Sequence record: PP216084
Strand: one strand, 5' to 3'
Length of the DNA stretch: 64,000 bases
From: Escherichia phage vB_EcoS_HZ_ZJUN2
Shown here piece after piece: positions 1-64,000 of this stretch. The notes below the pieces were generated by a model that was given only the letters and a program-made list of their open reading frames with translations, made no database searches and was not told the origin of the DNA. Position numbers and translations under genes: made by a program. Every line of letters begins with the position of its first letter. Positions within the stretch are counted from its first letter, which is position 1.

Positions 1-692
1 TGCTACGTATTTCTAGTGGAGTAGTTATTGGAACTCCTAATGGCGACGTAGATATTGGTACTGGGATGCAGGGTAAACAAACAGTATTTGTTTATAAGTT
101 AGCAACATCTCTACCCGCTAAACCACTAGAACAAGATTACCCACCTCCTGGTTGGTCTAAAACCCCACCTAACCGCACAGATATGACTCAAAATATTTAT
201 GCGACTACAGGTACACTTGACCCAGTAACTAATAAGCTACTTACGGGTACTAGCTGGTCTGACGTAGTTCAATGGAGTGGTACTGAAGGTACTATAGGTG
301 CAGATGGGCAAAGAGGTCCTGGCATGTATTCTTTAGGTATTCCAGGTCTTGGAGGCTGGGATGATGGACAAGCTAACGCCTTCTTCCAGAATAACTTTGG
401 TAGTCCACCAGTTAGATATGATGTATTGACTGAGTTTAATAGTAATGCTCCGCAATCTGCATTTACTCGTCAATGGAATGGTTCCAGTTGGATTAACCCT
501 GCAATGGTTCTTCATGGCAACATGATTGTTAATGGAACTGTGACTGCTGATAAGATTGTGGCAGGAAATGCCTTCTTATCACAAATCGGTGTTAATATAA
601 TCTATGATAGAAATGCCGCGTTATCAGGGAACCCTGAAGCATACTACAAGATGAAGATAGACCTAAATAGTGGGTATATCCATATAAGGTAA
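1..692 (+). CDS. tail structural protein, C-terminal part (5' end lies outside the window)
   Basis: Reading frame of the ATG at 66 stays open back to nt 3, so the gene starts upstream; Gly/Thr/Asn-rich fibre-like sequence; directly precedes the fibre genes. Confidence 0.5.
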
Positions 693-697
693 TTATA

Positions 698-1120
698 ATG
701 AGTACAGAAAACCGAGTTATTGATATTATTATTGATGAAAAAGTACCTTATGGTCTTATCATGCAATTTATGGATGTTGATGATAGTGTATATCCCCCAA
801 CAGAAGTTCCTGTTAACTTAACCGGATATTCACTCCGAGGAACTATTAAGTCTAGCTTAGACGAGAACGCCGAAGTTCTAGCTAACTTTAAAACTCGTGT
901 TATTGATGCTGCTCAAGGTGCTGCTGCAATTAGTCTTTCCGTTGCAGACGTTACTAATATTGGTGAAAAAGCATCTAAAGAACGTGATAAGTATAACCCA
1001 AGACAACGTTTTGCTGGTTATTATGATATCCTAATGACTCGTGATGTAATTGGCTCTGAAGTCAGTTCTTTCCGTATTATGGAAGGTAAAGTATACATCA
1101 GCGATGGAGTAACTCAATAA
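698..1120 (+). CDS. hypothetical protein; possible tail collar/fibre-associated protein (inferred from size and position only)
   Basis: 140-aa ORF with ATG and upstream AAGG; its stop overlaps the start of the next gene (TAATG). Confidence 0.45.
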
Positions 1121-4100
1121 TGGCACTTAAAACTAAAATTATTGTACAGCAGATCCTGAACATAGATGACACTACAACTACTGCTAGTAAGTATCCTAAA
1201 TATACAGTAGTTTTAGGTAATTCTACTAGTTCTATTACTGCTGGTGAATTAACTGCTGCTGTAGAGGCCGCTGCAGGATCCGCTGCTGCTGCTAAAAATT
1301 CTGAAATAGCAGCTAAAGACTCTGAAAATAAAGCTAAAGATTCAGAAATTCAGGCAGGTATTCATGCTGATGCTTCTGAGGCTTCAGCAACCCAGTCTGC
1401 TGCTTCTGCTGCTGAATCTGAAAAACAAGCTAACTTATCTCAAAGTAGTGCTGAAAACTCTGCTGCTTCTGCCTTAGAATCTAAAAATTTTAGAGACGCT
1501 GCCGCACTTGCTGCTCAAAATGCAGAGCAGAGTAAGATTTTAGCAGATCAAGCTCAAAGAGCGGCAGAAGCTGCCCAGACAGCGGCTGAAACAGCTAGGA
1601 CTGGCGCTGAAACAGCAAAAGCTGGAGCAGATGCTGCTGCTACAACTGCTGGAGAACACGCTGCTGCTGCGAAACAATCAGAATTAAATGCTAAAACTTC
1701 TGAGACTAATGCTGCTAGCTCTGCTACAGAAGCGGGTGACAAAGCTATTGATGCTACTACTGAAGCAGATCGTGCTAAAGCTGAAGCAGATCGTGCAACT
1801 CAGATTGTTGATAGTAAACTTGATAAGGTAGATATTTCTGGCTTCATCAAAGTTTATAAGACTAAAGCAGAAGCCGATGCTGATGTTGGAAGTCGTGTAC
1901 TAGGGGAGAAGATCCTAGTATGGAACCAAACTGATTCAAAGTACGGATGGTATAAAGTAGCTGGAACTGCTGAAGCTCCTGTTTTAGAGCTAGTAGAGAC
2001 AGAGCAAAAGCTAGTTTCTATTAACAACGTTCGTGCAGATGACGCAGGTAACGTACAGATTACTCTTCCTGGTGGTAACCCCTCTCTATGGCTGGGTGAA
2101 GTTACTTGGTTCCCTTATGATAAGGATTCAGGTGTTGGCTACCCTGGTGTTCTTCCTGCTGATGGTCGTGAAGTTCTTCGAGTAGACTATCCAGATACTT
2201 GGGAAGCTATTGAGGCTGGCTTAATCCCTTCTGTTACCGAAGAACAATGGCAAGCAGGTGCAACTCTCTACTTCTCCACTGGTAATGGTACTACTACTTT
2301 CCGTCTACCTGATATGATGCAGGGGCAGGCTTTCCGTGCACCTACTAAGGGGGAAGAAGATGGTGGTGCTATCAAGGAACAAATCCCTTATATCACTACT
2401 GTGAATGGAATTAGTCCTGCTGACGATACTGGAGCTATTAAGCTCCCTTACGTGGCGATGGTTAATGGAACTATTATACCAGATGAGAATGGAAACCTAG
2501 CACTAGGTAACGTTGTTACTAAGAATGTTTGGAATGGCACTAATGGAGAAGTTCTGCTTCGCGGTGCTTTTGGTTTAGGTGGTGTTGGTATTACATTAAA
2601 TGAACCAGATCTAGTATCCTTCTTTAAAGCTATGAGGGCCTTTGGTTCTGGGTATTATCGCAACGATACTGGAGTTGAAGGCTTGCCCGCGTATTCTGCA
2701 GGTTTCTACTCTAGAACAGCAGATACTAACTCATTTATCTGTTCTGGGTATGGTAGTGCCGTAGTATTTGCAGCTGCAATCAATGATGCTATTTTAGATA
2801 GTGAAAACCCTATTGTTCATACTAATATTCTTTATGGTACTGTTAATAAGCCGGATCTAAATGGTGATACTAATGGAGTTCTTAGTGTTGGTAAAGGTGG
2901 TACTGGAGCTACCACAGTTAGTGCTGCTAAGAAAGCTTTAGAAGTTGGTGGAGTTTTCTGTAATGATAGCCCAGCTGATGCTGCTTTCAACTCTCTCCAG
3001 AGCCCTGCTGGTATTCATGAGTTTAGACTAACTAATGAGGGGTTATGGGGTGTATGGAAGAAGGAGGAAGAAACGGTAGCTGCGTTGCCTATAGGCTCTG
3101 GAGGTACGGGAGCTACTGATAAAGTTGCTGCACGTGATAACTTTGGATTGGGGTATCATAATACTCCTAGATTTACTGGGGTAGATCTATCTAACCCCGA
3201 AAGTATACCCTATAGTGGTATCCTTAACCTAAACAGGCTAAAGGAATCTGATCAAAATGTTATTACTCAGGGTAGAATCTATCATGAGATGCAATCAGGC
3301 TTGGCTAAAATTACCCTTCATATTAACAATACTTTAAATAGTGCAAACCGTTATATACAGTTTGTAGAAAATGGTGATTTAACTGGGCTACAGAATGTAC
3401 ATGCAGTTAACTACCTTGCAAGTGGTTATGTTACAGCCCAGGGATGGATCAAAGGCGGGGAAAAAATCTATATACAGCAAACAGGTGGTGGCAACAGGGA
3501 AATTAGTATGGCTGTACCTACTCCTAATAATGACCCTGGTGCTGGTTCTTGGGTTAACTTACTACAGGGTAACTGGTATAACGGTTACTGGCAAGTAGGT
3601 GGTATCCGTGGTAGTGGACAAGATTTAACCTGTCTTCGCATTGGTGTTAATAACGCTGGTACTGATTGGAAGGAATTCAATTTCTACAACACCTATGGTG
3701 GCCATATAACTGCTCCAAAAGGTTTTCGTGGTCAGTGTACTCAAGGATATTGGGGCTTAGAGTGGGATTACATGGGCGCTCCATTTCATGCAGAGTCTGT
3801 AACAAATAATGATGGTGGTTGGTCTCCTATAGTATCGGGAGGTTCTTTATCCGCTGGTGGATATCATTTAAGAATAGGCCTTGGCTGTATCTCTAATGGT
3901 AACACTGCATGGCCTGACGCTGCTCTTAAGTTAAATGGGGATGGCCAGTTCCACCGTTCATTCAACTTTAGAACAAACGGTAGCGTGTATACTTGGGGTA
4001 ATGATCCTTGGGGAGGTAACTATGACTTTGCTATGAACCCTTCTTCAGATAGAGATATCAAAAGAGATATTAATTATGATGATGGGTTAGCCTCCTATGA

Positions 4101-4470
4101 GAATATAAAGCAATTTAAACCTACCACATTTATCTATAAACTAGATAAGTATAATCGTGTACGCCGTGGTGTTATTGCTCAAGATCTTTATAAAATTGAC
4201 CCTGAGTACGTAAAACTGGTTCCTGGTTCCCCTATCATAGAAACTCCAGAACATCATTGCTGTGACGAAAAAACTGAGAACGTAGAAAGTAAGATCATTG
4301 ACTATGAGGATGATACTTTAGCTCTGGATATTAACCCAATTGCTATTGATACAGCTTTAGCAGTTCGTTACTTATCTCTAAAGTTCGAAGAGTCCCAGGA
4401 AGAACTGAAGTCCGTTAAGGCAGAACTGGCAGAGTTAAAAGCTCTAGTAGCCACTCTGGTAAATAAGTAA
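1120..4470 (+). CDS. ltfA: L-shaped tail fibre protein (LtfA-like) with C-terminal intramolecular chaperone domain
   Basis: 1116 aa; Ala/Glu/Ser-rich repetitive N-terminal shaft; beta-rich Gly/Asn-rich body; C-terminal ~100 aa (…DDTLALDINPIAIDTALAVRYLSLKFEESQEELKS…) typical of self-cleaving fibre chaperone domains. Confidence 0.75.
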   Translation: MALKTKIIVQQILNIDDTTTTASKYPKYTVVLGNSTSSITAGELTAAVEAAAGSAAAAKNSEIAAKDSENKAKDSEIQAGIHADASEASATQSAASAAESEKQANLSQSSAENSAASALESKNFRDAAALAAQNAEQSKILADQAQRAAEAAQTAAETARTGAETAKAGADAAATTAGEHAAAAKQSELNAKTSETNAASSATEAGDKAIDATTEADRAKAEADRATQIVDSKLDKVDISGFIKVYKTKAEADADVGSRVLGEKILVWNQTDSKYGWYKVAGTAEAPVLELVETEQKLVSINNVRADDAGNVQITLPGGNPSLWLGEVTWFPYDKDSGVGYPGVLPADGREVLRVDYPDTWEAIEAGLIPSVTEEQWQAGATLYFSTGNGTTTFRLPDMMQGQAFRAPTKGEEDGGAIKEQIPYITTVNGISPADDTGAIKLPYVAMVNGTIIPDENGNLALGNVVTKNVWNGTNGEVLLRGAFGLGGVGITLNEPDLVSFFKAMRAFGSGYYRNDTGVEGLPAYSAGFYSRTADTNSFICSGYGSAVVFAAAINDAILDSENPIVHTNILYGTVNKPDLNGDTNGVLSVGKGGTGATTVSAAKKALEVGGVFCNDSPADAAFNSLQSPAGIHEFRLTNEGLWGVWKKEEETVAALPIGSGGTGATDKVAARDNFGLGYHNTPRFTGVDLSNPESIPYSGILNLNRLKESDQNVITQGRIYHEMQSGLAKITLHINNTLNSANRYIQFVENGDLTGLQNVHAVNYLASGYVTAQGWIKGGEKIYIQQTGGGNREISMAVPTPNNDPGAGSWVNLLQGNWYNGYWQVGGIRGSGQDLTCLRIGVNNAGTDWKEFNFYNTYGGHITAPKGFRGQCTQGYWGLEWDYMGAPFHAESVTNNDGGWSPIVSGGSLSAGGYHLRIGLGCISNGNTAWPDAALKLNGDGQFHRSFNFRTNGSVYTWGNDPWGGNYDFAMNPSSDRDIKRDINYDDGLASYENIKQFKPTTFIYKLDKYNRVRRGVIAQDLYKIDPEYVKLVPGSPIIETPEHHCCDEKTENVESKIIDYEDDTLALDINPIAIDTALAVRYLSLKFEESQEELKSVKAELAELKALVATLVNK

Positions 4471-4474
4471 GAGT

Positions 4475-4500
4475 ATAGGGGAGTAATTCTCCCCTATTTA
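4475..4500 (+). terminator. hairpin between the two fibre genes (weak intrinsic terminator or attenuator)
   Basis: 9-bp stem ATAGGGGAG/CTCCCCTAT with 5-nt loop, followed by a short T-containing tract. Confidence 0.45.
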
Positions 4501-4513
4501 CTAAGGAAATACT

Positions 4514-6757
4514 ATGTCACGTAATTTAATGCCTAAATCTGGCGCAATGGCGCCTTACGTAGTAGTTAACAGAGACGCTGCAGTTGCAGGAGTATTCTCT
4601 GTTGATGGAGAGGCTGGTGCTGTTGTACTAACCTCCAAGTATCTTCAAATATCTAACTATACTATAGATAAAGAAGAATTAAATACTCGTTTAACTGGTA
4701 TTGATAGTTCCATTCAGAACAATGTAGAGGCTATTGGCAATATTAATACTGCAATTGGTAGTATTAATAGTACTCTCAATACTAAAGCTGCTAAAGGTGC
4801 TAATAATGATATTACAGAATTAAATGCGCTTACTAAGGCTATTACTATAGCTCAGGGTGGGACAGGTGCTAGCACTGCGGAAAATGCTAGAGTTAACTTA
4901 GAGCTTAATAGGTTTAAGCAGTTCCCCGGTGAAACTCTAGTATATAGTCCTTCTGCGACAAACTATCTTACTGTTGGTGAAGGTACTACATGGGGAGTTT
5001 ATAGCACAGCTTCTGGTACATTTATACCTTTACCTATTCAATCTGGTGGGACAGGTGCTAGTACTCCTGCGGAGGCCTTAACTAAGCTGCTAGATGGTAA
5101 ACCTCTAGCATTAGCCGCCGATGGTCAAGCACCTTATGATGCTGTTACTGTTCGTCAGCTAGCTAATATCTCAGGAGGAGGTGGTGCTAGCATGAGTGGA
5201 GTTATGAATAATCGTATCGGTGCTGTTGAATGGTTCAATGGTAACCGTACTAAACTGCCAGCCGGCTATATACCAGCAGATGGTCAGTTAGTTAGCCGTA
5301 CTGATGCTAAAACAGCAGATCTATGGTCTGCGGTATCTAGTGGTCTATTTTACTCTGTTTCCGACGCTTTATGGATTAATAGTGGGGATCCTGTTAGACC
5401 CTGCGCTTGGAGAGCTTCCTACTCTACTGGTGATGGTTCTACTACTTTCCGAGTTCCAGATCTTAACGGTACTCAGTTAAATAGTATTAAGCATTTATTT
5501 TTATCTGGTAGTTCAGGTGCTACTAATGAACCTTCGGCTAATCAGGTGTGGAATCAGGTTGCCCCTAATATTACTGGTAATTTCTACACTCATGGTAGTA
5601 ACGCAGATGCTGCAGATGCCATGGGGGCTTTTTATTTAAATGCTCAAGATACAGGTAGTTCATTTAATATAGGAGGTACAGATAAGGGAGACCACTTAGG
5701 ATTTTCGGCCTCTAGAAGTAGCAAGACATACGGTCGTGGTGTGGCTTACCAACCAGACCCTGGTGGTACCAGCCCTATTGGTGATCTATACCCTAACCAT
5801 GCAGCCGGTATTTGGATTATCCGTGCTAACGGTTCTTTTAACGCTGCTAGTACAGACTTTTCTTCTATTAATGCTGATGCCTCGGCTCCTGCAGTTAGTA
5901 CAACTGTATTAGGTGGTAAACTAACCTCTCAATACAGAGTGGGTGCAACAGATGCGTATAGGATGCGTATGTATGCTCAAGGTGCCTATGCGCGAAACTT
6001 AGTGGGTGTTATAGCTGTAGAAAACCAATTAGCAAGTGAGATAGATGTGGCCCACTTTAATTTCGGGTTAGATGGTGCAATTAGGTTGGGAAAAGCTATA
6101 GGAGGTTCTTCAACTTCTTTAGCTTATGGGTACACTCCTTTTAGAGCACAAGATTGGTGGAATACTTCCCCCTATGGAGCTTTTGTCCCTATTGTTGGTG
6201 GAGGTACAGGAGGGCCTGGAGGCGCTTGGAGAAGCTATACGGCTCTAGGTACACTTACTATGGGTAGTGATATTAACACTCACCCAAATGCAATGCTTAC
6301 ACAATGCTGGGATTACAATCTTAGTACTGGGGAATCCCCTAGTGGTAACACTGTTAGAAATACTATCTTTAATGGTACTAGTTATGATATTACTTTTGGT
6401 GATAATGCAGGTACTGTTAACTATATATTTAGTAAGTCTCCAATTTCAGATCGTAATAAGAAAAAGGATATTGAATCCTTAAGCACTTCCATTGCTCTGG
6501 AGAATATTAAGCAGATGGAGTATATCTCATTTAAGTACATATATGATAAAGGGAATCAGGTACGTAGAGGTTTTATCGCGCAACAACTAGAGGAGATTGA
6601 TAGTCAATATGTAAGAAAATACGAATCTTCCGACGGTTCTACTTCTCTGGCCCTAGATGAGAATGTGCTTCTATTAGATGCTTTGGCGGCAATTCAAAAT
6701 CTAAGTAATCAGATAGAGGAGCTAAAACTTCAGATAGCTGAGTTAAAGGCTAAGTAA
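4514..6757 (+). CDS. ltfB: second tail fibre protein (LtfB-like) with C-terminal intramolecular chaperone domain
   Basis: 747 aa; AAGGAAA RBS; Gly/Thr/Ser-rich; C-terminus (…STSLALDENVLLLDALAAIQNLSNQIEELKLQ…) is paralogous to the LtfA C-terminus. Confidence 0.7.
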   Translation: MSRNLMPKSGAMAPYVVVNRDAAVAGVFSVDGEAGAVVLTSKYLQISNYTIDKEELNTRLTGIDSSIQNNVEAIGNINTAIGSINSTLNTKAAKGANNDITELNALTKAITIAQGGTGASTAENARVNLELNRFKQFPGETLVYSPSATNYLTVGEGTTWGVYSTASGTFIPLPIQSGGTGASTPAEALTKLLDGKPLALAADGQAPYDAVTVRQLANISGGGGASMSGVMNNRIGAVEWFNGNRTKLPAGYIPADGQLVSRTDAKTADLWSAVSSGLFYSVSDALWINSGDPVRPCAWRASYSTGDGSTTFRVPDLNGTQLNSIKHLFLSGSSGATNEPSANQVWNQVAPNITGNFYTHGSNADAADAMGAFYLNAQDTGSSFNIGGTDKGDHLGFSASRSSKTYGRGVAYQPDPGGTSPIGDLYPNHAAGIWIIRANGSFNAASTDFSSINADASAPAVSTTVLGGKLTSQYRVGATDAYRMRMYAQGAYARNLVGVIAVENQLASEIDVAHFNFGLDGAIRLGKAIGGSSTSLAYGYTPFRAQDWWNTSPYGAFVPIVGGGTGGPGGAWRSYTALGTLTMGSDINTHPNAMLTQCWDYNLSTGESPSGNTVRNTIFNGTSYDITFGDNAGTVNYIFSKSPISDRNKKKDIESLSTSIALENIKQMEYISFKYIYDKGNQVRRGFIAQQLEEIDSQYVRKYESSDGSTSLALDENVLLLDALAAIQNLSNQIEELKLQIAELKAK

Positions 6758-6794
6758 AAGAAAACCCCAGTGGATTGTCCACTGGGGTTTTTTA
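6758..6794. terminator. bidirectional intrinsic terminator between the late (+) and early (-) blocks
   Basis: 11-bp stem AACCCCAGTGG/CCACTGGGGTT, A-run on the 5' side and T-run on the 3' side. Confidence 0.8.
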
Positions 6795-7067
6795 TTAATC
6801 TTTACTTCCTTTGATAATACCTAAGTTATACACGGCTAACATGGCTTTGAGAGTTGGATCTTGAGACTCATTACATAGGTTCAAGAATCCTTCTTCATCC
6901 CAATGTTCCACATTACCAAACATATCGACTTTAAGTACAATTTTGTTAAGATCAGGCTGAGCAACAGCCACATGATAGAAATTAGTAGGTTCAACTAAGT
7001 CTAAGCCTACCCCATTAGGGTCAACAAAATTATTTACTTCCTGAACTTCCAAATCCACCTTCTCCAC
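6795..7067 (-). CDS. hypothetical protein
   Basis: 90-aa ORF downstream of dUTPase; its 5' end overlaps the dut 3' end, so the true start is uncertain. Confidence 0.35.
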   Translation of the reverse strand: MEKVDLEVQEVNNFVDPNGVGLDLVEPTNFYHVAVAQPDLNKIVLKVDMFGNVEHWDEEGFLNLCNESQDPTLKAMLAVYNLGIIKGSKD

Positions 7068-7476
7068 GATCAGTCTCCTCTAGTTCGTCAACGATTTCAA
7101 AATTATGAGTTGAGTAGTGTGGCACTACTACTAGCTGACAAAGTCTTTCAAAATTCTCCAGAGTTTGAATTTCAGAACCATAGTTATAAAGGTTCATCTT
7201 AATAGTTCCACGATAGTCTGAGTCGATCACTCCTGCGGTATTTGCAATCATCAAATGACGTTTACCTAAAGAACTACGAGGAACTACCAAACCGAACCAA
7301 CCTCGCGGAATTTCCACCGCGACACCGGTGTCAATCATCAAGGATTTGCCTGGTGCAATAGCACGTAAATCTGCAGCAGGATTAGTACCAAAGAATGCTC
7401 GCAGGTCCATACCTGCGGCATCTTTGGAACCAATCTTAGGCATACAATCTGGATGAGTTAATTTAATTTTAATCAT
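7030..7476 (-). CDS. dut: dUTP diphosphatase (dUTPase)
   Basis: 148 aa; trimeric dUTPase motifs AGMDLRA, RSSLG and C-terminal RGEGGFGSSG. Confidence 0.8.
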   Translation of the reverse strand: MIKIKLTHPDCMPKIGSKDAAGMDLRAFFGTNPAADLRAIAPGKSLMIDTGVAVEIPRGWFGLVVPRSSLGKRHLMIANTAGVIDSDYRGTIKMNLYNYGSEIQTLENFERLCQLVVVPHYSTHNFEIVDELEETDRGEGGFGSSGSK

Positions 7477-8348
7477 TGTTCTGCAATCTCCAAAATATCT
7501 TTTGTAAACTTATCTAATACATCTTGACCTACAGCAGCAATAGCATCCACACAGTAGGTAGGTAAATCAACCAGAATTAGGTTTCGATAAAGCAATTCTT
7601 CCGAAGCATTTAAATTCTGTATATATTTCTGTTTTCCAGGCAATGGAAGCTGATCAATAATATCCAGAACGTTACCAAATTCACGAATAATATTATACCC
7701 GCGTTTTGCCCCAATACCTTCAACACCTCGGATATTATCCCCTAAATCACCCATAATTGCTTTCAAAGAGATAAACTGCTCTACATCGTCAACACTATGA
7801 TGCTCATACATATCACGAAGATGATATTCACGGCGTGTTGTGAAAGAGAAGCGAGAAACTTTATCTGTTAATAAAGTATCCCAGTCACCGTCTGTAGAAA
7901 TCAACCAAATGTGGTCATATAGATGCCCGATTAGCTTAACAATATAGGCTGCCATGTCATCTGCCTCTACACCACGAATAGTGAATGTTGGGAATGTAGT
8001 TTCACATAGTTCGAAAGCATCTTTCAAATACTCGAAGAACTGCTCATCTAACGCTTTCTCCTCTTCCGTACGCTGAGAGTATTTCTCATCTCGATTCCCT
8101 TTATACTCGGGGAGATGCTCCAGGCGGAATGCAGACTTCCCTTTATCTCCTAAAACTATTGTAGTTCTAGCAGAATAAGATTTTGCAAGAGACTGAATAG
8201 TGGAAACATAACTTGAGGCAAATGGTTTTTTACTATTGTTATGCTTGAAGCGAAAGCCTAAGTTAGTTCCATCGACAATCATTAGATTACGACGGGAAGC
8301 CATTTCAGCTTCCTCTTCTTCAATAAATTTTCCCCAGGATTTACTCAT
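7473..8348 (-). CDS. flap endonuclease / 5'-3' exonuclease (T5 D15-like)
   Basis: 291 aa; N-terminal MIVDGTNLGFRF motif of the 5' nuclease family; position next to dut as in T5. Confidence 0.85.
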   Translation of the reverse strand: MSKSWGKFIEEEEAEMASRRNLMIVDGTNLGFRFKHNNSKKPFASSYVSTIQSLAKSYSARTTIVLGDKGKSAFRLEHLPEYKGNRDEKYSQRTEEEKALDEQFFEYLKDAFELCETTFPTFTIRGVEADDMAAYIVKLIGHLYDHIWLISTDGDWDTLLTDKVSRFSFTTRREYHLRDMYEHHSVDDVEQFISLKAIMGDLGDNIRGVEGIGAKRGYNIIREFGNVLDIIDQLPLPGKQKYIQNLNASEELLYRNLILVDLPTYCVDAIAAVGQDVLDKFTKDILEIAEQ

Positions 8349-8830
8349 TATTTAATTAAGTCCTCAACAGATGCATGATGTAGCCACGGCTCAAATAAAC
8401 CAATTACGATTTCCATGTCTTTCTTATTTAACACCATATGGGTACGACTCATTAAGTTGTCAACCATCGGGTCTGAGCTATCCAAAGCTATTAACCACTG
8501 TCCTCTGTCTTTTTTGAATATTAATGCAGGTTTGGAGTTCATCTGCTCACCTTCACGTGAGCACTGCTGCCACCATTTCTCTAGGGTGGATTCGCCAACA
8601 TTAAATAAATTACTTGATATATTATCATCTTTATACCACTTAACTTCGAAGCAGTATTTACTAATGTGTCCGCTTTGTGGTGGAAGGTAGATGTCACCTT
8701 TCAGTCCGTGGCTCTGGCCAAAAGCACCAGAGCCAGGAACACGTTCCCACTCAAGACCTGTACGTTCACGTAAAATATCTCTTACCTGATATTCACCACG
8801 TTTACCCTTCTCTCTACTATCTACAGCCAT
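8348..8830 (-). CDS. putative PD-(D/E)xK nuclease (Holliday-junction-resolvase-like; D14-like by position)
   Basis: 160 aa; GKRGE…GDIYL…FEVKW pattern consistent with a D…E-x-K nuclease core. Confidence 0.5.
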   Translation of the reverse strand: MAVDSREKGKRGEYQVRDILRERTGLEWERVPGSGAFGQSHGLKGDIYLPPQSGHISKYCFEVKWYKDDNISSNLFNVGESTLEKWWQQCSREGEQMNSKPALIFKKDRGQWLIALDSSDPMVDNLMSRTHMVLNKKDMEIVIGLFEPWLHHASVEDLIK

Positions 8831-9339
8831 TATTCCTCTGGGAAATTTAATACTGCGAAATCACCGAAGTATTCTTTTGCTTTAATATCATATGCTTTGG
8901 CGGCCTCCTCTAGAGTATTAAAAGATCCTAAGTTCTCTCTAATACCAGTATTAGGGTTCTTAATTCTAGCCCTGGGTTTACCATCTCTACCGTTGGGGAA
9001 ATCTAAACCTTTATACTTAGTAGTCTTAGATCTAGAAGCTCTATTTTGGGCTTGCTGGGACTTAGAAGCATTACGTAAGTTATCTGGAGTATCATTTTGT
9101 CTATTTCTATCTTTATGATCCACTGAGTCTGCCCAGGTACCGTTTGTCATAAAGTAAATTAAATCGTATACTCTATATTCCGTCCCCTTAATACTTGTTC
9201 TATAATATCCATCTTTCGATAGGGATCCAACTCGAGACCCTCTTTTAGCTGATCCTACCGATTTTCTATAGAATAGAGTACCATCCCTAATTTCATACCT
9301 ATCCTGTAGGAACTCTATAGTTATATCTTGCTTTTTCAT
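8830..9339 (-). CDS. HNH homing endonuclease with AP2-like DNA-binding domain
   Basis: VDHKDRNRQNDTPDNLR HNH motif; C-terminal AP2-like segment (…LGSFNTLEEAAKAYD…FAVLNF). Confidence 0.75.
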   Translation of the reverse strand: MKKQDITIEFLQDRYEIRDGTLFYRKSVGSAKRGSRVGSLSKDGYYRTSIKGTEYRVYDLIYFMTNGTWADSVDHKDRNRQNDTPDNLRNASKSQQAQNRASRSKTTKYKGLDFPNGRDGKPRARIKNPNTGIRENLGSFNTLEEAAKAYDIKAKEYFGDFAVLNFPEE

Positions 9340-11174
9340 TCTAAGTAGGAGAATCCTTCTGCATCTTTTTTGACAGTAATCTTATGAGCCAGTGGGTGAG
9401 AATGCCCATGAGAAACAATGATAGAATTTAGACTTTCTTCCTCATTTAATAGTTCAACAAGGGTGTCAAGTCCTTTAGTATCAATAAAGCTAATTACTTC
9501 ATCGAGGAATAGAAGATTAATATTAACTTTACTAATAGATGTTAGTAGCATTCGAATAGCTAACAGTGTTGCTAGGTTGATTCTACTTTGCTGACCAGTA
9601 GAGCAGTTCTCCATACTGGTACGATTTCCATCATTGAAGATTACTACTTGTAATTTTGTTTCATCAAGTTCAAATCCAAGTGCGAACTTACCCCCAGTCA
9701 TAATGGAAAGGTATTTATTAATTAGTTCTTCAAATACTTTCACACTATGCTCTAGCTTATATCCTACCAGATTTTTCAATGCGGCGATTAGAATATCGAG
9801 ATCAGCAACAGCCTCTGATACCTCATCCAGTTTGGAAGTAATCTCAGACATTTCTGCCTCAGCTTTCTCAATCTGTTCTAGTTTCGCCCTATATTTTGCA
9901 TTGGCTAACTCGACATTTGCATTATGCTCTTTGGCAATTGCAACCTTAGAACGGCCATCAGCGATTTCCTGTTCTAATTGTCGGATTTGCACCTGTAGGT
10001 TTTGCACATTGAGTTCTTCAAAAGAAGCATCACTCATTGAATTTTTGAACTCGTCTCTAGCTACCACTGCTTTATCCAAAGCATCCTTTGCTCTAGTATA
10101 CGCAACGTACTCAAGTTGTTCTTTCTTCAACTGTTCTAACTTAGCTTCAAGAGATTGCTTCTCTTTGAACAGAGGATCATATTCTGTTCTAGCCATATTC
10201 ATTGCTTTTTGAGCAGCAGTTGTATCCAGATGAGTACCACAAGTAGGACATTCAGTATTTGCAGCCTCTTGCTTGAACTTCTGATAACGTTTCTTAACTT
10301 CGCTCGCACGTGAGGTCACAATCGTTAGGTCACGCGTAACACTCGAGATCTCTTCATTTTGGTCGGTGGGCGCAGGCAAATTTTTGAAAGGCTCGAAAGA
10401 TTGTTCGGCAACTTGTACAGCTTTGTCCAAATTACGCAATTTAGTAATATTAGCCTCTTGAGACTTGGCTAATGCCGCCTTAATTTTCGATTCAGTAAGT
10501 TCTTGTGCTAATGGCTCTTCATCAAACTCCGGTACTTCTACAGGTTCCTGCAAAGTTCCCAGATTATTCTTTCCATTAAGGATTTTCGTAATTACAGCCA
10601 TTTGGCCCTGCAAATTATTTAAGGTATTTGCTATTTCTTTACGGTCAGCCTTAATAGTTTCTGACATTTCTTTATACTGTTCTTGATTGAACAAGTTAAC
10701 AAGAAAAGCCTTACGTGTTGCATCTGTTGCTTTTAGAAAGTCTAGATTGGAACCCACTGATTGATAAATCAGTTTGGTGAATGTTTGGAAGTCACCACCC
10801 ATAATCTCTTCAATCATCTTGTATGTTTGAGTTGCCGTGTGGCCACTAATATCTTCTCCATTCTTAATAAGAGTTACTTTAGCAGTTGATTTAACTACTT
10901 TATGCAATTCATACTCATCTTCATCTTTTGAGAAGTAAGCGTGCATATCATACTCTTTTTTCGGAGAAGACCAGGAGAACAGAGCGTCCTTCTTAATACC
11001 GCGTGAGTTCTTATTATAAAATAGTTCTTCAATAACAGTGGCGATGGTGGATTTTCCTAATCCATTGCCACCAATTAGCTGAGTAACTGGATTCTTATCG
11101 AAATGAATTACGATGTCCTTACCGTAAGACATAACGTTACTAAATTTTAGTGTCTTAATTGTAATCTTTGACAT
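9336..11174 (-). CDS. SbcC/Rad50-like recombination ATPase (D13-like)
   Basis: Walker A GGNGLGKST, long central coiled coil with CPTCG zinc hook, C-terminal LLFLDEVISFID; start placed at the MSKITIK ATG (11174); the longer track ORF overlaps the upstream gene by about 100 nt. Confidence 0.8.
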   Translation of the reverse strand: MSKITIKTLKFSNVMSYGKDIVIHFDKNPVTQLIGGNGLGKSTIATVIEELFYNKNSRGIKKDALFSWSSPKKEYDMHAYFSKDEDEYELHKVVKSTAKVTLIKNGEDISGHTATQTYKMIEEIMGGDFQTFTKLIYQSVGSNLDFLKATDATRKAFLVNLFNQEQYKEMSETIKADRKEIANTLNNLQGQMAVITKILNGKNNLGTLQEPVEVPEFDEEPLAQELTESKIKAALAKSQEANITKLRNLDKAVQVAEQSFEPFKNLPAPTDQNEEISSVTRDLTIVTSRASEVKKRYQKFKQEAANTECPTCGTHLDTTAAQKAMNMARTEYDPLFKEKQSLEAKLEQLKKEQLEYVAYTRAKDALDKAVVARDEFKNSMSDASFEELNVQNLQVQIRQLEQEIADGRSKVAIAKEHNANVELANAKYRAKLEQIEKAEAEMSEITSKLDEVSEAVADLDILIAALKNLVGYKLEHSVKVFEELINKYLSIMTGGKFALGFELDETKLQVVIFNDGNRTSMENCSTGQQSRINLATLLAIRMLLTSISKVNINLLFLDEVISFIDTKGLDTLVELLNEEESLNSIIVSHGHSHPLAHKITVKKDAEGFSYLE

Positions 11175-12132
11175 ATTTCGCAGCTCTAGCCAAGATTCTA
11201 TCAATGTCGCCTTGAGATAGCTTCTCGACTTCACGGAAGTAAAGTTCAAGTTCACCTAACATATCAAGATCAACAAGATTTAACTTAGCGTCTTTAGTAA
11301 CTCGATGGTTAATCTTCTTATCTAATAAATCAGAGTCTTTGATAGACTTTAGTTGAACAACGTCGCCAGTAACTTCATAGACTACACGATCATAATCACT
11401 AGGTTCCATCTCTTCACCAGCTCCGATTGTTTTACGAATCAGTTGTGGTAAATCCCCTAGTTCAATCCATTCTACTTTTAATGTGTCGGTATCAACGATA
11501 AAGCAACCATTTGTACCTTTTGTGCGTTCTCTATGGAACGTTGTAGTTAATGGAGAACCTGGGTAGAGAAGTCTAGTAGATCCGATAGTCTGGCTATTAG
11601 TATAAGAATGTAAATCGCCAGCAATTACAGTATCATAACAGTTGTACTTAGTTAGATCAATTTCTGGTTTTACATGTGGAGGGATTTCACCACGAACATG
11701 CGTGAAACATAGTTTTGATTCAGCAGGTTTCCATTTGGATTTATGGATCTCATCATACGGAACAATATCAAATTCAGGGGAACGATATGGTTTGGTAATT
11801 ACTTCCCACTTACCACTCGTTACCTTATTAATAACCCCCGCGTAATGATACAGACACGAAATGGTTTTAGTTATTAATTCATGATTACCTGTAAATACCA
11901 TTCCTATATGATCTAGTCTAGACATAAATTTTTCTAGAAGTTCTACTTCTTCCGACGACGGGTCGGAATGATCAAATAAATCACCGCCAATAATATGCAA
12001 ATCACAGTTATGATTATGGAATATATCATTTAACCGTTCTCCTAGCATCAGGAAGCGACGCTTCTGCCATTCTTTGGGTATCTTATCTTGGCCCAGCTTA
12101 ATATGATGATCAGCACTAAATAATATTCTCAT
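11155..12132 (-). CDS. SbcD/Mre11-like nuclease (D12-like)
   Basis: Calcineurin-like phosphoesterase motifs ADHH, GGDLFD, GNHE. Confidence 0.8.
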   Translation of the reverse strand: MRILFSADHHIKLGQDKIPKEWQKRRFLMLGERLNDIFHNHNCDLHIIGGDLFDHSDPSSEEVELLEKFMSRLDHIGMVFTGNHELITKTISCLYHYAGVINKVTSGKWEVITKPYRSPEFDIVPYDEIHKSKWKPAESKLCFTHVRGEIPPHVKPEIDLTKYNCYDTVIAGDLHSYTNSQTIGSTRLLYPGSPLTTTFHRERTKGTNGCFIVDTDTLKVEWIELGDLPQLIRKTIGAGEEMEPSDYDRVVYEVTGDVVQLKSIKDSDLLDKKINHRVTKDAKLNLVDLDMLGELELYFREVEKLSQGDIDRILARAAKYVKDYN

Positions 12133-12135
12133 AAG

Positions 12136-12162
12136 TTAAAAAGAAAGGGGCCGAAGCCCCTC
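12136..12162 (-). terminator. intrinsic terminator
   Basis: Stem AGGGGC/GCCCCT with CGAA loop, T-run on the minus strand. Confidence 0.6.
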
Positions 12163-12168
12163 TATTCA

Positions 12169-12942
12169 TTAGTCATCCAGATCGCTTGCAGCTTCTTGGT
12201 CAATACCTTTCTGGGAACCAGCATTGCTGTTACCAGATTTGGCATCATCATCTTTATTCTCACGACCTTCCATGAAGGCTTGAATTGCTTCTTTCTGCTC
12301 TTCATAGGTAGGAACCGGATAGGTTTGTTCCAGAGAAGGAACTTTCTCGAACTTAATGATGTCGCCATCTTCGTCACACATAGCTTCACCAATCAGATCT
12401 ACATCCGCAGCATATTGCTTAGATTCTGCACTGTTAGGATCTTGCAGCTTAATCTGGAACTGCATAGCAGCAATCTGCTGTACATCATACTCAGTATCGA
12501 AACCTTTGCCTTTTTTCTCGATAGAAATATCAATATCAAACGGAGTTGCCAGGTTCAACTGCTTCATGATAGACTGGATGCCTTTCAGAATAGTAGCCTT
12601 GACTTCCATTACTTTCAGTTTGTTATCAGAACGGTCAATAACAAAGGCGATATAGTTTTTCTTCGGTTTCAGCGGAACACGATTACCATCTTTATCCAGC
12701 TCTTTCTCGAAGAAGCCCATCTCATGAACCGGATCAGCTTTACCACGAACAAAGCTCTCTTTGTCACGGTTAAAACGGAGACATTCGAAAGGAGCTACGT
12801 TACCCTCTTTATTAGTCAGCCAATAGACATAACGTGGAAGAACACCAGAAACGATACGAACACGAGTGATGCCGTTGTTGAACTTCAGGAATTCGATTTT
12901 ATCGTTAGAACCGCCAGTAGTTTCGCCCCAAGACTTAGCCAT
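12169..12942 (-). CDS. hypothetical replication/recombination-region protein (D11-like by position), acidic C-terminal tail
   Basis: 257-aa ORF; acidic tail …EAASDLDD; no decisive motif recognised. Confidence 0.5.
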   Translation of the reverse strand: MAKSWGETTGGSNDKIEFLKFNNGITRVRIVSGVLPRYVYWLTNKEGNVAPFECLRFNRDKESFVRGKADPVHEMGFFEKELDKDGNRVPLKPKKNYIAFVIDRSDNKLKVMEVKATILKGIQSIMKQLNLATPFDIDISIEKKGKGFDTEYDVQQIAAMQFQIKLQDPNSAESKQYAADVDLIGEAMCDEDGDIIKFEKVPSLEQTYPVPTYEEQKEAIQAFMEGRENKDDDAKSGNSNAGSQKGIDQEAASDLDD

Positions 12943-13219
12943 ATTTTATTTCCTCTTTAAAGATTAATTTCGATTTGTTAATTGCGATTAGTGGGTTAGT
13001 GTCGATTACTAAACGTGGTATCCATACTGGAACATATTGCATGTCCAAGCTAGGATCGTTTGTAAACTTGTATTCGGCATAATTTCGTAGACTTAAAATT
13101 CCTAGATATTCTGCCAGTTGTCTATTAGACAATTTATTTGGATTATCAACTATTGTTGATTCATTCAAAATGAATGAGGAACCGACCAATAATTGGTGAG
13201 CATCAGGCTCTGTAAGCAT
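12935..13219 (-). CDS. hypothetical protein
   Basis: 94-aa ORF downstream of two tandem promoters. Confidence 0.45.
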   Translation of the reverse strand: MLTEPDAHQLLVGSSFILNESTIVDNPNKLSNRQLAEYLGILSLRNYAEYKFTNDPSLDMQYVPVWIPRLVIDTNPLIAINKSKLIFKEEIKYG

Positions 13220-13326
13220 TCTTTTGAATAGCTTAATAATTAGGTCGGAATTTCCTCTAGCTAGTAAGTATAGCTTTTCATAATCGAAGAATTTAATTTT
13301 TGTTTTCTCCTCGAATTTATGTATAT

Positions 13327-13356
13327 ATTATACTAGATTTCGAGAGAATTTAGCAA
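13327..13356 (-). promoter_or_regulatory. T5-type sigma70 promoter (minus strand), copy 2 of a tandem pair
   Basis: Reverse complement reads TTGCTA - 18 bp - TATAAT followed by ATATACATAAATT. Confidence 0.6.
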
Positions 13357-13427
13357 CTAAAATTTTTATTTTTCTGCTTCGGACTTTCTTATCAATCCGA
13401 AACTTTCTCTCTCAAATTTATGTATAT

Positions 13428-13456
13428 ATTATACATCATTTATGAGCTGTTGCCAA
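13428..13456 (-). promoter_or_regulatory. T5-type sigma70 promoter (minus strand), copy 1 of a tandem pair
   Basis: Reverse complement reads TTGGCA - 17 bp - TATAAT followed by ATATACATAAATTTGAGAGAG; overlaps the stop region of the helicase gene. Confidence 0.6.
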
Positions 13457-14792
13457 ATGCAATTTTAGCTAATTGAACTGCTTTCTCCGGAGTCATAGTA
13501 ATAGTTTTCCACCCGTTGTTACGATATACTGCCATACGTCCAGAAGCCTGTCTTAGTCCAGTGCCACCTTTCATAATTAGATCTACAACAATAGGGTCTA
13601 GTTTACCCTCGACAATACGTTGAACACGTCCTGCAAGCTGTTCAATGAGAGATTCATTATTAATGAGACTTCCCATTATTAAACAAGATAACTCATTAAG
13701 AGAAATACCTTCAGAGAAGATACTTTGAGCTGCTGCAAGTACACAAGGTCCACCTTTTGCTATATCTTCCTGAATTTTTAATCGGTCATCTAAGTGGGTT
13801 GCCCCTATAATTTCATATGTTGTAACACCACGCTGTGCAAGAGCTTCTAGTACTGTTTGGATTAACTCTGTTCTGTCACTTACAATGAGTACTTTATGCC
13901 CCATATTCACATATAAATGTGCTAGATTTATAATAGTCTCTCGATATTCAGGATGGTTGTACACATCATTAGCACGTAATGCCCAGGGTACGTTTTGGTT
14001 TCCTGATAACTCAACAGGTACGGAGTACCTATGGATTGTAGGTGCAACAGTATTATTAACCGGTGGGCTAAAGATCTTATATCCAAAGAAATCTTTGAAC
14101 ATAACTTGTAGACCATCTTTACGTTTTAATGTTCCAGATAGTCCAATCTTATAGCGAGCACATGATATTTCTAGGAAGTTAGTGAAAGTTGTGGCCACAC
14201 AATGGTGAACTTCATCAACTATAACAGTACCGAATACTTTAGACAGATTATTCGCATGTTTATTCACTGTTTGAATATTACTGACCACAATTGGTGGATC
14301 AATATTGTATTTCCCAGAACCTATGATACCCGGTTCAAACCCAAACCATTTACGAACTTCTGCCGCCCACATTTCACGAATAGATGTGTTGGTACAAATT
14401 ACCAAAGTTTTCTGGCCAAATTTATACGCAAGTGCAAGGGCTAGGATAGTTTTACCAAATCCAGGCTTACCATTAATAATACAGGTATCATCGCATTCTT
14501 CGTATATTGGAAGCTGATCTTCTTCACGCAGCTTGAACTTAGGTTTTGGTATATCTACCGGAGCTAATGTGCGTTTATCAACTAATTCATATTTTACTCC
14601 TTTAACATCTAGTAAATCCAGACGCGTGATAGGAATCCACTTAATCTCTTTAGCAACAACACCACTATTCTTATACATAATAGGGTATTTACTAGTCATT
14701 GTCTCTATGTGATAAGTGGTTTGCTTACTACAATAATCCCAAAGTTCATCATCGGGCTTGAAATATGCTTTATTAGATATAACAACCTTCAT
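13440..14792 (-). CDS. SF2 (DExH-box) DNA helicase (D10-like)
   Basis: Walker A GKPGFGKT, DExH box VIVDEVHH. Confidence 0.8.
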   Translation of the reverse strand: MKVVISNKAYFKPDDELWDYCSKQTTYHIETMTSKYPIMYKNSGVVAKEIKWIPITRLDLLDVKGVKYELVDKRTLAPVDIPKPKFKLREEDQLPIYEECDDTCIINGKPGFGKTILALALAYKFGQKTLVICTNTSIREMWAAEVRKWFGFEPGIIGSGKYNIDPPIVVSNIQTVNKHANNLSKVFGTVIVDEVHHCVATTFTNFLEISCARYKIGLSGTLKRKDGLQVMFKDFFGYKIFSPPVNNTVAPTIHRYSVPVELSGNQNVPWALRANDVYNHPEYRETIINLAHLYVNMGHKVLIVSDRTELIQTVLEALAQRGVTTYEIIGATHLDDRLKIQEDIAKGGPCVLAAAQSIFSEGISLNELSCLIMGSLINNESLIEQLAGRVQRIVEGKLDPIVVDLIMKGGTGLRQASGRMAVYRNNGWKTITMTPEKAVQLAKIAFGNSS

Positions 14793-15286
14793 AATTTTAT
14801 TCTAAGTCTAGGAATTTCAGGCTCCTCTTGATGGACTTGATAAATAACAGGGCTATTATTTACCAGAATATAGCTTATATAAGCTGGAACATAGGATAAT
14901 ACAAATGGATATGGAACTTTAGCTACATAGCATTGGTATTTTCCGTTATAAATTCTAGCTGAATGCAAAACTTTAGAGGTGACAACATCATAGAACGTAG
15001 TTTTCTTCCAGTTAATAAGATTTCCATCAGAATCTATAAATTGGCTACGCTTTGACCCAACTAATTGAGACAACATTGATATTCTACCCCTAATAGGATA
15101 GAGCTTGTATGGTAATTCTTTCCGTTTCTCAAATAGAATAAGTCTACGTTGAGAAAAAGTGCCAGGCAACTTCCTGTTATCTAGCACATATTTATTATAC
15201 CTTGTTGTAATTACGGAATAATCACCTTCTTGCTCAATTGATACAAACGCCCGTAAAGCATATACGGGCAATTTGAAATCAAGCAC
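14789..15286 (-). CDS. hypothetical protein
   Basis: 165-aa ORF, translationally coupled between polymerase and helicase. Confidence 0.5.
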   Translation of the reverse strand: MLDFKLPVYALRAFVSIEQEGDYSVITTRYNKYVLDNRKLPGTFSQRRLILFEKRKELPYKLYPIRGRISMLSQLVGSKRSQFIDSDGNLINWKKTTFYDVVTSKVLHSARIYNGKYQCYVAKVPYPFVLSYVPAYISYILVNNSPVIYQVHQEEPEIPRLRIKL

Positions 15287-17846
15287 CGAGAATCCTTCTC
15301 ACGTTATCCAAATCTTTACATACAGCAATAAACTTATCATCCTTGTATTTGCTATGATCTGGATGCTCTTTATCCATTGCAGCTAGTTTCTTATACTCGA
15401 ACTCTGCATCAAGTAATACACCCTTGACATAACGAGTATATTCATCATCATCAATACAAGCGATTGATGGATGCTGCTTCTTCATCTTACCACAAGAGTA
15501 GTCACGAGAACCTCCAGCTTCAGAATCAGAATCAATACCAATCGGACAACCAGGAATACTGATACCACGATCTTTCTGAATATTACGAATCAGGATTTCA
15601 TTGTATTGATCGATCAAATCCTCACGAACAATAGCAACTACGGAGTCATGAACCAGCATAACAATCTTCATCTCTTGTTCTAGACCAAGAGAAATGATCT
15701 CATTATCTGCATCTACAGCACCTAAAAGGAGACTATCAGAAGAAGCAGACTGAATGATTGCGTTAAATCCAGAACGGATTTCTTCACCCTGAACACCACG
15801 GTCTTCGGAGTGGATATTATGCAGACGACGTTTACGACCAAAGTGACTATAGATAAATCCATGATTCTTGATCTGATCGTGGCACTTATCAATCCAACGC
15901 TTAAGCTGTGGGAACTGACCGAAGTAAGTTTCAATGTACTCTTTAGCATCTGCAACAGTACATTCTACAAACGGTTCGCCTGTCTTAGCAGCTTGTTCCA
16001 AAAGAGCCTCATTAACAGAATGAGCTACTTTAGCCGGGCCAGAACCATACAAAATACCAAAGGTGATTGCTTTAGCTGCTTGACGCAGGGCTGGGAATAA
16101 CTTTTTAACATCACGAGGTTCGCATTGGAGCTTAAATACCATGTGTGCGATGTTAGAGTGGAAGTCAGGGTATTTATCTGGTTCATTTCTCATGTTGATA
16201 AATACTTGTTGCATATTTCTATCACCAGATAGAACAGCAGCATAATAAACTTCCGCAGTTGTTAAGTCCCATGCAATTACACGATACCCAGGAGGAGCTA
16301 CTACACAACCCTTGATAATAGATTCATCACGAGGTAACTGTTGCAGGTTCAGTTTACCAGAAGAACTCAGGCGACCAGAAGTAGTCATATGCTCATGGAA
16401 GCCAGTACGAATGCAACCATCAGCATCAATGCTCAGAAGAATCTTCTCAACGTAAGTAGAGATCAGCTTAGTCAGCTTACGAATCTCTAGTAGGGTCTTA
16501 GCAATTGGATGTTGCGTAGACAATTCGTTCAGAGCTTCTGCATCTGTAGAGTCTGCTCCAGTATCAGTCAATTTACCTGTTGGAGTTAAGCCAACATAAT
16601 CAAACAGAAGAACACGGAGTTGTTTAACAGAGTTTGGGTTAAACGCTTCGTTCTGATCTTTCTCTAGCTGAACGACTTCTGGATAAGTATACAGCTTTTC
16701 ACGAGCTTTATTCAGATTATGAGTTAACTGGTACTGTGCTTCTTTCAAGCGATCAATAGAAATTGGTACACCACGATCCTCAACACGCTGGAGAAATACA
16801 CAACCAGGCATTAGAACATCGTAATATAGACTGCAAAGTTTTTCATTCTTCTCAATTTTTGGTAAGAAGAAATTGTGCAAACGTAGGGTGGCATCAGTAT
16901 CTTTCGCAGCGTAAGGCCACATAATATCAAACGGAATTAAATCATAGGTGAAATCTTCTTTCTTGATTTTATGTGCTTTGCAGTAATCCTCCTTGAACTT
17001 ATCTAGTTCAAAGTCATAGTCACCCATATCGGTATACTTCATTGCTAGAGATTTCAAGCCATGAGTACCACGACGCTCATCTAGAGCATAATGCTGCAAC
17101 ATTGTATCATGGAGCCTGCGTTCTTTATGTGCTTTATCAAAAGCAAGTCCCAGATGGTACTTATAAAAGTGCATATCAAACTTCAAGTTGTGAAAAACAA
17201 TAGTGTGGTTTTCACTATCCAGAATTTTCTGGAGATAATATACTGCAACCTCTGTGAGACAATCAGAATCGATATACACACCCTGATACTCTTGGTGAGA
17301 CATAGAAACACCAAGCAGATAACCATCTCGACAGTATAGTGCTGAGGTTTCGGAGTCGAATGCGACAGGTCCGATAACCATATTATACACCATCTTGATA
17401 TATTCTTCCGCCTCGTCAGGGTCAGTAATAGGACGGTAATCACCAGCTTTTGCAATCTTCTCACGACCATTGATAATATCGTGGATATTTTCTACTGTTG
17501 CATCGAAAACTGGTTTCATTTCAGGCTTAAAGTGTAACTGGGCTGGGCTGATACTCGCAATCCAGTTAGCATATCCATTATACTCTACACGTTTACCAGT
17601 ATAGTCACCAATGCCTTTCTTACCTGCGAAATACAGGAAAGGTTCAGCACCTACTAGTATAACAAAATCGTAATCATTCGGATCAAATGGGTTTTCTGGT
17701 GTTCCAATAGTAATGTGCTTTTTAAGCAAACGACCGGATAACCTCTCGTTACACATATGGAATACATCAACTTCCTCGCCGTATAGCTGGAAATGTTTAT
17801 CGTAACGAGTGTTATTTAGAGCTTTATCAACTACTGCGATTTTCAA
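15279..17846 (-). CDS. family A DNA polymerase with 3'-5' proofreading exonuclease
   Basis: 855 aa; exonuclease motif VAFDSETSALY; polymerase motif B KAITFGILYGSG; motif C LVHDSVV. Confidence 0.9.
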   Translation of the reverse strand: MKIAVVDKALNNTRYDKHFQLYGEEVDVFHMCNERLSGRLLKKHITIGTPENPFDPNDYDFVILVGAEPFLYFAGKKGIGDYTGKRVEYNGYANWIASISPAQLHFKPEMKPVFDATVENIHDIINGREKIAKAGDYRPITDPDEAEEYIKMVYNMVIGPVAFDSETSALYCRDGYLLGVSMSHQEYQGVYIDSDCLTEVAVYYLQKILDSENHTIVFHNLKFDMHFYKYHLGLAFDKAHKERRLHDTMLQHYALDERRGTHGLKSLAMKYTDMGDYDFELDKFKEDYCKAHKIKKEDFTYDLIPFDIMWPYAAKDTDATLRLHNFFLPKIEKNEKLCSLYYDVLMPGCVFLQRVEDRGVPISIDRLKEAQYQLTHNLNKAREKLYTYPEVVQLEKDQNEAFNPNSVKQLRVLLFDYVGLTPTGKLTDTGADSTDAEALNELSTQHPIAKTLLEIRKLTKLISTYVEKILLSIDADGCIRTGFHEHMTTSGRLSSSGKLNLQQLPRDESIIKGCVVAPPGYRVIAWDLTTAEVYYAAVLSGDRNMQQVFINMRNEPDKYPDFHSNIAHMVFKLQCEPRDVKKLFPALRQAAKAITFGILYGSGPAKVAHSVNEALLEQAAKTGEPFVECTVADAKEYIETYFGQFPQLKRWIDKCHDQIKNHGFIYSHFGRKRRLHNIHSEDRGVQGEEIRSGFNAIIQSASSDSLLLGAVDADNEIISLGLEQEMKIVMLVHDSVVAIVREDLIDQYNEILIRNIQKDRGISIPGCPIGIDSDSEAGGSRDYSCGKMKKQHPSIACIDDDEYTRYVKGVLLDAEFEYKKLAAMDKEHPDHSKYKDDKFIAVCKDLDNVRRILGA

Positions 17847-17907
17847 ATTTAATCTCCTCTTGGTAAGTAAGTATAACTTCAGTGTTTCTTCTCTAACTTA
17901 CCAATAT

Positions 17908-17937
17908 ATTATACCAAATCTTTAAGCGATTCAGCAA
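17908..17937 (-). promoter_or_regulatory. sigma70-like promoter upstream of the polymerase gene (minus strand)
   Basis: Reverse complement TTGCTG - 18 bp - TATAAT. Confidence 0.45.
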
Positions 17938-18799
17938 CTAAAATTTCAATACGTTTTGCTAACATATCAATTTCATCTTTGTTTAAATCACCAGGATCTT
18001 TGCCTTCGGGCAGAAGAAAGTTAGCAACTACAGGTGTTAAACGCGTTTTTGTACGAATTAGCTTGGCCAACGCTTGTGCAGCTTTATTACCCGAAGCATC
18101 ATTATCTAGTAAGATAACAACAACTTTTACACCAGCAATAATATAAGGACTGAACTTATCTGCAATGTTATCTGAAGTGAACTGATGTGTACCAAAGCAG
18201 CAAGAAGCATAGTCTATACCGTTATCCTCTAGGTTCAGCATATCAAAGATACCTTCAACTAGAATAAGAACTGGAGTATTATATCGTACAGGGAAAATCG
18301 GTGGTGAAACTTGTTTTGGTTTTACTAAGTATTTAGGAGGGGCAGAACTGTTTATAGAACGACCCAAAAATAGGATATTGCGTCCAACAGCATCTGTGAT
18401 TGGGAATACAATTCTGCCTTCCCAGTCTGCTTGATGTTGGAAAGCAAAATATTTCTTCAAGGTCTTAGAACTTATACCTCGGAAATCACCTTCGAAAAGG
18501 TAAGCAGATTCAGGAATTGCAAGATTCGTTGATCCATTCCTAATCTCTGAAATCTTTTTACGTACCTGTGATAGTCTTGGAGACTGTCGGTACTGAGTCT
18601 CATTAAAATAATGGTAAATGCTCGGTATACCTTTACCGAAGCCACAACTCAAGCAGTGCATAATACCTGTTTCAGGATCAATACGCAAACTTGGGTGTTT
18701 ATCGTCATGATCTGGATTGAGACAACATATAAGAATATCACCACCTGTATCTTTATACTCAATGCCTTTCAGATCAAGTAGTTCTGTTATTCTACTCAT
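17909..18799 (-). CDS. DnaG-like DNA primase (zinc-binding domain + Toprim)
   Basis: CCLNPDHDDKHPS…HCLSCG zinc motif; Toprim LVEGIFDMLNLEDNG and LLDNDASGNKAA. Confidence 0.75.
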   Translation of the reverse strand: MSRITELLDLKGIEYKDTGGDILICCLNPDHDDKHPSLRIDPETGIMHCLSCGFGKGIPSIYHYFNETQYRQSPRLSQVRKKISEIRNGSTNLAIPESAYLFEGDFRGISSKTLKKYFAFQHQADWEGRIVFPITDAVGRNILFLGRSINSSAPPKYLVKPKQVSPPIFPVRYNTPVLILVEGIFDMLNLEDNGIDYASCCFGTHQFTSDNIADKFSPYIIAGVKVVVILLDNDASGNKAAQALAKLIRTKTRLTPVVANFLLPEGKDPGDLNKDEIDMLAKRIEILVAESLKDLV

Positions 18800-19329
18800 G
18801 AGTTTAGCTCCTCTAGTGCAGGATAATTAGATATATCAAAAATCTCTATAACAGCACGTTCTCCATGTAGATTAGTTCTCAGTATATTTGCTGAGTTTAC
18901 AGCTAATTCTAACTCTTCATACTTAAATCTGCCACCATTTTTAAGGTTGCCATTAGAGTCTCTTACCTGTACCCTCCATTTTTGTTTTTCAATATCCCAA
19001 GCAACTCCTAAGTACCCAGATTTACTACATGCTGTTTTATTTCTACTATTTTCCTGGGCTGTAGCATCTCTTAGATTACACCACCTATTATCAAAGGGTA
19101 TTCTGTTTACATGGTCTACTTTTTCAGGCAGTGTATTCTCCATAAATAGAAAAGCCATACGATGAGCTTTGTAATCCTTTCCATCTATGCCAATAATTAT
19201 ATAGTCATTAGAGTCTTTTCTAGTTACTATACTCCCAGCTTTCTGATTGCCTCTAGATACTTTTCTAGTAAACTCCCCAGTTTCTGGGGAGTAATCAAAT
19301 AACTCTTTTAGCCTTTCCTGTGTTATCAT
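18796..19329 (-). CDS. HNH homing endonuclease with AP2-like domain
   Basis: VDHVNRIPFDNRWCNLR HNH motif; GYLGVAW…GRF…ELA AP2-like segment. Confidence 0.7.
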   Translation of the reverse strand: MITQERLKELFDYSPETGEFTRKVSRGNQKAGSIVTRKDSNDYIIIGIDGKDYKAHRMAFLFMENTLPEKVDHVNRIPFDNRWCNLRDATAQENSRNKTACSKSGYLGVAWDIEKQKWRVQVRDSNGNLKNGGRFKYEELELAVNSANILRTNLHGERAVIEIFDISNYPALEELNS

Positions 19330-20849
19330 ATATCGCTGGCCTGTTCACCTGTTGAATTTTCAGCTTTGTCTTTCTTAGCACGTTTAGGTTGAGCCGGCTT
19401 ATCCTTCTCAATAGGGATAACGAACTCAGCTTCCATTTGAGATATATCTTCCATTGCTAGGTTGGTAGTGTTATCCATTCGCAGAGTTTCCCAGTTCATT
19501 TTAGGCATAAACTTCACGCTATCAGAAGAACGAGTCTTAACGAAGTCAAACATAATAGCACCTTGACCATTATCAGCTTTTGCAGCATTAAGATTAGCAG
19601 CCATGTCTGCGGAATCAAGAATCCCCTTTGACATACGTGTTCTACCATCTTGATCGATCTGGTAAGGAGCTACACCAGCCACGTTATGTTTCTGGCAGAT
19701 AGATTTGAAAGACGAGCTAACAACCATCTGTTCTTTCCAGTCATACATATCAATGGTTTTAGAGTCTGGAAGTCGGGTTTGGTTAATATAGTCCAGTAAG
19801 GCTACTGTAACTTTATCTCCATATCTAGCAACTAATTTATTTAGTTCTACGTCAACTGTTGTAATAGACAGCTCAGGGTCATAAACAATAATCATAGGAG
19901 TATGTAGTTCATACCCTTCTATTAGCTTACTCTCCATATCGTAGAAATCACTCATCTTAGCCATTGTGTATTGTTTAACGAAGTTATCAAAAAGCTCTTC
20001 ACCACCATTAAACATTCTAGCTCTAGTTCTGGCTAATCTCAACAGAGCTGCACCTTCTAGAGTATTATTACGCATTGCTAGTGCTGATACACCTGCTAAC
20101 ATGGCTAGATTACGTCTAAATACTTCATGTTCTTTCATCTCAATTGAGAAGTATGGAGCAATATCTCCATTCAAATATTGCTGAACCTGTATGTTTGAAC
20201 AGATAATGGATTTACCAGTACCACGCCAACCACCAAGCAGTAACGTTTCTGTGCGAGCTAAACCAATTTGAGCGTCGAACTCATTACAAATACCAAGAGC
20301 GATTAAGTTCAGTTTGGTATCTTCTTCTCTCTGGAAAATACGCATGTTATCTGCGTTGAATACTTTTCCAGTATTCGTTACTTTCTCTTCTAATTTTAAG
20401 TGAAGGGAGGCAACTCGGTTGAGAATTTCTCCCTGATCCAGCATTGTTAAATCTTGAAGCACGTCTGTTTCTAGAAGCTTCAGGAATAGATCCTGCGTAT
20501 ATTCGGCTTCTAGGACTTCAAGTGCCTGTTCCATGCTCACTTCTGGAATTTGAGTGTTAGCTAAGACGACTAGAGCTTGAGAAAGGCGGGCGTTCCTATT
20601 AGCTTCAAGCATAAGTGCGTCAATGGACGGCATTGTGTTATATTTTTTATAATAATTCTGGACGGCTTGGTAAATTGAGGAGAAAGCGTCATTAAAATGA
20701 TCTTTATGCAGTTTTGAGAATGTTTCCAATGCTATTTGCTTCTGTTCTGAAGCAAGAAGCATCTTCAACACTACAGCTTGCACGTTAAACAAGGTCATTC
20801 TCCTTTGCACGCTTTCGTGCCTTCTAAATGCAAAAAGGGGAAGGAGCAT
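19326..20849 (-). CDS. RecA-fold replicative helicase (DnaB-like)
   Basis: 507 aa; Walker A LLGGWRGTGKS. Confidence 0.65.
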   Translation of the reverse strand: MLLPLFAFRRHESVQRRMTLFNVQAVVLKMLLASEQKQIALETFSKLHKDHFNDAFSSIYQAVQNYYKKYNTMPSIDALMLEANRNARLSQALVVLANTQIPEVSMEQALEVLEAEYTQDLFLKLLETDVLQDLTMLDQGEILNRVASLHLKLEEKVTNTGKVFNADNMRIFQREEDTKLNLIALGICNEFDAQIGLARTETLLLGGWRGTGKSIICSNIQVQQYLNGDIAPYFSIEMKEHEVFRRNLAMLAGVSALAMRNNTLEGAALLRLARTRARMFNGGEELFDNFVKQYTMAKMSDFYDMESKLIEGYELHTPMIIVYDPELSITTVDVELNKLVARYGDKVTVALLDYINQTRLPDSKTIDMYDWKEQMVVSSSFKSICQKHNVAGVAPYQIDQDGRTRMSKGILDSADMAANLNAAKADNGQGAIMFDFVKTRSSDSVKFMPKMNWETLRMDNTTNLAMEDISQMEAEFVIPIEKDKPAQPKRAKKDKAENSTGEQASDI

Positions 20850-20863
20850 AGCCCCCTCCCCTT
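20831..20863 (-). terminator. putative intrinsic terminator
   Basis: 7-bp stem AAGGGGA/TCCCCTT with 15-nt loop and a T-run on the minus strand. Confidence 0.4.
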
Positions 20864-20880
20864 AGGTTTAATTTACCAGA

Positions 20881-21648
20881 TTATTCAGCAGCCGCAGCTT
20901 TTGCATCCAGTTTAGCACGCTTAGCGGCACCATCATAGTCCTTAGCAACCAGACCACGACGAGACAGCATAGATTTAACACCACGCTCAGACTTACCAGT
21001 TTTCTCAGCGATCTCAGCAACAGTCATGTTAACCAGATCCAGACCTTCTAACAGATCTTCACGAGTTTTAGCACTTGAAGTTTCCTGTACCGGCATAGCA
21101 GCGATACGACCTTCACGAAGCAGGCTCAGAGCTTTACCACGGATCTGCTTAATATTGCGACCGAAGTGAGCAGCGATAGCTTCAATAGTAGCACCAGCAA
21201 CAACCTGATTAACAAAATCAGTTTCTTCATCCGGAGTGAAGGAACGAACAGCGGCAGCTTTTTCGGTTGGTTTAACAGAAGCGGTCATTTCCAGACTCAG
21301 GATCTTACCCTGTACCTGTTTAGCACCGAACTGACCACCAGCTACAGCAGCAGCGATTTCAGCATAGGTATACTGACCAGCATGAGCGTTCAGGAAATCA
21401 ACCAGCTCAGCTTCCTGCTCAGGAGTCCACGGGGATTTCTGTACTTCGTTAGCTTTCTGTACTTCAAAACCTTCTTTACGCAGTTTAGAGCCAACAGAGC
21501 GAGCAGTAACATCTTTGCCAGTTTCAGCAGCTAGTTCAGCAGCAATAGCAGCTACTTGTTCTTGAGAGATTACAGCAACACCCAGAGCAGTGGCTTTTGC
21601 TTTCAGAGACTCGGTTACACCTTCTACGTTCCAGTTCAGTTTAGACAT
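20881..21648 (-). CDS. DNA-binding protein with three helix-turn-helix-like repeats (D5-like by position)
   Basis: 255 aa, Ala-rich; three repeats of an …EIA…G…KQ.RGK.LS… module. Confidence 0.5.
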   Translation of the reverse strand: MSKLNWNVEGVTESLKAKATALGVAVISQEQVAAIAAELAAETGKDVTARSVGSKLRKEGFEVQKANEVQKSPWTPEQEAELVDFLNAHAGQYTYAEIAAAVAGGQFGAKQVQGKILSLEMTASVKPTEKAAAVRSFTPDEETDFVNQVVAGATIEAIAAHFGRNIKQIRGKALSLLREGRIAAMPVQETSSAKTREDLLEGLDLVNMTVAEIAEKTGKSERGVKSMLSRRGLVAKDYDGAAKRAKLDAKAAAAE

Positions 21649-22423
21649 TATTATTTTTCTCCAATAGTTCTTTAATCGACAGGATTTCTATCCCATTCGT
21701 TTCGGCTTTCTTATAAGATGAGGAAGAACGTTTTGATTCATCCTCACAGATTAGGTATTTGACGTCTTTGGTAACGGATTTCTTAACCGTATACCCTAGA
21801 CCTTCTAAATAGTTTGTTGCATCCGTTCTATTTGCAAAATCTTGCAAAGATCCGGTAATACATACCGCGATTCCATTTGGCTTGGCAACTAATTCATCCG
21901 TAGTGATAATATTAGCTTTAGTGCCCTTAATACCAGTTGAGAATTTCCACGGTAGTTCGATAACATCCTTGCCTTGTGGGGAATTTAGCCAGGCTTTGTA
22001 ATTTTCTCCAGCCTTGCCGTCAGCCTTCACATCATGGAAGCTAGTGCAATTTTGGGATAATTTCTTTGCTGCAACCTCTCCAATTAGAGGGATTCCTAAA
22101 GAACCGAGAACTGAACCAAAGTCAATGTCTCCGCGAACTTTAGTATTTAATTCGCTAATTAACTTAGCGGCAACCTTGCTACCCACGGCTCTAACCAAAT
22201 CTTCTTCGGTTAGGTAAAATAGTTCTGAAATCTTCGTCAGCTCCAGCTTCTCAATAGTTTTTGGGCCAAAGCCCTTTAACTTCATTTTTGAACAGAAGTT
22301 CTCAATTAACTTGCTTGATTGCGCTGGACAGTTGGACTTATTACGACAGAATAATTGTCCGTTGACAAGATCTAGCTTAGAACCACAAGAGGGACATTGT
22401 GTTGGAATTTCGATTTTCATCAA
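21641..22423 (-). CDS. ligB: NAD-dependent DNA ligase, C-terminal subunit (zinc finger/HhH/BRCT part)
   Basis: N-terminal Cys4 pattern CPSCGSKL…CRNKSNC; follows the adenylation-domain ORF. Confidence 0.7.
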   Translation of the reverse strand: MMKIEIPTQCPSCGSKLDLVNGQLFCRNKSNCPAQSSKLIENFCSKMKLKGFGPKTIEKLELTKISELFYLTEEDLVRAVGSKVAAKLISELNTKVRGDIDFGSVLGSLGIPLIGEVAAKKLSQNCTSFHDVKADGKAGENYKAWLNSPQGKDVIELPWKFSTGIKGTKANIITTDELVAKPNGIAVCITGSLQDFANRTDATNYLEGLGYTVKKSVTKDVKYLICEDESKRSSSSYKKAETNGIEILSIKELLEKNNNV

Positions 22424-22450
22424 ATTTCTTCCTTATCAATTTATATAAAT

Positions 22451-22479
22451 ATTATAGCAAGTATTTAAGCATTTAGCAA
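22451..22479 (-). promoter_or_regulatory. T5-type promoter inside the ligase intergenic region (minus strand)
   Basis: Reverse complement TTGCTA - 17 bp - TATAAT followed by ATTTATATAAATT. Confidence 0.6.
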
Positions 22480-22543
22480 CTACAATTTTAATTAACTTTG
22501 CTTACCCTCGCCATAACTTTCTATCCCTCAACTGAATGATAAT

Positions 22544-22572
22544 AGTATATACCTAAGCGGCGAAAATGTCAA
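22544..22572 (-). promoter_or_regulatory. second sigma70 promoter inside the ligase intergenic region (minus strand)
   Basis: Reverse complement TTGACA - 17 bp - TATACT. Confidence 0.5.
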
Positions 22573-22622
22573 TAACCACTTTATAATTCCGATATGGTAG
22601 ATGGGTAGCAAAGGGTTATGTA

Positions 22623-23597
22623 TTAATCGTATACTCGCTCTACTATGCACGGGATTACACCACCAGCACGAATCACTCGAATCTGGCAACCGATCTCTAG
22701 ATCGAGAGAGTTAATATAATCAACGTTATTAAGAGTTGCTTTAACAATTGTAGCATCATCAATAATTACCGGTTCGAAATAACCAACTGGAGTTACTTTA
22801 CCAGAAGCCCCTACCTGCCATTCAACTTTAGTAAGAGTTGTAATCTCGCCTTCTTCATCCTCTTTAATGGCGAAGGCTCCACGAGGGAATTTATTAGTCC
22901 AGCCTTCACGGAAGAATTTGTTGTTGTCATTAATACGAACAACTTTACCGTCCGTCGGAATCCATTTAAAGAAGGAACGCACATTAACAACTGTTAAGAA
23001 GTTCTCATTCTCTAGCCAAAGCATATCTTTTAAGTATGCTTCTGTAATACCTACAGATTCAGCAGAACATTGGATACCATAAGCAACAAAGATTAAACCG
23101 CCTTCTCCAATGCGTTGTACGAAAGCATCACTATCTTTGAGGTTAATAGCACCAGAGGCAAAGTTACGTTTATTTTCTACTTCTTTTGTAATTAGAACTT
23201 CACCAGTGATTTGAGTAGGTACTTTTTGGGAAATCTTTTTAGGAATATTCAGCAATCTTACGTTGCTTGTGACATCATTCCCCAGAATACCATTACCACG
23301 AGTTAATGCTTGAACAAATTCACCGTTAATATATAATAGAGAAATTGCACAACCATCTAACTTATCAGTTTCTACCTGACCTAAAGGATTAAATGGTGGT
23401 TTATCCCCACGATTATAATAAACTTTCTGTAAAGAATACATACGGTACAGATGTGGAATATCTCCCTTAGGCCCGATCTCTTCTTCTAGTGGGAAGCGTT
23501 TTACCAGGCAATCATACTCCTCATCAGAGATTAAAGACATGCCTTGATAATATGCTTCTTGACAACGCTTAATAAAGCCTCTTACATTATTCATCAT
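22623..23597 (-). CDS. ligA: NAD-dependent DNA ligase, N-terminal adenylation subunit
   Basis: 324 aa; adenylation lysine motif KLDG (…ETDKLDGCAISLLY…). Confidence 0.8.
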   Translation of the reverse strand: MMNNVRGFIKRCQEAYYQGMSLISDEEYDCLVKRFPLEEEIGPKGDIPHLYRMYSLQKVYYNRGDKPPFNPLGQVETDKLDGCAISLLYINGEFVQALTRGNGILGNDVTSNVRLLNIPKKISQKVPTQITGEVLITKEVENKRNFASGAINLKDSDAFVQRIGEGGLIFVAYGIQCSAESVGITEAYLKDMLWLENENFLTVVNVRSFFKWIPTDGKVVRINDNNKFFREGWTNKFPRGAFAIKEDEEGEITTLTKVEWQVGASGKVTPVGYFEPVIIDDATIVKATLNNVDYINSLDLEIGCQIRVIRAGGVIPCIVERVYD

Positions 23598-23787
23598 CGG
23601 CGATTTCCATCTTGAGTTCTTTATTATATTGTGTAACCATGTCCATCAAATCAGCAGATTCTTTCAGAAACGCATCTTTGTACACCTTTTGATTTACTGT
23701 GCCTATGCTATCTTGATAATTAATACGTGCTGTGGAAAGTAGATTAAGTTTTGCTTGAATCTTGGGAAGTGTTACTGTCATTGCCAT
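23587..23787 (-). CDS. hypothetical protein
   Basis: 66-aa ORF. Confidence 0.4.
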   Translation of the reverse strand: MAMTVTLPKIQAKLNLLSTARINYQDSIGTVNQKVYKDAFLKESADLMDMVTQYNKELKMEIADDE

Positions 23788-24060
23788 TCACCGTACCTCA
23801 TATGCTTTAGGCTGTCTAGTGGATCCGTGCCATGTATAATTTTTGCAAAGATGCAAATATGTAGTTTTTACTAGCCTATCCGATAATGGAGAGTATATTT
23901 CAGCTATTAATACTTCTTTTTCGTAATAAAGTGAAATCAGTTTATACCCAGTTCTAGTTTTAGTATACTTTTCCCCATTAATCTTTTCCTCCCACATGAG
24001 TATGAGAGGCTGTCCGATATATGGAAAAGGTTTAAGTGTACTTATATTTATCTTTTTCAC
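23788..24060 (-). CDS. hypothetical protein
   Basis: 90-aa ORF downstream of the promoter at 24091-24119. Confidence 0.45.
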   Translation of the reverse strand: MKKINISTLKPFPYIGQPLILMWEEKINGEKYTKTRTGYKLISLYYEKEVLIAEIYSPLSDRLVKTTYLHLCKNYTWHGSTRQPKAYEVR

Positions 24061-24090
24061 TTTGCAACCCTCTCATTAATTTATATAAAT

Positions 24091-24119
24091 ATTATATAAC
24101 AAAACTGAGTTGAAAGCAA
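24091..24119 (-). promoter_or_regulatory. T5-type promoter (minus strand)
   Basis: Reverse complement TTGCTT - 17 bp - TATAAT followed by ATTTATATAAATTAATGAGAG. Confidence 0.6.
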
Positions 24120-24125
24120 ATACAT

Positions 24126-24437
24126 TTATTCTTTTTCCGCCAGGCGTTTAGCTTCTTTTTCTACTTCTAATAAAACCTCACTATTAGATAATATTTTAGT
24201 AAATGCCTTAAATAAATGAGATGTTGTTTCTAGAGTGTATGGCATACTGAATCCACTTTTTGTTGGAAACCATTCACCTTCTATATCTTGGAGCCAGTAC
24301 CTAATTCCTAAGTATAGATTCCCCCTAAACTCAGATACAGTTAGCCTAACCTGTTGGCCATCTTCTCTCTCCCAGATAACTATGGACTGATCATCTACAT
24401 GTCCAACATAATCCTGATTTACATTATCTCCTGACAT
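24126..24437 (-). CDS. hypothetical protein
   Basis: 103-aa ORF. Confidence 0.45.
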   Translation of the reverse strand: MSGDNVNQDYVGHVDDQSIVIWEREDGQQVRLTVSEFRGNLYLGIRYWLQDIEGEWFPTKSGFSMPYTLETTSHLFKAFTKILSNSEVLLEVEKEAKRLAEKE

Positions 24438-25084
24438 TTTATTGCTCCCTGACTTAGGAGATATTCCTCTGCCTCCTCTGGTTGAATACTGAAAAACTCA
24501 GTAGAACCGTCAAATATTGACTCTGTAAATATCTGCATACTAGAAAAGAATTGATGGGCTTTATTTTCTAGGGTATATGCAGAGCCTTCATAAGAGTATA
24601 CCCCATATATACTCAGATCCACCAAATTAGAATCTTTTTTAATCTCTTGAAGTCTTCTATCTGGGTTTTTAGATGTTCCTATTTTTGTTCCTAGCTGCGG
24701 GCTATAAAATAGATACAAATAGCTTGTAGCCGCACAGATAGGGCAAGATCTTCTAGCATTTTTAATCTTATCCACGCTGCTAACCCATCTATGTCCTTCT
24801 ACACACTCGAACTCTGCTTGACTACGGGAATTAATATAGGGAGATATAAGTTTTATACCCCTACTGGCTAGCTGTTGGTTTATTTGCTCTACAGTAAGCT
24901 TAGCTTTATTACTACAATGTGGGCAACCACTACCCTTTCTTATATTATTTAGGTAAGCTTTCCATTGGTGGCCCTTTAAGCATTTAAACATGGCTGGTGT
25001 TCTTATGTTAACCCATTCACTTACTATACTAAAGCCTCGTGACTCTAATTCTTTATTTATTTGTTTTGCTGTTAACTTTTTCAC
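24419..25084 (-). CDS. homing-endonuclease-like protein: two zinc-ribbon repeats plus GIY-YIG-superfamily (T5orf172-type) domain
   Basis: Repeats C..GH.W…G.GCP.C; YLYLFYSPQLGTKIGTSKNPDRRLQEI nuclease-like motif; paralogue of 35561-36424. Confidence 0.6.
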   Translation of the reverse strand: MKKLTAKQINKELESRGFSIVSEWVNIRTPAMFKCLKGHQWKAYLNNIRKGSGCPHCSNKAKLTVEQINQQLASRGIKLISPYINSRSQAEFECVEGHRWVSSVDKIKNARRSCPICAATSYLYLFYSPQLGTKIGTSKNPDRRLQEIKKDSNLVDLSIYGVYSYEGSAYTLENKAHQFFSSMQIFTESIFDGSTEFFSIQPEEAEEYLLSQGAIKCQEIM

Positions 25085-25102
25085 TATACTTTATATACAA
25101 CA

Positions 25103-25130
25103 AAGGAGAGCCGAAGCTCTCCTTTTCTTT
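25103..25130. terminator. hairpin terminator (usable on either strand)
   Basis: 9-bp stem AAGGAGAGC/GCTCTCCTT with CGAA loop, T-rich both sides. Confidence 0.6.
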
Positions 25131-25131
25131 A

Positions 25132-25422
25132 CTATTTTTTACCTACTGGCGTAGCTCTATCAAGTTCACTAGACAATGAAGTGATACGTTTTACCTTATT
25201 TACCGGGATGAATCGGAAGCTATCATTAGTACGGCTAAATACTAGAATCTCGTCGTCTTTTGGTTGGCGAATACGCTCCTGGGCGAATCGTTTACTGAGA
25301 TACTTATCAGAAAAGTCCATAGTACCTTGAAGATACGTAGTACCTTTTTGACGTAATTTCTCATAATGAAGGTAGAACTCGTTATGAGCTTCACATGCGG
25401 AGATGATTTCTTGTTTATTCAT
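25132..25422 (-). CDS. hypothetical protein
   Basis: 96-aa ORF. Confidence 0.45.
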   Translation of the reverse strand: MNKQEIISACEAHNEFYLHYEKLRQKGTTYLQGTMDFSDKYLSKRFAQERIRQPKDDEILVFSRTNDSFRFIPVNKVKRITSLSSELDRATPVGKK

Positions 25423-25437
25423 GCAAAAATCCCCTTA

Positions 25438-25848
25438 TTACTTAGTGATAGCTCGGATTGCTTCTGCCAGATGAGCAGCCGCTTTACCGGTCAGTTTGTC
25501 GATAATTGCATCATCCAGAAAATCTGGTGCTAGGCCAGCATCAGAGAATGCTGAACGCAGGTCGGCATGAGCTTGGGCTTTGGAAGTACGAGAACCGCCA
25601 GAAGCTTTTTCTCCAGTAGATGCGCTAGATTTAGAAGCAGAGCCAGCAGCTTTCTTGATATACAAACCTGCTTTAGTCAGCTTCATACGAAAACCGTTCG
25701 GAGTTACACCATTTTCCTGGGCAATTTCGCTAACAATTTCCATGCTAACACCCGGACGTTCATCCTCTGGGAATTGCTCCATACGAGCAACGTATTCGGA
25801 AGACATTTTTTCGAACAGTTCATCAGTCCACTGAGTTGGAGTAGTCAT
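25438..25848 (-). CDS. hypothetical protein (Ser/Ala-rich linker)
   Basis: 136-aa ORF with promoter at 25906-25934. Confidence 0.5.
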   Translation of the reverse strand: MTTPTQWTDELFEKMSSEYVARMEQFPEDERPGVSMEIVSEIAQENGVTPNGFRMKLTKAGLYIKKAAGSASKSSASTGEKASGGSRTSKAQAHADLRSAFSDAGLAPDFLDDAIIDKLTGKAAAHLAEAIRAITK

Positions 25849-25905
25849 ATTTTATATTTCCTTAATTAAGAATTAAACAGAATAGTTCTTTCAAACTATG
25901 AGAAT

Positions 25906-25934
25906 ATTATATCAAGAATTATAGGATTAAGCAA
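25906..25934 (-). promoter_or_regulatory. T5-type promoter (minus strand)
   Basis: Reverse complement TTGCTT - 17 bp - TATAAT. Confidence 0.6.
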
Positions 25935-25951
25935 CTGAAATTTTTCTGTAG

Positions 25952-26227
25952 TTACTCCACCAGGCCAACAGCGAGCATATCATCAATGCTGGCAATCTCC
26001 CAATCGTCGGCAATAGCTTCGCATACTGTTAACGTAACAACCTCACTATAGGGATAATTACCAGCTACCCAGGTATGCTGGGTAACTACATCCAAATCAG
26101 TATCCAAAGTTAATAATACTAAACCGTTATTATCGTTATTCCAACTTTTACGATATAAGGTTTTTGTTTCACCATCTTTCAGTAAATCTGTTAGTTTACT
26201 CACGGCGTTTTCCTTTTTCTTTATCAA
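25952..26227 (-). CDS. hypothetical protein
   Basis: 91-aa ORF; its 5' end overlaps the upstream gene. Confidence 0.4.
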   Translation of the reverse strand: MIKKKENAVSKLTDLLKDGETKTLYRKSWNNDNNGLVLLTLDTDLDVVTQHTWVAGNYPYSEVVTLTVCEAIADDWEIASIDDMLAVGLVE

Positions 26228-26900
26228 GTTTCAGGGCAGCCTTAACAGCTTCGTTAATCAACGTAATAATTTCTTCACGAGTCCATTTATATCCCAGAGA
26301 CTTTACGTCAACCCCTAACTTTTCCAGATGTTTAACAGAAGCCAGCTCGTAATTCATATAATGGACGTTCTGTTGTTTGCCCTCTGATAGAAGCCATACA
26401 CGGTAGCAACCAACAGGATTATCCATTGCTTTTTTGATTTCACCGATACACTGGTATCCAGGAACCCAAACAAGCTCACCAACTGCAAATTCTTCTGCTA
26501 CAGCATCATCAGGAATAATTGGAGGATTCAATGGATCTACAATATCGTTCAAACGAAGTAGAGCACCGTATCGTTCCAGAACAGATTTAACCATTGCTAC
26601 AGAGCGATAATTACGATCGGCAATTTCTTCAAAAGAATCACCAGACAAATACTGCTCAATAACGTTAGCTAACTCAATGCCTTCAATGAGAGTGCCGCGT
26701 TTCTTTTTCTTCATTTCGGCAACTTGAATCTGGCGGTCTTGCCATTCTTCAATCATCCTTTCCATAGTTGGGTTGGACGATACGCCGAGCATTTCACATG
26801 CTGCTTTCTTAGTACCACCGTTCTCCAGATGCTCTATAACCTTTTTAAAGACTTCATCTGGGATTTCATGGATATGTTTCTTTCTACGAGAAACAGCCAT
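26196..26900 (-). CDS. hypothetical protein with N-terminal helix-turn-helix-like segment
   Basis: 234 aa; first gene behind the N25-like promoter. Confidence 0.5.
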   Translation of the reverse strand: MAVSRRKKHIHEIPDEVFKKVIEHLENGGTKKAACEMLGVSSNPTMERMIEEWQDRQIQVAEMKKKKRGTLIEGIELANVIEQYLSGDSFEEIADRNYRSVAMVKSVLERYGALLRLNDIVDPLNPPIIPDDAVAEEFAVGELVWVPGYQCIGEIKKAMDNPVGCYRVWLLSEGKQQNVHYMNYELASVKHLEKLGVDVKSLGYKWTREEIITLINEAVKAALKLDKEKGKRRE

Positions 26901-26931
26901 ATTTAAACTCCTCTCTCAAATTTATGAATCT

Positions 26932-26960
26932 ATTATACAGAAATTTTTTGCACTATGCAA
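26932..26960 (-). promoter_or_regulatory. strong early promoter closely resembling the classical T5 N25 promoter
   Basis: Reverse complement AAAAATTTATTTGCAT - 17 bp - TATAAT then AGATTCATAAATTTGAGAGAGGAG, near-identical to the published N25 -10/downstream region as I recall it. Confidence 0.7.
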
Positions 26961-26968
26961 ATAAATTT

Positions 26969-27211
26969 TTACGATTCCTTGAGCAAAGAAGCAAGTTCAG
27001 CATAGACTTTATCTAACTCAAAGCCGATGCGAAGAGACACGTTTGTTTTCCGTTGTTTAAGTAACCACTCGGATATGTTAGGGATGCCAGCTAGTCTAGC
27101 AGGAACCACCCTACATAGCTTTTCCGAAGTATCATAAACAGGAACTTTACGTTCTTTTACTGGAAACTTCCTTGTTTCCCATTTTTTATTATTCACTGTC
27201 ATTTCTAGCAC
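26969..27211 (-). CDS. hypothetical protein
   Basis: 80-aa ORF. Confidence 0.4.
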   Translation of the reverse strand: MLEMTVNNKKWETRKFPVKERKVPVYDTSEKLCRVVPARLAGIPNISEWLLKQRKTNVSLRIGFELDKVYAELASLLKES

Positions 27212-29975
27212 CTAGCTCTGACATTGCTTCTTCTGCCATAGCCTTCTCTTCCTCTGTCATGAATTTGAAAGGAATTGGCATACACTCGATTTTACAATAG
27301 GTTCTGTACCAGTCTACGATATTCTCCGTGTTCATATCTTTACCAATACCCATCATACCAAGATACATTCTAGCATATTTTGGGTTAGCACTCTGGCCTG
27401 TTTTAAGGAAGAAATCCTTTTTCTTACCTTTTAGAGCTTCTATGAATGGTTTAATGGTTACATTTGAACACTTCTTAATGTCTTCCCAGAACATCTCGTG
27501 CATCTTATGAAAGAATGCAGCTCGATCATTTGGTTTATCTTTGATATATTGTTCAACATGCTCAACTGTTACATCTTTAATAGACTCAAGATGATAATAG
27601 CGAACAATAAGTAGTTTAGCTTCATACGCATCAGCATGACGTGGAGCACAATAATCCGGAGTTGAATGTAGAATAGCTTTGATTCGCTCTTCCGTATACT
27701 CTTTTCCTGCACCTTCGATAGTTCCCCAGCTTTCACTGAAAATATCAATAGTTGCACCCTGATCAAGCAAGTAATAGCGTAGAGTACTAGTATAGTTTCT
27801 AGATTCCAGCTCCCTGCGACGTGCATATAGTTGCTGTGCTAACTCCAGCCAACCCTCATCAATGTTATATTGCTCAGAACCTGCGGAGAATCCACTCGTA
27901 GATTTATCAATAAAATAATAAATGTTCTGAGCGCCACGGTCGCGCCTGATTGCTTGGAAACGCATGTTTGGCGCTTGGTTTGAGGTTCTAGTGATAACGA
28001 ATACGTTATCAAAATAGTTGAAGTCAACACCACTAGTTACGGATGGACTACATAATAAGCAATCAATTTGTTGGTCAATTAGCTCATTAGTTGTGTAATC
28101 CAGGATACGTCGAATATCTACATCAGACGTAGAGTTTGAATGGATTTCCTTAACTAACGCACCCGTATTACGACGCAATGCCATGCCCTTCTCATTCAGT
28201 TCATCAGGGCCACAATCAGATACCAGAATAGATTTCTCCCCCATCTCTAGAGAAGTCTGAAGTGCAACCCAAATACTGGATTCGTCAGGGAATTCATAAG
28301 CATGAGCTTTTGATAGCATCTTACGGTGATGATTATAAAATGCTACTGGTTTATCAAAATCAATTAGAGAACCATATGCTTCAATAGTTTCGGCACTAAT
28401 ATCACCATCTGATAGAATCACAGTTTTAGCTGTCATGAGGATGTCACGTAGAACTTGAATACATTCGCGACGTTGTTTAACAACTGGGGCGAATAATAGA
28501 TCATTCATTACAGCGTCACATTCATCAATAAAGATGGTGTCTATTTGACCAATAAAACTTTTGAACTTATGCAAAGAGTGAATAGTTGTGGACATACGAT
28601 CAATAGCCCCACGTTTAAAGTTGAGCATATCTACAGACTTATCATATTGTCCTGCGCTAAATTTCTTAGCGTTTGAAGATACCAGCGCTCTAGTATTTGT
28701 AACTGCTAAAAAGTTGCCAGGAAGAACACCTGCGTCCAGCCATTTAGTTACTGCCGTAGTTTTACCAGTACCAAGACTTGCCTTAACAAAGGTTATGTGG
28801 CCTTTTGGAGGCACAATGTTAATCTTCAGGTATGGAACTTCTGGTGGAGAATCCACTTCTAATTTCTTGAGTGGAACACCCTTCAGATTTAATGGAATCT
28901 CACGTTTAGAATTATTAACAAACGCTTTGAGAGCCTGCTTACGACCGTTATTAAAGTAATCTTGAATATTACGACTGTTATCTTTAGTTGCAATATATTC
29001 AGATAAAGCGGGTTTAATCTCACGTTCTAGCCATGCGAAATCAACACCATCCTCTAATGCTCTATGGTATAGTTTAGGGATAATACGCAAGTACACCCCA
29101 TCCTCAGCTTCTTCCAATTCGCTGATAGTTTCTTCTACTTTATCAGACGCGATCTTTTTGCCTTTAATTTGGTCAAGTAAGGAATAGAATTCCTCTTTGA
29201 ACTCCCCTCTAGTTGTTTCATAGTCAACCAGATTATTAGGCAAATTTACCTTCGAACCTTTAACATACACCAGACGTGGCTTACTCTCCGCTTTAAACGG
29301 ATCAACAATACCATCACTAAATAAAGGATCGGCAAAATAATGGAGCTGGACAGATGAATAATAAGCTAAGTCGGCAATGTCAAAACCGAATTTTTGCTTA
29401 CTACTATCATTGATAGACGTAAATAAGAACTTTAACTGACCTTGAGTTACCTTGACGTTAGATTCTAGCATTAAGTGCATTCGGATACCTGGTTTTAGGC
29501 CAGCCGAAGACGATGCATGAGCAATAAATCCTGCATCAAGAGGAAACATGTCCTCACTAATACTATTCAACATCTTAATAATGTGGCGGGCCATACCTAC
29601 AAGATTAAACTTGTCGTATCCACCGGTATCTAGGATACCATCCACGTCCATAGCAATAATATTGCTATGGTTGGATACATTAAAGTTACCTTTCTTACGC
29701 CGCACGTTATTTTTAGGTGCAAGACATCGACCTCGTACCGCAACGATATGAGGGTCTGACGTTAAACGTCTCATAAGAGGTAACATTTCGGCAAGGCTTT
29801 GCGGGTCATGCTCTTCTATTACATCAAATTTGAATGGCATAGAGGCTGGTTTACCTTCTGGATGCTCTTTCGAGAATCGCTTGGCAAAGGTATAATCTTC
29901 CGCTTTGATTTCTCGCCAAATACCTGTTGCTAAATCGCGAGAAAATCCGGCGTGACCTTGAAGAATAGAAAACAC
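27189..29975 (-). CDS. large P-loop NTPase, putative replication-initiation/origin-binding helicase
   Basis: 928 aa; Walker A SLGTGKTTAV, Walker B TIFIDECDAV. Confidence 0.6.
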   Translation of the reverse strand: MFSILQGHAGFSRDLATGIWREIKAEDYTFAKRFSKEHPEGKPASMPFKFDVIEEHDPQSLAEMLPLMRRLTSDPHIVAVRGRCLAPKNNVRRKKGNFNVSNHSNIIAMDVDGILDTGGYDKFNLVGMARHIIKMLNSISEDMFPLDAGFIAHASSSAGLKPGIRMHLMLESNVKVTQGQLKFLFTSINDSSKQKFGFDIADLAYYSSVQLHYFADPLFSDGIVDPFKAESKPRLVYVKGSKVNLPNNLVDYETTRGEFKEEFYSLLDQIKGKKIASDKVEETISELEEAEDGVYLRIIPKLYHRALEDGVDFAWLEREIKPALSEYIATKDNSRNIQDYFNNGRKQALKAFVNNSKREIPLNLKGVPLKKLEVDSPPEVPYLKINIVPPKGHITFVKASLGTGKTTAVTKWLDAGVLPGNFLAVTNTRALVSSNAKKFSAGQYDKSVDMLNFKRGAIDRMSTTIHSLHKFKSFIGQIDTIFIDECDAVMNDLLFAPVVKQRRECIQVLRDILMTAKTVILSDGDISAETIEAYGSLIDFDKPVAFYNHHRKMLSKAHAYEFPDESSIWVALQTSLEMGEKSILVSDCGPDELNEKGMALRRNTGALVKEIHSNSTSDVDIRRILDYTTNELIDQQIDCLLCSPSVTSGVDFNYFDNVFVITRTSNQAPNMRFQAIRRDRGAQNIYYFIDKSTSGFSAGSEQYNIDEGWLELAQQLYARRRELESRNYTSTLRYYLLDQGATIDIFSESWGTIEGAGKEYTEERIKAILHSTPDYCAPRHADAYEAKLLIVRYYHLESIKDVTVEHVEQYIKDKPNDRAAFFHKMHEMFWEDIKKCSNVTIKPFIEALKGKKKDFFLKTGQSANPKYARMYLGMMGIGKDMNTENIVDWYRTYCKIECMPIPFKFMTEEEKAMAEEAMSELGARNDSE

Positions 29976-30473
29976 AACAATACTCCTGTGTTGGTTAATC
30001 GAAAATCTTTTCTTTAGGACTATTCAGAAAGAATAGAACAACTATTACTACTATTTACGTAAACATCAATTATCATCAAGCAATATGAATAAGTTATCAT
30101 ATCTCAGTGCTGTGCTCTCTTCGCTCATATACAGAATAGAACCTAGGTCATTGGCCGCTAAGCCGATTCTATTTGTCCTCACTATCCTATTGGTAGGTGA
30201 CTACTGTACGTGCCGCCATTCGCTGCTCTTTTCGTTCGCACCCCCATATAAAGCTCTGCCTATATAACGAGCTAAATATGCACGGTTTGGATTTACCTTT
30301 CCGAATTCAGGGTACACAGATCACTTAATTGAAGATTAACTAATGCAATATAAACACTAGTAATAGTTAAAACAACCCTTAATGGGGCAGCCTAACTGTT
30401 CCGTATCGCGGATTGTAAACAAGAAAAATTAGCAAAATCAATTTTTACTAATGTCTCTCAATTCAATATAAAT

Positions 30474-30502
30474 ATTATATCAAGATTTTGGGCATCATGC
30501 AA
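30474..30502 (-). promoter_or_regulatory. T5-type promoter (minus strand), about 490 nt upstream of the NTPase gene
   Basis: Reverse complement TTGCAT - 17 bp - TATAAT followed by ATTTATATTGAATTGAGAG. Confidence 0.55.
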
Positions 30503-30593
30503 GTAAATTTTTCCCAAAGGTGCTATCAGTGTCTTTGAGCATAGAGAAAACCGAGCCAAAATGACTCGGTAATCAGAGTTCAGCTAATAAAAA

Positions 30594-30986
30594 TCATTTG
30601 TCATTTAGGCCTGGAACATAGATCCCAACACGGTTTAATTGTTCTTTAGCTTCTTTGAGAATATCTGGAGTGTATTCCCAAATATCATCTTCCACCTGTA
30701 AAAGATGGGGCGAACAACCGTCATCCGGCACACGACATATGGCCAAACCACGTGGATGGAATATAGAGAAGTTTAGGGCAACAATCAAGCCCATAGCAGA
30801 CAATTCATTCCAATCCAATTCCCATTCCCCGGCGTATCCAGACAGGAAAACACCAACACAGGGATCATCTGTTTGCTGCTCAGGAAAAGTGAAGGAGGCT
30901 TGTCTTACCCCCAACCAACGTTGTAGCAGCTTTTCCGCACGCTTCACCAAACTAGGGTCAATCTGACGCCAAAATACTTGTTCCAT
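30594..30986 (-). CDS. hypothetical protein, paralogue A of a tandem pair
   Basis: 130 aa; shares PC(V/I)G…W.EL..MGL..ALN…PGL pattern with 30996-31424. Confidence 0.5.
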   Translation of the reverse strand: MEQVFWRQIDPSLVKRAEKLLQRWLGVRQASFTFPEQQTDDPCVGVFLSGYAGEWELDWNELSAMGLIVALNFSIFHPRGLAICRVPDDGCSPHLLQVEDDIWEYTPDILKEAKEQLNRVGIYVPGLNDK

Positions 30987-30995
30987 TCTGCCTCC

Positions 30996-31424
30996 TTAAG
31001 CAGTTAAACCTGGGATCATATACCCGAAACGTCGAAGTTTCTGAATCCCCTCATTTACTTCTTCCGGTGAGTAAGACCAACCATAACGTTCATTAACTTG
31101 AAAACCAGGAGATTCACTAGTTTTATAGTTAACAACGAGGCGATGCTTAGCAGGCATAAACAGCTTATAGTTTAACGCAAAAACTAAGCCCATTTCATCT
31201 AACTCTTTCCAGCCGACAATCTCTTCAAGACCATCCTCTACCTGAACAATTAAACCAATACAGGGAGCCTCATCAATATCATCTTTAAAGGCAAAGGAGA
31301 TTTCGTTATTCTCACACCATATTTTCAAAGAGTTAATAGCCTCATTATACAGGCTAGCCGGGAGAGTACGCCAAAAGTTAACCAAAATTGGGTTAGCTTC
31401 TTTAGAGAATACATTATTGAACAT
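30996..31424 (-). CDS. hypothetical protein, paralogue B of a tandem pair
   Basis: 142 aa; see paralogue A. Confidence 0.5.
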   Translation of the reverse strand: MFNNVFSKEANPILVNFWRTLPASLYNEAINSLKIWCENNEISFAFKDDIDEAPCIGLIVQVEDGLEEIVGWKELDEMGLVFALNYKLFMPAKHRLVVNYKTSESPGFQVNERYGWSYSPEEVNEGIQKLRRFGYMIPGLTA

Positions 31425-31426
31425 AT

Positions 31427-31933
31427 TTACACCTTAAATTGCTGTAAGGATTTACACATTTCAAGATCTGGGCTAAATTCTAGCATATAGCTAACAGCTT
31501 TTAAATCTTGAAGATTTATCCCAGTCCTACCGTTGACTATAACCGTTGGATACTGATACATCATAGCACCCGCATCATCAAGCACACACCAATGTTTGAG
31601 CTTATGCTTTTCAACGAAGCGAAGAACAGAATTACCCCTAGATAATCCACCCCCAGTAAAATCCGTTGTACCAAGAAAACGATCGATAAGACCTAATCCG
31701 GTCATAATCCGAACGTTCTCCATCTCATTTCTAACAGAGAACCAAGATGATACTCCAACAATCATTATCGGAGAAAGACGAATAAAGTCCTGAAAAGCCT
31801 TGAGAAGCGGTTTGAAAACCCAGTCACTTCCAAAGAAAATCTTTTCATCATCAGGTGCATGATGGTGGGAGATGCTCGAATTGAGCACTCCATCAATGTC
31901 CAGAAAAATAATTGGAGTATTACTTATTTCCAT
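31427..31933 (-). CDS. HAD-superfamily hydrolase-like protein (possible nucleotidase/phosphatase)
   Basis: N-terminal FLDIDGVLN (HAD motif I, DxDG). Confidence 0.5.
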   Translation of the reverse strand: MEISNTPIIFLDIDGVLNSSISHHHAPDDEKIFFGSDWVFKPLLKAFQDFIRLSPIMIVGVSSWFSVRNEMENVRIMTGLGLIDRFLGTTDFTGGGLSRGNSVLRFVEKHKLKHWCVLDDAGAMMYQYPTVIVNGRTGINLQDLKAVSYMLEFSPDLEMCKSLQQFKV

Positions 31934-32102
31934 TTTTGTTCCTTTCTAAGAACGTATCATACTCAACCGTATCAACATATATAACACCATAGTCATCGGA
32001 TTTATAGTCCATTTCCCACAGCTCACAGCGATAGCACCAACTACCATCCGCCCATACAAATATATCATCGGGATGTGTATAAACAGATTTAACTATGGAC
32101 AT
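31920..32102 (-). CDS. small hypothetical protein (WCYR-motif family, copy 1)
   Basis: 60 aa; DDIFVWADGSWCYRCEL. Confidence 0.4.
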   Translation of the reverse strand: MSIVKSVYTHPDDIFVWADGSWCYRCELWEMDYKSDDYGVIYVDTVEYDTFLERNKNGNK

Positions 32103-32278
32103 ATCTGTTTCTCCTCATCTCCAGAGGATAACCATATATTATCCGTAGTATAGATAATTTTATATGTGTTGCCTAATCTTTCTTTTACATTAGGAAATCT
32201 ATAGGCAAACCTATAACACCAAGTGCCAGACTCAGTTATAAAAATATCCCATTCATTATTTCTTGCTTCTCGACACAT
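32093..32278 (-). CDS. small hypothetical protein (WCYR-motif family, copy 2)
   Basis: 61 aa; WDIFITESGTWCYRFAY. Confidence 0.4.
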   Translation of the reverse strand: MCREARNNEWDIFITESGTWCYRFAYRFPNVKERLGNTYKIIYTTDNIWLSSGDEEKQICP

Positions 32279-33074
32279 AAGGTCTACCCTCTAAATGAGC
32301 TTCTACACGAGCAATAAAATCAGGGTCACTGAAAGCATCCACCGCACCTTTACTCCAGTAAGGGACACCACGTTCTTCTAGCTGGTACATCTCACTACGA
32401 GTCATACCTTGATAGCCCGGTTCCGCCGCTAGGGCACTATCGTAGTAGTTAACAACCATAAGTTTCGCAGCAGTCAAATTAAGAACAGGAAATAATTCCC
32501 AGTAGAAGTTAATTACTTGGTTAGAGCAACCAACCACAATGATCATATCTTGACTGGTAATACCATCAAAAACATTATACATTTCTGTGTATGCAGGAGC
32601 ATGCTCCCCAAAGAATATTACATTAGGTTTAACCCATTTATAATCATCTGGATCAATAGACTTGTACCCTACATCAATAATCCGTTTATTGCTACTATTA
32701 TAGCTATCAGCTACAACAACCTCTTTTAAATATCCATGAATGTGTAGAATATCACTATGTGGAACGCCAGCACGCTCAATAAGGTCATCAACGTTGGTAG
32801 TCAAGTTTACTACTTGACCTGGATATTGTTTATACCATTCACCAATACGCAAATGCGCAAGATTGGGTTCAACAGTTTTTAGCTCTTCACGACGCTTGTT
32901 GTAAAACATATGGGTTTTATGATAAAAATTACCACGAAAGGCGTGAATATTACATACTTCTTCTAGATCATAATCATCCCACAGTGCTTTACCACTAGCA
33001 GTATCAGTACGAAAAGCTCGTACACCACTTTCAACACTCAAACCTGCACCGCTAATAACAATTAATCTACGCAC
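32256..33074 (-). CDS. Sir2-like (sirtuin-fold) NAD-binding protein
   Basis: GAGLSVESGVRAFR, TTNVDDL and HIHG motifs match the sirtuin NAD-binding/catalytic signature; no zinc-ribbon cysteines. Confidence 0.6.
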   Translation of the reverse strand: MRRLIVISGAGLSVESGVRAFRTDTASGKALWDDYDLEEVCNIHAFRGNFYHKTHMFYNKRREELKTVEPNLAHLRIGEWYKQYPGQVVNLTTNVDDLIERAGVPHSDILHIHGYLKEVVVADSYNSSNKRIIDVGYKSIDPDDYKWVKPNVIFFGEHAPAYTEMYNVFDGITSQDMIIVVGCSNQVINFYWELFPVLNLTAAKLMVVNYYDSALAAEPGYQGMTRSEMYQLEERGVPYWSKGAVDAFSDPDFIARVEAHLEGRPYVSRSKK

Positions 33075-33268
33075 TATACGATTCCTCGCTTAAGTCCTTC
33101 GATAATATCTCGGAGTAAAATTGCTTCCTCCTGGCGTACCTTTTCTTGCTTAATAAGCATATCCAATCCAGCAATACAACTAGTTACACCAGCATTATAA
33201 CCAGAGTTCCATTGCTCAATGAGCATGTTTTCTATATTACTTTTTAGATTCGGCTTCGAGAATGCCAT
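33074..33268 (-). CDS. hypothetical protein
   Basis: 64-aa ORF. Confidence 0.4.
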   Translation of the reverse strand: MAFSKPNLKSNIENMLIEQWNSGYNAGVTSCIAGLDMLIKQEKVRQEEAILLRDIIEGLKRGIV

Positions 33269-33440
33269 AAAGTTTCTCCTCTAGTTCCATAACACGATTT
33301 TCATAAGAGGCACGCAACTTTTCAATTGCCAGCGCACGCACTGTAACCTCATTAGAATTAATAGCTAATTGGGCCAGGTCTTCTGTTTCCATACGTCCGT
33401 TGTAAATTAAGCGATATTTAAGATGTTTTACGTTTTTCAT
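33237..33440 (-). CDS. hypothetical protein
   Basis: 67-aa ORF. Confidence 0.4.
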   Translation of the reverse strand: MKNVKHLKYRLIYNGRMETEDLAQLAINSNEVTVRALAIEKLRASYENRVMELEEKLYGILEAESKK

Positions 33441-33649
33441 TCTTGTTCCTCAAACATTTCAATTTCTGCATTAGCAATAGAAAGGGCGGGCTCAGATAAG
33501 CACAATCCCGCCCTAGGATCAATCTTCACTTCGTCCATCCAAGTATTTACTAAACATAATTTAGTTATGTCCTCACGGAGAATGGAACCATATGCCCCAG
33601 AATCCATAATAAAATAGATACGTTCTTTATCTACCTTGTGAACTCTCAT
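33437..33649 (-). CDS. hypothetical protein
   Basis: 70-aa ORF behind the promoter at 33678-33706. Confidence 0.45.
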   Translation of the reverse strand: MRVHKVDKERIYFIMDSGAYGSILREDITKLCLVNTWMDEVKIDPRAGLCLSEPALSIANAEIEMFEEQE

Positions 33650-33677
33650 ATCTTTCTCCCATCAAATTTATAAATCT

Positions 33678-33706
33678 ATTATATATAAATTTTTGGCTGA
33701 AAGCAA
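33678..33706 (-). promoter_or_regulatory. T5-type promoter (minus strand)
   Basis: Reverse complement TTGCTT - 17 bp - TATAAT followed by AGATTTATAAATTTGATGGGAG. Confidence 0.6.
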
Positions 33707-33747
33707 ATAAAATAAAAGCCAGGTCGACTAGCAACCCGGCTTTTATT

Positions 33748-35574
33748 TTATTTAAGATTTAAGTGCTTTACTCTACCAAGTACTTCTTTTTGTTTCCCAG
33801 AATTGAATGGTCTACTGCCAGGAGACCCAAGATACCCACAAACCCTACGTGTAACTTCTATATCTTCAGATCCACAACTAGGGCATACAAAACCACGTTC
33901 AGAGGCAATAGACTCACCCATATATCCACAGTTAAAGCACTCATCAATAGGTATGTTAACACCAATATAGTGGCTGCATTCCAATCCCTTATCTACTACA
34001 TATTCAAGAGCTTTAGGGAATTTTTTCATCTGCGGCAACTCTACAAAAGAAATATTACCACCATTAGCTATTTTAGTAAAATGAGCCTCGTACTCAAATT
34101 TAATATCTGGGGCTACTTTTTCCCTTACGTCTAAATGATGACTATTAGTAAGATACCCTTTATCAGTTAGCCAGGAGTATTCTGGGAATCTATGTTCTAG
34201 TAACTTATTAAAGCGATTACATAGAGACTCACTAGGAGTAGCATACAGACTAAACCCAAGATTAGTCTCATTAGCCTTAATTTCACAACGATTTTTTAAG
34301 TGAGTAAGAACTTCTTCCGTAAATTCAATACAATCCCTATGAGTTTGTGGTAATCCAAACATTATTTGGCACATCTCATATACCCCAATATATCCGAGAG
34401 ATACAGAAGATCTACCCTCAAAAATAGGCCAGACGTATTCCTCCGCACCCAAACGTACACCAAAACCTCCGTGCATATATAGAATAGGGGCTTGTTTAGC
34501 TTTTACTTTCTTCAGCCTACCCAAGAAAAAATCATGTGCTTCAAAAGCCTCATCTACATACTTATCCAGAATATCCCAGAAATCTTCAAAAACTCCATCC
34601 GCTTCTGCAGCAACCATAGGTAGATTAATAGATACTACACCAAGATTATTACGTCCTGCAACTTCGCCAGAAGGGATAGCGGATAAAAAACTACGACAAC
34701 CCATAGGGGCTTTAAAATCGCCAGTAACAGCTACAACCTTCTCATAGCTTAAATAATCTGGATACATACGTGTAGCGGAACATTCAAGTGCTAGCTGTTT
34801 TATATCATAGTTAGGATCCCCTGGATTTTTGTTTAATCCTTCTTTAACTGAGAATACTAATTTGGGGAAGATAGGGGTTGACTCAGCAGCTCCCAAACCT
34901 TTAATACGATTTTGAAGAATGGCTTTTTGAATCATTCTTTCCTCCCACTCTTGTCCCAGACCAAAGCCCAGAGTAACAAAGGGAGTCTGCCCATTAGAGT
35001 TAAATAACGAATTGGTTTCATACTCTAGAGCCTGGAATGCATCATAACATTCTTTTTCAGTAAGTTCAGTAGCATATACAGCAGCTTTTCTTTCATCCTT
35101 AAGCCAACGTAGGCCACGCCCCAGATGTTTATTGTAGGACTTCCTAACATACGGAGCTAGAACTTCATCAATACGATCAATGGAAGTACCACCATACTGA
35201 GCACCTGATACTTGAGCAATAATCTGAGCAGTAATCGCACATGCAGTAGTTATGGATTTAGGAGTTTCAATATTCGCATTACCAATTTTAGTGCCATTTT
35301 TCAACATACCGCCTAGGTCTACTAAACAACAGTTAGTGTACCCCTGCGCCCTATAATCCATATCATGGATATGTATTTTACCTAGATTATGGGCGTCTAA
35401 TAAATGTTTAGGTAATTCTTGTGATACTAAATACTTGTTGATTTCTCCAGCTAGTAAGTCCCTCTGCGTATGAAACATCTCGCTAGGTTTATTAGCATTA
35501 TTATGCTGCAAGTCTTTGTCAGCAGTTAGAGTAAGTAAACCTTTGCAATTTTCAATTAGTTCATTTTCTGTCAT
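33748..35574 (-). CDS. nrdD: anaerobic ribonucleoside-triphosphate reductase (class III)
   Basis: 608 aa; C-terminal zinc ribbon C..C…CPSCG and glycyl-radical motif RVCGYLG. Confidence 0.85.
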   Translation of the reverse strand: MTENELIENCKGLLTLTADKDLQHNNANKPSEMFHTQRDLLAGEINKYLVSQELPKHLLDAHNLGKIHIHDMDYRAQGYTNCCLVDLGGMLKNGTKIGNANIETPKSITTACAITAQIIAQVSGAQYGGTSIDRIDEVLAPYVRKSYNKHLGRGLRWLKDERKAAVYATELTEKECYDAFQALEYETNSLFNSNGQTPFVTLGFGLGQEWEERMIQKAILQNRIKGLGAAESTPIFPKLVFSVKEGLNKNPGDPNYDIKQLALECSATRMYPDYLSYEKVVAVTGDFKAPMGCRSFLSAIPSGEVAGRNNLGVVSINLPMVAAEADGVFEDFWDILDKYVDEAFEAHDFFLGRLKKVKAKQAPILYMHGGFGVRLGAEEYVWPIFEGRSSVSLGYIGVYEMCQIMFGLPQTHRDCIEFTEEVLTHLKNRCEIKANETNLGFSLYATPSESLCNRFNKLLEHRFPEYSWLTDKGYLTNSHHLDVREKVAPDIKFEYEAHFTKIANGGNISFVELPQMKKFPKALEYVVDKGLECSHYIGVNIPIDECFNCGYMGESIASERGFVCPSCGSEDIEVTRRVCGYLGSPGSRPFNSGKQKEVLGRVKHLNLK

Positions 35575-36424
35575 TGATTATTTCCTCGATAAATTTTATA
35601 GCTACTTCTGGCTCAATATTGAAGAATTCCGTAGCACCATCAAAATCTTTGTATTGGCAATTCTGTTCTTTAAAGTAATTATGGGCTAATTTTTCGATTT
35701 GAACTGCATCACTATATTCTCCAATTTCAAATACTTTAATTACTTCCAGATCAGTAAGGTGACTACTAGATTTAATATGTAAAAGTCTACGCTCTGGATT
35801 GTTAGACCTACCTATTTTAACACCATGTGAAGGGCTATGCATAATATATACCTTAGTATTTTCTAAATCCCTATATTTACAGTAAGGACAACCATTTCCT
35901 CCTAACACGGATCCTGGAGTAGCTTCCCACTGGTGCCCTGCACCACAGAGAAAGGTGGTCTTAGTATTTGCATTACTATATTCACCTACTATTCTAATAT
36001 TCCTAGCAGTAAGACGATCGTTTATATTATTAATACTAAGTTTTTGTTTACTAATAGCACAAGATGGGCAGCCACTACCTCTATTGATTATACTATTAAG
36101 TGTAGTAGACCACTCATGACCACAAACACACCTAAATTTAGTATTTATATCGGCACTATTTTTATAGCCCTCCAACAATGTAATACCACGGCCCTGTAAT
36201 ACAGTATTAATTTTATCAATATCTAGTTTACGGCTATTAATAGAACAAGTAGGACAATTGGTCTTTCCATTCCTAATAGCATCAAATTTAGATGTCCATT
36301 GATGACCATATTCACACTGATACGTATGCCTATACCTAGAATTTTGATAAGGCTTATCCACCATAGTAAAACCACGTTCGGCTAGGCATTTATCCACTTC
36401 TTCTTGAGTTAATTTTTTCGGCAT
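35561..36424 (-). CDS. homing-endonuclease-like protein: three zinc-ribbon repeats plus GIY-YIG-superfamily (T5orf172-type) domain
   Basis: Start set at the MPKK ATG (36424) with GGAGAAGAGG RBS; three C..GH.W…G.GCP.C repeats; VYIMHSPSHGVKIGRSNNPERRLLHI. Confidence 0.6.
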   Translation of the reverse strand: MPKKLTQEEVDKCLAERGFTMVDKPYQNSRYRHTYQCEYGHQWTSKFDAIRNGKTNCPTCSINSRKLDIDKINTVLQGRGITLLEGYKNSADINTKFRCVCGHEWSTTLNSIINRGSGCPSCAISKQKLSINNINDRLTARNIRIVGEYSNANTKTTFLCGAGHQWEATPGSVLGGNGCPYCKYRDLENTKVYIMHSPSHGVKIGRSNNPERRLLHIKSSSHLTDLEVIKVFEIGEYSDAVQIEKLAHNYFKEQNCQYKDFDGATEFFNIEPEVAIKFIEEIINDRK

Positions 36425-36452
36425 TCCTCTTCTCCACAGAATTTTTACACCT

Positions 36453-36481
36453 ATTATACTAAACATTATCCACTATGTCAA
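36453..36481 (-). promoter_or_regulatory. consensus sigma70 promoter (minus strand)
   Basis: Reverse complement TTGACA - 17 bp - TATAAT. Confidence 0.65.
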
Positions 36482-36618
36482 TTAAAATTTTCTTTCGTCA
36501 TCTAATACTGTAATATTTCGCGTATAAATAAATGATTATCTAGTATCATACTTCTACCTTTATAAGCAAGCAAATTTTTTATTTAAATGCAATATCATAG
36601 GCTTATTTAAAATTGTAG

Positions 36619-36647
36619 TTGCTTTTTACTGCATATACTGGTATAAT
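36619..36647 (+). promoter_or_regulatory. T5-type promoter for the phoH-nrdA operon
   Basis: TTGCTT - 17 bp - TATAAT followed by ATATTTGTAAGTTGATAAAC. Confidence 0.65.
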
Positions 36648-36714
36648 ATATTTGTAAGTTGATAAACAAGATCTCTTTGTTGATCCTCTGTTAGAAGCGA
36701 AGTACACTATAGGA

Positions 36715-37476
36715 GTGTTATTTATGGGAAAAGCACGTCAAAAAAGAGAGAACCGCAATGGTTCAAGAAAGCGTGGCAACAAATATGAGAATAACGTAAT
36801 TCAGGCTGATTTTTCTAATGATTACGCTAACCCAGTTGCTAAATCCCTAGTAGGTAAAAACCGCGAGCAAAAATCATATATCAATATGATCAAGAACAAC
36901 ACAGTGACTGTGGGTATCGGTGAGCCAGGTACAGGTAAAACCTTTATCCCGTCTGTTCTTGCAGCTCAGGAACTCGTAGACATTCACTCAGATATTGAGC
37001 AAGTGATCCTCGTACGTCCTAATGAACCTCTAGGTAAGTCTCTTGGTATGCTTCCTGGTGATCTAGCAGAAAAGCTAGAGCCTTGGTTGGAGCCAATAGC
37101 TGATGGTATGAAATGGGCCATCGGTGATCATGCCTATAAGGGATACGTCGAACGTCAGAAAATTAAATTTTTGGCTATAGAACATGCTCGTGGCAGAACT
37201 TTCAACAACTCCTATGTAATTGTCGATGAAGCTCAGAATATTTCCGTTGAGGCAATGGTTTGTCTCCTAACTCGTGTAGGACAAGACTGCCGCTTAATTA
37301 TCTGCGGGGATATAGCTCAGAAAGACATTAAAGGTGACTCAGGTCTAGCACTTCTTATGGAAGTTTATGAGAAATATGAAAATGCTCCATTCTCAATGAT
37401 TGAATTGATTGATAACGTTCGTTCTGTTGAGTCTAAAGCATTCTATGATATTTTTAAAGACATGGGGAAGGTGTAA
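36715..37476 (+). CDS. phoH: PhoH-like ATPase
   Basis: Walker A GEPGTGKTF, Walker B VIVDEAQN. Confidence 0.8.
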   Translation: MLFMGKARQKRENRNGSRKRGNKYENNVIQADFSNDYANPVAKSLVGKNREQKSYINMIKNNTVTVGIGEPGTGKTFIPSVLAAQELVDIHSDIEQVILVRPNEPLGKSLGMLPGDLAEKLEPWLEPIADGMKWAIGDHAYKGYVERQKIKFLAIEHARGRTFNNSYVIVDEAQNISVEAMVCLLTRVGQDCRLIICGDIAQKDIKGDSGLALLMEVYEKYENAPFSMIELIDNVRSVESKAFYDIFKDMGKV

Positions 37477-37477
37477 T

Positions 37478-37675
37478 ATGGGAGACGTTGTACATCTACA
37501 CCGAAAAACTAAAATACATCGTACTTCACTGAGTGCTGCTAATATGATTACACGTAAGGAAGGGGAAGAAAGTCCTAAGACTACCCTAGCGTGGAAAATT
37601 GTAACCTCAAATCCAAATCGGCCCTTCAGCTATAATGAACTAAGTACCTCGATAGATATTCTGCTGAGAACTTAA
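37478..37675 (+). CDS. hypothetical small protein
   Basis: ATG at 37478 immediately after the phoH stop, GGGGAAGG RBS. Confidence 0.35.
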   Translation: MGDVVHLHRKTKIHRTSLSAANMITRKEGEESPKTTLAWKIVTSNPNRPFSYNELSTSIDILLRT

Positions 37676-37819
37676 GTGGCCAAAAACTAGACTGACAACA
37701 CAGAAGGCCTGGGTATGAAAATACTCGGGCCTTTTCTATCAGAAAATTTTATTTGCCAAATGACCGAGAATAAAGTAAACTATTTCCTAAATCCTGATAA
37801 CTATAAAAAGGAAAACCAA

Positions 37820-40150
37820 ATGAGCCATCGCATTGAAAAAGTAATTAAACGTGACGGTACTGTAGAAGACTTTGCTCCTGAAAAACTCAATGGTTGGGCA
37901 GAGTATGGTTGTAAAACAGTTGATGTAAGTTGGTCAGCCATTACTATGGCTGCCCAAAAAACTCTGCCTAAAGGGGTTGTAGATTCCGACACTCTGATGG
38001 ATGCTTTAATTAAGGCCGCTGAAAGTCTTATCAAAGATAATCCAGCATACGACGTGCCAGCAAAGGAATTACGTCTTGCACAGATGCGTAAACGCCTTTA
38101 TGATTCCTTTGAACCACCTTCTCTACGCTTCTTCCATGATCATATGGTTAGTGTAGGTGCATGGGAAGACATGAGTGCATGGATTACCGATGAGCAGTTT
38201 GAGGCTTTGAATCAGGTTATTGACCATGATCGTGACCGTCTTTTCACTAGTGGAGGACTGAAACAATTCTTTGATAAGTATTCTCGCCGTAATATAGCAA
38301 CTGGCGAAATTTACGAAACCCCGCAGTTTGCCTACATGGGTATGGCAATGGCGATGTTATCTCAACCTAACTGGACAATTCTAGATGCAATCGACCTCTA
38401 CAATGCAATGTCACTCCACAAAATCAACGTTCCTACGCCGCCATTGGTTGGCTTGCGCTCTAGTGATCGTGGATTTGCTAGTTGTTGCCTCGTTGATTCC
38501 ACTGACACATTGGATTCAATCGACACAGCCGAGCACATCGTTTTTAAAATGGTCGCAGCCAGAGCGGGAATCGGGTATCATCTTGAAAGCCGATCAATTG
38601 CTGATCCGGTGCGAAATGGGGCATTCCCGCATTCCGGAAAACTGCCATATTATCGACACATTGACCGCTCAGTAAAGGCCAACACTCAGCAAACTCGTGG
38701 TGGTTCTGCTACAGTGTCTTATCCATACTTTGATCCTGAAATCATCCAGTTGATGCAGGTTAAGCAACAACGTGCTACAGACGAGAATAAAATCGATAAG
38801 ATGGATTATTCTCTGAGCTTTAACAATCTTTTGTTAAAACGTTATCTTAAAAATGAAGATATTACGCTAATGTCATATTTCTATGCTCCAGAAGTTCATG
38901 AAGCGTTTTATAGTGATGACGAGGCTAAATTTGAAGAAATCTATGTGGCAGCGGAGAAACGTGTGGCATCTCTTACAAAGATCGACCACGAAGGAAAAAC
39001 AGTTCCAGCAGCTCCTAAAGTCTCTGCAAAAGAAATCCTAGATACTTGGCTGCGTATCCGAATGGAAACAGGACGTATGTATGCCCACCACATTGGGGAA
39101 TCTAATCGTCACGGTAACTTCCTTGATCCGATCCGTATGACAAACCTTTGTGTTGAAATTACCCAGCCTACACACCCGTTCCATCACATTACAGAGCTGT
39201 ATAAGACAAAAGAGCAGCTTGACCAAATGAAGCCGGAGGATATTGGGGAAGTATCTCTATGTAACTTAGGTGGTGTTGTACTAGGACGCATGGAATCTCT
39301 GGCTGAGTGGGAAAAGACTTGCTATATTCTTCTGAAATTCGTTGATACCATCATTGAAATTCAGGATTATCCGTTCCCAACTATGGAATATACGGCTAAG
39401 AAACGTCGTAATGTTGGTATTGGCCTGATGAACGCAGCAGGTGCAATGGCGGCAGAAGGTCTGGCTTATGAAGGTATTGAAGCCCGTAACTGGATTCACC
39501 GTGAGGCTGAAAAACTGTCTTACTTCCTGCATAAAGCCTCTGTACGCCTAGCTAAAGAACAGGGTGCATGTGAGTGGTTTGATCGTACTAAACCATCTAA
39601 AGGAATTCTGGTAATCGACACGTACAAGAAAACTGTTGATGAACTGGTATCCGTAGGTCTAGAAATGGATTGGGAGTCTCTGCGCGCAGATATTCTGAAA
39701 TATGGTATGCGTAACTCTGTTCTGACTGCTCAGATGCCAGGAGAAAGTTCTTCTGTTCTGTTAGGTGTTACTAACTCTATTGAACCGCCTCGTAAGATTG
39801 TATCTATCAAGGGTAGTGCAGTAAATAAAGTAATTGCAATTGCTCCGGGTGCAACCGATTGGGAAACGTTAATGAGCTATAAACTAGCTTATGATGTAGA
39901 TCGTATCGAGTGGATCAAGTGGGTAGCAACTATGCAGAAATTCTTCAGTCAGTCTATCAGTACGAATATGTACTATGACTACACCAAGTTTGAGAATGAA
40001 ATCATTCCTGGCCCAGTAGTAGTTCGTGATTTCATGACTGCTGTTAAGTATGGGTGGAAAACTTGGTATTATGCTAACTTCAATACCGCAAATGGTGGAG
40101 GTGCTGGAGAAGAAGCAGCCGGTTGTGCATCCGGTGGTTGTACTATTTAA
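37820..40150 (+). CDS. nrdA: ribonucleoside-diphosphate reductase large subunit (class Ia)
   Basis: ATP-cone N-terminus; active-site TNLCVEI; C-terminal CASGGC; start placed at the MSHRIEK ATG (37820) behind AAAAGGAAAA. Confidence 0.85.
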   Translation: MSHRIEKVIKRDGTVEDFAPEKLNGWAEYGCKTVDVSWSAITMAAQKTLPKGVVDSDTLMDALIKAAESLIKDNPAYDVPAKELRLAQMRKRLYDSFEPPSLRFFHDHMVSVGAWEDMSAWITDEQFEALNQVIDHDRDRLFTSGGLKQFFDKYSRRNIATGEIYETPQFAYMGMAMAMLSQPNWTILDAIDLYNAMSLHKINVPTPPLVGLRSSDRGFASCCLVDSTDTLDSIDTAEHIVFKMVAARAGIGYHLESRSIADPVRNGAFPHSGKLPYYRHIDRSVKANTQQTRGGSATVSYPYFDPEIIQLMQVKQQRATDENKIDKMDYSLSFNNLLLKRYLKNEDITLMSYFYAPEVHEAFYSDDEAKFEEIYVAAEKRVASLTKIDHEGKTVPAAPKVSAKEILDTWLRIRMETGRMYAHHIGESNRHGNFLDPIRMTNLCVEITQPTHPFHHITELYKTKEQLDQMKPEDIGEVSLCNLGGVVLGRMESLAEWEKTCYILLKFVDTIIEIQDYPFPTMEYTAKKRRNVGIGLMNAAGAMAAEGLAYEGIEARNWIHREAEKLSYFLHKASVRLAKEQGACEWFDRTKPSKGILVIDTYKKTVDELVSVGLEMDWESLRADILKYGMRNSVLTAQMPGESSSVLLGVTNSIEPPRKIVSIKGSAVNKVIAIAPGATDWETLMSYKLAYDVDRIEWIKWVATMQKFFSQSISTNMYYDYTKFENEIIPGPVVVRDFMTAVKYGWKTWYYANFNTANGGGAGEEAAGCASGGCTI

Positions 40151-40158
40151 TAAAAACA

Positions 40159-40185
40159 AGGAGATCTTCGGGTCTCCTTTTTCTT
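40159..40185 (+). terminator. intrinsic terminator after nrdA
   Basis: Stem AGGAGA/TCTCCT, 8-nt loop, T5 run. Confidence 0.7.
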
Positions 40186-40196
40186 TGAAATTTTAC

Positions 40197-40225
40197 TTGC
40201 TAATCGCTACCAGATTTGCTATAAT
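40197..40225 (+). promoter_or_regulatory. T5-type promoter for the HNH gene inserted between nrdA and nrdB
   Basis: TTGCTA - 17 bp - TATAAT. Confidence 0.65.
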
Positions 40226-40249
40226 ATCTCTATATTAAGGAGATATACT

Positions 40250-40768
40250 GTGAAACCTAAACTAACAAAAGAATTTCTAGAGAAATATCTAGAACTTAGA
40301 GAAGATACTCTCTATTGGAAGCCAAGAGAGACTAATAAAGGTGGATTTAACACTAGATTTGCGGGAAAACCTGTAGGGGCCGTCAATGGAAATGGCTACC
40401 TATGCTTCCGACTTAATGTGGAAGGTTATAGATGGGAATTAAGAAATCATGTAGTAATCTACTGTCTCTATTATGGGTATTACCCAACTAAGACAGTAGA
40501 CCACAAAGATACAAATAAACTTAATAACCATCCTTTAAATCTACGAGAATCAACCGATGCTGGTAATGCTCAAAATAGGGGAGCCGGTAAGAATAATACC
40601 CATGGACATAAAAACCTAGAGCCTCTTAGTTCAGGAAACTGGAGGGTTAGGATAACACACAACGGTACTGTTTACAGATCTTCCGCAATGCCTCTAGAAA
40701 AAGCTCTAGAACATAGAGATATTAAACTTAAAGAATTTCATGGCGAATATGCTAACAATGGAGAATAA
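40250..40768 (+). CDS. HNH homing endonuclease with AP2-like domain
   Basis: GTG start; VDHKDTNKLNNHPLNLR HNH motif; C-terminal AP2-like WRVRI…ALEHRD segment. Confidence 0.7.
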   Translation: MKPKLTKEFLEKYLELREDTLYWKPRETNKGGFNTRFAGKPVGAVNGNGYLCFRLNVEGYRWELRNHVVIYCLYYGYYPTKTVDHKDTNKLNNHPLNLRESTDAGNAQNRGAGKNNTHGHKNLEPLSSGNWRVRITHNGTVYRSSAMPLEKALEHRDIKLKEFHGEYANNGE

Positions 40769-40771
40769 TTA

Positions 40772-41917
40772 ATGACTACTTTACTAAACCTGAACTGGGA
40801 TCCTGCTACTAAAGATTTATTTTTAGGTGATTCTCTAGGAATCGCGGACTATGTTCGTGTAGCTCATCCAGAACTAGAACGACTAGCTCTATTAGCTCGT
40901 TCTCAGTTTTGGACTGAGACTGAGATCAGTCTAGAAAGTGACAAAAAGCAATGGCCTAATCTTCCAAGAGAAATACAAGAAATTACTCTGCTGAACTTAG
41001 CTTGGCAGACTCAGTGTGATTCCTTTATCAGTCGTGCTCCTGAAGCAGCTATTATGCCGCTTGTAAGTCGTCCAGAATTGGAAGGTATGCTCAAACAGTG
41101 GAGCTACTTCGAAGATCTGCATAGTCGTGCTTATAGCAATATTATTCGTAATGTGCTAACTGATCCAGCAGAATTTATTGATTCTGTAACCAAAAACCAA
41201 GAAGCATTCGCACGCATCGCTGATTCTGTTGAACTATTCGATGAACTGTACCAGTTAGGTCAGTATTTCATCGCAGTACGCGATCATCGTGGCGACAATA
41301 CATATCCAGAAACTGAGTTCCCTGAAGTTAAACGTGAAACTCAGGCTAAACTATTAGACGCTTACTTTGCGATCTATGGTCTGGAAGCAATGCAGTTTTA
41401 CGCATCCTTTGCATGTACCTTTGCATTAGCAGAGAACGATATTCTGCAAGGTATTGCTAAAAACCTACAATTAATCGCTAAAGATGAAGCTCTACACACT
41501 CAGATGTCTAAAGCAATCATCCAGATTATGTTCCAGCAGTTTGACAAAGACCTGGTAGATGAAGCATTGGCTAAAGCACCAGCACAGCTTCTGAAAACTC
41601 TGAAAACTGAAATTGAATGGGGTCACTTCATTTTCAAAGGTCGTAGTCTGATTGGCTTGAATGCAGAACTTCTAGAAGAATATCTGTACTTTGTGGGGCG
41701 TAATGCATTTATGCACATCGGTGTAGAATGGCCTAGTCATTTACCAGTAATCACTAAGAACCCCATTCCGTGGATCATGAACTGGTTGGATACTACTTCT
41801 CTACAGCCTGCTCCGCAAGAAATCCAGATTGGTGCAGCCTACCGTGTAGGTCAGGTCACAGAAACGTCTACTGATACTCTGAAAGATCTGGGCAATGAAT
41901 TTGGAGATTTCCTATGA
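40772..41917 (+). CDS. nrdB: ribonucleoside-diphosphate reductase small subunit (class Ia)
   Basis: 381 aa; ferritin-like di-iron fold with EALH motif; adjacent to nrdA. Confidence 0.85.
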   Translation: MTTLLNLNWDPATKDLFLGDSLGIADYVRVAHPELERLALLARSQFWTETEISLESDKKQWPNLPREIQEITLLNLAWQTQCDSFISRAPEAAIMPLVSRPELEGMLKQWSYFEDLHSRAYSNIIRNVLTDPAEFIDSVTKNQEAFARIADSVELFDELYQLGQYFIAVRDHRGDNTYPETEFPEVKRETQAKLLDAYFAIYGLEAMQFYASFACTFALAENDILQGIAKNLQLIAKDEALHTQMSKAIIQIMFQQFDKDLVDEALAKAPAQLLKTLKTEIEWGHFIFKGRSLIGLNAELLEEYLYFVGRNAFMHIGVEWPSHLPVITKNPIPWIMNWLDTTSLQPAPQEIQIGAAYRVGQVTETSTDTLKDLGNEFGDFL

Positions 41918-42444
41918 TTACAGCAATGTATGCAGTTGGGCCGAATGGAGAGTTCGGCCTCCGAGGTAAACTTCCCTGGGGTTCCTTCAAAGAAGAGTTA
42001 GATGCTTTCTATTCTCAACTGGACGTGTTGAATCCAGATAACATCATCATTGGTGCGGGTACTTATTTAGCACTTCCAGAAGTTGTTAGGCAACGTATGA
42101 TTGGAGAGGCTGATCTATTTATTCGTGCTGACCGACCTCTGGCTGATAGCATCAAAGAAACTTACACTGCCATATCAAGGATAGGTGATACACTACCTAC
42201 TTTCCTAAAAGATCAGCAAACAGTAGTTCTAGGCGGAGCTAATCTTCTCCTAGAAATGTATCAGCATGGGCATATAGAAAGTGCTTTTGTATCTACAATC
42301 TTTAGTGAGCAGAAGCTAGAGGCAGATACATACCTAGATAGTATGATACTGGATTATAACTATGAATCCACTCGATTAGTCTATGCAGTTGGCGCAAACA
42401 GTGATAACAGCCTGCGATTTGTACAGGAATTGGTTACTTATTAA
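41914..42444 (+). CDS. frd: dihydrofolate reductase
   Basis: N-terminal MITAMYAVGPNGEFGLRGKLPW DHFR signature; immediately precedes thymidylate synthase. Confidence 0.8.
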   Translation: MITAMYAVGPNGEFGLRGKLPWGSFKEELDAFYSQLDVLNPDNIIIGAGTYLALPEVVRQRMIGEADLFIRADRPLADSIKETYTAISRIGDTLPTFLKDQQTVVLGGANLLLEMYQHGHIESAFVSTIFSEQKLEADTYLDSMILDYNYESTRLVYAVGANSDNSLRFVQELVTY

Positions 42445-43283
42445 TGCAACAATATTTAAAAATTTTGACAGATGTAATTTTACTAGGTGAACCCCGTAAT
42501 GACCGTACAGGAACAGGCACAGTTTCAATTTTTAATTCCTATGCTAAGTTCGATCTACGTGAGGGATTCCCTGCCGTAACCACTAAACGTCTAGCTTGGA
42601 AATCGGTAGTTGGAGAACTCTTATGGTTCTTGTCTGGTTCCACAAATCTCCATGATCTACGTGTATTCACATTTGGGCGTGACGAAGGACAGTGGACTAT
42701 CTGGACCCCAAATTATGAAGACCAAGCTATAAGCATGGGTTATGACAATGGTAATCTAGGACCAGTATATGGTAAACAGTGGCGCAACTTTGGCGGACGA
42801 GATCAGATTCTAGAGCTTATTGAAGGACTCAAGAATAATCCTCATGGCCGCAGACATCTAGTTTCTGCATGGAACGTAGCTGAACTTGATAAAATGGCAT
42901 TACCACCCTGTCACTACGGCTTCCAGTGTTATGTAAGTAACGATGGATACCTAGATCTTAAATGGACACAACGCTCTGTGGATTGTTTCCTCGGTTTACC
43001 TTTCAATATTGCTAGTTATGCTTTATTAACGCATATATTAGCAAAACTGACAGGATTAAAACCTCGTTATCTTATCTTTAGTGGCGGTGATACTCATATC
43101 TATAATGACCACATGGAGCAGGTAGAAGAACAGGTAAAACGCAAGCCACGCCCTCTGCCAACTCTAGTAATGCCAGAGTTTGTAGATCTTTACGATTTAT
43201 TAGAAAATAATACGGCAGCTTGGTCCTTCCAGCTTGAAGGATATGATCCGCATCCGGCTCTTAAAGCTAAAATGTCCTCTTAA
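42444..43283 (+). CDS. thyA: thymidylate synthase
   Basis: 279 aa; active-site PPCHYGFQCYV; uninterrupted (no intron). Confidence 0.85.
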   Translation: MQQYLKILTDVILLGEPRNDRTGTGTVSIFNSYAKFDLREGFPAVTTKRLAWKSVVGELLWFLSGSTNLHDLRVFTFGRDEGQWTIWTPNYEDQAISMGYDNGNLGPVYGKQWRNFGGRDQILELIEGLKNNPHGRRHLVSAWNVAELDKMALPPCHYGFQCYVSNDGYLDLKWTQRSVDCFLGLPFNIASYALLTHILAKLTGLKPRYLIFSGGDTHIYNDHMEQVEEQVKRKPRPLPTLVMPEFVDLYDLLENNTAAWSFQLEGYDPHPALKAKMSS

Positions 43284-43287
43284 CTTA

Positions 43288-43315
43288 AATAGCCCTTCGG
43301 GGCTATTATATTTAA
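43288..43315 (+). terminator. intrinsic terminator after thyA
   Basis: Stem AATAGCCC/GGGCTATT with TTCG loop, T-rich tail. Confidence 0.65.
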
Positions 43316-43322
43316 ATTTCAT

Positions 43323-43351
43323 TTGCTTACTGAGTGAAATTTAGATATAAT
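43323..43351 (+). promoter_or_regulatory. T5-type promoter
   Basis: TTGCTT - 17 bp - TATAAT followed by ATATTTTATAAATCGGAGA. Confidence 0.65.
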
Positions 43352-43375
43352 ATATTTTATAAATCGGAGACAACT

Positions 43376-43630
43376 ATGGGACTCTTTAAAAAGAAAGTTT
43401 ATTTAACACAAAGTCAAGAACGTAGGTTCTTAGCTCTGTCTCAGTATTATCACTTACCTTTCGATCATTTCGTAGAACGGGCGTTAGAACAATTCCTAGA
43501 AAAGGAATTAAAGGCAATTAGACCTGAACCGCCAAGAGTACCAAATGATGCACAGAGAGGTCATCCATGTATTCCTCCTATGCCGCCAATTCCTCCAGCG
43601 ACTAGGGTAATTATAGAAGGCGAAAACTAA
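43376..43630 (+). CDS. hypothetical protein (Pro-rich C-terminus)
   Basis: ATG at 43376 with GGAGA RBS. Confidence 0.45.
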   Translation: MGLFKKKVYLTQSQERRFLALSQYYHLPFDHFVERALEQFLEKELKAIRPEPPRVPNDAQRGHPCIPPMPPIPPATRVIIEGEN

Positions 43631-43899
43631 TGTCTATTCTTTTATCTGCTTTAGAAGCAAAACAAAATACTATTGCTGTTATTAGACAGGAAGTAATTAA
43701 TCTAGAGTCACTTATTGCCGCAGAGATTGATAAAGCAATCAAAGAAAAAGAATTTAACTGCCATATTCAGGGATTAACTGAATATTCAGAAAACGCCAGA
43801 AACAGCGTTATGCAACGACTCACTAAACTAGGCTATGTCGTAGAAGCTAAGTATGAGCAGCGTGAAGGCTATTGGGTAACTATTGATTGGAGCAAATAA
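43630..43899 (+). CDS. hypothetical protein
   Basis: 89-aa ORF, stop overlaps the rnh start. Confidence 0.45.
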   Translation: MSILLSALEAKQNTIAVIRQEVINLESLIAAEIDKAIKEKEFNCHIQGLTEYSENARNSVMQRLTKLGYVVEAKYEQREGYWVTIDWSK

Positions 43900-44375
43900 T
43901 GTCGGTTTTCCACATTTACACAGATGGTGCTTGTAAGTCTAATCCAGGTCCCGGTGCTTGGGGTTTTATTGTCTATGATGATAACGACGATCGTTTAGGT
44001 TCTAAATCTGGTTATAATCCTAAAACTACAAATAATGAGATGGAACTCACGGCTATTGTAGAGGCTCTACGTTGGTCAGTTAAAAAAGATAATAGACCAA
44101 TTGTTATCTATACTGATTCTGCTTATTGCAAAAATGGTATGGAAAGCTGGATGTTCTCTTGGCAAAGGAAAGGCTGGAAGAAAGCAGATGGTGAAGTTCC
44201 TCTTAATTTAGAACTTTGGCAGGAAGCATTTAAATTAACACAGCAGTATATCAACTTCCACAATACTAATCCTACCTTTATTAAGGTAAAAGGGCACTCA
44301 GGAATTAGTGGTAATGAAGCTGTAGATGCATTATGTAACACAGTTATTACTGAGCAAGAACTTGCCGAGATGTGA
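43899..44375 (+). CDS. rnh: ribonuclease H (RNase HI-like)
   Basis: YTDGACKSNPGPGAWG, NNEMELTAI, IYTDSAY, KGHSGISGNEAVDALC; start placed at the ATG overlapping the upstream stop. Confidence 0.8.
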   Translation: MSVFHIYTDGACKSNPGPGAWGFIVYDDNDDRLGSKSGYNPKTTNNEMELTAIVEALRWSVKKDNRPIVIYTDSAYCKNGMESWMFSWQRKGWKKADGEVPLNLELWQEAFKLTQQYINFHNTNPTFIKVKGHSGISGNEAVDALCNTVITEQELAEM

Positions 44376-44396
44376 TAAATAAATTAAAAAATTTTC

Positions 44397-44425
44397 TTGC
44401 TTAAAGCCCTCTAATTTAGTATAAT
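44397..44425 (+). promoter_or_regulatory. T5-type promoter bracketed by a 9-bp inverted repeat
   Basis: TTGCTT - 17 bp - TATAAT; AAAGCCCTC (44403-44411) and GAGGGCTTT (44444-44452) flank the -10 and RBS. Confidence 0.6.
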
Positions 44426-44452
44426 ATTCGTATTGAAAGTGAGGAGGGCTTT

Positions 44453-44731
44453 ATGCGGATTTATAACTCAAATTCACTAGGATTTAAACCATTGAGAAAA
44501 CGTGCACAATCACCTCGTCAAATAAGAAAGGCTAATATTGGTGAACCAGAAACACGTCTTCCACCCCCTCCAGAACAACGTTTAGTTTATCTGGATGAAG
44601 AATTAGCTGAACGCGAAAGAAAAGCTCAAGAAGAGATTGAGCGTAAGAAAATGTGTACTGCTCCAGCGTATAATAAAGGAGCGTATCAATATGTTTCCGA
44701 TGCAGAACAAGCCAAGATGGTTGGTAGATAA
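44453..44731 (+). CDS. hypothetical protein
   Basis: 92-aa ORF with GAGGAGGG RBS. Confidence 0.5.
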   Translation: MRIYNSNSLGFKPLRKRAQSPRQIRKANIGEPETRLPPPPEQRLVYLDEELAERERKAQEEIERKKMCTAPAYNKGAYQYVSDAEQAKMVGR

Positions 44732-44747
44732 TTTTTAAAAAATTCAG

Positions 44748-44776
44748 TTGCTAAACGCTTCAAATTCTCGTATAAT
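44748..44776 (+). promoter_or_regulatory. T5-type promoter
   Basis: TTGCTA - 17 bp - TATAAT followed by ATACTTCATAAATTGATAAAC. Confidence 0.65.
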
Positions 44777-44814
44777 ATACTTCATAAATTGATAAACAAA
44801 AAGGAAAACAAATA

Positions 44815-45330
44815 ATGGCTAAGCAAAAAAACGCAAAAACTCAAGCAGCTACTACAGTTAAAACTTTCCCGCAGACTGAGGCTAACCGCAAAGCTCGTCT
44901 GGAACGCCACCTGCGCAAGCATCCTACTGATGCTCAAGCTGCACAGGCACTGAATCGTCCGGCTCCGATTCGTCAAAAGCCGAAGGCTAAGAATGCTACT
45001 CGTTCTGTAACCCGCCTTGTGACCTATGTACAGGGTTATGGCCACAAATCTGTTCCAGTAACACTGAGTTTCAATGCTGGAGCTGAATTGTTCTCTCGTA
45101 ATGGCATGGCCATGAAAGATTATGAGAAAGCAGTTAACCAGAAACGCAAGCCAACGGCAGATCTGCTTCGTGACACTCGTGGACAGTTTGGCTCTGTTAA
45201 GCCAAATATCTTTGGCGTAGAGTATAGTAAAGATAGTGTTCGTGCTCTGTGTTACGGTGTAGGCATTAAGTTCACTGGTGATTCTGCTCGTAAATCTGCT
45301 AAACCAGCTCGTAAACGTAAAGCGAAGTAA
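44815..45330 (+). CDS. highly basic hypothetical protein (possible nucleic-acid-binding protein)
   Basis: 171 aa, Lys/Arg-rich termini. Confidence 0.5.
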   Translation: MAKQKNAKTQAATTVKTFPQTEANRKARLERHLRKHPTDAQAAQALNRPAPIRQKPKAKNATRSVTRLVTYVQGYGHKSVPVTLSFNAGAELFSRNGMAMKDYEKAVNQKRKPTADLLRDTRGQFGSVKPNIFGVEYSKDSVRALCYGVGIKFTGDSARKSAKPARKRKAK

Positions 45331-45371
45331 TAGATAGGAGGGGCTTTCGCCCCTCATAGTTTGGAGAAACT

Positions 45372-45608
45372 ATGCGTAATTTTGTAGTAAAGAATGATTT
45401 TAACCGTGCTAGCACCCATAAGTCCGCTAGAGATTATACAAGACTTTCTAGTCATGAGGTAATGGACACCTGTTATGAAGAGCTGGAAGGTAGCTGGAAT
45501 GAATGGCCCAACTTCTCTATGGAAGAAAACTGGGATGTCAGTGAGGATATGCTTCCTGGTTTTAAAGACCCCAAGAAGTGGGAGTCTATTAAAGAGACAG
45601 CTCTTTAA
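45372..45608 (+). CDS. hypothetical acidic protein
   Basis: 78-aa ORF. Confidence 0.45.
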   Translation: MRNFVVKNDFNRASTHKSARDYTRLSSHEVMDTCYEELEGSWNEWPNFSMEENWDVSEDMLPGFKDPKKWESIKETAL

Positions 45609-45636
45609 TAGTTTTCTACACAATAAAGGATAAGTT

Positions 45637-46338
45637 ATGAAAGTAAAACCATTTGGTATGCTAGATATTGAATCTCTAGGAACTCCAGGAGATTGTGGTA
45701 CTACTCATATCGTAATGCCTTCTTTCGCTTTTGTGGCTATGCATGGGATTGATAAAGACCCTGACTTAGTATTTGCTACTTTGGATGTGCAGGATCAGCT
45801 TAATTCTGGTGCCAAAGTTACAGCATCTACTCTAGCATTCTGGATGGATCAAGCTAAAAATAGCCCGTCTGCTATTCACATTATGGAAGCTATGAAGGAA
45901 CGTAATCCAAAACTGATTGCCTTCCAAAATGGTAAACATCATTGCACTAATAAATTAGGCTCAAACTATGCTGCCTTCTCTATGGCTCAAAATATTATGG
46001 AGTTGGCTCTAGGCGAAAATGCTTTGTATTATGGCAATGGCCCAGAGTTTGATATGACTATCTACTCTGCAAACACGTTCCATGCTGGAACCAATGAAGA
46101 GGTAGTTCCGTGGAAATTCTGGAATTTAGGCAATGTTCGATCTCTTCGTAATCTCTGGATGCAAGCTGGTTATAGTTACAAAGATCTAGAGGCTGAAGGT
46201 ATTAGCTGGGCAAAAGCTAAAATGGAGAAGATGGACACCATTCGTTATGGGATCTATCCGGTTAAGCACGACCCAGCATTCGATGCCCTAGTTGAGGGCT
46301 ATTGTGTTGCAGCTATGATCGAAAAAATGAAAATTTGA
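45637..46338 (+). CDS. putative DEDDh-family 3'-5' exonuclease (DexA-like)
   Basis: 233 aa; N-terminal LDIESLG (Exo I D-x-E) and C-terminal HDPAFDA (Exo III H…D) patterns. Confidence 0.5.
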   Translation: MKVKPFGMLDIESLGTPGDCGTTHIVMPSFAFVAMHGIDKDPDLVFATLDVQDQLNSGAKVTASTLAFWMDQAKNSPSAIHIMEAMKERNPKLIAFQNGKHHCTNKLGSNYAAFSMAQNIMELALGENALYYGNGPEFDMTIYSANTFHAGTNEEVVPWKFWNLGNVRSLRNLWMQAGYSYKDLEAEGISWAKAKMEKMDTIRYGIYPVKHDPAFDALVEGYCVAAMIEKMKI

Positions 46339-46339
46339 T

Positions 46340-46368
46340 TTGCTTCCGGCTCCAAAATTCTGTATAAT
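46340..46368 (+). promoter_or_regulatory. T5-type promoter
   Basis: TTGCTT - 17 bp - TATAAT followed by ATATTCATAAATTTGAGAAAAC. Confidence 0.65.
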
Positions 46369-46409
46369 ATATTCATAAATTTGAGAAAACAATAAAAGGA
46401 AAAACAAAT

Positions 46410-46592
46410 ATGCCAGTATCTAAAAATGTTCGTAAAAATGGTAAGAAAGCTACTCGTAATCTGGGTATCCGTCGTATGGCTGAACGTCAATCAGGTGTCC
46501 AGAAAATCTTTGATCTGCTAAATCGTGCTAACCCTAAAATTGATAACAATAACGATACTGTTCTGCGCACTCTGCTGGCAATTGGTCTGTAA
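46410..46592 (+). CDS. small basic hypothetical protein
   Basis: 60-aa ORF with AAAGGAAAAAC RBS. Confidence 0.5.
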   Translation: MPVSKNVRKNGKKATRNLGIRRMAERQSGVQKIFDLLNRANPKIDNNNDTVLRTLLAIGL

Positions 46593-46645
46593 TAGACCAA
46601 CTTTAAACAAATTCAAATCTCAAACTTCATATAAGGAAGCAAATA

Positions 46646-47284
46646 ATGACTACTCGTATCTCTAAAACTCGCGCTCTGGCAACTATCAAATCTCTGGAAG
46701 CTAAAATCCGTAAAGCTACTGAACAGCAGCTTCTGATCGCTGTTGGCGAAGGTAAGGATAAAAACCAGGTTGTAGTTGGCGCTGCAATCGAAGTAGCTGA
46801 TCTGTCTACTCGTATTAAGGCAGATTTCCAATCTCTCCTGGATATGATGTCCCAGCGTGATCGTATCAAAGCCGCTCTGATTAAGAGCAATGCGGAAACA
46901 GTAGTTGAGATTGGTTCTCGTAAGATGACTGTTGCGGAAGCAATTGAAGCTAAGCGTTCTATGGAACTTAAAGCCCAACTGCTGGCTAATATGCGTAAGC
47001 AGTTCCATGCCGCTACGGTTAAGTTTAATACGCAGAAAGCACAGTTTGATGCTAAATATGAGCGTTTGCAGGATAGCATGGCTACCCGCGATAAGAAAAC
47101 TTCCGAAGATGAAGTTAAAATGCAGCTCAACCTGCTGGAACTCAAGAATACTCCATTCTTGATTGATCCGCTGGAACTGGAAAAGCTGATTAAGCAGCAT
47201 GACGAGGAATATCAGGACTTTGCAACAAATGTTGACTTTGTTCTGTCCGAGTCTAACGCCTCTACCTTCATTGAAGTAGAGTAA
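46646..47284 (+). CDS. hypothetical coiled-coil protein
   Basis: 212 aa; AGGAAGCAAAT RBS; the longer antisense ORFs over the same region were rejected. Confidence 0.55.
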   Translation: MTTRISKTRALATIKSLEAKIRKATEQQLLIAVGEGKDKNQVVVGAAIEVADLSTRIKADFQSLLDMMSQRDRIKAALIKSNAETVVEIGSRKMTVAEAIEAKRSMELKAQLLANMRKQFHAATVKFNTQKAQFDAKYERLQDSMATRDKKTSEDEVKMQLNLLELKNTPFLIDPLELEKLIKQHDEEYQDFATNVDFVLSESNASTFIEVE

Positions 47285-47667
47285 TAATTTAAAAGCTAGT
47301 AAATCGGTAGACGAAAGCCCAAGCATCTTACCTCGCAGCAGCGGTTGAAATACGAGGTTAAATAGGACCGCTGACCATACTATAAAGTATAATCTATTGG
47401 AGATTATGTTTATTACACCAGCCTTTTAAGCTGACACGTAAGAACAAAGCGTCGTTGATATTACCGACACAACTTCAAAGATCAACATTTAAGTATGAAA
47501 GCTGAAAAGTTTAAAGAACTCAAACTTCTAAACTTCTAAATCTAAAAGATGCAAAGTATTCGTTGATGATTCAAACCCTAGATCAAAGGTACATGGCTCA
47601 TAAGATATGGCCTGTGGCGCCTCTAGGCTGTTTATCGGTTTACTAGTTTCACAATTTAAAAATGTAT

Positions 47668-47696
47668 TTGCTAATCTACTAAATTATATGTATAAT
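47668..47696 (+). promoter_or_regulatory. T5-type promoter
   Basis: TTGCTA - 17 bp - TATAAT followed by ATATTTTTAAATTGATGAAAC. Confidence 0.65.
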
Positions 47697-47726
47697 ATAT
47701 TTTTAAATTGATGAAACGAGGCTATT

Positions 47727-48550
47727 ATGGGTAAATTACAAAAACAAATACTACCATATATAGATTATATTCGAGAAATTATAGAGTATAATCCTTATAC
47801 CGGTAAATTATTTTATAAGCCTAATAAATACAAGAATAAAACTTGGCACACCCTATATGCTGGGAGAGAGAGATATGTAGTAAGAACTCTGATGGGTATA
47901 TCAGAGTTAGTTTGCTCTTAGATAACAAACCCACAATTATTTATGGACACCGAATAGCGTGGTTGCTACATTATGGTGAAGAGCCGCCTCATATGATCGA
48001 CCATATAAATACCATACCGTGGGATAACAGAATTATTAATTTAAGAGAGACAAATTTTAAGTTAAATAGAATTAATACTAATAAAACCATAGGTGTAGAA
48101 CTCCTCCCAGAGGGTTTTGTATATAGCATTACATTAGATGGAAAGTTCTTCGTATCTCCTGGCTTCACCACTTTCGAACAAGCTAAAGGGGAAAGAGAAA
48201 AACTAGTAAATGGCTTATGTAACGCAGAAATTGGGAAGCAGACCAATATCCTAATAGACGATGTTAGAAATCTACCTGAAATGTCTATTATTTGTCGTAC
48301 AGTTGTATGTGCGCTAGAATTATCAGACGCGTTTAGTTTCACAGGCTCATACCTATTTATGGACTCAGATCTAGGAGATCCAGAGGTACAAGGAAAAGAT
48401 TTATTAGATCATATACTATTTTTAGGTCAAAGACCTTTAAAAGTGGTTTTAGTAACATCTAACCCCGTTGACGCAGAGTACATGAGAGGTACTCTTACAT
48501 CTTATGGATACAGAGAAAATCCCAATAGATTAGAATATGATCTATTTTAA
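47727..48550 (+). pseudogene. HNH homing endonuclease gene split by a -1 frameshift at a (GA)n tract
   Basis: N-terminal part in frame 0 (47727-47921) and HNH-containing part (…DGYIRVSLLL…YGHRIAWLLHYGEEPPHMIDHINTIPWDNRIINLRE) in the -1 frame (47843-48550); overlap contains GGGAGAGAGAGA (47862-47873). Confidence 0.55.
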
Positions 48551-48562
48551 GGAGTAAAAAGA

Positions 48563-49012
48563 ATGAAGGCAGCTTTGCTTTTAGTAGCTGCCCTTACCGT
48601 CAGCTTTAGTAGTCAGGCATCGCACGATGCAAAAGAAATAGATTGCATTGCTAAAAATATCTATTTCGAAAGTCGTGGTGAGGGCATAAAGGGAATGACG
48701 GCGATTGCACATGTTACTAAAAACCGTGTAAACTCCGGTAAATTCCCAGATTCCTACTGTAAAGTAGTATATCAGTCTAACCAGTTCTCTTGGGTATCCA
48801 AGAGACCAAAAGTTGATAAAACCGATGAGGCTTGGAAAACCGCCAAGAATTTAGCTAGAGTGATATACTACGTTGATTTACCACAAGATCCTACACATGG
48901 GGCTTTATACTTCCATAGCGGTAAAGATAAACCTTACTGGACAAAGAAATTTAAGAAAACAACTAAGATTAAGGGGCATACATTCTATAAACCTGTTGTC
49001 ACTAAAACTTAA
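48563..49012 (+). CDS. secreted SleB-like cell-wall hydrolase (Hydrolase_2-type)
   Basis: Signal peptide MKAALLLVAALTVSFSSQA; NIYFESRGEGIKGMTAIAHVTKNR…YQSNQFSW. Confidence 0.6.
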   Translation: MKAALLLVAALTVSFSSQASHDAKEIDCIAKNIYFESRGEGIKGMTAIAHVTKNRVNSGKFPDSYCKVVYQSNQFSWVSKRPKVDKTDEAWKTAKNLARVIYYVDLPQDPTHGALYFHSGKDKPYWTKKFKKTTKIKGHTFYKPVVTKT

Positions 49013-49020
49013 AAATTTAC

Positions 49021-49049
49021 TTGCTTAAATACTTAAATTTCCGTATAAT
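49021..49049 (+). promoter_or_regulatory. T5-type promoter
   Basis: TTGCTT - 17 bp - TATAAT followed by ACTTCCATAAATTAATGAGAGG. Confidence 0.65.
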
Positions 49050-49080
49050 ACTTCCATAAATTAATGAGAGGAAGCGAAAT

Positions 49081-49251
49081 ATGAAATCAGTTGTAATTAT
49101 TGGTGTTAACACTCGCGGTATTCGTACTACGAAAACTGTTAAAACTTCTAACGTTGCTGAAATCACTATGAACCCTAAAAAGTTTGATTTCGCCAAAGTC
49201 TCAGCAGTTATGACAGAACAATCTTTTAACCAAGCATTAGGAATGAAGTAA
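49081..49251 (+). CDS. small hypothetical protein
   Basis: 56-aa ORF (below the 60-aa track cut-off) with GAGAGGAAG RBS; stop overlaps the next start. Confidence 0.45.
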   Translation: MKSVVIIGVNTRGIRTTKTVKTSNVAEITMNPKKFDFAKVSAVMTEQSFNQALGMK

Positions 49252-49694
49252 TGGAAGAGAATATTTTAGATGTTTTGCGTAGAGCTTTGCAGGATTCTAA
49301 GTTTAATGGTTCTGATAAAGAAGTCGCTAAAAGCTATCAGACCATAATCGGGGATCTTCAGCGTATTGATAAAGATTTCATCACTTCTGAACAATTTGTG
49401 TCTTATCTCAAAGCTCAACTAAAAAGCATTAACCAGATGAAAGCTAAACTTCATGGTCAAGATCTCGATAGTTATAGCTTACAGTCTGCTCAGTATGAGT
49501 ATATTCTAAATAAATGGTTGCAGGAGTATCTGCCTCCTCAGTTATCTGATACTGAGATTCGTAAATACTTTGCAGAATTAGTTAAGCTAAACCCTGGAAT
49601 TACAAAGGGTATGCTGATGAAAGCGATTAAGGAAGAATTTCCTGGGCGTTATGATGGTGGTACTGCTGCTCAGATTGCTGGCGAATTTAATTAA
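49251..49694 (+). CDS. hypothetical protein, GatB/YqeY-domain-like
   Basis: 147 aa; C-terminal …FPGRYDGGTAAQIAGEF resembles YqeY-type domain ends (weak). Confidence 0.45.
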   Translation: MEENILDVLRRALQDSKFNGSDKEVAKSYQTIIGDLQRIDKDFITSEQFVSYLKAQLKSINQMKAKLHGQDLDSYSLQSAQYEYILNKWLQEYLPPQLSDTEIRKYFAELVKLNPGITKGMLMKAIKEEFPGRYDGGTAAQIAGEFN

Positions 49695-49702
49695 AAATTT
49701 AT

Positions 49703-49731
49703 TTGCTAAATGCCTTTAAATTCTGTATAAT
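49703..49731 (+). promoter_or_regulatory. T5-type promoter driving an ORF-free ~0.8-kb region
   Basis: TTGCTA - 17 bp - TATAAT followed by ATATTCATAAATTAGGGAAC. Confidence 0.65.
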
Positions 49732-49954
49732 ATATTCATAAATTAGGGAACAGCGAGCCGATTACGCTGAATGCAGAATCCCAACCGGAGCGCATTGAAT
49801 AGAGTCGGTGGGTTAGTTGTAAAACTAGTACACAGGGGGCGGCAATCCCGGTTAGTGGCTAGAACGTGTAAAATGAGGCGTCTGAAACCTCTCCCCTAAA
49901 CTCTTCTCTAATTTATAAATAGTGGGGTGTGGAAATCACTTATGTAGTAACACT

Positions 49955-50026
49955 GCCGATCTAGTATAAACGGTATTATCAAGCCGTAACTGGTGGAAGA
50001 TGTAGGTTCGAATCCTACGATCGGTA
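49955..50026 (+). other. tRNA-like element with aberrant anticodon arm (possible pseudo-tRNA)
   Basis: 7-bp acceptor pairing GCCGATC/GATCGGT and perfect T-arm GTAGG-TTCGAAT-CCTAC, but no 5-bp anticodon stem with U33 and no encoded CCA. Confidence 0.3.
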
Positions 50027-50527
50027 AGAACTGGATAACTGGTGCTTTTAACGTAAAAGCTTCCGAGGTTAGTTGCGCACTGCCTAAACCACGCGGTAGT
50101 TGGTTCCAGACTAACCAACCAGTCTGCTGAATAGTTTTATTACGATTTAACTATGTCCAGGCTAAAGAAGAACTTTAGAAGGTATTCTAGGTAGTGAAGT
50201 TTTTCCTCCATATCGGAGTAGTTTTTCAAGCTACCAACAAAGTGGGAAATGCTGACATGAGAGATGTCACTAATGGTGCACAATAGCACAGGTAATTCGC
50301 GATAACTCCTGTTGAGTAGCAGCAAAAGGCGGGAAGTCATGACCCCAAGCCTAACCGAGTCCTCAATATACCGCAGGACATAACCACTAAGTCACCCTGA
50401 CTTAAACTGGAAAATAATAGACGTTACTGTATTTTGTCTTGAAATACTTAATGAGTGAGACTTATGACTCTCCCGGTATCGTCTGTATTTTTAAGAGTTT
50501 TTACGAGAGTTCTTAAAAATACTTAAA

Positions 50528-50602
50528 CGGGGTGTAGTCTAAGGGAGAGGCAGGAGTCTTCTAAATTCCTTTATGCAGGTTCGAATCCTGTCACCTCGGC
50601 CA
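50528..50602 (+). tRNA. tRNA-Arg (anticodon TCT)
   Basis: Hand-folded cloverleaf: acceptor CGGGGTG/CACCTCG, anticodon loop CTTCTAA, T-loop TTCGAAT, encoded CCA. Confidence 0.65.
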
Positions 50603-50636
50603 ATTTTATTAACTGTAACTAAAACAAAGGAAATAT

Positions 50637-51584
50637 ATGTTTGCTACTAAAAACACTAAAGAACTGACTTATGAGCAAAAATTGATGCGTAATATCAAAC
50701 GTTGGGGTATTGGTGTTGCAGTTGGTTTGGTAGGTTTAGTTCTGGCCCTTAACTCCTATACTGTGGTTCAAGACGGTACTGTTAAAACCCAGACTTTCCT
50801 GGGTAAAGTTGACCCTAGCCCAGTATTACCAGGCTTTCATATTGTAAATCCTTTTGCTTCTTTCGATACTTTTAGTACTAAAGATATTGCTGTAAAATTA
50901 GATAAACTTCAGGTTCCTAGCCAGGATAAGTTTAAATCCACTGTTGACCTGACTGTTATGTTGCAGTTTGATGGTTCTAAGGCACCGATCAACCGTATTA
51001 ATGCAGGTACTCAGGATCAGGCGTTAGACAAATATGTAACTGAAAAATTACTGTCTACCATCCGTGAGTTTGGTAAGTCTGTACCTAAAGCACAAGATTT
51101 GTTTGATGCTAAAATTCAAGCACAATTACAAACTGCAATTCAACAGGAAGTTGAAGAGTATGCACGCCCTTATGGTTACACAGTTAAGCAAGTGTTCCTT
51201 CAGGATATCACATTACCACCGGTAATTATGGAACAGGTACAGAATACCAAAGTTCGTGAAGAACAAGTTAATGCTGCGAAAGCTGAATTGGCTCGTGTTG
51301 AACAAGAAGCACAGCAGAAGGTTAAACAAGCAGAAGCAGATCGTGAAGCTCGTAACAACCAAGCTATTGCAAACGAACGTGATGCAGATGCTAAACTGTA
51401 TGCAGCTAAGAAAGAAGCCGAAGCTAACGCCGCTCTGCAACGTACTATTACTCCTGAGATGATTCGCTGGAAACAACTAGAAGTTGAAATGACTCGTGCT
51501 CAGAAGTATCAAGGTGGTGTGCCGCAAACAGTAGTTGGCACTGGGTACGATGGCCGGATGATTATGGATATGCGTAACAAGTAA
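50637..51584 (+). CDS. SPFH/band-7 (prohibitin-like) membrane protein
   Basis: 315 aa; N-terminal TM helix WGIGVAVGLVGLVLAL; Ala/Glu/Gln-rich coiled coil. Confidence 0.6.
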   Translation: MFATKNTKELTYEQKLMRNIKRWGIGVAVGLVGLVLALNSYTVVQDGTVKTQTFLGKVDPSPVLPGFHIVNPFASFDTFSTKDIAVKLDKLQVPSQDKFKSTVDLTVMLQFDGSKAPINRINAGTQDQALDKYVTEKLLSTIREFGKSVPKAQDLFDAKIQAQLQTAIQQEVEEYARPYGYTVKQVFLQDITLPPVIMEQVQNTKVREEQVNAAKAELARVEQEAQQKVKQAEADREARNNQAIANERDADAKLYAAKKEAEANAALQRTITPEMIRWKQLEVEMTRAQKYQGGVPQTVVGTGYDGRMIMDMRNK

Positions 51585-51608
51585 TTCCCACACGTAATAT
51601 TCGAAGTA

Positions 51609-51648
51609 AGCCCTGTGTTCCCTGGAGAGCGCAGGGCTTTTCTGTTTT
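51609..51648 (+). terminator. intrinsic terminator
   Basis: Stem AAGCCCTG/CAGGGCTT followed by TTTTCTGTTTT. Confidence 0.7.
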
Positions 51649-51810
51649 AAGGTAGAGGATAAGTGTGTCTCTTTGGTCACTCAGCTATGACAAATACTTT
51701 ACACTATATCACATTGAAAATCAAGTGGGGATAACAATTTTGGGGTCTATCCACTTACCTGCTACCATTAAGCATCCTGTTATTTTCCTCTAAAAAGTTA
51801 AAAAATTCAA

Positions 51811-51839
51811 TTGCTTGAATGCTAAATTCTCTGTATAAT
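51811..51839 (+). promoter_or_regulatory. T5-type promoter
   Basis: TTGCTT - 17 bp - TATAAT followed by ATATTTATAAATTTGAGAGAGG. Confidence 0.65.
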
Positions 51840-51869
51840 ATATTTATAAATTTGAGAGAGGAATCTAGT

Positions 51870-52388
51870 ATGACTGTTGATGAACTAACAGAACATCTCT
51901 TATCTAGAGGGTTTGATACAGATAAGTATCATTGCTGGTTAAGCCAGGAAGGATGGCTAACAGTCCCGTTGTATGACTTCTCTGGGATGTTGAGAGGCTA
52001 TCAAACTTATAATCCTTCTGCTCCAAAAGGTCATGGTAAGTGTCCCTTTGAAGCTAAATATTTTACTTATTCTACTACCCAGTGTGTATGGGGATTAGAA
52101 ACTCTCAATGGAGATGAAAAAGTAGTATTGATTGCTGAATCTGTATTTAAGGCAGTTGCGTTACATAACGCTGGTTATCCAGCCCTGGCAATGTTGGGTT
52201 CTTCCCCCGGAAAAGCATTATTAAAGCAATTGAAATTATTACCTTTTAAATTGGTAGCTGTAGGAGATAATGATCCTGCGGGTGAAAAATTTGCTAGAAA
52301 ATTAAACGGCTTTGTTTCTCCTGTAGATGTAGATGAGATGTCTACCGAAAACTTGAAAAATTTTCTTGCTATGAAGCTAAATTTCTAA
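51870..52388 (+). CDS. small Toprim-domain protein
   Basis: Start at the ATG behind GAGAGAGGAATC; VVLIAESVFKAVAL…VAVGDNDPAGEK Toprim acidic motifs. Confidence 0.55.
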   Translation: MTVDELTEHLLSRGFDTDKYHCWLSQEGWLTVPLYDFSGMLRGYQTYNPSAPKGHGKCPFEAKYFTYSTTQCVWGLETLNGDEKVVLIAESVFKAVALHNAGYPALAMLGSSPGKALLKQLKLLPFKLVAVGDNDPAGEKFARKLNGFVSPVDVDEMSTENLKNFLAMKLNF

Positions 52389-52394
52389 TATAAT
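52366..52394 (+). promoter_or_regulatory. T5-type promoter overlapping the 3' end of the Toprim gene
   Basis: TTGCTA - 17 bp - TATAAT followed by ATATTTATAAATTCGGAAG. Confidence 0.6.
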
Positions 52395-52408
52395 ATATTT
52401 ATAAATTC

Positions 52409-52497
52409 GGAAGAATAGCATAACGGTATTGCAGCAGATTGCTAATCTGTCGGTTTGAAATATAGCCTTGTGGGTTCGATTCCCACTTCTTCCGCCA
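52409..52497 (+). tRNA. tRNA-Ser (anticodon GCT), long variable arm
   Basis: Acceptor GGAAGAA/TTCTTCC, anticodon loop TTGCTAA, 19-nt variable arm, T-loop TTCGATT, discriminator G, CCA. Confidence 0.7.
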
Positions 52498-52503
52498 AAT
52501 TCT

Positions 52504-52581
52504 GGTTCTCAAGCTCATATGGTATGAGCACCCAGCTCATAACTGGAAGGTACGTAGGTTCGAATCCTCGGGGAGCCACCA
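52504..52581 (+). tRNA. tRNA-Met-like (anticodon CAT)
   Basis: Acceptor GGTTCTC/GGGAGCC, D-stem GCTC/GAGC, anticodon loop CTCATAA, CCA; T-stem has only 3 clean pairs. Confidence 0.55.
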
Positions 52582-52604
52582 ACTTAATTAGAAAGTAGTA
52601 AACT

Positions 52605-53288
52605 ATGAGAACTGATATACTCGATAGAAAGGAAGAAATAACTCAGTGGATAGCTCAGGGAAAATCTAAAGCAGAGATAGCAAGAATGCTATCTTGTGCC
52701 TCGAATACTCTAGAAGCATATTTAGGAAAACTAGGGATAATAATTACTCCTACTAATAGGCAGCAGGATAATAAATATAAGTCTGCAACAGAGTATTTAT
52801 ATAATGGCAGTCCTATCTCTTCCTATAGACTAAAGAATAAAATTCTTAACGAGGGACTAAAACCACATAAATGTGAGGGTTGCGGACTAGAAAGCTGGTT
52901 AAATAAACCAATTCCCTTAGAACTCGAGCATAAAGATGGAGACCACTATAATAATGAGTGGGACAACTTAGCCCTCCTATGCCCAAATTGTCATGCACTA
53001 ACACCTACTCATGCAGGCAAAAATATTGGCAGGTATACAGAAAGGGTGGTAAATACATGTGCTATTTGTCATTGCGAAATTAGCCCAAAGGCAACGCACT
53101 GTAAATCATGTACCCCGAAAGAACTAACTATAAATCCAGATATTACTGCGGAGCAAATAGAGTATTGGGTATCTAAGTATTCCTGGGTTCGTGCCTCCAA
53201 AGAATTAGGATTATCTGACACGGGGTTAAGAAAAAGATATACGTCCTTAACAGGAAAAGATCCTAAAAGTATTAAGAAAAGTAGGTAG
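52605..53288 (+). CDS. HNH homing endonuclease with N-terminal HTH and shared C-terminal module
   Basis: CEGCG…ELEHKDGDHYNNEWDNLALLCPNCHA; C-terminal ELGLSDTGLRKRYTSL also present in 55476-56057. Confidence 0.7.
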   Translation: MRTDILDRKEEITQWIAQGKSKAEIARMLSCASNTLEAYLGKLGIIITPTNRQQDNKYKSATEYLYNGSPISSYRLKNKILNEGLKPHKCEGCGLESWLNKPIPLELEHKDGDHYNNEWDNLALLCPNCHALTPTHAGKNIGRYTERVVNTCAICHCEISPKATHCKSCTPKELTINPDITAEQIEYWVSKYSWVRASKELGLSDTGLRKRYTSLTGKDPKSIKKSR

Positions 53289-53317
53289 TATAATTAACAC
53301 CAAATTAAGGAAATAAG

Positions 53318-53488
53318 ATGTATAGACATCCACCTCCGCCAACACGTCGTTCTAGAGAAGTTATTCTCATGGAATTGACTAAAAACTTCAAGGCAACTCT
53401 TGAAGATAGAGATCTAGGCACGGATGAAGATATTGATTTTATTTGTAGACTATTAAAGATGAAACTGGAGAAACAACATGGCTAATCC
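53318..53488 (+). CDS. small hypothetical protein
   Basis: 56-aa ORF with AAGGAAATAAG RBS. Confidence 0.35.
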
Positions 53489-53684
53489 TGAAATTACCGC
53501 ACAACGTTTCATGCTTAAAGGCATGATTGCTGAGGCAGGTATAACTCAAGAGGTTGCAGATTTTCATAAGCAATTTCTTGACATTATAACTCTAGCTAAA
53601 GAGACTGGAGAAAAAGAACACGGTGCAGCAATTATGGCTATAACTCTTATTAGTCTAGACTTGGCAGAAGAATCTGGAGTTTAG
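53478..53684 (+). CDS. hypothetical protein
   Basis: 68-aa ORF. Confidence 0.45.
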   Translation: MANPEITAQRFMLKGMIAEAGITQEVADFHKQFLDIITLAKETGEKEHGAAIMAITLISLDLAEESGV

Positions 53685-53714
53685 CTCCTCCGAACAGAAT
53701 TTTTAAAAATGTAC

Positions 53715-53744
53715 TTGCCTTTTGCTTTAAATTTCTGGTATAAT
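53715..53744 (+). promoter_or_regulatory. T5-type promoter
   Basis: TTGCCT - 18 bp - TATAAT followed by AGTTATATAAATTGATGAAGG. Confidence 0.6.
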
Positions 53745-53774
53745 AGTTATATAAATTGATGAAGGAGTTAACGA

Positions 53775-54050
53775 ATGCAAAATCGTGTTATAGCAACTGG
53801 TATTGAAAGTGCAATCTGTAAATCCTGGGAAGGCTGGGAAGGTGAGATTGAATGGCTTTATTTCTACGATGTAGAACTTCTGCCGGAAATTAAAGCTAAA
53901 TGTGTTGAAGCTGGCATGGCTCCAGATGCAAAAGCTGATATTGATATTTCAATGTCTGAACTTAAAGGTCGTGTAATTACTGTTAGTGATGGGGGCGAAG
54001 AAGTTTTCGAACTTCCATTCTCCTTAACTGTCGCTCCTAAGTTCGACTAA
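53775..54050 (+). CDS. hypothetical protein
   Basis: 91-aa ORF with GAAGGAG RBS. Confidence 0.5.
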   Translation: MQNRVIATGIESAICKSWEGWEGEIEWLYFYDVELLPEIKAKCVEAGMAPDAKADIDISMSELKGRVITVSDGGEEVFELPFSLTVAPKFD

Positions 54051-54086
54051 CTAATACAGCACTGAGCAAGTTCTTTAAAATTTGAC

Positions 54087-54115
54087 TTGCTCAGTGCCTT
54101 AAAACTTGGTATAAT
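54087..54115 (+). promoter_or_regulatory. T5-type promoter whose -35 lies in the 3' arm of a 12-bp hairpin (54059-54097)
   Basis: TTGCTC - 17 bp - TATAAT; inverted repeat AGCACTGAGCAAG…CTTGCTCAGTGC. Confidence 0.55.
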
Positions 54116-54249
54116 AGTTATCTAATTTGGAAAGTTCTTTTTAAGGTAGTTCTTACTTTAGCAGAGTAAACTTTCGGCAGATGGCGGCAGCCACTTTACC
54201 GATATTCCATAGTCAGTGCCGCAAACACTGGCTACCTTAAAGAGAATTT

Positions 54250-54337
54250 GGGCGTTTATTCCGTAAGTGGTAGCGGAGGGGAATGTAAATCCCTGGTCAT
54301 TGCGACTCGAGTGGTTCGACTCCATTAACGCCCACCA
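54250..54337 (+). tRNA. tRNA-Tyr (anticodon GTA), long variable arm
   Basis: Acceptor GGGCGTT/AACGCCC, anticodon stem GGGGA/TCCCT, loop ATGTAAA, CCA. Confidence 0.65.
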
Positions 54338-54345
54338 AATTTAAT

Positions 54346-54420
54346 GCACCTATCGTCTAATGGTTAGGACATCAGGATTTCAATCTGAGAATCGGAGTTC
54401 AATTCTCCGTGGGTGTACCA
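54346..54420 (+). tRNA. tRNA-Glu (anticodon TTC)
   Basis: Acceptor GCACCTA/TGGGTGT, anticodon loop ATTTCAA, T-arm CGGAG-TTCAATT-CTCCG, CCA. Confidence 0.65.
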
Positions 54421-54428
54421 ATTTCTGC

Positions 54429-54505
54429 ATTCCTAGAGTGTTACTGGACAGCATGTCGGTCTCCAAAACCGTACGGTCTAGGTTCGAGTCCTAGTAGGTT
54501 TGCCA
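54429..54505 (+). tRNA. tRNA-Trp (anticodon CCA), two U-U mismatches in the acceptor stem
   Basis: Anticodon loop CTCCAAA, T-arm CTAGG-TTCGAGT-CCTAG, CCA; acceptor ATTCCTA/TAGGTTT pairs at 5 of 7 positions. Confidence 0.5.
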
Positions 54506-54511
54506 AAATTT

Positions 54512-54586
54512 GCACCTTTAGCTGAGATGGATTAGCGCTTGCCTGAAGAGCTTGAAAGGTTGGATCGTTACCAACGGGGTGCACCA
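54512..54586 (+). tRNA. tRNA-Phe (anticodon GAA)
   Basis: Acceptor GCACCTT/GGGGTGC, D-stem GCTG/TAGC, anticodon loop CTGAAGA, CCA; anticodon stem has two U-U pairs, T-loop ATCGTTA is atypical. Confidence 0.55.
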
Positions 54587-54603
54587 AATTGAAGGAGCTG
54601 CTG

Positions 54604-54876
54604 ATGCATCCTGAAAACTTCTTTATTTACTGCGCGGATAAGTCGCTGAAACGTAGAATTAACAAAGTCTATCATTATCGTGCTAGTCAACAGCCTTATG
54701 TATACGCTTTTGACGGTGATCACATTCCACTAGAACAATTATCTTGTGATTACATGATATTGAAGAACTTTGACGAGACGAAGATCTCAAGCGTTTATAA
54801 TCGACAGAATCCATTAACGTGGAAATATAAGAAGAAAAAGAAAGGCATCAAATTCTTAAAAAATATAGTTGCTTAG
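54604..54876 (+). CDS. hypothetical protein
   Basis: ATG at 54604 behind GAAGGAG, directly after tRNA-Phe. Confidence 0.45.
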   Translation: MHPENFFIYCADKSLKRRINKVYHYRASQQPYVYAFDGDHIPLEQLSCDYMILKNFDETKISSVYNRQNPLTWKYKKKKKGIKFLKNIVA

Positions 54877-54897
54877 TTTCCAAAAGTTCTGTATAAT
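54869..54897 (+). promoter_or_regulatory. T5-type promoter
   Basis: TTGCTT - 17 bp - TATAAT followed by AATTACATAAATTGAACTGGAG. Confidence 0.6.
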
Positions 54898-54945
54898 AAT
54901 TACATAAATTGAACTGGAGAAGCAACATGATAGAACAAGATAAAT

Positions 54946-55021
54946 CGACCGTTGGCTGAATGGCTTAGGCGAAGGATTGCAAATCCTTTTTATGTGAGTT
55001 CAAATCTCATGCGGTCGTCCA
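54946..55021 (+). tRNA. tRNA-Cys (anticodon GCA)
   Basis: Acceptor CGACCGT/GCGGTCG, anticodon stem AAGGA/TCCTT, loop TTGCAAA, T-arm GTGAG-TTCAAAT-CTCAT, CCA. Confidence 0.65.
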
Positions 55022-55023
55022 AT

Positions 55024-55170
55024 TTGCTGAAAGAATTGTTAAATCAATTCAGGCACGCGTAGGAACACTGTCTCCGTAATTGAAAGATGAGGCACGGTTT
55101 GGAGAGGTATGCCGCTACACGCTACGGTGCTAACTCCGTCTAGGTGAAAATCCTAGTCAGCAATGTAAAT
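55024..55170 (+). other. ~147-nt tRNA-like/structured RNA candidate closed by an acceptor-like helix
   Basis: 5' TTGCTGA pairs perfectly with 3' TCAGCAA; internal hairpins GAATTG…CAATTC and CTAGG-TGAAAAT-CCTAG; no ORF. Confidence 0.3.
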
Positions 55171-55173
55171 TTA

Positions 55174-55259
55174 GGGTCGTTGGCTGAACGGTTTAAGCGC
55201 CGGACTGTTAATCCGTATCCGCAAGGATAAAGTAGGTTCAACTCCTACACGGCCCGCCA
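55174..55259 (+). tRNA. tRNA-Asn (anticodon GTT) with an unusually long variable arm
   Basis: Acceptor GGGTCGT/ACGGCCC, anticodon arm CGGA-CTGTTAA-TCCG, 15-nt variable stem-loop ATCC-GCAA-GGAT, T-arm GTAGG-TTCAACT-CCTAC, discriminator G, CCA. Confidence 0.6.
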
Positions 55260-55286
55260 AATTCACTAACAACTGAGGAAATAGAT

Positions 55287-55472
55287 ATGACAACTCGTGC
55301 AATTGCTCGACTAGAAGCTGATCGTGATAATATGATTAATAATATTAAGGTTCGTGGTAATATTATTAAGGCTCTGAAAGCTGAACTTCTTGAGGAACTT
55401 CAAGGTCAAGTAGAGCGTCGTGAAGCTCTAAAAGAGGTTGAGGAAGCTATCGAAAAACTCAAGGCTGAATAA
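55287..55472 (+). CDS. hypothetical coiled-coil protein
   Basis: 61-aa ORF with GAGGAAATAG RBS. Confidence 0.5.
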   Translation: MTTRAIARLEADRDNMINNIKVRGNIIKALKAELLEELQGQVERREALKEVEEAIEKLKAE

Positions 55473-55475
55473 ATT

Positions 55476-56057
55476 ATGCACGGAATATCCTTACCCATTC
55501 CAGGGTTTGAGGAGTACTTAGTAAGTTTGGATGGGTTAGTATTTAGTATCAAATCAAACAAAATACTAACCCCAATAACCAGTAATTACGGATACTTATC
55601 TATACGTCTCCATAAAAATGGTCAACAGAGAAATACCGGTGTACATAGGATTTTAGCATGTGCATTTAAGAAATTACCAAGTCTAGACTCTGAACTAGAA
55701 GTTGACCATATTAACACAGACATTACTTATTGGGGTCTTAATAACTTACAAGTGCTCACAAAAGAGCAGCATCTAGAAAAGACTTTAAAAGATAAAGGAT
55801 TTAGTAAACTAAACCATGATAATTGTTGTAAGGATTGTGGTAAAGCTATTTCTTTAAAAGCTGAAAAATGTCAGGAGTGCTCTTCACATAAACCAAAAGA
55901 TATCTCTATAACTAAAGAAATAATCGAGGTTACAGTAAGAGAGCTAGGCTGGTCAGGTGCAGGGAGAAAGTTAAGTTATTCAGATAATGGGTTGCGTAAA
56001 AGATACACTTCTTTAGGAGGCAATCCTAAAGAACTTAAAAAGTTAAAGGTACTATAG
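55476..56057 (+). CDS. HNH homing endonuclease
   Basis: …YGYLSIRL…HRILACAF…EVDHINTDITYWGLNNLQVLTKEQH; C-terminal ELGWSGAGRKLSYSDNGLRKRYTSL module. Confidence 0.7.
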   Translation: MHGISLPIPGFEEYLVSLDGLVFSIKSNKILTPITSNYGYLSIRLHKNGQQRNTGVHRILACAFKKLPSLDSELEVDHINTDITYWGLNNLQVLTKEQHLEKTLKDKGFSKLNHDNCCKDCGKAISLKAEKCQECSSHKPKDISITKEIIEVTVRELGWSGAGRKLSYSDNGLRKRYTSLGGNPKELKKLKVL

Positions 56058-56122
56058 TCTAACGGTTAGGATACTCCCCTGTCACGGGAGAGGTAGGGTT
56101 TCGATTACCCTTAGTACCGCCA
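56048..56122 (+). tRNA. tRNA-Asp (anticodon GTC)
   Basis: Acceptor GGTACTA/TAGTACC, anticodon stem CTCCC/GGGAG, loop CTGTCAC, T-arm AGGGT-TTCGATT-ACCCT, CCA; 5' end overlaps the last codons of the HNH gene. Confidence 0.7.
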
Positions 56123-56139
56123 AATAAGGTAGGTTAGCT

Positions 56140-56298
56140 ATGGAACGTAGGGAGTTTACTCCAGAAGAGATAGAGCAGATAAAAGAATCTGCTATGAAAA
56201 ATGCTAGAATATCTCTGTCACTGGAAGGTATCATTATTAGTGATGTAAACTTTGAAAAAATCAAAGCCATAGCTGATGAACTGGAAAAAGTAATTTAA
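56140..56298 (+). CDS. small hypothetical protein
   Basis: 52-aa ORF with AAGGTAGG RBS, between tRNA-Asp and tRNA-Lys. Confidence 0.4.
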   Translation: MERREFTPEEIEQIKESAMKNARISLSLEGIIISDVNFEKIKAIADELEKVI

Positions 56299-56299
56299 T

Positions 56300-56375
56300 A
56301 CATCCATAGCTCAATGGTTAGAGCTACCGCCTCTTAAGCGGAGGGTTCTAGGTTCAAGTCCTAGTGGGTGTACCA
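56300..56375 (+). tRNA. tRNA-Lys (anticodon CTT)
   Basis: Acceptor ACATCCA/TGGGTGT, D-stem GCTC/GAGC, anticodon loop CTCTTAA, T-arm CTAGG-TTCAAGT-CCTAG, CCA. Confidence 0.6.
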
Positions 56376-56401
56376 AATTAAACTAGCACGAGAAATATGC
56401 T

Positions 56402-56749
56402 ATGATTAATGCTAAAGAAGAATTGTTACTTGCCCTAAAGAATACTAATTCTGAAGTTAAGTGTATTAAGATAGAATTCGGTTATTATGGGGATAAAGAA
56501 GTTTGGGTATTACCCGTAGGTTATACAGAAAAAGATATTGAAGATTTTCTAAATAATCTAGACTTTAAATATGATTCTGGTTATGGTGGGCAATTGCTTT
56601 ATGGTAACGTGTGGTTTACTGATGGAACTTGGTTAGAACGCGGTGAATACGACGGTTCTGAATGGTGGGAATATAAGGCTACGCCAGCAATCCCAGAAGA
56701 ATGCCGAACAATTAATGGTGAAGTAGATCATACATTACTACTAAATTAA
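56402..56749 (+). CDS. hypothetical protein
   Basis: 115-aa ORF between tRNA-Lys and tRNA-Pro. Confidence 0.5.
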   Translation: MINAKEELLLALKNTNSEVKCIKIEFGYYGDKEVWVLPVGYTEKDIEDFLNNLDFKYDSGYGGQLLYGNVWFTDGTWLERGEYDGSEWWEYKATPAIPEECRTINGEVDHTLLLN

Positions 56750-56759
56750 TAAAAATTAA

Positions 56760-56836
56760 CAGTGCGTAGCTCAGCTTGGTAGAGCGTCTGCTTTGGGAGC
56801 AGAATGTCGCAGGTTCGAGTCCTGCCGCACTGACCA
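56760..56836 (+). tRNA. tRNA-Pro (anticodon TGG)
   Basis: Acceptor CAGTGCG/CGCACTG, D-stem GCTC/GAGC, anticodon stem TCTGC/GCAGA, loop TTTGGGA, CCA. Confidence 0.7.
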
Positions 56837-56936
56837 AACAATTGCGGGTGGGAGGCATAGAGTTCTTCTTAGTCTCATAAGCTAAGTAAGTCCAGGGCAG
56901 TACTGGAACCCGCTACCAATTTCAAGAAAAACTCAT

Positions 56937-56965
56937 TTGCTTAATGCTTAATTTCTTGTTATAAT
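56937..56965 (+). promoter_or_regulatory. T5-type promoter driving an ORF-free ~0.3-kb leader and the Ala/Leu tRNAs
   Basis: TTGCTT - 17 bp - TATAAT followed by ATTTATATAAATTGATGCG. Confidence 0.65.
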
Positions 56966-56971
56966 ATTTAT

Positions 56972-57297
56972 ATAAATTGATGCGAAAATAGCTGCCTAGA
57001 TACCAGGTGTATGACGTCTACACTAGCAGAGCTACCGAAAAAGAGATCCTCAGGATAAACGTCGTAGCAAAATTAGTCTGGTATCCATCAATTTAGTTCA
57101 CTAAGGTATTAGCTCGACCTAGGACTGGCTGCCAAAAAGCACGATCCCTACGACTTGGGAGAAGTTCTAGATTAGTCCACTAGATTCAGCGGCAACTGAA
57201 TAGTGTATTGGGTTTGCGAGATGACGCGGTTCCTTCCGCTCGAAGCGAAGGTGCTGTAGTTACGCCGAGCTAATAGCCTTAGTAAACTAAAGAATTT
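56972..57297 (+). ncRNA. candidate non-coding RNA / structured precursor leader
   Basis: ~325 nt between promoter and tRNA-Ala with no plus-strand ORF longer than 15 codons; local hairpins such as CCTTCCGC-TCGAA-GCGAAGG. Confidence 0.3.
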
Positions 57298-57371
57298 GGG
57301 GATATAGTTTAATGGTAGAACATCTGCTTTGCACGCAGAAGACGAGGGTTCAACTCCCTCTTTCTCCACCA
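57298..57371 (+). tRNA. tRNA-Ala (anticodon TGC) with G3-U70
   Basis: Acceptor GGGGATA/TTTCTCC with the G3-U70 wobble typical of alanine tRNAs; anticodon stem TCTGC/GCAGA, loop TTTGCAC, CCA. Confidence 0.65.
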
Positions 57372-57376
57372 AATTC

Positions 57377-57461
57377 GGGGCTATGCTGGAACTGGTAGAC
57401 AATACGGCCTTAGATTCCGTAGCTTAAATGCGTGGGAGTTCGAGTCTCCCTAGCCCCACCA
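57377..57461 (+). tRNA. tRNA-Leu (anticodon TAG), long variable arm
   Basis: Acceptor GGGGCTA/TAGCCCC, D-loop AACTGGTAGA, anticodon loop CTTAGAT, 13-nt variable arm, discriminator A, CCA. Confidence 0.65.
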
Positions 57462-57585
57462 AATTTGATGGTCAGAGTAAATTAAACCTACTATCTCGGT
57501 TGAGCTGTTTTAATGGGTTCGAATCCCAGCGAGGCGTAACTGCCTGGTGTGATAGAGGCATCATTCCACTAATATTGGAAAACTA

Positions 57586-57816
57586 ATGAAACGAGAATTA
57601 AAAAAATCTTATATAATTAAGATAAATAAGCTAAGAAGTAGGGCAAAAGGATGGCCACTTCGGATATTAATTGCGGATAACCATATTAGATACCATGCGG
57701 AACAACGTCATTATAAACAGTGGGAGTCATACTGCCGCTCAAAAGCAGGTCGTTTAGATGGATCTTATGAGTTTCTATTTGGTAAGAAGCCTACTAGAGT
57801 AGCTTTAGGTAATTAA
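57586..57816 (+). CDS. hypothetical basic protein
   Basis: 76-aa ORF. Confidence 0.45.
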   Translation: MKRELKKSYIIKINKLRSRAKGWPLRILIADNHIRYHAEQRHYKQWESYCRSKAGRLDGSYEFLFGKKPTRVALGN

Positions 57817-57821
57817 TACTT

Positions 57822-57912
57822 GGAAGAGCAAATCGAATTGGCGACGAAAACCGCTTGGAAAGTGGCTGACTGGTAAAACGGCTTGAGAGTTCAAATCTCT
57901 CCTCTTCCGCCA
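57822..57912 (+). tRNA. tRNA-Ser (anticodon GGA, tentative), long variable arm
   Basis: Perfect acceptor GGAAGAG/CTCTTCC, T-arm GAGAG-TTCAAAT-CTCTC, discriminator G, CCA; anticodon loop TTGGAAA closed by 4 pairs. Confidence 0.55.
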
Positions 57913-57919
57913 AACAAAT

Positions 57920-58009
57920 AGAAGGTAGGGCGTAGTGGTACGCAACTAGTCTTGAAAACTAGCCCGCTGTAGTGATACGGTGATGGTTCGACTCCATTAC
58001 CTTCTGCCA
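57920..58009 (+). tRNA. tRNA-Ser (anticodon TGA), long variable arm
   Basis: Acceptor AGAAGGT/ACCTTCT, anticodon stem CTAGT/ACTAG, loop CTTGAAA, discriminator G, CCA. Confidence 0.65.
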
Positions 58010-58025
58010 ACTTATAAGGTAATAT

Positions 58026-58208
58026 ATGTCTTTAACGAAAACTGTGAAGGTTACACTAACTGATGGCACAGAGTTTAGTGCACAAGTAACCTTACTAGAA
58101 GACGGTTATTGGGAAGTATATCTTCCACACGTTAATTCTACTGGTAGAGGATGGACTCAACAACAGGCTATTGTTGATGCTTTAAATGAGGCTTCTGCTG
58201 GTTTATAA
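58026..58208 (+). CDS. hypothetical protein
   Basis: 60-aa ORF. Confidence 0.45.
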   Translation: MSLTKTVKVTLTDGTEFSAQVTLLEDGYWEVYLPHVNSTGRGWTQQQAIVDALNEASAGL

Positions 58209-58215
58209 AAATTCT

Positions 58216-58346
58216 TGGAATATGCCGGAATTGGTAGACGGGACTGCCGAATAGGTTTACTAGGAACATCCACTCCTAGAAATATACCTTAAAAGCGGTT
58301 GAGTTAAATGGTCTAACTCATGAAGGTTCAAGTCCTTCTATTCCTT
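58216..58346 (+). other. ~130-nt tRNA-like element (class-II-like with large insertion, no encoded CCA)
   Basis: 5' TGGAATA pairs at 6 of 7 positions with 3' TATTCCT; D-loop-like ATTGGTAGAC; variable-arm-like hairpin TGAGTT…AACTCA; canonical T-arm GAAGG-TTCAAGT-CCTTC. Confidence 0.3.
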
Positions 58347-58575
58347 GATACATCAATGGCTCAAAGTGTAACGGTGCTATTTGATGCTCTTGGCAAGACT
58401 TCCCCGACATGCGTTCGGGAGTAAGCTGCTAAGACTAGAATAGAAGAGTTTCTGAGAGCCGCCACAATTGAAAATTCGTACTCGTCTTGAGCTGCGTGCA
58501 ATAGGAGATAACTTGATTAGTATTCTAGAACATGCTAATTGAGGAAGGTTTCGCTAACCCTGCGAGTTTTCAATT

Positions 58576-58652
58576 GTGGCTATATCATAATTGGTTAATG
58601 ATCCTGATTGTGAATCAGGCCTATGTGGATTCGAATTCCACTAGCCACCCCA
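58576..58652 (+). tRNA. tRNA-His (anticodon GTG)
   Basis: Acceptor GTGGCTA/TAGCCAC, D-stem TCAT/ATGA, anticodon stem CCTGA/TCAGG, loop TTGTGAA, discriminator C, CCA. Confidence 0.65.
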
Positions 58653-58677
58653 AATTAACTTAAATAGGAAATAAAAT

Positions 58678-58872
58678 ATGGCTGATTTCTGCAAACAATG
58701 CTCCATTGATATGTGGGGTAAAGATACTGGTGACTTAGCTGGTCTGATTACAGAAGCCGAAGTCAAAGAAGGTTATGGTGCAGTTGTGGTTTGCGAAGGA
58801 TGCGGAGTCATTCGAGTAGATCATGAAGGCAAACGTTTGGAAGAATCTGAGCCAACAACAATTTTTCCGTAG
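58678..58872 (+). CDS. hypothetical protein
   Basis: 64-aa ORF with AGGAAATAAA RBS. Confidence 0.5.
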   Translation: MADFCKQCSIDMWGKDTGDLAGLITEAEVKEGYGAVVVCEGCGVIRVDHEGKRLEESEPTTIFP

Positions 58873-58885
58873 AGTAAAGAATTAT

Positions 58886-58961
58886 TGGGATGTAGATCAA
58901 TTGGCAGATCGTCGGCCTCTGACTCCGAAGGTTCCACGTTCGATCCGTGGCATCCCAGCCA
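58886..58961 (+). tRNA. tRNA-Gln (anticodon CTG)
   Basis: Acceptor TGGGATG/CATCCCA with U1-A72, D-stem GATC/GATC, anticodon loop CTCTGAC, CCA. Confidence 0.6.
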
Positions 58962-58967
58962 AATTAT

Positions 58968-59043
58968 TGGAGAGTAGTGTAACGGTTAGCACAACGGCCT
59001 TTGACTCCGTTAATGGTAGGTTCGATTCCTCCTTCTCCAGCCA
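58968..59043 (+). tRNA. tRNA-Gln (anticodon TTG)
   Basis: Acceptor TGGAGAG/TTCTCCA with U1-A72, anticodon loop CTTTGAC, CCA. Confidence 0.6.
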
Positions 59044-59050
59044 AATTAAT

Positions 59051-59125
59051 GCGTGATTAGTTCAGTGGCTAGAATAACTGGCTTCCAACCAGTAGACACG
59101 AGTTCGACTCTCGTATCCCGCACCA
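59051..59125 (+). tRNA. tRNA-Gly (anticodon TCC)
   Basis: Anticodon stem ACTGG/CCAGT, loop CTTCCAA, T-arm ACGAG-TTCGACT-CTCGT, CCA; one U-C mismatch in the acceptor stem. Confidence 0.6.
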
Positions 59126-59139
59126 AATAAGGAATCTCT

Positions 59140-59361
59140 ATGCACGTTTTTGAGTTTCGTAATAAAAGTACCAATAAACGAGTTATTGTTATTGGGGAAA
59201 CATATCGAGCATATGAACAAACTGACGGCTCTGTTATCTTGAATGATGAGAAAGGGGGTTTTAGCTTTTATCCAGAAGAAACATATGAAGAGTTTCGTAC
59301 CAAGTTTCTTTTACCAGACTGGCTAGCAGTAGCCGAGCAACGAGAATCCGAAGATGGCTGA
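59140..59361 (+). CDS. hypothetical protein
   Basis: 73-aa ORF with AAGGAATC RBS. Confidence 0.5.
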   Translation: MHVFEFRNKSTNKRVIVIGETYRAYEQTDGSVILNDEKGGFSFYPEETYEEFRTKFLLPDWLAVAEQRESEDG

Positions 59362-59419
59362 TAACCTAAAATTAAGGGTTGACAAACAAAAGAAATCCCA
59401 TTGAAATAATGGGATTATC

Positions 59420-59494
59420 GCTCCTAAAGCATTGTTGGCGATGCAGTTGCCTTGTAAGCATCTGAGCTGGGTTCGATTCCTAGTGGGAGCACCA
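59420..59494 (+). tRNA. tRNA-Thr (anticodon TGT)
   Basis: Acceptor GCTCCTA/TGGGAGC, D-stem GCAT/ATGC, anticodon loop CTTGTAA, T-arm CTGGG-TTCGATT-CCTAG, CCA. Confidence 0.6.
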
Positions 59495-59509
59495 AATTTA
59501 AAAATTCAT

Positions 59510-59538
59510 TTGCTTTCTCTCTTATTTATTGTTATAAT
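59510..59538 (+). promoter_or_regulatory. T5-type promoter
   Basis: TTGCTT - 17 bp - TATAAT followed by ATTTACATAAATTAATGAGAGGG. Confidence 0.65.
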
Positions 59539-59568
59539 ATTTACATAAATTAATGAGAGGGAAACCAA

Positions 59569-59859
59569 ATGAAACGTTATCTTTCTGTTATGTTCCAAAC
59601 CGGCGGCCAAAGATACACCTATGAATTTCCACCTTCCTGGAAAATCAGGGAAGGTGATCAAGTAGTTGTGTTAACACCGCGTGAAGAATATAAAGTAGTG
59701 ACGGTTAAACAAGTATTTCCAAAAGATCATGAACCAGCTATAGGCATCCGATATAAGATGATTCATGGCGTGGTTCGTCAAGTACCACGAACTGAGGTAG
59801 AAGTAGATAATACTGGAGAAACTAAATTCCATTATACTTCTCACTTAGACAGTGTGTGA
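59569..59859 (+). CDS. hypothetical protein
   Basis: 96-aa ORF with GAGGGAAACC RBS. Confidence 0.5.
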   Translation: MKRYLSVMFQTGGQRYTYEFPPSWKIREGDQVVVLTPREEYKVVTVKQVFPKDHEPAIGIRYKMIHGVVRQVPRTEVEVDNTGETKFHYTSHLDSV

Positions 59860-59874
59860 TGTAAATATTTTAAT

Positions 59875-59951
59875 GCTTCGGTAGCTTAGCGATCTAAAGC
59901 ACTCGGCTGATAACCGAGAGATCGGGGGTTTAAATCCCTCCCGAAGTACCA
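59875..59951 (+). tRNA. tRNA-Ile (anticodon GAT)
   Basis: Acceptor GCTTCGG/CCGAAGT, D-stem GCTT/AAGC, anticodon stem CTCGG/CCGAG, loop CTGATAA, CCA. Confidence 0.65.
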
Positions 59952-60047
59952 AATCTAGGAATTAAGACTATGCGTCCAGGAAAGTTTAAAAAAGCTAGTT
60001 GGTCCAAAGAGTACAAAGAATACTTACTTAGCCTAGTAAAACGTAAT

Positions 60048-60123
60048 AGTTAGTTGGCAGAGTGGTTATGCACCTCCTTCATACGGAGCGACTACAGTGG
60101 TTCAAATCCACTACTAACTACCA
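60048..60123 (+). tRNA. tRNA-Met-like (anticodon CAT), second copy
   Basis: Perfect acceptor AGTTAGT/ACTAACT, anticodon loop TTCATAC, T-arm AGTGG-TTCAAAT-CCACT, CCA. Confidence 0.6.
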
Positions 60124-60136
60124 AACAGGAGATCTA

Positions 60137-60505
60137 ATGAAAGCGTATCAAAATCTTAAATCTGGCGTAATTAATATTGTTCATAATAACCAGATTATTC
60201 AACTGTACTCTAAAGATGGTGAACTTAAACAAAAAGTTCTAGTTGAAGATCTAGAGAGTATCACACCTCATTTTGACCCCGAATCCTTTCGTGAAGTCAA
60301 AGTGGAAGTCGCCCCTCAAATTGAAGGTGGTCAACACCTAAATGTCAATGTGTTAAGTCGTGATCAGCTTTTGGATGCGCAGAAACATCCTGAAAAATAC
60401 CCTCAATTAACTATCCGTGTTTCAGGGTATGCTGTGCGTTTTAACGCACTGACGCGTGAACAGCAGAACGACGTTATTAGTCGTACATTTACTCAGGTGA
60501 TGTAA
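60137..60505 (+). CDS. GrcA/YfiD-like autonomous glycyl-radical cofactor protein
   Basis: ATG at 60137 behind CAGGAG; C-terminus …[10 protein letters not shown]…[40 protein letters not shown] carries the glycyl-radical signature [10 protein letters not shown] found at the C-terminus of pyruvate formate-lyase and GrcA. Confidence 0.7.
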
Positions 60506-60586
60506 TGGGGCTTGGATACGGCTTCTACGAACTACGTAGGGTAGTCGAGCAAACTCCATTTATCTCCCAAGTTTTAGGAGAAATGT

Positions 60587-60901
60587 GTGGATCGAGCATT
60601 AAGACGTCACCATCGGCAACGTGTGAAAAACAATCGCAAGAAATATTGGACAGTCTTCCCACATGAAGAAAGCCCTAAACGGTTAGGTATTATCACTACT
60701 ACTCCTTGCATCTGTTCTTGTTGGATGTGCGGGAATCCTCGCAAACACTTTAAGAATAGTAAAGCAGGGATGAAAACCTCGGAGATTAGGAAAATGGAAG
60801 CAATGATTACGGATATTTCAAATGATGAATTTGATGGCTTTGTAGGATTCGGAGAAGGAATTAGCTCAGACTGTTTCGAAGATGAACGCCCCGATCTGTG
60901 A
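60587..60901 (+). CDS. hypothetical protein (Cys-containing)
   Basis: 104-aa ORF, GTG start, followed by a terminator. Confidence 0.4.
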   Translation: MDRALRRHHRQRVKNNRKKYWTVFPHEESPKRLGIITTTPCICSCWMCGNPRKHFKNSKAGMKTSEIRKMEAMITDISNDEFDGFVGFGEGISSDCFEDERPDL

Positions 60902-60910
60902 TTAATAACA

Positions 60911-60946
60911 AACCCCAGCTATTGAATAAGTAGTCTGGGGTTTTTC
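60911..60946 (+). terminator. intrinsic terminator
   Basis: Stem AACCCCAG/CTGGGGTT followed by TTTTT. Confidence 0.75.
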
Positions 60947-60975
60947 TGTATATAGGTAAATAATTTATGTATAAT
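60947..60975 (+). promoter_or_regulatory. extended -10 (TGn) promoter candidate
   Basis: TGTATAAT with weak -35. Confidence 0.4.
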
Positions 60976-61022
60976 AAAATTCACCCACATTAGGTTAATT
61001 TAAAAGACTTAATGGAGGTAAT

Positions 61023-61370
61023 ATGAGCCGTACTTATCGTAAACAATCTGGTGATCAGTGGTGGAAGTCTAAAGCTAATTACACCCAGGGATATGCTTTC
61101 CTCAAAGCAAGTGGCTACTACATTCGTGTTACTTATGCTAAATCCTGGGATGAGGTAGAACAGGAAATGGAAGAAGCAACCATTCGTAATGAGAAAAAGG
61201 ATGGTTATAGCTGGAATTCTGTTAGTAAGAATGTTAAGTGGCATTCTAATAAAATGGTTCGTCAAGGAAATCGTCAGGAACTCCACCGCGTGATGAAAGA
61301 CCCAGAAAATTACGACTATAATCGCGATCATGACATGCGTAAGCGTGGATTATGGTGGTGCTACGACTAA
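61023..61370 (+). CDS. hypothetical protein
   Basis: 115-aa ORF with GGAGGTAA RBS. Confidence 0.5.
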   Translation: MSRTYRKQSGDQWWKSKANYTQGYAFLKASGYYIRVTYAKSWDEVEQEMEEATIRNEKKDGYSWNSVSKNVKWHSNKMVRQGNRQELHRVMKDPENYDYNRDHDMRKRGLWWCYD

Positions 61371-61387
61371 TTTCTGAAATAATTCAT

Positions 61388-61416
61388 TTGCTAAACCTCT
61401 CTTTTCTTGTTATAAT
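61388..61416 (+). promoter_or_regulatory. T5-type promoter
   Basis: TTGCTA - 17 bp - TATAAT followed by ATATTTATAAATTGATGAGAGAGG. Confidence 0.65.
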
Positions 61417-61446
61417 ATATTTATAAATTGATGAGAGAGGTTTGAA

Positions 61447-61728
61447 ATGAAAACTCGTCTAGACTGTGCTATTCACGTTGTCGAGCATAGTGTTGTTGGA
61501 ACCTATATGTCTTATCATGAGGCAGGTCGCTTAATTAAAGAACGTGTGGCAGATGTGTGTGGATTGAAGATTACTGCTGAGGAAGCTGATGATCTTTTAG
61601 GCCAAGCACTTGAGAAAACCGAAATATTCCTCTGTGATTCTTGTTCTTGGTGGTGTGAAGCTCACGAACATTCCTTCAATGATTATGATGTATGTCGTGA
61701 TTGTAGTGGGGAGGATGAAGATGAATAA
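61447..61728 (+). CDS. hypothetical Cys-rich protein with acidic tail
   Basis: 93 aa; CDSCSWWCEAHEH…CRDC; ends EDEDE. Confidence 0.5.
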   Translation: MKTRLDCAIHVVEHSVVGTYMSYHEAGRLIKERVADVCGLKITAEEADDLLGQALEKTEIFLCDSCSWWCEAHEHSFNDYDVCRDCSGEDEDE

Positions 61729-62020
61729 GTTTATTATTGCACTGATGATCTCCGCAGTTAGTTTCGGTTCTCTAGCATCTACCAAAGTTTTTATGAAAAA
61801 TGGCAATGTTAAAGTCCAACAGAACGGTATTATTACCGAGTATGGTAAAGTTCGTGATGTTAAGGAACGTAACGGCAGAGTAGAAATATATACTAATAAA
61901 AACTTCTCTACTCCGGCTGTTACTGTTAGCAAACGTGGTGAGATAACTACTCAACGTACTAATAGCTCTAGTTCTTTTACTTGTCGTTATGATTGCGACT
62001 TTGAAGGTGAAGATGAATAA
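61721..62020 (+). CDS. hypothetical secreted protein (signal peptide)
   Basis: Start at the MNKFIIALMISAVSFGSLA ATG; ends GEDE. Confidence 0.5.
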   Translation: MNKFIIALMISAVSFGSLASTKVFMKNGNVKVQQNGIITEYGKVRDVKERNGRVEIYTNKNFSTPAVTVSKRGEITTQRTNSSSSFTCRYDCDFEGEDE

Positions 62021-62408
62021 TTTAGATCCTAGAATTAAATTTGCAATTACAGAAATCCAAGATCAAATTGATGAGGATTTCACTGTTTGGTCAAGGTCTG
62101 GTAATGGAGAATATTGCCAGCTTTATAGTATGAAAATGGGTATCTCAATTGAGCTTAATATCAACTCTGAAGGTAGAGTAGAAGCCCAACCCATGTTCAG
62201 TGTTCCAGGCTTCTCTGGATTTGTTGCAGGTATAAAATTGTGTCTACCAAATAACCATCTTCATCGAGTTATTTGTCAGTTAGAGACTATTAAGCATTTC
62301 TTGCCAGAAGGTAACATTAATGACTACTACCATGAAGTTGTAGCAGCTCATATGATGAAAGAAAGTAAACGTCGGAGAGAAGAACGTGAAAAGACTAAAC
62401 ATCAATAG
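62013..62408 (+). CDS. hypothetical protein
   Basis: 131-aa ORF, start overlaps the upstream stop. Confidence 0.45.
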   Translation: MNNLDPRIKFAITEIQDQIDEDFTVWSRSGNGEYCQLYSMKMGISIELNINSEGRVEAQPMFSVPGFSGFVAGIKLCLPNNHLHRVICQLETIKHFLPEGNINDYYHEVVAAHMMKESKRRREEREKTKHQ

Positions 62409-62682
62409 CACAGTGCAGATTCCAGCAACTAAGGATGTTTTAACATTCCTACGGAGTGAAAACGCCCAGTTTTGGCATGATCATGTTGTAAAGAACGGTA
62501 GTACTCCAGATGTAGTTGCCTTTGCTAAAAAACGTATCGAAGAATATAAAGATCCAGAGATTAAAGATGGGATGATCACTATGCAATTGTGGGTAGCCAT
62601 GAATACGTTTGGACCTACTATGAGTCTAGGAGTTACTCCACTGTTTACTAATATTCTAATTAATGAAAAGGATCTGAAATGA
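62386..62682 (+). CDS. hypothetical protein
   Basis: 98-aa ORF, GTG start. Confidence 0.4.
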   Translation: MKRLNINSTVQIPATKDVLTFLRSENAQFWHDHVVKNGSTPDVVAFAKKRIEEYKDPEIKDGMITMQLWVAMNTFGPTMSLGVTPLFTNILINEKDLK

Positions 62683-62963
62683 TTATCTCTCCTTTTGCTC
62701 TTTGGTTCGTCATCGGGTCTGTGGTTGCTATTTACAGCTTGATTGATGATCTATATATTTCTAAGAATAAAGATGTAATATTATACGTTATACATAAAAC
62801 CCGACCATTAGACCTACCACCTCTTGATGATAAAACATTACTCAGGTGTGCTAGATCTGTGATACTTATTATGGATATTCTGCTAGGCCCAGCATCTGTA
62901 TTCTTCTTTTATAGAAAAACTCGTAATATGAAAAAATTTAAAGCTGAAATGCAGAATATCTAA
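62679..62963 (+). CDS. hypothetical membrane protein
   Basis: 94 aa; two predicted TM segments. Confidence 0.45.
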   Translation: MIISPFALWFVIGSVVAIYSLIDDLYISKNKDVILYVIHKTRPLDLPPLDDKTLLRCARSVILIMDILLGPASVFFFYRKTRNMKKFKAEMQNI

Positions 62964-63073
62964 AGAACTCGCGTAGGACCGAGTTGCGTCACCTGCAACT
63001 GTTACGGATAAGGGAGTCGTGCCCCTTAGTGTGGTAAGTGGTGAGGTGGCTGCTAGCCCTAACTGGAGATAAT

Positions 63074-63418
63074 ATGACTATATTACTAATTCTTGTTACA
63101 ACTTGGTTTTTAATCGGTGCTGTATATGCGATAGCTATTATTAGACATTTGGATGAACATTCTGCTGAATGGTTTGTTAAGTATCTACGTATTGATGATC
63201 AAGAACAGAAGTTTAAAGATGAAAAGCATAAAAAAGCAGTAAATAATATGACAGCCAAAGAATGCTTGTTCTACATGCGTATTGTAGGGTTCTTTGGACT
63301 ATTAGTTGCTGGCCCAATTGGTTCTACCATTGCTCCATATAAAGAAACAGTTGCTGACATCAAATTGTGGAGAAATGCAGGGGTACTACGCAAAGCTAGA
63401 GAAACTAATATTACATAA
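63074..63418 (+). CDS. hypothetical membrane protein
   Basis: Start at the MTILLILVTTWFLIGAVYAIAII ATG behind GGAGATAAT; second TM near the C-terminus. Confidence 0.5.
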   Translation: MTILLILVTTWFLIGAVYAIAIIRHLDEHSAEWFVKYLRIDDQEQKFKDEKHKKAVNNMTAKECLFYMRIVGFFGLLVAGPIGSTIAPYKETVADIKLWRNAGVLRKARETNIT

Positions 63419-63462
63419 GATTGATACTAAATCAACTTACTAGCAAAAGCAAATAATGACAA

Positions 63463-63497
63463 AGCCCAGCCTGCACTTTTGCGACTGGGCTATTTTT
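63463..63497 (+). terminator. intrinsic terminator
   Basis: Stem AGCCCAG/CTGGGCT followed by ATTTTTAT. Confidence 0.65.
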
Positions 63498-63512
63498 ATA
63501 ATAAAATTTTAG

Positions 63513-63541
63513 TTGCTTAGATGCCCAAACTTTTGTATAAT
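63513..63541 (+). promoter_or_regulatory. T5-type promoter
   Basis: TTGCTT - 17 bp - TATAAT followed by ATGTTTATAGATTGAGGCAAGAGG. Confidence 0.65.
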
Positions 63542-63572
63542 ATGTTTATAGATTGAGGCAAGAGGATTAAAT

Positions 63573-64000
63573 ATGAGGATTATTTCTAAGTTCGCCGATG
63601 TGTATGATTTGCAGAACAGTTTGTTCGACCCAGATCGCGTTTGGGAGCGTAAAACTGAAGAGTTGCTGGTTAAAGTAACCGATGATGCAGAAAAGAACAT
63701 TGTGCATACTCGCCAGGTATTTCGTGATGGCTCGCTATCTTTTCGTGGTGATTTCGAATATTTTGTAAACCCACTATTTGTTGCAGGTGAAGTTTACTGG
63801 TTGCACGAGCTGTACTGCTGGCATCCAGCATTTAGCTTCAAAACGTTTAATCTCGACACTATGTTCGATAAAATGGAAGAGATGGGATTGCATGCTCGCT
63901 CTTACTTAATGGATAAGAGTCGCGGAGATGTTCGTGAAACAATGCGTGATTTGCTCGCTGAAGCAAAACCTAAAGCAGAACGTATCTTATCCGAACTGCG
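63573..64000 (+). CDS. hypothetical protein (3' end lies outside the window)
   Basis: ATG at 63573 behind AGAGGATTAAAT; frame stays open to the window end. Confidence 0.5.
   Translation, partial: MRIISKFADVYDLQNSLFDPDRVWERKTEELLVKVTDDAEKNIVHTRQVFRDGSLSFRGDFEYFVNPLFVAGEVYWLHELYCWHPAFSFKTFNLDTMFDKMEEMGLHARSYLMDKSRGDVRETMRDLLAEAKPKAERILSEL

Follow-up and report, generated by a model that had tools for sequence, protein, structure and literature searches.

Organization of the tail-fibre locus

The analyzed window comprises 64,000 nt of the genome of Escherichia phage vB_EcoS_HZ_ZJUN2 (accession PP216084). Within its first 6,757 nt, in silico analysis distinguished genes in the order pb4-ltfC-ltfA-ltfB, followed by a terminator and by convergent early genes on the dut side (Table 1). 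The first-pass annotation had predicted two consecutive fibre genes, encoding proteins of 1116 and 747 aa, and their coordinates were exactly confirmed. The 3' end of pb4 and the ltfC gene, which lie within the same region, were not mentioned there. The pb4 frame is open from nt 3 and closes with a stop codon at 690-692; its product matches positions 129-315 of the 315-position Pfam PB4_spike profile (E 1.4e-112). The ltfC product shares 93% identity with LtfC of phage DT571/2, and the homologous protein of DT57C forms a dodecameric ring gripping the N-termini of LtfA in the cryo-EM structure (PMC10713586).

Table 1. Features identified in the side-fibre locus.
Feature	Position	Strand	Basis
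pb4 (straight central fibre gene), 3' end, cut by window edge	1..692	+	Pfam PB4_spike
ltfC, side-fibre-anchoring tail collar protein, 140 aa	698..1120	+	Pfam PF23926 LtfC, 57.9 bits
ltfA, proximal/backbone side-fibre protein, 1116 aa, ATG start	1120..4470	+	ORF list; phrog_5481 match end to end
Ala/Ser/Glu-rich heptad tract, LtfA residues ~40-232, trimeric alpha-helical coiled-coil shaft	1237..1815	+	Composition, periodicity, DT57C homology
LtfA residues 223-442, common to phiEco32 gp14 and SU10 gp12, proposed LtfB dock	1786..2445	+	BLASTP, phmmer
Presumed receptor-binding end of LtfA (residues 443-975; distal, variable), allele of SPC35 type	2446..4044	+	Nucleotide identity
C-terminal intramolecular chaperone of LtfA (residues 976-1116), putative self-cleavage site Ser975/Ser976	4045..4467	+	PF13884, 39.2 bits
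ltfA/ltfB intergenic stem-loop, 9-bp stem, 5-nt loop	4475..4497	+	Folding
Shine-Dalgarno-like AAGGA, 6 nt upstream of ltfB ATG	4503..4507	+	Sequence; kept in alignment of relatives
ltfB, second side-fibre protein, 747 aa, ATG start	4514..6757	+	ORF list; phrog_6921 match end to end
Conserved peptide at the LtfB N-terminus (residues 1-60), presumably attaching LtfB to LtfA	4514..4693	+	98% identical to DT571/2 LtfB
GGTGAS...AR.NLEL motif in LtfB, crossover (left SPC35/DT571-2-like, right HdH2-like)	4856..4906	+	Identity breakpoints
WIIRA..F.AA.T...IN.DA junction in LtfB, second module boundary	5813..5870	+	Similarity breakpoints
C-terminal intramolecular chaperone of LtfB (residues 645-747), putative self-cleavage site Ile644/Ser645	6446..6754	+	PF13884, 49.4 bits
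Bidirectional intrinsic terminator where the late (fibre) and early (dut side) transcription units converge	6759..6793	.	Folding

The gene order is syntenic with that of phages DT571/2, DT57C, SPC35, NBEco001, DaisyDussoix and HdH2. In DT57C and DT571/2 (Golomidova et al., 2016, PMC4728585; Ayala et al., 2023, PMC10713586, PDB 8hqz), the order ltfC-ltfA-ltfB-terminator-dut and the presence of a chaperone domain on both fibre proteins are as here. Phage T5 resembles the locus in its genomic position, in the S74 chaperone that ends its fibre protein and bears the Ser/Lys pair, and in the bidirectional terminator downstream, but its L-shaped fibre is the product of a single gene, encoding the 1396-aa pb1 (Ltf), and LtfB is lacking. 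A single pb1-type ORF, running from a collar-binding N-terminus to a sole chaperone domain, was not found at this locus, which contains two ORFs.

Structure of LtfA and LtfB

LtfA is composed of several segments of different relatedness. Residues 1-442 share 87% identity with LtfA of DT571/2, and residues 1-458 match the LtfA chain of DT57C (8hqz_d; whole-chain E 4.6e-242). The N-terminus (approximately residues 1-230) shares 46% identity with residues 1-215 of T5 pb1, which comprise the tail attachment and coiled-coil regions. The nucleotides 1250-1800 encode LtfA residues 44-227, composed of 35% Ala, 11% Ser and 10% Glu, with no Pro. This tract follows the register S-x-x-A-A-x-x, its hydrophobic period of 3.5 residues was reached by 10 of 1000 shuffled sequences, and Tandem Repeats Finder detected a weak 21-nt (7-codon) periodicity. 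In DT57C, the homologous helix, which begins at T40, is part of a three-helix coiled coil (PMC10713586).

The middle part of LtfA (residues 223-442) shares 42% identity with residues 239-461 of gp14 of phage phiEco32 (BLASTP, E 4e-46), and this region also matches residues 247-461 of SU10 chain 7z47_D (phmmer domain i-E 1e-41). Docking of LtfB on the gp14-like region of LtfA was proposed previously (PMC4728585). The distal part (residues 443-975) is less than 30% identical to LtfA of DT571/2; its coding sequence shares 96.8% nucleotide identity with SPC35, Th1, ABTNLsp9 and other phages, and Salmonella phages account for 57 of 91 records matched.

LtfB shares 40% overall identity with its DT571/2 counterpart, rising to approximately 95% over residues 1-120 and ranging from 18 to 46% per 50-residue block over residues 150-747. 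Its first 60 residues have counterparts in 235 records of phages. Identity is at least 80% in about 145 of these, the matches listed being T5-like, and 60-80% in the other 90, the matches listed being mostly of Kuravirus size. In a monomer model residues 1-45 have a pLDDT below 40, a value that would fit folding on a partner but does not demonstrate it. Gp15 of phiEco32 shares 66% identity with LtfB over the first 50 residues and 55-66% over the last ~150 (tip and chaperone). Further downstream, the similarity to NBEco001, DaisyDussoix and ECOP18 stops at nt 5848-5854, and otherwise unrelated LtfB alleles have only 42-48 nt in common at this second junction. Within this junction W434, I436, G440 and A444 are near-invariant among 93 homologues.

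C-terminal chaperone domains

Profile matches and structural models indicate that LtfA and LtfB both end in a Peptidase_S74 chaperone fold with a Ser/Lys pair. Both C-termini score above the curated gathering cut-off of PF13884 (22 bits), with residues 976-1032 of LtfA covering positions 1-58 and residues 645-700 of LtfB positions 1-57 of the 58-position model. They are paralogous, as the first-pass annotation had suggested (35% identity over 158 columns, E 9e-19). Its estimate of ~100 aa for the domain holds for LtfB, in which 103 aa separate the conserved serine from the C-terminus, and understates the 141 aa of LtfA. The LtfA domain contains a 24-residue insert with a His-His-Cys-Cys motif that is missing from LtfB and that, among the aligned relatives, is otherwise found only in LtfA alleles of the same type.

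Residues S976/K981 of LtfA and S645/K650 of LtfB align with S1264/K1269 of T5 pb1, whose structures (PDB 4UW7 and 4UW8), Ser1264/Lys1269 pair and Arg/Asp sensor residues further upstream have been described (PMC4690869). K650 occurs in all of the 93 LtfB homologues, and S645 and D646 in 90% or more of them. Self-cleavage of both domains is predicted from these conserved residues only.

The AF2 model of the LtfA domain has a mean pLDDT of 80, and that of the LtfB domain reaches 83-92 over residues 650-747. The best matches among solved structures were 7dc3, 3gw6 and 3gud for LtfA, and 7dc3 (E 5e-6, target TM 0.60-0.64) and 3gw6 for LtfB; across both models the target TM for 7dc3 was 0.60-0.67, and the fold search returned no unrelated fold at E <0.3 for either. 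The chaperone fold (a mixed alpha/beta unit with a long helix at its C-terminal end) is thus present at the second C-terminus, where its absence had been named in the first-pass annotation as a refuting case. Characterized Peptidase S74 domains (K1F endosialidase, 3gw6; GA-1 gp12, 3gud; MyRF ICA, 7dc3) share with LtfA and LtfB the Pfam match, the Ser-x4-Lys arrangement and the predicted fold.

Intergenic hairpin and downstream terminator

A hairpin between the two fibre genes had been noticed before and was located at positions 4475-4497. Its stem (4475-4483/4489-4497; loop 4484-4488) contains five G-C pairs out of nine, as in the G+C-rich stem-loop of an intrinsic terminator; the folding energy is -16 to -17 kcal/mol, with z scores between -2.3 and -3.0 relative to shuffled sequences. 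The sequence 3' of the full stem is UUACUAAGG, with only three U residues, and the hairpin therefore lacks the run of at least five U usual for an intrinsic terminator. In relatives, at most about three U residues follow the stem. A terminator scan flagged the structure on the plus strand only in a version with the stem cut down to 6 bp. The number of terminator-like sites (6 in 7.5 kb) was within the shuffle expectation (4.4 ± 2.0).

The spacer hairpin folds in 10 of 10 genomes (the window and nine relatives), and no fewer than five distinct sequences make up its stem. It is shared with the DT57C/DT571/2 locus, and the corresponding gene pair of phiEco32/SU10-type Kuravirus phages is separated by a spacer of ~40 nt that likewise contains a hairpin. 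Its shape, not its sequence, is kept across T5-like siphoviruses and Kuravirus podoviruses. The structure is dispensable, because in some relatives (HdH2, L008 and L016) there is neither spacer nor hairpin; of these, the junction was read directly for HdH2, in which the ltfA stop and the ltfB start overlap (TAATG), in contrast to the 43-nt spacer of the window. Its most likely role is that of a weak terminator or of a stabiliser of RNA 3' ends.

Downstream of ltfB, the bidirectional terminator combines a stem of 16 bp with T runs on either strand (-25.6 kcal/mol, z -6.4). At the homologous site, the T5 annotation gives an efficient rho-independent terminator that works in both directions.

Recombinant origin of the locus

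LtfA shares 94.8% identity with LtfA of SPC35 (both 1116 aa), whose LtfB is of another type (695 aa). LtfB, in turn, shares 94.8% identity (96% at the nucleotide level) with LtfB of HdH2 (both 747 aa), and in HdH2, L008 and L016 the matching LtfB is partnered with a 1027-aa LtfA. The HdH2-type LtfB end was found in full length only in HdH2, an E. coli phage, and in the Salmonella phage Sw2. High-identity matches to four relatives stop at nt 4867-4871, and from nt 4874 on the sequence is 97-100% HdH2-like. These identity breakpoints indicate that the locus is a recombinant, SPC35-type up to approximately nt 4871 and HdH2-type in the remainder of ltfB, joined inside the GGTGAS motif. Sister motifs of this type occur at 2896-2946, 3100-3150 and 5045-5095. 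The position of the crossover exactly on this short motif supports such motifs as natural seams of fibre modules, and they mark the places where engineered fibre swaps are most likely to work.

The first-pass annotation had placed a recombination hot spot in the Ala/Glu/Ser-rich tract at 1250-1800. The tract is indeed a block-wise mosaic among relatives, but the crossovers that exchange the receptor ends lie further downstream, at conserved motifs. Apart from the collar-like and chaperone segments, the distal parts of LtfA and LtfB show no relationship to each other, and they vary independently among relatives.

Arrangement of the side fibre

The region very probably encodes the lateral, L-shaped tail fibre of a T5-like phage in its two-protein, branched form (LtfA/LtfB). 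The resemblance to DT57C, proposed earlier, is borne out by the synteny, the LtfA N-terminus, the gp14-like middle, the LtfB N-terminal peptide and the two chaperones. The branched geometry and the two specificities are suggested by analogy with DT57C and DT571/2. In these phages, an ltfA amber mutant lost growth on both O-antigen hosts and an ltfB opal mutant lost one host, and a swap of the LtfA C-terminus switched the host range with LtfB unchanged (PMC4728585). Their O-antigen specificities (O22-like and O81 for DT57C; O87 and O81 for DT571/2) are not transferable to the present phage, because the distal parts differ.

As judged by sequence, homology to solved structures or fold prediction, LtfA consists of (i) a tail-attachment N-terminus and a coiled-coil shaft as in DT57C, (ii) a gp14-like middle and (iii) a variable distal part, and LtfB of a conserved N-terminal peptide, shared with DT57C LtfB and phiEco32 gp15, and a variable distal part of its own. 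In the proposed mechanism, each protein would trimerise with the aid of its own C-terminal chaperone, as judged from DT57C, DT571/2, T5 pb1 and K1F endosialidase; the chaperone would then cleave itself off before Ser976 (LtfA) or Ser645 (LtfB), baring the receptor-binding tip. The LtfC collar is expected to hold three LtfA trimers, and one LtfB trimer per LtfA would dock via its N-terminus on the LtfA middle. The resulting fibre would be branched and bear two distinct tips that bind glycans, most likely O-antigens; these tips may carry the phage through the O-antigen layer before a pb5-type protein binds the final outer-membrane receptor.

Three other arrangements were considered. LtfB might be joined end-to-end to the far end of LtfA, giving an elbowed fibre of two serial segments in which only the LtfB tip is exposed, with one specificity. 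Such a fibre has been described for SU10, a Kuravirus podovirus like phiEco32, whose homologous proteins (PDB 7z47) are named long tail fiber proximal (gp12) and distal (gp13) and form one unbranched fibre with a single elbow (300 + 400 Å; PMC9509320); phiEco32 gp14, moreover, shows no chaperone-type C-terminus in the alignment. In these podoviruses, the fibre is joined to the adaptor via a different N-terminus. LtfA of the window does have such a C-terminus: it continues for ~530 residues past the gp14-like region to an intact chaperone domain of its own that has both the Ser/Lys pair and the expected fold, which is the signature of a free, exposed tip. Since the LtfA distal part is also allelic among relatives, and its exchange switches the host range of DT57C/DT571/2 with the same LtfB (PMC4728585), we consider the serial arrangement improbable.

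Still less probable is the attachment of LtfB directly to the tail tip, as a fibre or spike independent of LtfA. Weak tail-tip densities in the low-contour DT57C map could be read in this way, but the authors assigned them to folded-back LtfB, and robust LtfB density was absent from the tail core (PMC10713586). The loss of LtfB-dependent infection in the ltfA amber mutant (PMC4728585) also speaks against it, as does the LtfB N-terminus, which resembles only phiEco32 gp15, LtfA bearing the matching gp14-like segment.

An artefactual or recent split of one pb1-like gene by a stop codon or a frameshift, with no independent protein encoded by the second ORF, can practically be dismissed: single-gene T5 relatives exist, laboratory deletions fuse ltfA and ltfB (PMC4728585) and one public contig (L008) carries a broken ltfB, but here a complete LtfA chaperone domain is followed by a stop codon, the 43-nt hairpin spacer, AAGGA and ATG, LtfB has its own N-terminus conserved in the above-mentioned records, and two ORFs are annotated in every close relative inspected. 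The end-to-end alignment with a single fibre gene, which the first-pass annotation had named as the refuting case, is excluded, as BLASTP matches of T5 pb1 are confined to LtfA residues 1-230 and 479-578, with no similarity to LtfB; the polymannose O-antigen-binding domain of pb1 has no BLASTP match in either protein.

Novelty and significance

The branched arrangement preferred here belongs to a known type, as the two-protein LtfA/LtfB side fibre has been described since 2016 and occurs in well over a hundred sequenced relatives. For annotation, labelling the region ltfC, ltfA and ltfB (branched lateral tail fibre) is routine. Relative to the phage records searched, only the pairing of an SPC35-type LtfA end with an HdH2-type LtfB end is new; the two were found together in none of these records. 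The locus is nonetheless of some, if modest, practical value: the two distal ends, which decide the O-antigen-bearing strains that can be reached, come here from two different known lineages.

It seems rather doubtful that this pairing confers a cross-genus or unusually broad O-antigen range and that, in addition, the spacer hairpin is a real regulatory element. The pairing behind this reading combines an LtfA end occurring mostly in Salmonella phages with an LtfB tip resembling phiEco32 gp15. The hairpin, conserved in shape, is a small candidate regulatory lead; it may set the ratio of LtfA to LtfB or govern how stable the ltfA message is, travelling with the ltfB cassette.

Gene content of the fibre locus

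Four features were distinguished on the plus strand of the first 6757 nt (ORF list), namely the truncated gene of the straight central fibre pb4, a collar gene and two successive side tail-fibre genes, whose coordinates and lengths had been given exactly in the first-pass annotation.

Features of the fibre locus and its downstream flank in vB_EcoS_HZ_ZJUN2
Feature	Coordinates	Strand	Evidence
pb4, 3′ end, truncated by window edge	3-692 (open frame)	+	Pfam PB4 spike domain, E 1.4e-112
ltfC, 140 aa	698-1120	+	Pfam LtfC, 57.9 bits
ltfA, 1116 aa	1120-4470	+	Peptidase_S74 at C-terminus; PHROGs tail-fibre family end to end
Intergenic stem-loop	4475-4497		9-bp stem; -16 to -17 kcal/mol, z -2.3 to -3.0
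ltfB, 747 aa	4514-6757	+	Peptidase_S74 at C-terminus; PHROGs tail-fibre family end to end
Bidirectional terminator	6759-6793		16-bp stem, -25.6 kcal/mol, z -6.4; the strong structure of the locus
DUF7369 ORF, 90 aa	6795-7067	-	118 bits; overlaps end of dut
HNH_3 ORF, 169 aa	8830-9339	-	Pfam HNH_3 endonuclease, 30.4 bits; starts at end of D14-like resolvase gene (8348-8830)

Short antisense ORFs within ltfA (1554-1742, 62 aa; 3395-3598, 67 aa) and ltfB (6267-6482, 71 aa) were taken as by-products of composition. A scan for sigma-70-like promoters was uninformative (20 sites versus 18 +/- 3.9 expected). An Rfam scan of nt 1-7600 gave no match above any gathering score, and all four weak matches fell on the bidirectional terminator; the homologous T5 site has been annotated as terminating efficiently in both directions.

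C-terminal chaperone domains

Both fibre proteins end in a Peptidase_S74 domain ("chaperone of endosialidase"; Pfam cut-off 22 bits), located at residues 976-1032 of LtfA (39.2 bits) and 645-700 of LtfB (49.4 bits), and the two C-termini are paralogous (35% identity over 158 columns, E 9e-19). The chaperone of pb1, the single side-fibre protein of T5, cleaves itself between Thr1263 and Ser1264, the serine being activated by Lys1269 (PMC4690869). Alignment with pb1 revealed an S-D-x3-K motif at the cleavage position in both proteins (S976/K981 in LtfA and S645/K650 in LtfB); an alignment of 93 LtfB homologues shows no substitution of K650, and at least 90% of them keep S645 and D646.

When either C-terminus was compared by sequence with solved structures, the only matches were DT57C LtfA, 8jov and 6f45 (E 1e-3 to 1e-5), and T5 pb1, 3gw6 and 3gud were not reached; the question of the fold was therefore settled by structure prediction and Foldseek. 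A homologue search with the last 190 residues of LtfB gave a single match and so could not supply an alignment for structure prediction; full-length LtfB served as the query instead. The resulting AlphaFold2 model, built from 93 aligned sequences, covers LtfB in full and has high confidence for residues 650-747 (pLDDT 83-92); the solved structures that it matches best are the MyRF ICA domain (7dc3; E 5e-6, target TM 0.60-0.64) and the chaperone of K1F endosialidase (3gw6). The model of LtfA residues 901-1116 (mean pLDDT 80) matches both of these and the GA-1 gp12 chaperone (3gud). The chaperone fold claimed earlier for the second C-terminus is thus borne out by the LtfB model.

Relative to LtfB, the C-terminus of LtfA carries an extra 24-residue insert (...ETPEHHCCDEKTENVESKIIDYED...; residues about 1035-1058, nt 4222-4293) inside the chaperone domain. 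It contains a His-His-Cys-Cys arrangement (PEHHCCDEKTEN...), common to the LtfA alleles of SPC35, NBEco001 and DaisyDussoix and missing from LtfB and the other aligned relatives. The insert is modelled at low confidence (pLDDT 59-64), and at a metal-binding role one can only guess.

Relationship to the DT57C-type module

The layout of the locus is that of DT571/2, whose LtfC is 93% identical to that of the window, whose LtfA shows 87% identity over residues 1-442 and whose LtfB is nearly identical over residues 1-120 (40% over the whole protein). Moreover, LtfA aligns over residues 1-458 with its DT57C counterpart in PDB 8hqz (whole-chain E 4.6e-242). The presence of two fibre genes is confirmed, and these similarities support their earlier interpretation as a DT57C-type LtfA/LtfB fibre.

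Homology extends to the fibre pair of Kuraviruses: LtfA residues 223-442 share 42% identity with residues 239-461 of phiEco32 gp14 (E 4e-46) and also match SU10 gp12 (7z47_D), while the first 50 residues of LtfB share 66% with phiEco32 gp15. The branched-fibre model of Golomidova et al. (PMC4728585) was built on these homologies. Their genetic analyses support the model: the ltfA amber mutation cost the phage both of its O-antigen hosts and the ltfB opal mutation one host, and a swap of the C-terminal part of LtfA switched the host range. In the cryo-EM structure of 2023, nine LtfA N-termini are clamped by 12 LtfC subunits and a three-helix coiled coil starts at T40, with robust LtfB density absent on the tail core.

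By analogy with these homologues, an LtfC ring would hold three LtfA trimers, and the N-terminus of LtfB would dock on the gp14-like part of LtfA. Each C-terminal chaperone would assist trimerisation, and subsequent self-cleavage would leave mature proteins of residues 1-975 (LtfA) and 1-644 (LtfB), with two independent glycan specificities that would help the phage through the O-antigen layer. The main rival to such a branched fibre is a serial, elbowed one, the form in which the authors of the SU10 study present the homologous pair of Kuraviruses. For this locus a serial fibre is unlikely, since past the presumed dock LtfA still has some 530 variable residues and a chaperone of its own.

The two ORFs are independent genes, and a split-gene artefact was rejected: ltfA has a complete chaperone domain followed by a TAA stop (4468-4470), a 43-nt spacer with AAGGA (4503-4507) precedes the ATG of ltfB, and pb1 is similar only to LtfA (residues 1-230, 46%, and 479-578), leaving LtfB without any match. 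At this position T5 carries a single ltf gene of 1396 aa, whereas the two-ORF layout is annotated also in NBEco001, DaisyDussoix, HdH2, DT571/2 and SPC35.

The last ~150 residues of LtfB (nt 6185-6754; tip and chaperone) share 55-66% identity with phiEco32 gp15, so that a distal cassette is common to a siphovirus and a podovirus family, besides the N-terminal peptide described in the 2016 paper. In Yersinia phage phiR2-01 the gene directly upstream of ltfB (nt 1-107 of the region compared) is annotated as a gp38-like tail assembly chaperone and not as a fibre-gene end, suggesting that the first fibre of this phage uses a separate chaperone and not a built-in one.

The N-terminal 60 residues of LtfB were found in 235 phage records, ~145 of them at ≥80% identity (those listed being T5-like genomes of 103-123 kb) and 90 at 60-80% (those listed mostly of Kuravirus size, about 70-82 kb). 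The BASEL paper (PMC8594841) mentions, as prior knowledge, that the lateral fibres of Markadamsvirinae are formed by "a single large polypeptide or 2 (or more) separate proteins", and the names LtfA and LtfB are used in recent routine phage descriptions. The arrangement is therefore already known and widespread, and the only new points are the pairing of alleles, a crossover on a conserved motif and an intergenic hairpin conserved in structure only.

Mosaic structure of ltfA and ltfB

The distal half of ltfA (2440-4470) shares 96.8% DNA identity with SPC35, Th1, NR01 and others, and 57 of the 91 records matching it are Salmonella phages. The distal part of ltfB (4900-6757) is 96% identical to HdH2, the only other full-length match being Salmonella phage Sw2. 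None of the phage records searched covers both distal parts, and in NBEco001 and DaisyDussoix, the best matches to the region as a whole, similarity is gone at about 5850. Look-ups of the exact LtfA and LtfB sequences of the window matched no public contig. In HdH2 and two assembly contigs (L008 and L016), the HdH2-type LtfB is preceded, without a spacer, by a different LtfA of 1027 aa.

In 30-nt bins, ltfB is 100% SPC35/DaisyDussoix-like at 4514-4573, 100% DT571/2-like at 4664-4723 and 97-100% HdH2-like from 4874 onward. The high-identity matches to NBEco001, DaisyDussoix, DT571/2 and SPC35 all terminate at 4867-4871, within a junction motif (...AQGGTGASTAENARVNLEL...; 4856-4906). Other segment ends lie inside a GGTGAT sister motif (2922; motif 2896-2946), shortly before another (5023; motif 5045-5095) and inside the conserved WIIRA..F.AA.T..IN.DA junction (5848), where otherwise unrelated alleles have only 42-48 nt in common. 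As indicated by these segment ends and bin identities, the locus combines known cassettes in a new way, with the join at a conserved seam.

A second internal paralogue pair is formed by LtfA residues 325-399 (nt 2085-2316) and LtfB residues 235-317 (nt 5213-5467), with 37% identity and a common ...STG(D/N)G(S/T)TTFR(V/L)PD... motif; the LtfB copy weakly matches Pfam "Phage Tail Collar". The pair includes a 43-nt direct DNA repeat (81% identity; 2271-2313 and 5419-5461). In DT57C relatives, ltfA-ltfB fusion deletions arose by recombination between repeats common to both genes.

The Ala/Ser/Glu-rich tract at 1250-1800 (LtfA residues 44-227; 35% Ala, 11% Ser, 10% Glu and no proline) has a clear seven-residue register (SAAAAKN SEIAAKD SENKAKD ...), its 3.5-residue periodicity being matched in 10 of 1000 shuffles, and weak 21-nt repeats (Tandem Repeats Finder). 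Its counterpart in the DT57C structure is the trimeric coiled-coil shaft; in DT57C a single-residue deletion in the shaft (A198) abolishes fibre function. Compared across seven relatives, the tract varies more than any other part of the 5′ half, which is otherwise conserved (29-36 informative sites per 120 nt versus 1-3 at the edges). It is a block-wise mosaic, NBEco001 being 97-100% identical over 1300-1540 and 47-83% over 1540-1840, and SPC35 showing the reverse. Compatibility between neighbouring sites exceeded that in every one of 1000 permutations, and the four-gamete test fails for 47% of all site pairs. These results partly support the earlier proposal of a recombination hot spot, but the exchanges in the tract mix shaft alleles and not receptor-binding ends.

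In L008 (AAZHFZ010000001.1, GCA_017234315.1, labelled Shigella sonnei), a 110-kb T5-like contig in a bacterial assembly, ltfB (6550-8795) is broken into two ORFs (6550-7329 and 7977-8795), which could mean that the variant is naturally fibre-defective or that the sequence contains an error. On a rough host, Golomidova et al. saw fibre-less mutants arise at about 30%.

Intergenic hairpin

The hairpin previously noticed between the fibre genes was recovered as a stem-loop, and a hairpin folds in the corresponding spacer of each of the ten genomes compared (nine relatives besides the window), from a few to roughly 10 nt 5′ of the ribosome-binding site of the second gene. As spacers of different lineages could not be aligned column for column, each was folded alone; individual z-scores are modest (-1.1 to -3.8). 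At least five different stem sequences occur: GGGGAG/CUCCCC (window, NBEco001, Stitch and Ob_P), GGGGC/GCCCC (DT571/2 and phiR201), GCUCCC/GGGAGC (phiEco32 and Bas94), CCCCUC/GAGGGG (Paul) and GAUUAG/CUAAUC (26175IV). SPC35 and Sepoy carry the spacer sequence of the window.

No more than about three U follow the stem, too few for the U-tract of a strong intrinsic terminator. In HdH2, L008 and L016, representing the 1027-aa LtfA lineage, hairpin and spacer are absent and ltfA abuts ltfB, the end coordinate of the former equalling the start coordinate of the latter (5704, 6550 and 6001, respectively); a TAATG stop/start overlap was read in HdH2 only. Because these three lack it, the hairpin is not required for a working two-gene locus, and we infer that it is a dispensable weak terminator or 3′-end stabiliser, tending to travel with the ltfB cassette.

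Downstream region

Beyond the fibre genes, the opposite strand carries the DUF7369 ORF and genes for a dUTPase, a flap endonuclease and a RusA-like resolvase, the same gene set as the D14-D15-dut block of T5. The DUF7369 ORF is kept in T5 (T5.132), DaisyDussoix, HdH2, L008 and L016. Directly after the resolvase gene, T5, DT571/2, L008 and L016 have an SbcC-like D13 gene, whereas the window has at this point the HNH_3 ORF, which looks like an inserted homing endonuclease; homing endonuclease genes are variably present around this locus (PMC8594841).

Follow-up and report, generated by a model that had tools for sequence, protein, structure and literature searches.

The T5-type two-gene NAD-dependent DNA ligase of Escherichia phage vB_EcoS_HZ_ZJUN2 and the promoters between its genes

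Why do two neighboring genes encode an NAD-dependent DNA ligase, and what lies in the short stretch that separates them? The question is raised by a locus in Escherichia phage vB_EcoS_HZ_ZJUN2 (PP216084), of which a stretch of 64,000 nucleotides, here called the window, was analyzed. The original prediction, made from the sequence, had the adenylation half with its KLDG motif and the half carrying zinc finger, HhH and BRCT as separate open reading frames 199 bp apart, a division confirmed here. We assign the locus, with a probability of about 0.93, to the genes ligA and ligB of the T5-type heterodimeric NAD-dependent DNA ligase, which is typical of T5-like phages (Demerecviridae). Supporting this are the 98% (LigA) and 96% (LigB) protein identity to the T5 counterparts, the identity of 201 of the 202 gap positions with T5, the T5 annotation itself, a solved heterodimer and the conservation of the promoters described below. 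The source phage is T5-like, and the gene order PC4-like gene, ligA, ligB, D5, D6 helicase is present in the window, as it is in uncultivated relatives. The overall arrangement is already known: descriptions of the two-gene ligase of T5 go back to 2005, hundreds of genomes carry its annotation, and the prediction is correct but not new, the locus being ordinary for a relative of T5.

The gene for the catalytic subunit, ligA (22623..23597, minus strand), encodes 324 residues that comprise a putative short domain Ia, an adenylation domain (Pfam PF01653, E 1.4e-23) and, following it, an OB fold (PF03120, E 3.3e-22, residues 253-322). The KLDG motif occupies residues 79-82, with K79 aligned to K115 of E. 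coli LigA; in motif V, R220 stands in place of the E. coli K290, and an arginine is found there in the ligase of Providencia phage vB_PreS_PR1 too. An AYYqg..iSDeEYD motif, conserved in the PR1 chain, is visible at residues 15-29 in the region of domain Ia, the N-terminal domain that gives the LigA family its NAD+ specificity; similarity to the Ia segment of T. filiformis does not reach significance (domain score -0.4). The protein as a whole matches chain A of the PR1 structure (PDB 9HU3) with E 1.3e-102.

The gene for the DNA-binding subunit, ligB (21641..22420, minus strand), encodes 259 residues from an ATG preceded at 7 nt by a Shine-Dalgarno sequence read from the sequence as AAGGAAG (22428..22434, minus strand); a longer reading (21641-22423, minus strand) gives 260 residues from a TTG, and T5 uses the ATG at 22420. 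The zinc finger follows the pattern CxxC...C-x5-C (C9, C12, C25 and C31), all four cysteines being invariant in 61 stand-alone homologues, and C9 and C12 align with C408 and C411 of E. coli LigA. The BRCT domain is recognized by Pfam with E 8.8e-8 (32.7 bits, the cut-off being 21.3), and the HhH region matches HHH_2 with E 3e-5, which is under the Pfam cut-off. LigB matches chain B of 9HU3 with E 2e-80; its AF2 model (pLDDT 91) has that chain as its top fold match in the PDB, and the fold also matches 2OWO.

Residue 321 of LigA aligns with residue 390 of E. coli LigA, and residue 3 of LigB with residue 402. By alignment, the break falls in the linker between OB fold and zinc finger, at E. coli residues 393-401, and all domains appear to be retained. 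The pair departs from the single polypeptide of the LigA family in having a stop codon after the OB fold, stop codons in all three frames of the gap, and a separate Shine-Dalgarno sequence and ATG.

How two such chains could work as one enzyme is suggested by the PR1 ligase: the entry 9HU3, released in 2026, contains two chains and is titled [quoted passage not shown] Our literature search found no paper on 9HU3 or 9I5I, nor on the biochemistry of the T5 heterodimer. A truncated ligase of composition Ia-NTase-OB self-adenylates, and gives no ligation without the Zn-HhH-BRCT region (PMC1684257). From the title of the entry and the behavior of the truncated enzyme we infer that the two subunits associate and seal nicks jointly. 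LigA (Ia-NTase-OB) would be responsible for catalysis and, by reaction with NAD+, for making the enzyme-AMP intermediate, LigB (Zn-HhH-BRCT) would provide the DNA-binding part of the clamp, and the two would assemble non-covalently on nicked DNA to do the job of the single-chain bacterial LigA.

The gap between the genes (22421..22622, minus strand; 31% GC) measures 202 bp to the ATG of ligB and 199 bp to the TTG. Both minus-strand promoters predicted in it are exact as quoted, and both match features of the T5 RefSeq record, "promoter P-K 28b" and "P-K 28a", each of which begins 20 nt upstream of the respective -35 hexamer. PK28b (22544..22572, minus strand) has the -35 hexamer TTGACA (22572-22567), a 17-nt spacer and the -10 hexamer TATACT (22549-22544), agreeing with consensus at 11 of 12 positions; PK28a (22451..22479, minus strand; 10 of 12) has TTGCTA (22479-22474), again a 17-nt spacer, and an extended -10, TGcTATAAT (22459-22451), in which the TG lies one base upstream of the hexamer. 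A sigma70-like scan of the minus strand from 20500 to 25000 matched these two sites only. Of 5000 shuffles of the gap that preserved its dinucleotides, 0.4% contained two sites of at least 10/12, and in 0.9% the best site scored 11/12 or more. Their designation as promoters follows the feature names in the T5 record, and they are presumably active in this phage also, as the conservation of their hexamers and the repeated occurrence of the PK28a sequence, both described below, support; that T5 names both of them in the gap suggests that ligB can be transcribed apart from ligA, as had been proposed. The supplement of PMC7472727 holds no PK28 sequences, the ligase goes unmentioned in the BF23 paper, and a literature search found no papers mapping T5 transcription starts.

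The 21-mer formed by the -10 and initially transcribed region of PK28a occurs in 9 copies in the window, against 0.03 expected, and this promoter has the ATATT discriminator of the early class; the -10 and leader of PK28b have no second copy in the window, and PK28b is without the discriminator in most genera. The leader of PK28b also contains an SD-like GAGGGA followed by an 8-codon reading frame, MARVSKVN (22488..22514, minus strand; read from the sequence), which is not conserved in Klebsiella or River4 phages and is probably not a gene.

Downstream of ligB lies the gene for the D5 DNA-binding/transcription factor (20881..21648, minus strand; named from the T5 annotation, 97% DNA identity to T5). 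The start of D5 and the stop of ligB share 8 nt (ATGTCTAA); given this overlap, D5 is probably co-transcribed with ligB. A hairpin resembling an intrinsic terminator, 13 pairs followed by a T run, is found after D5 (20835..20863, minus strand). PK28b and PK28a would thus start a ligB-D5 unit that probably extends to this terminator. The unit containing ligA is headed by an early promoter, TTGCTT-17-TATAAT (24091..24119, minus strand), identical in sequence to the T5 promoter adjoining ligA, and two small open reading frames of 90 and 66 residues lie between it and ligA. No terminator was found after ligA, so read-through from upstream probably contributes to the expression of ligB and D5.

Conservation of the gap was followed across the T5-like phages. 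The gap is more conserved than the genes on either side are at their third codon positions, both against T5 (99.5% versus 89-93%) and against a Klebsiella phage (71% versus 44-47%). Among 12 cultured phages of at least nine genera the hexamers keep both their sequence and their distance from the ligB ATG, and the spacers vary: TTGAC and TATA.T of PK28b are invariant, about 152 nt before the ATG, and for PK28a it is TTGC and TG.TATAAT that the genera have in common, at about 58 nt from the ATG. All 19 of the distinct uncultivated T5-like loci have a split ligase and a promoter of 11-12/12 upstream of ligB. Taking these 19 together with about 45 cultured phages sampled across many genera, every T5-like locus examined has both the split and a near-consensus promoter directly upstream of ligB. 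This last point, which extends to about 35-40% protein identity, is a slight addition to what has been published. The break holds a stop codon, strong sigma70 promoters, of which there are one or two (PK28b and PK28a in this phage), and a Shine-Dalgarno sequence with an ATG. The comparative result raises the question of whether the ligase was split because the promoter of ligB-D5 needed that place, which is of modest evolutionary interest and not a new type of system.

One explanation for the persistence of the split is that it uncouples expression, LigB (and D5) being made from the promoter or promoters in the break in excess of LigA or at another time; we regard this as rather unlikely, but if it is true, free LigB could have a separate role, such as to bind or mark the site-specific nicks of T5-type genomes. 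Still less probable, in our judgment, is that the break was opened by a mobile element, for example a free-standing homing endonuclease gene, that has since been lost, the promoters being leftovers and not the cause of the split. The junction between the ligA stop and PK28b does carry different small reading frames in different genera (in bastian, Proteus phage 2, PG07, JSF10, River4 and the uncultivated loci L017 and L026); T5-like genomes are, moreover, rich in HNH and GIY-YIG-type genes (in the window, 24419-25084). Against such an origin, a Pfam scan of six inserted reading frames (from JSF10, Proteus phage 2, River4 and bastian) gave no match to a nuclease family. The inserts are invariably located upstream of the promoter module, and the module remains with ligB at a fixed distance; the shortest gaps, of 60-80 nt, hold one consensus promoter and nothing else. 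What Pfam did return was a sub-threshold DprA-like match in River4.

A recent disruption of a contiguous gene, through nonsense mutation, deletion or assembly error, with the halves decaying as pseudogenes, was the outcome that would have undone the original prediction. Contiguous ligases of 555-578 residues with about 37% identity do exist in metagenomes, and the ancestral state was therefore probably fused; a contiguous gene is, however, found in no close relative, T5 included. The same arrangement is shared, over at least 80% of the query, by 429 phage records, and the split is present in all sampled Demerecviridae as well as in all of the uncultivated syntenic loci. In both genes identity at codon positions 1 and 2 is far above that at position 3, the catalytic K79 is present, the zinc cysteines are invariant among the homologues, and a homologous pair has been solved as a complex on DNA. 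The comparative data refute the reading as pseudogene or artifact, to which we give practically no weight. Adjacent "partial" ligase reading frames in a T5-like phage should accordingly be annotated as the normal functional state and not as a frameshift or pseudogene.

Group I introns interrupt some phage genes, and gene 60 of phage T4 uses translational bypass. That an intron, intein, bypass or recoding event joins the two reading frames here is nonetheless exceedingly improbable: 22300-22750 has no Rfam match at E <= 1, the gap RNA folds no better than its shuffles (z = -1.16), all three frames are stopped over 199 nt, ligB has its own Shine-Dalgarno sequence and ATG, residue 1 of 9HU3 chain B aligns with residue 1 of LigB (MKIQIPTHCP...), and the gaps of relatives, which can be as short as about 60 nt or as long as about 1360 nt, in some cases hold unrelated reading frames. 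A repeat search in the gap returned just two weak inverted repeats. The claim that the gap is not a group I intron thus holds, and no self-splicing element is recognized.

The closest known system is that of T5 itself (NC_005859, 65364-67317), in which ligA is T5.116 and ligB is T5.117. Both genes are shared with the window, as are the 202-bp gap (with one mismatch), the two promoters in equal positions and the D5 and D6 genes downstream; unlike in the window, the early promoter directly adjoins ligA in T5, with neither of the two small reading frames in between. The chains of the PR1 ligase (PDB 9HU3 and 9I5I) correspond one-to-one to LigA and LigB, with 53% and 55% identity, and the PR1 locus has an equal break point and the same tandem promoter layout, but its gap is 192 bp and its spacer sequences are different.

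Among single-chain enzymes, E. coli LigA (PDB 2OWO) has the same domain order, Ia-NTase-OB-Zn-HhH-BRCT, and its catalytic lysine and first two zinc cysteines align with those of the phage pair; the chemistry of the reaction is presumed to be equal. E. coli LigA is, in contrast, one chain of 671 residues, as opposed to 324 and 259; the NTase region of the phage protein is about 65 residues shorter than that of bacterial LigA, and the gene break takes the place of about eight residues of the linker. The compact contiguous ligases from metagenomes (for example P0032) resemble the phage pair in size, are about 37% identical to LigB and have a C-terminal BRCT tail very like that of LigB (...NYLICEDD..SSSYKKAQTNGI...), but they are unsplit, with a linker of 19-33 residues between OB fold and zinc finger. 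Scans of viral and metagenome contigs for the genomic context of P0032 returned only split T5-like loci, with 36-43% identity where the match covers the two halves of the ligase, and contiguous ligases that are unrelated, with at most 29% identity.

Split genes for phage enzymes are known from the topoisomerase genes 39 and 60 of T4 and from the DNA polymerase and nrdA of Aeromonas phage Aeh1, where adjacent genes encode an enzyme that is single-chain elsewhere and the products reassemble. Homing endonuclease genes are associated with those cases, whereas the ligase break of the window contains promoters, with no nuclease gene found in it.

The NAD-dependent DNA ligase of the window is encoded by two genes. 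The first, ligA (22623-23597, minus strand), specifies 324 aa with Pfam matches to the NAD-ligase adenylation (E = 1.4e-23) and OB (E = 3.3e-22) domains and KLDG at residues 79-82; the second, ligB (ORF 21641-22423, minus strand), matches BRCT (E = 8.8e-8) and, weakly, HhH, and its product starts with a zinc finger (CxxC...C-x5-C). The mechanically called ligB ORF opens with TTG, and the ATG used by T5 is the next codon, with a Shine-Dalgarno sequence (AAGGAAG) 7 nt before it; the gap between the genes is 199 bp (TTG start) or 202 bp (ATG start), with 31% GC and stops in every frame. The original prediction of two separate ORFs about 199 bp apart is borne out by the ORF table and the sequence, and a consensus scan found both of its minus-strand promoter-like sites exactly as given: TTGACA-17-TATACT (22572..22544; 11/12), named PK28b in T5, and TTGCTA-17-TATAAT (22479..22451; 10/12, with a TG extension), named PK28a and nearer to ligB. 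These are the sole minus-strand matches in 20500-25000, and two sites at or above 10/12 arose in 0.4% of 5000 dinucleotide shuffles of the gap.

The question of whether close relatives carry a contiguous ligase was addressed by tblastn across the junction: every sampled Demerecviridae record has two pieces, down to ~52% identity, and single-piece matches begin only at ≤37% identity, in unrelated phages. Among the best 150 LigB relatives, drawn from a library clustered at 50% identity, ~100 are stand-alone proteins (235-265 aa) and about ten are compact contiguous ligases (555-578 aa, ~37% identity). Scans seeded with one contiguous metagenomic protein, P0032, gave uncultivated loci in T5 gene order (PC4-like gene, ligA, ligB, D5, D6); the ligase is split in all 19 distinct loci, each with an 11-12/12 promoter immediately upstream of ligB. 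The six contiguous genes recovered by these scans have ≤28% identity and lack T5 synteny; the genomic context of P0032 itself was sought there and not recovered.

Gap length varies considerably. There are no inserted ORFs in My1 (170 bp as annotated), Akh-2 (182 bp), PR1 (192 bp), or T5 and the Klebsiella phages (199-202 bp); one is found in Proteus phage 2 (344 bp; 55 aa) and bastian (358 bp; 64 aa), two in D308 (443 bp), PG07 (~680 bp; 809 as annotated) and JSF10 (922 bp), and three in River4 (1359 bp), one of them with a sub-threshold DprA-like match. All inserts follow the ligA stop and precede the PK28b-like promoter; at this junction, a hot spot, different T5-like genera carry unrelated small ORFs without known function (junction coordinates: L004 2149-2316; L005 1580-2412; L006 2159-3362; L007 1883-2329; L008 1496-1690; L012 1797-2257; L017 1031-1674; L026 5914-6924). 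A hot spot of this kind would fit an origin of the break as the scar of a mobile element; however, Pfam scans of six inserted ORFs (from JSF10, Proteus phage 2, River4 and bastian) gave no nuclease domain and minimal gaps contain a promoter only, and we give this account of the origin a low probability. In several uncultivated loci the promoter is the whole content of a ~60-80 nt gap (contigs L013, L018, L020, L021, L031, L033), being a single perfect or near-perfect TTGACA-17-TATAAT with an A tract ahead, apparently the split in its minimal form.

The break was mapped by HMMER alignments of the window proteins to E. coli LigA (PDB 2OWO). LigA K79 aligns with K115 and LigA 215-321 with 284-390; residue 3 of LigB aligns with 402, C9/C12 with C408/C411, and LigB 165-253 with the BRCT region (582-666). 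Given where these alignments end, the break stands in for ~8 residues of the linker from OB domain to zinc finger, with all domains present, and the four zinc cysteines of LigB are invariant in 61 stand-alone homologues. Motif V of LigA reads DGKVVR, with Arg at residue 220 versus K290 in E. coli. AlphaFold models LigB with high confidence (pLDDT 91.3), and the best PDB match of the model is chain B of 9hu3 (released 2026-01-14), entitled [quoted passage not shown]; by sequence, LigA matches chain A (E = 1.3e-102) and LigB chain B (E = 2e-80). From the title and the chain matches, there is thus a solved structure of a homologous two-chain enzyme bound to its substrate. The division of labour has an analogy in another NAD ligase, whose Ia-NTase-OB fragment showed normal self-adenylation, and no ligation without the Zn-HhH-BRCT region (PMC1684257). 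Joining of the two ORFs by an intron, intein or bypass is excluded, as had been proposed for a group I intron, by the Rfam (no match at E ≤ 1) and folding (z = -1.16) results for the gap, its stops in all frames, the independent translation signals of ligB and the alignment of residue 1 of 9hu3 chain B with residue 1 of LigB. A pseudogene or artefact is likewise excluded, since both genes are conserved and under purifying selection and the complex has been solved.

The region upstream of ligB was compared in 12 cultured phages: the window, T5, Salmonella phage bastian, Klebsiella, Pectobacterium, Providencia, Proteus and Aeromonas phages, and four Vibrio phage genera. The comparison shows two conserved modules, TTGAC(A/G)-17-TATA(A/C)T ~152 nt and TTGC..-17-TATAAT with a TG extension ~58 nt before the ligB ATG; the hexamers of both are invariant or nearly so, and the spacers vary freely. 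Conservation of the gap exceeds that of synonymous sites in the flanking genes: it is 99.5% identical to that of T5 (third codon positions, 89-93%) and 71% identical to that of a Klebsiella phage (44-47%). Judged by sequence comparison, the gap promoters are under selection. The 21-nt PK28a stretch of -10 and initially transcribed sequence, TATAATATTTATATAAATTGA, occurs in nine copies with ≤3 mismatches in the window (0.03 expected), at 22436-22456 and 24076-24096 on the minus strand and at 47691, 53739, 54892, 56960, 59533, 61411 and 63536 on the plus strand; one copy is the promoter heading the ligA unit, and the copies look like a family of early promoters. With minus-strand copies near 22-24 kb and plus-strand copies from 47 kb on, the direction of transcription would switch somewhere between. 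The stretch contains the ATATT discriminator reported for T5 early promoters (Klimuk et al., PMC7472727), which PK28b lacks in most genera; a search of the window for a second copy of the PK28b -10/leader found none. The PK28b -10 is followed after ~15 nt by a GAGGGA resembling a Shine-Dalgarno sequence and by a mini-ORF of eight codons (MARVSKVN; 22488-22530, minus strand); the G-rich leader motif recurs in other genera, the mini-ORF does not.

We propose that ligA would be transcribed in a unit from the early promoter at 24119-24091 (minus strand), with PK28b and PK28a adding initiation for ligB; transcription of ligB independently of ligA, as predicted, is upheld insofar as the gap sites match promoters annotated in T5. 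A site scan found no terminator-like site after ligA, ligB and D5 overlap at stop and start (ATGTCTAA), and D5 is followed by a strong hairpin with a T run (20863-20835, minus strand). LigA and LigB would be translated separately and assemble on nicked DNA, LigA providing NAD+-dependent adenylation and catalysis and LigB the remainder of the clamp. A strong promoter at the break plausibly serves high ligB-D5 expression. D5 (20881-21648, minus strand), annotated in T5 as a DNA-binding protein required for replication and late transcription, has weak Pfam matches to helix-turn-helix domains of the sigma70 region 4 type (best E = 1.1e-6, residues 204-230), which fits the annotated transcription factor role.

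Two small ORFs without Pfam matches, of 90 aa (23788-24060) and 66 aa (23587-23787, overlapping the ligA start), both on the minus strand, separate the early promoter from ligA; in T5 and BF23, where both ORFs are absent, this promoter lies directly next to ligA. Farther upstream, a 221-aa ORF (24419-25084, minus strand), the end of which overlaps the PC4-like gene (24126-24437) at its start, matches T5orf172/MUG113 (GIY-YIG-like) and the DUF4379 treble-clef zinc finger, and looks like a homing-endonuclease-type gene.

With a 2.4-kb query, megablast matched 446 phage records, 429 of them in one alignment spanning ≥80% of the query, gap included; coverage was 99% or 91% among the matches because T5 and BF23 lack the 90-aa and 66-aa ORFs. 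The original observation and its interpretation are both right, and the split ligase with its promoters is already known, being annotated in T5 and hundreds of relatives, mentioned in publications of 2005-2006 and solved structurally in a homologue. The modest addition here is a promoter inside the ligase break in every T5-like locus examined, uncultivated relatives included. Comparison with T5 gives the same split, with 98% (LigA) and 96% (LigB) protein identity and one base different in the gap; its RefSeq order is ligA (T5.116), "promoter P-K 28b", "promoter P-K 28a", ligB (T5.117) and D5, as separate genes, each promoter feature starting 20 nt ahead of the -35 hexamer identified in the window, and the split and both promoters are therefore already named T5 features. 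The solved enzyme is more distant: 9hu3 chain B is 100% identical to a protein of the T5-like Providencia phage vB_PreS_PR1, whose pair shares 53% (LigA) and 55% (LigB) identity with that of the window and, like it, has Arg at the motif V position.

Follow-up and report, generated by a model that had tools for sequence, protein, structure and literature searches.

Two paralogous T5orf172-type genes with tandem zinc modules as putative free-standing homing endonuclease genes in a T5-like Escherichia phage

Two paralogous genes of the T5-like phage vB_EcoS_HZ_ZJUN2 (Demerecviridae), here called gene A and gene B, are best explained as resident, free-standing homing endonuclease genes (HEGs) that belong, within the GIY-YIG superfamily, to the T5orf172 branch, and we give this reading a probability of roughly 0.8. 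The analysis was done on a window of 64,000 nucleotides, which is the whole stretch of record PP216084 under study. Both genes are intact and well-formed members of a selfish nuclease gene family that is ordinary in T5-like phages. The family has already been published: its members are T5orf172 HEGs whose zinc fingers are repeated, and they are enriched in T5-like phages and lie beside ribonucleotide reductase genes. Near-identical genes carry a prior annotation as putative homing endonucleases. The features of the two loci are given below.

24126..24437, minus strand: PC4-like ssDNA-binding regulator gene (T5.115 homologue; Pfam PC4)
24419..25084, minus strand: gene A, free-standing T5orf172-type endonuclease gene, 221 aa with a GTG start (ORF, Pfam and PHROG)
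24422..24730, minus strand: T5orf172/MUG113 nuclease domain (GIY-YIG superfamily) of gene A (Pfam and alignment with ICP1 Odn)
24731..25084, minus strand: two zinc modules of gene A, aa 1-59 and 60-118 (two DUF4379 stretches and module alignment)
25102..25125, minus strand: terminator, a 10-bp hairpin that closes the T5.114 homologue upstream; the GTG of gene A follows after 18 nt
33748..35574, minus strand: nrdD, allele linked to gene B, its DNA about 68% identical to T5 nrdD with flanks at 93-96%
35561..36424, minus strand: gene B, free-standing T5orf172-type endonuclease gene, 287 aa (ORF, Pfam and PHROG)
35564..35869, minus strand: T5orf172/MUG113 nuclease domain (GIY-YIG superfamily) of gene B
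35870..36424, minus strand: three zinc modules of gene B, aa 1-62, 63-124 and 125-185 (three DUF4379 stretches and module alignment)
36453..36481, minus strand: sigma-70 consensus promoter, TTGACA-17-TATAAT, a perfect 12/12 match

Both reading frames named in the initial annotation were recovered at their positions by the ORF check, and their description as paralogues was borne out by BLASTP (35% identity over 217 aa, E 7e-45), in which the internal repeats of the two proteins were visible as extra off-register matches. No third paralogue was found by tblastn within the 64-kb window. PHROG 681 ('endonuclease') was matched by gene A at E 2e-50 and by gene B at E 2e-66, and NCBIfam gave no model for either protein. 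The 666-nt CDS of gene A is also annotated, as 'endonuclease', in SP01, fp01 and NR01, and in SelmaRatti and JLBYU43 gene B bears the annotation 'putative homing endonuclease' or 'GIY-YIG nuclease family protein'.

The C-terminal domain was assigned through Pfam, where a protein counts as a member once its score exceeds the curated gathering threshold for that family, and this was so for every family reported here. Gene A scored 44.1 bits for MUG113 (PF13455, cut-off 22.3) and 29.8 bits for T5orf172 (PF10544, cut-off 20); gene B scored 47.3 and 46.6 bits, and the T5orf172 E-values were 5e-12 for gene B and 9e-7 for gene A. The domain is predicted to take the GIY-YIG fold, a three-stranded sheet flanked by helices. 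Its motif residues are Y124, K134-I-G136, R144, E173 and E196 in gene A and Y193, K203-I-G205, R213, E244 and E266 in gene B, and an alignment of 30 homologues shows little or no variation at the Y, K-I-G, R, E and E. The catalytic Arg of helix 1 and Glu of helix 2, for which I-TevI R27 and E75 and Odn E180 are the references, are kept in both genes (R213 and E244 of gene B, R144 and E173 of gene A align with the Arg and E180 of Odn), so the lack of catalytic residues that had been named as a ground for giving up the nuclease reading was not observed. Odn of phage ICP1, a T5orf172 nuclease for whose cleavage this Arg and Glu have been shown to be required, cleaves DNA in vitro, and the change E180A abolishes this activity (PMC8263062). 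The two tyrosines of the classical GIY-YIG motif are not both present; the first is kept (Y193 in gene B, Y124 in gene A) and the second is Lys, with K-I-G common to A, B and every aligned homologue. This Lys is no argument against activity, since it is usual in the aligned T5orf172 proteins including the active Odn. The helix-1 His/Tyr of GIY-YIG was not evident in the domain of A or B. Searching the nuclease-domain profile against PDB sequences by hmmsearch gave chance matches only, e.g. Nup98, and hhalign of the profile with an approximate I-TevI sequence gave no significant match; the tie to the GIY-YIG superfamily rests on the fold match, the Pfam assignment and published alignments.

The nuclease domain is preceded by tandem zinc modules of the form C-x3-H...C-P-x-C, two in gene A and three in gene B, which agrees with the two or three modules initially described. 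DUF4379 (treble-clef zinc finger) was matched at 40.1 bits in two stretches of gene A and at 54.5 bits in three stretches of gene B (Pfam cut-off 24.5), and the CapR homology domain at 31.9 and 42.7 bits respectively (cut-off 24.2). When the five modules were aligned, K4, L5, L14, R17, N28, C37, G40, H41, W43, C57, P58 and C60 were invariant, and on these residues the claimed motif C..GH.W...GCP.C is correct; the repeat unit, which had been put at about 45 aa, is in fact of 59-62 aa and comprises a helix, a beta-hairpin and a zinc knuckle. The zinc ligands C, H, C and C, by which DUF4379/CapR modules are recognised, are invariant in 5/5 modules and were predicted from the alignment as C35/H39/C54/C57 and C94/H98/C114/C117 in gene A and as C37/H41/C57/C60, C99/H103/C119/C122 and C160/H164/C179/C182 in gene B. 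The AF2 model of gene B has three repeats, each with a helix and strands, and phmmer of gene B against PDB returned just a marginal DUF4379 match (E 0.25). In the CapR zinc finger, the Cys residues are required for DNA binding; its ligands are arranged as CxxC...CxC, unlike those of the A and B modules.

Each gene is packed closely against its downstream neighbour. The final 19 nt of gene A overlap the start of the PC4-like gene, and neither a promoter-like site nor a good Shine-Dalgarno sequence was found upstream of gene A; relatives without the HEG have a different hairpin in place of the terminator at 25102..25125. At the other locus the final 14 nt of gene B overlap the start of nrdD, whose Shine-Dalgarno sequence (GAGGA) is located inside the C-terminal codons of gene B. 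The placement of gene B between nrdD and phoH in the initial annotation stands, but the consensus promoter before it is not its own, as relatives lacking the gene keep it. This promoter is conserved in Gostya9, HildyBeyeler and NR01, and T5 has an annotated nrdD promoter at the matching position, directly ahead of nrdD. The idea that the promoter was imported along with gene B was rejected because Gostya9 and HildyBeyeler possess it without the gene, and it is therefore the promoter of the nrdD operon. No further minus-strand promoter-like site was found between it and nrdD, which probably makes gene B the first cistron on the transcript that carries nrdD.

The distribution of both genes among relatives is sporadic, contrary to the syntenic presence in all relatives that would have spoken against mobility. 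Intact gene B occurs in 26 records (about 17 phages) among some 440-445 T5-like records and gene A in 13 records (about 8 phages) among some 440, each always at the same locus, and T5 has neither. The intact three-module gene is one of several states of the B site. A divergent two-module allele is found there in NR01 and also in ESCO40 and Kenya-K20; HildyBeyeler has an internal deletion that leaves the start codon and the last ~210 nt; Gostya9 retains a degenerate remnant, and T5 has a clean empty site. Judged from these sequences, the variants would be stages of the invasion and decay cycle of an HEG.

In every carrier examined, A and B are full length and free of frameshifts and stops. Purifying selection was found on both genes (dN/dS 0.11-0.19 for B and 0.13-0.25 for A, with 0.01-0.08 for neighbour genes) and on both domains of each, the nuclease domain alone having an omega of 0.09-0.28; pseudogene status was rejected on the dN/dS values. 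Tight linkage was seen between each HEG and its downstream neighbour (nrdD for B, the PC4-like gene for A), which is present as a very divergent allele. The PC4-like gene of the window belongs to an allele strictly linked to gene A, and this allele is bimodal, as 13 records with at least 98.3% identity are the gene-A carriers and 508 records have at most 73.3%. The 5' end of nrdD of the window type is present in only 50 records, with an HEG or its remnant in every one examined. Compared with phage 2-3, identity is 96-99% over the HEG and the first ~470 nt of nrdD and falls to 83-92% in the remaining nrdD, and the pattern is reversed in comparison with SESL, which places recombination breakpoints inside the 5' part of nrdD at ~35100 and ~35400 (200-470 nt into the gene). 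Signs of flanking co-conversion and of the invasion-decay cycle, by which the HEG class is recognised, were both observed. Mosaicism is widespread in T5-like genomes, and the breakpoints beside the HEGs could therefore be ordinary recombination. Among the gene-A carriers the HEG has a dS of 0.5-0.7 against 0.03-0.05 for the linked PC4-like allele, and gene-A copies differ by up to 16% where the PC4-like allele is almost identical; given this dS contrast, simple joint movement of the two as a single unit is no explanation. The two-state downstream alleles suggest where each enzyme would cut.

The sporadic presence, the deleted remnants, the alternative alleles and the nearby breakpoints all support the mobile, homing-endonuclease-like reading first proposed. 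The 'intron-less alleles' mentioned with it is a wrong term, since the genes are free-standing and no intron is involved. In the mechanism we propose, the N-terminal C-H-C-C arrays of ~60-aa modules would bind DNA over an extended site in the manner of 'beads on a string', and the C-terminal T5orf172 domain would cut nearby by its conserved Arg and Glu. During mixed infection with a relative lacking the gene, the enzyme would cut the rival genome in the homologous locus or close to it, probably in the T5-type allele of the next gene downstream or in the junction. Through repair by recombination, the HEG would then be copied into the rival together with the adjoining resistant allele, that is, the nrdD 5' region for B and the PC4-like gene for A. 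That the modules bind DNA, that the enzymes cut, where their targets lie and that homing takes place is what we infer from the sequences and their relatives; in the literature on T5-like T5orf172 genes, we found no demonstrated cleavage, target site or homing, and Barth et al. (PMC10448857) state that homing of the ICP1 members is unverified as well.

It may also be asked whether A and B are domesticated conflict nucleases that keep out rival T5-like phages or destroy satellite or host elements, in the way Odn acts on PLE. Odn is a precedent for such repurposing of a T5orf172 nuclease, both genes are under clear purifying selection, gene B lies first behind a perfect early-type promoter, and the T5orf172 domain has weak matches to the candidate defence family PDC-S57; these PADLOC matches are domain-level and were insufficient for a defence-system call. 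We regard this role as improbable, because the carriers make up a few per cent of T5-like phages and decayed copies exist, where a valuable weapon would be commoner, and because the DNA-binding part is a generic HEG zinc array and, unlike that of Odn, no mimic of the binding protein of a known target. The idea partly overlaps with homing, as cutting the homologous locus of a rival is mechanistically intronless homing.

Still less probable is that the proteins are sequence-specific DNA-binding regulators which, like CapR, have ceased to cut and which might tune the nrdD operon or the early region. CapR, a PLE repressor acting through its zinc finger, derives from the same HEG family, I-TevI autorepresses its own gene, and gene B sits between the promoter and nrdD with translational linkage to nrdD. 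However, CapR has no nuclease domain, whereas in A and B this domain is present in full, has all the conserved catalytic positions and shows purifying selection of its own (omega as above), and most T5-like phages run the same operons without A or B. An equally small chance is given to A and B being decaying relics of earlier invasions with no present activity, for which the deleted and degenerate copies in relatives could be cited, as well as the GTG start of gene A, directly behind a terminator and lacking an obvious Shine-Dalgarno sequence. Weak expression signals are usual among phage HEGs, though, and the undisrupted reading frames in all carriers examined, the intact motif residues and a dN/dS well below 1 in pairs with dS up to 0.7 speak against decay.

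Among known systems, the free-standing GIY-YIG endonucleases SegA-G of T4 and the intron-encoded I-TevI are associated with intronless homing, marker exclusion and co-conversion. The nuclease domain of A and B is C-terminal and not N-terminal as in that group, and is of another GIY-YIG subfamily (K-I-G in place of Y-I-G); DNA would be bound through tandem 60-aa zinc modules instead of a zinc finger, minor-groove helix and helix-turn-helix. Odn (ICP1 gp88; Barth et al. 2021, PMC8263062) is homologous in its T5orf172 domain, with Tyr, K-[IV]-G, Arg, Glu E180 and the C-terminal E-x-F aligning, but its DNA-binding part is RepA_N-like and copied from the target satellite, whereas A and B have a zinc-module array; Odn is also an origin-directed anti-satellite weapon, and A and B are putative homing genes. 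The closest likeness is to the T5orf172 HEGs with repeated zinc-finger domains (CapR/DUF723/DUF4379) of ICP1, T5-like, Plateaulake and VpaJT-like phages (Barth, Dunham and Seed 2023, PMC10448857), as far as the available text of that article describes them. They have the same N-terminal repeated zinc modules and C-terminal T5orf172 domain, T5-like phages are named there as enriched, and they too lie next to ribonucleotide reductase genes, vary in their presence, show in-frame deletions and are positioned at boundaries of genetic exchange. Within that text, no difference in kind was seen, and A and B are particular members at two loci that were not found named in it; what is added locally is that each gene is strictly linked to a divergent allele downstream and overlaps the ribosome-binding site of the downstream gene.

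The zinc array is not confined to this nuclease class. PHROG 559, HNH endonucleases with a zinc array, matches the module regions of A (E 9e-19) and B (E 3.5e-29), and annotated 'Hef-like' homing endonucleases of Campylobacter, Bacillus and Lactobacillus phages match residues 1-185 only; the catalytic domain there is HNH and in A and B T5orf172. These matches indicate a targeting array common to several nuclease classes, and in other homologues it is joined to canonical GIY-YIG (PF01541) or to Vsr-like DUF559. The number of modules, two in A and three in B, rises to about eight in homologues. A bolder and rather unlikely proposal is that the modules form a combinatorial DNA-reading array, joined in nature to no fewer than four kinds of nuclease (T5orf172, canonical GIY-YIG, HNH and Vsr-like DUF559), in which each module reads one sub-site and the module count sets the target length. 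If it is true and the specificity of the modules can be separated and predicted, the array would offer a new programmable scaffold for DNA targeting. More modestly, each HEG may form one cassette with its resistant downstream allele, which would pinpoint the cleavage target.

The two genes represent a genuine selfish nuclease gene family that is recognisable from raw sequence. E. coli K-12 supports the growth of both carriers and non-carriers, and available pairs include, from BASEL, SelmaRatti, which has both A and B, and HildyBeyeler, which lacks them; going by the available literature on the family, homing by a T5orf172 endonuclease could be tested directly for the first time with such pairs.

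Genes A and B, two paralogous free-standing T5orf172-type endonuclease genes, were analyzed together with their neighbours, and the following features are considered.

24126-24437, minus strand: PC4-like gene (ssDNA-binding regulator), downstream of gene A
24419-25084, minus strand: gene A, 221 aa, GTG start
25125..25102, minus strand: 10-bp hairpin terminator, directly ahead of gene A
35561-36424, minus strand: gene B, 287 aa
36481..36453, minus strand: perfect promoter, upstream of gene B
40250-40768, plus strand: HNH_3 ORF, 172 aa (Pfam HNH_3, E 1.4e-10), between nrdA and nrdB

The two proteins are 35% identical (E 7e-45), with off-register matches exposing internal repeats; no third paralogue was found in a search across the window. 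Pfam models above their curated cut-offs gave DUF4379 (treble-clef zinc finger) in two stretches of A and three of B, the CapR homology domain in both, and T5orf172 with MUG113 at both C-terminal ends, while PHROG 681 ‘endonuclease’ covers both proteins in full length. Together with the ORFs and the A/B match, this bears out the initial annotation of two ORFs with zinc modules and a C-terminal nuclease-like domain. Its repeat motif is also correct in the alignment of five modules, but the unit is ~60 aa and not 45: the modules are 59-62 aa long, with K4, L5, L14, R17, N28, C37, G40, H41, W43, C57, P58 and C60 invariant in all five. The true start of gene B is the ATG at 36424, which has the ribosome-binding region GGAGAAGAGGA; the other ATG, upstream at 36466, is part of the promoter -10 hexamer.

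The membership of both nuclease domains in the GIY-YIG superfamily is supported by a fold match, the Pfam models and a published alignment, and rests on these since sequence-only profile searches gave no link to solved GIY-YIG structures. The AlphaFold2 model of gene B, built from an alignment of 30 homologues, has a mean pLDDT of 87 and a pTM of 0.47, a low value that would be expected of beads folding independently along a flexible string. Y193, K203, G205, R213, E244, G263, T265 and E266 (B numbering) are invariant or nearly so among homologues. In the alignment with ICP1 Odn (gp88), E180 of ‘DTEQRIH’ corresponds to E244 of B (‘QIEKLAH’) and E173 of A (‘TLENKAH’), and the Arg and the K-[IV]-G motif are aligned as well. 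Odn has in vitro DNA cleavage activity, which is lost in the E180A mutant (PMC8263062); Cys mutants of the zinc finger in the related protein CapR were impaired in repression of the target operon, an effect that the CapR authors ascribe to lost DNA binding.

By DNA searches of the phage collection, the window belongs to a T5-like phage (Demerecviridae, Markadamsvirinae), with Salmonella phages SESL, SP3 and SP01 as best matches (~95% identity at the loci examined) and the T5 gene order kept (split NAD ligase, D2/D3, T5.114/T5.115, replication-origin-binding protein, Sir2-like gene, nrdD, phoH, nrdA, nrdB). The NAD-dependent DNA ligase (21641-23597, minus strand) forms two ORFs ~200 bp apart, ligA (22623-23597) and ligB (21641-22423); it is likewise annotated as split in T5, where the spacer bears promoters.

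Against ~445 T5-like records matching the surrounding region, a central 621-nt stretch of gene B was found in 26, representing 17 distinct phages after merging GenBank/RefSeq duplicates. For gene A the count is 13 records (six complete phages and fragment records), and T5 has neither gene. Short ‘Listeria phage LM 4-...’ records (OR849466.1, OR847187.1, OR848434.1) hold T5-like sequence of gene A, the PC4-like gene and nrdD, which suggests that mislabelling or contamination has brought these fragments into the public collection.

Comparison of insertion sites showed gene B absent, decayed or replaced depending on the relative, and universal synteny was not seen. HildyBeyeler has ATGCCGAAAA joined to the last ~210 nt of gene B, Gostya9 a degenerate 3′ remnant, NR01 a divergent two-module allele, and ESCO40, Kenya-K20 and NG_A1 other alleles (44-48% identical), while the T5 site is clean and has a promoter and Shine-Dalgarno sequence of its own. 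These intact, remnant, alternative and clean alleles read as a full series of invasion, decay, loss and re-invasion. Gene B runs 14 nt into nrdD, whose Shine-Dalgarno GAGGA is formed by Glu-Glu codons near the gene B C-terminus (35561-35600, minus strand), so precise excision would delete the nrdD ribosome-binding site; this accounts for how the ‘empty’ alleles look, as the 3′ end is kept in relatives that lost gene B. The promoter, initially assigned to gene B itself, is also kept in relatives without gene B and has the same position as the annotated T5 nrdD promoter. The claim of an own promoter is thus refuted; the promoter is that of the operon, with gene B placed between it and nrdD, and the two genes are probably co-transcribed from this strong promoter.

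Allele linkage was found at both sites. Around gene B the flanks are 93-96% identical to T5 and nrdD only ~68%. The first 586 nt of nrdD matched only 50 records by megablast; the best 15 all carry a homing-endonuclease gene (HEG), and the remaining ones examined carry a HEG or its remnant. Across T5-like phages the PC4-like allele is two-state, being at least 98.3% identical in 13 records, the gene-A carriers, and at most 73.3% in 508 others, with none in between. Among carriers, gene A copies differ by up to 16% beside a nearly identical PC4-like allele, and dS is 0.5-0.8 for gene A and upstream T5.114 versus 0.03-0.05 for the PC4-like allele. Gene A overlaps the PC4-like start by 19 nt and holds its Shine-Dalgarno (GGGAG) in its C-terminal codons (24419-24450, minus strand), so precise excision would delete this ribosome-binding site too. 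The upstream terminator, the GTG start and the failure to find a clear Shine-Dalgarno sequence or promoter upstream suggest low expression by read-through, presumably common for phage HEGs. Nearby, segments 23594-24070 and 25894-26194, with small ORFs (23587-23787, 23788-24060, 25952-26227), show replacement or an identity of just 60-70% in relatives that otherwise match at 97-100% in the surrounding sequence, and look like small swap-in cassettes.

Sliding identity between the window and phage 2-3 is 96-99% over the HEG and ~470 nt at the start of nrdD, dropping to 83-92% thereafter, and SESL gives the opposite pattern, a mosaic that would be expected of co-conversion tracts and agrees with the published idea of nuclease genes at exchange boundaries. 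Nei-Gojobori omega is 0.11-0.19 for gene B and 0.13-0.25 for gene A, alike in zinc and nuclease parts, and 0.00-0.08 for nrdD, phoH, D3, T5.114 and T5.115; the A and B proteins are maintained, less strictly than essential genes.

The HNH_3 ORF is a third homing-endonuclease-like gene of another family, occupying the slot of T5 hegH (T5.095) with no DNA similarity to it. Further mobile elements lie in this ribonucleotide reductase cluster in relatives: SelmaRatti has an intein in nrdA (L012 4571-5821), and in phage 2-3 a gene annotated as a homing endonuclease separates phoH from nrdA (L014 4594-5079); the window has neither.

The homing-endonuclease interpretation of A and B, proposed initially, is supported by sporadic presence, remnants, alternative alleles, allele linkage and Odn-aligned catalytic residues. 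Elements of this kind have been described before. Barth, Dunham and Seed 2023 report repeated CapR, DUF723 or DUF4379 zinc fingers in T5orf172 HEGs (200/229 genes), list the T5-like phages as one of the enriched lineages, find ribonucleotide reductase genes in 33% of T5orf172 gene neighbourhoods, describe variable presence, in-frame deletions, domain shuffling and recombination-boundary position, and state that homing lacks experimental verification (PMC10448857). The zinc array is shared with HNH nucleases (PHROG 559, annotated ‘Hef-like’ genes) and, by precomputed Pfam domains of homologues, with canonical GIY-YIG and Vsr-like DUF559 nucleases. Gene B homologues are already annotated as ‘putative homing endonuclease’ in SelmaRatti, ‘putative GIY-YIG nuclease family protein’ in JLBYU43 (98.6% identical protein) and ‘endonuclease’ in RefSeq. 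Of most use among the side results is a specific predicted cut location for each putative enzyme, for which suitable phage pairs are available.
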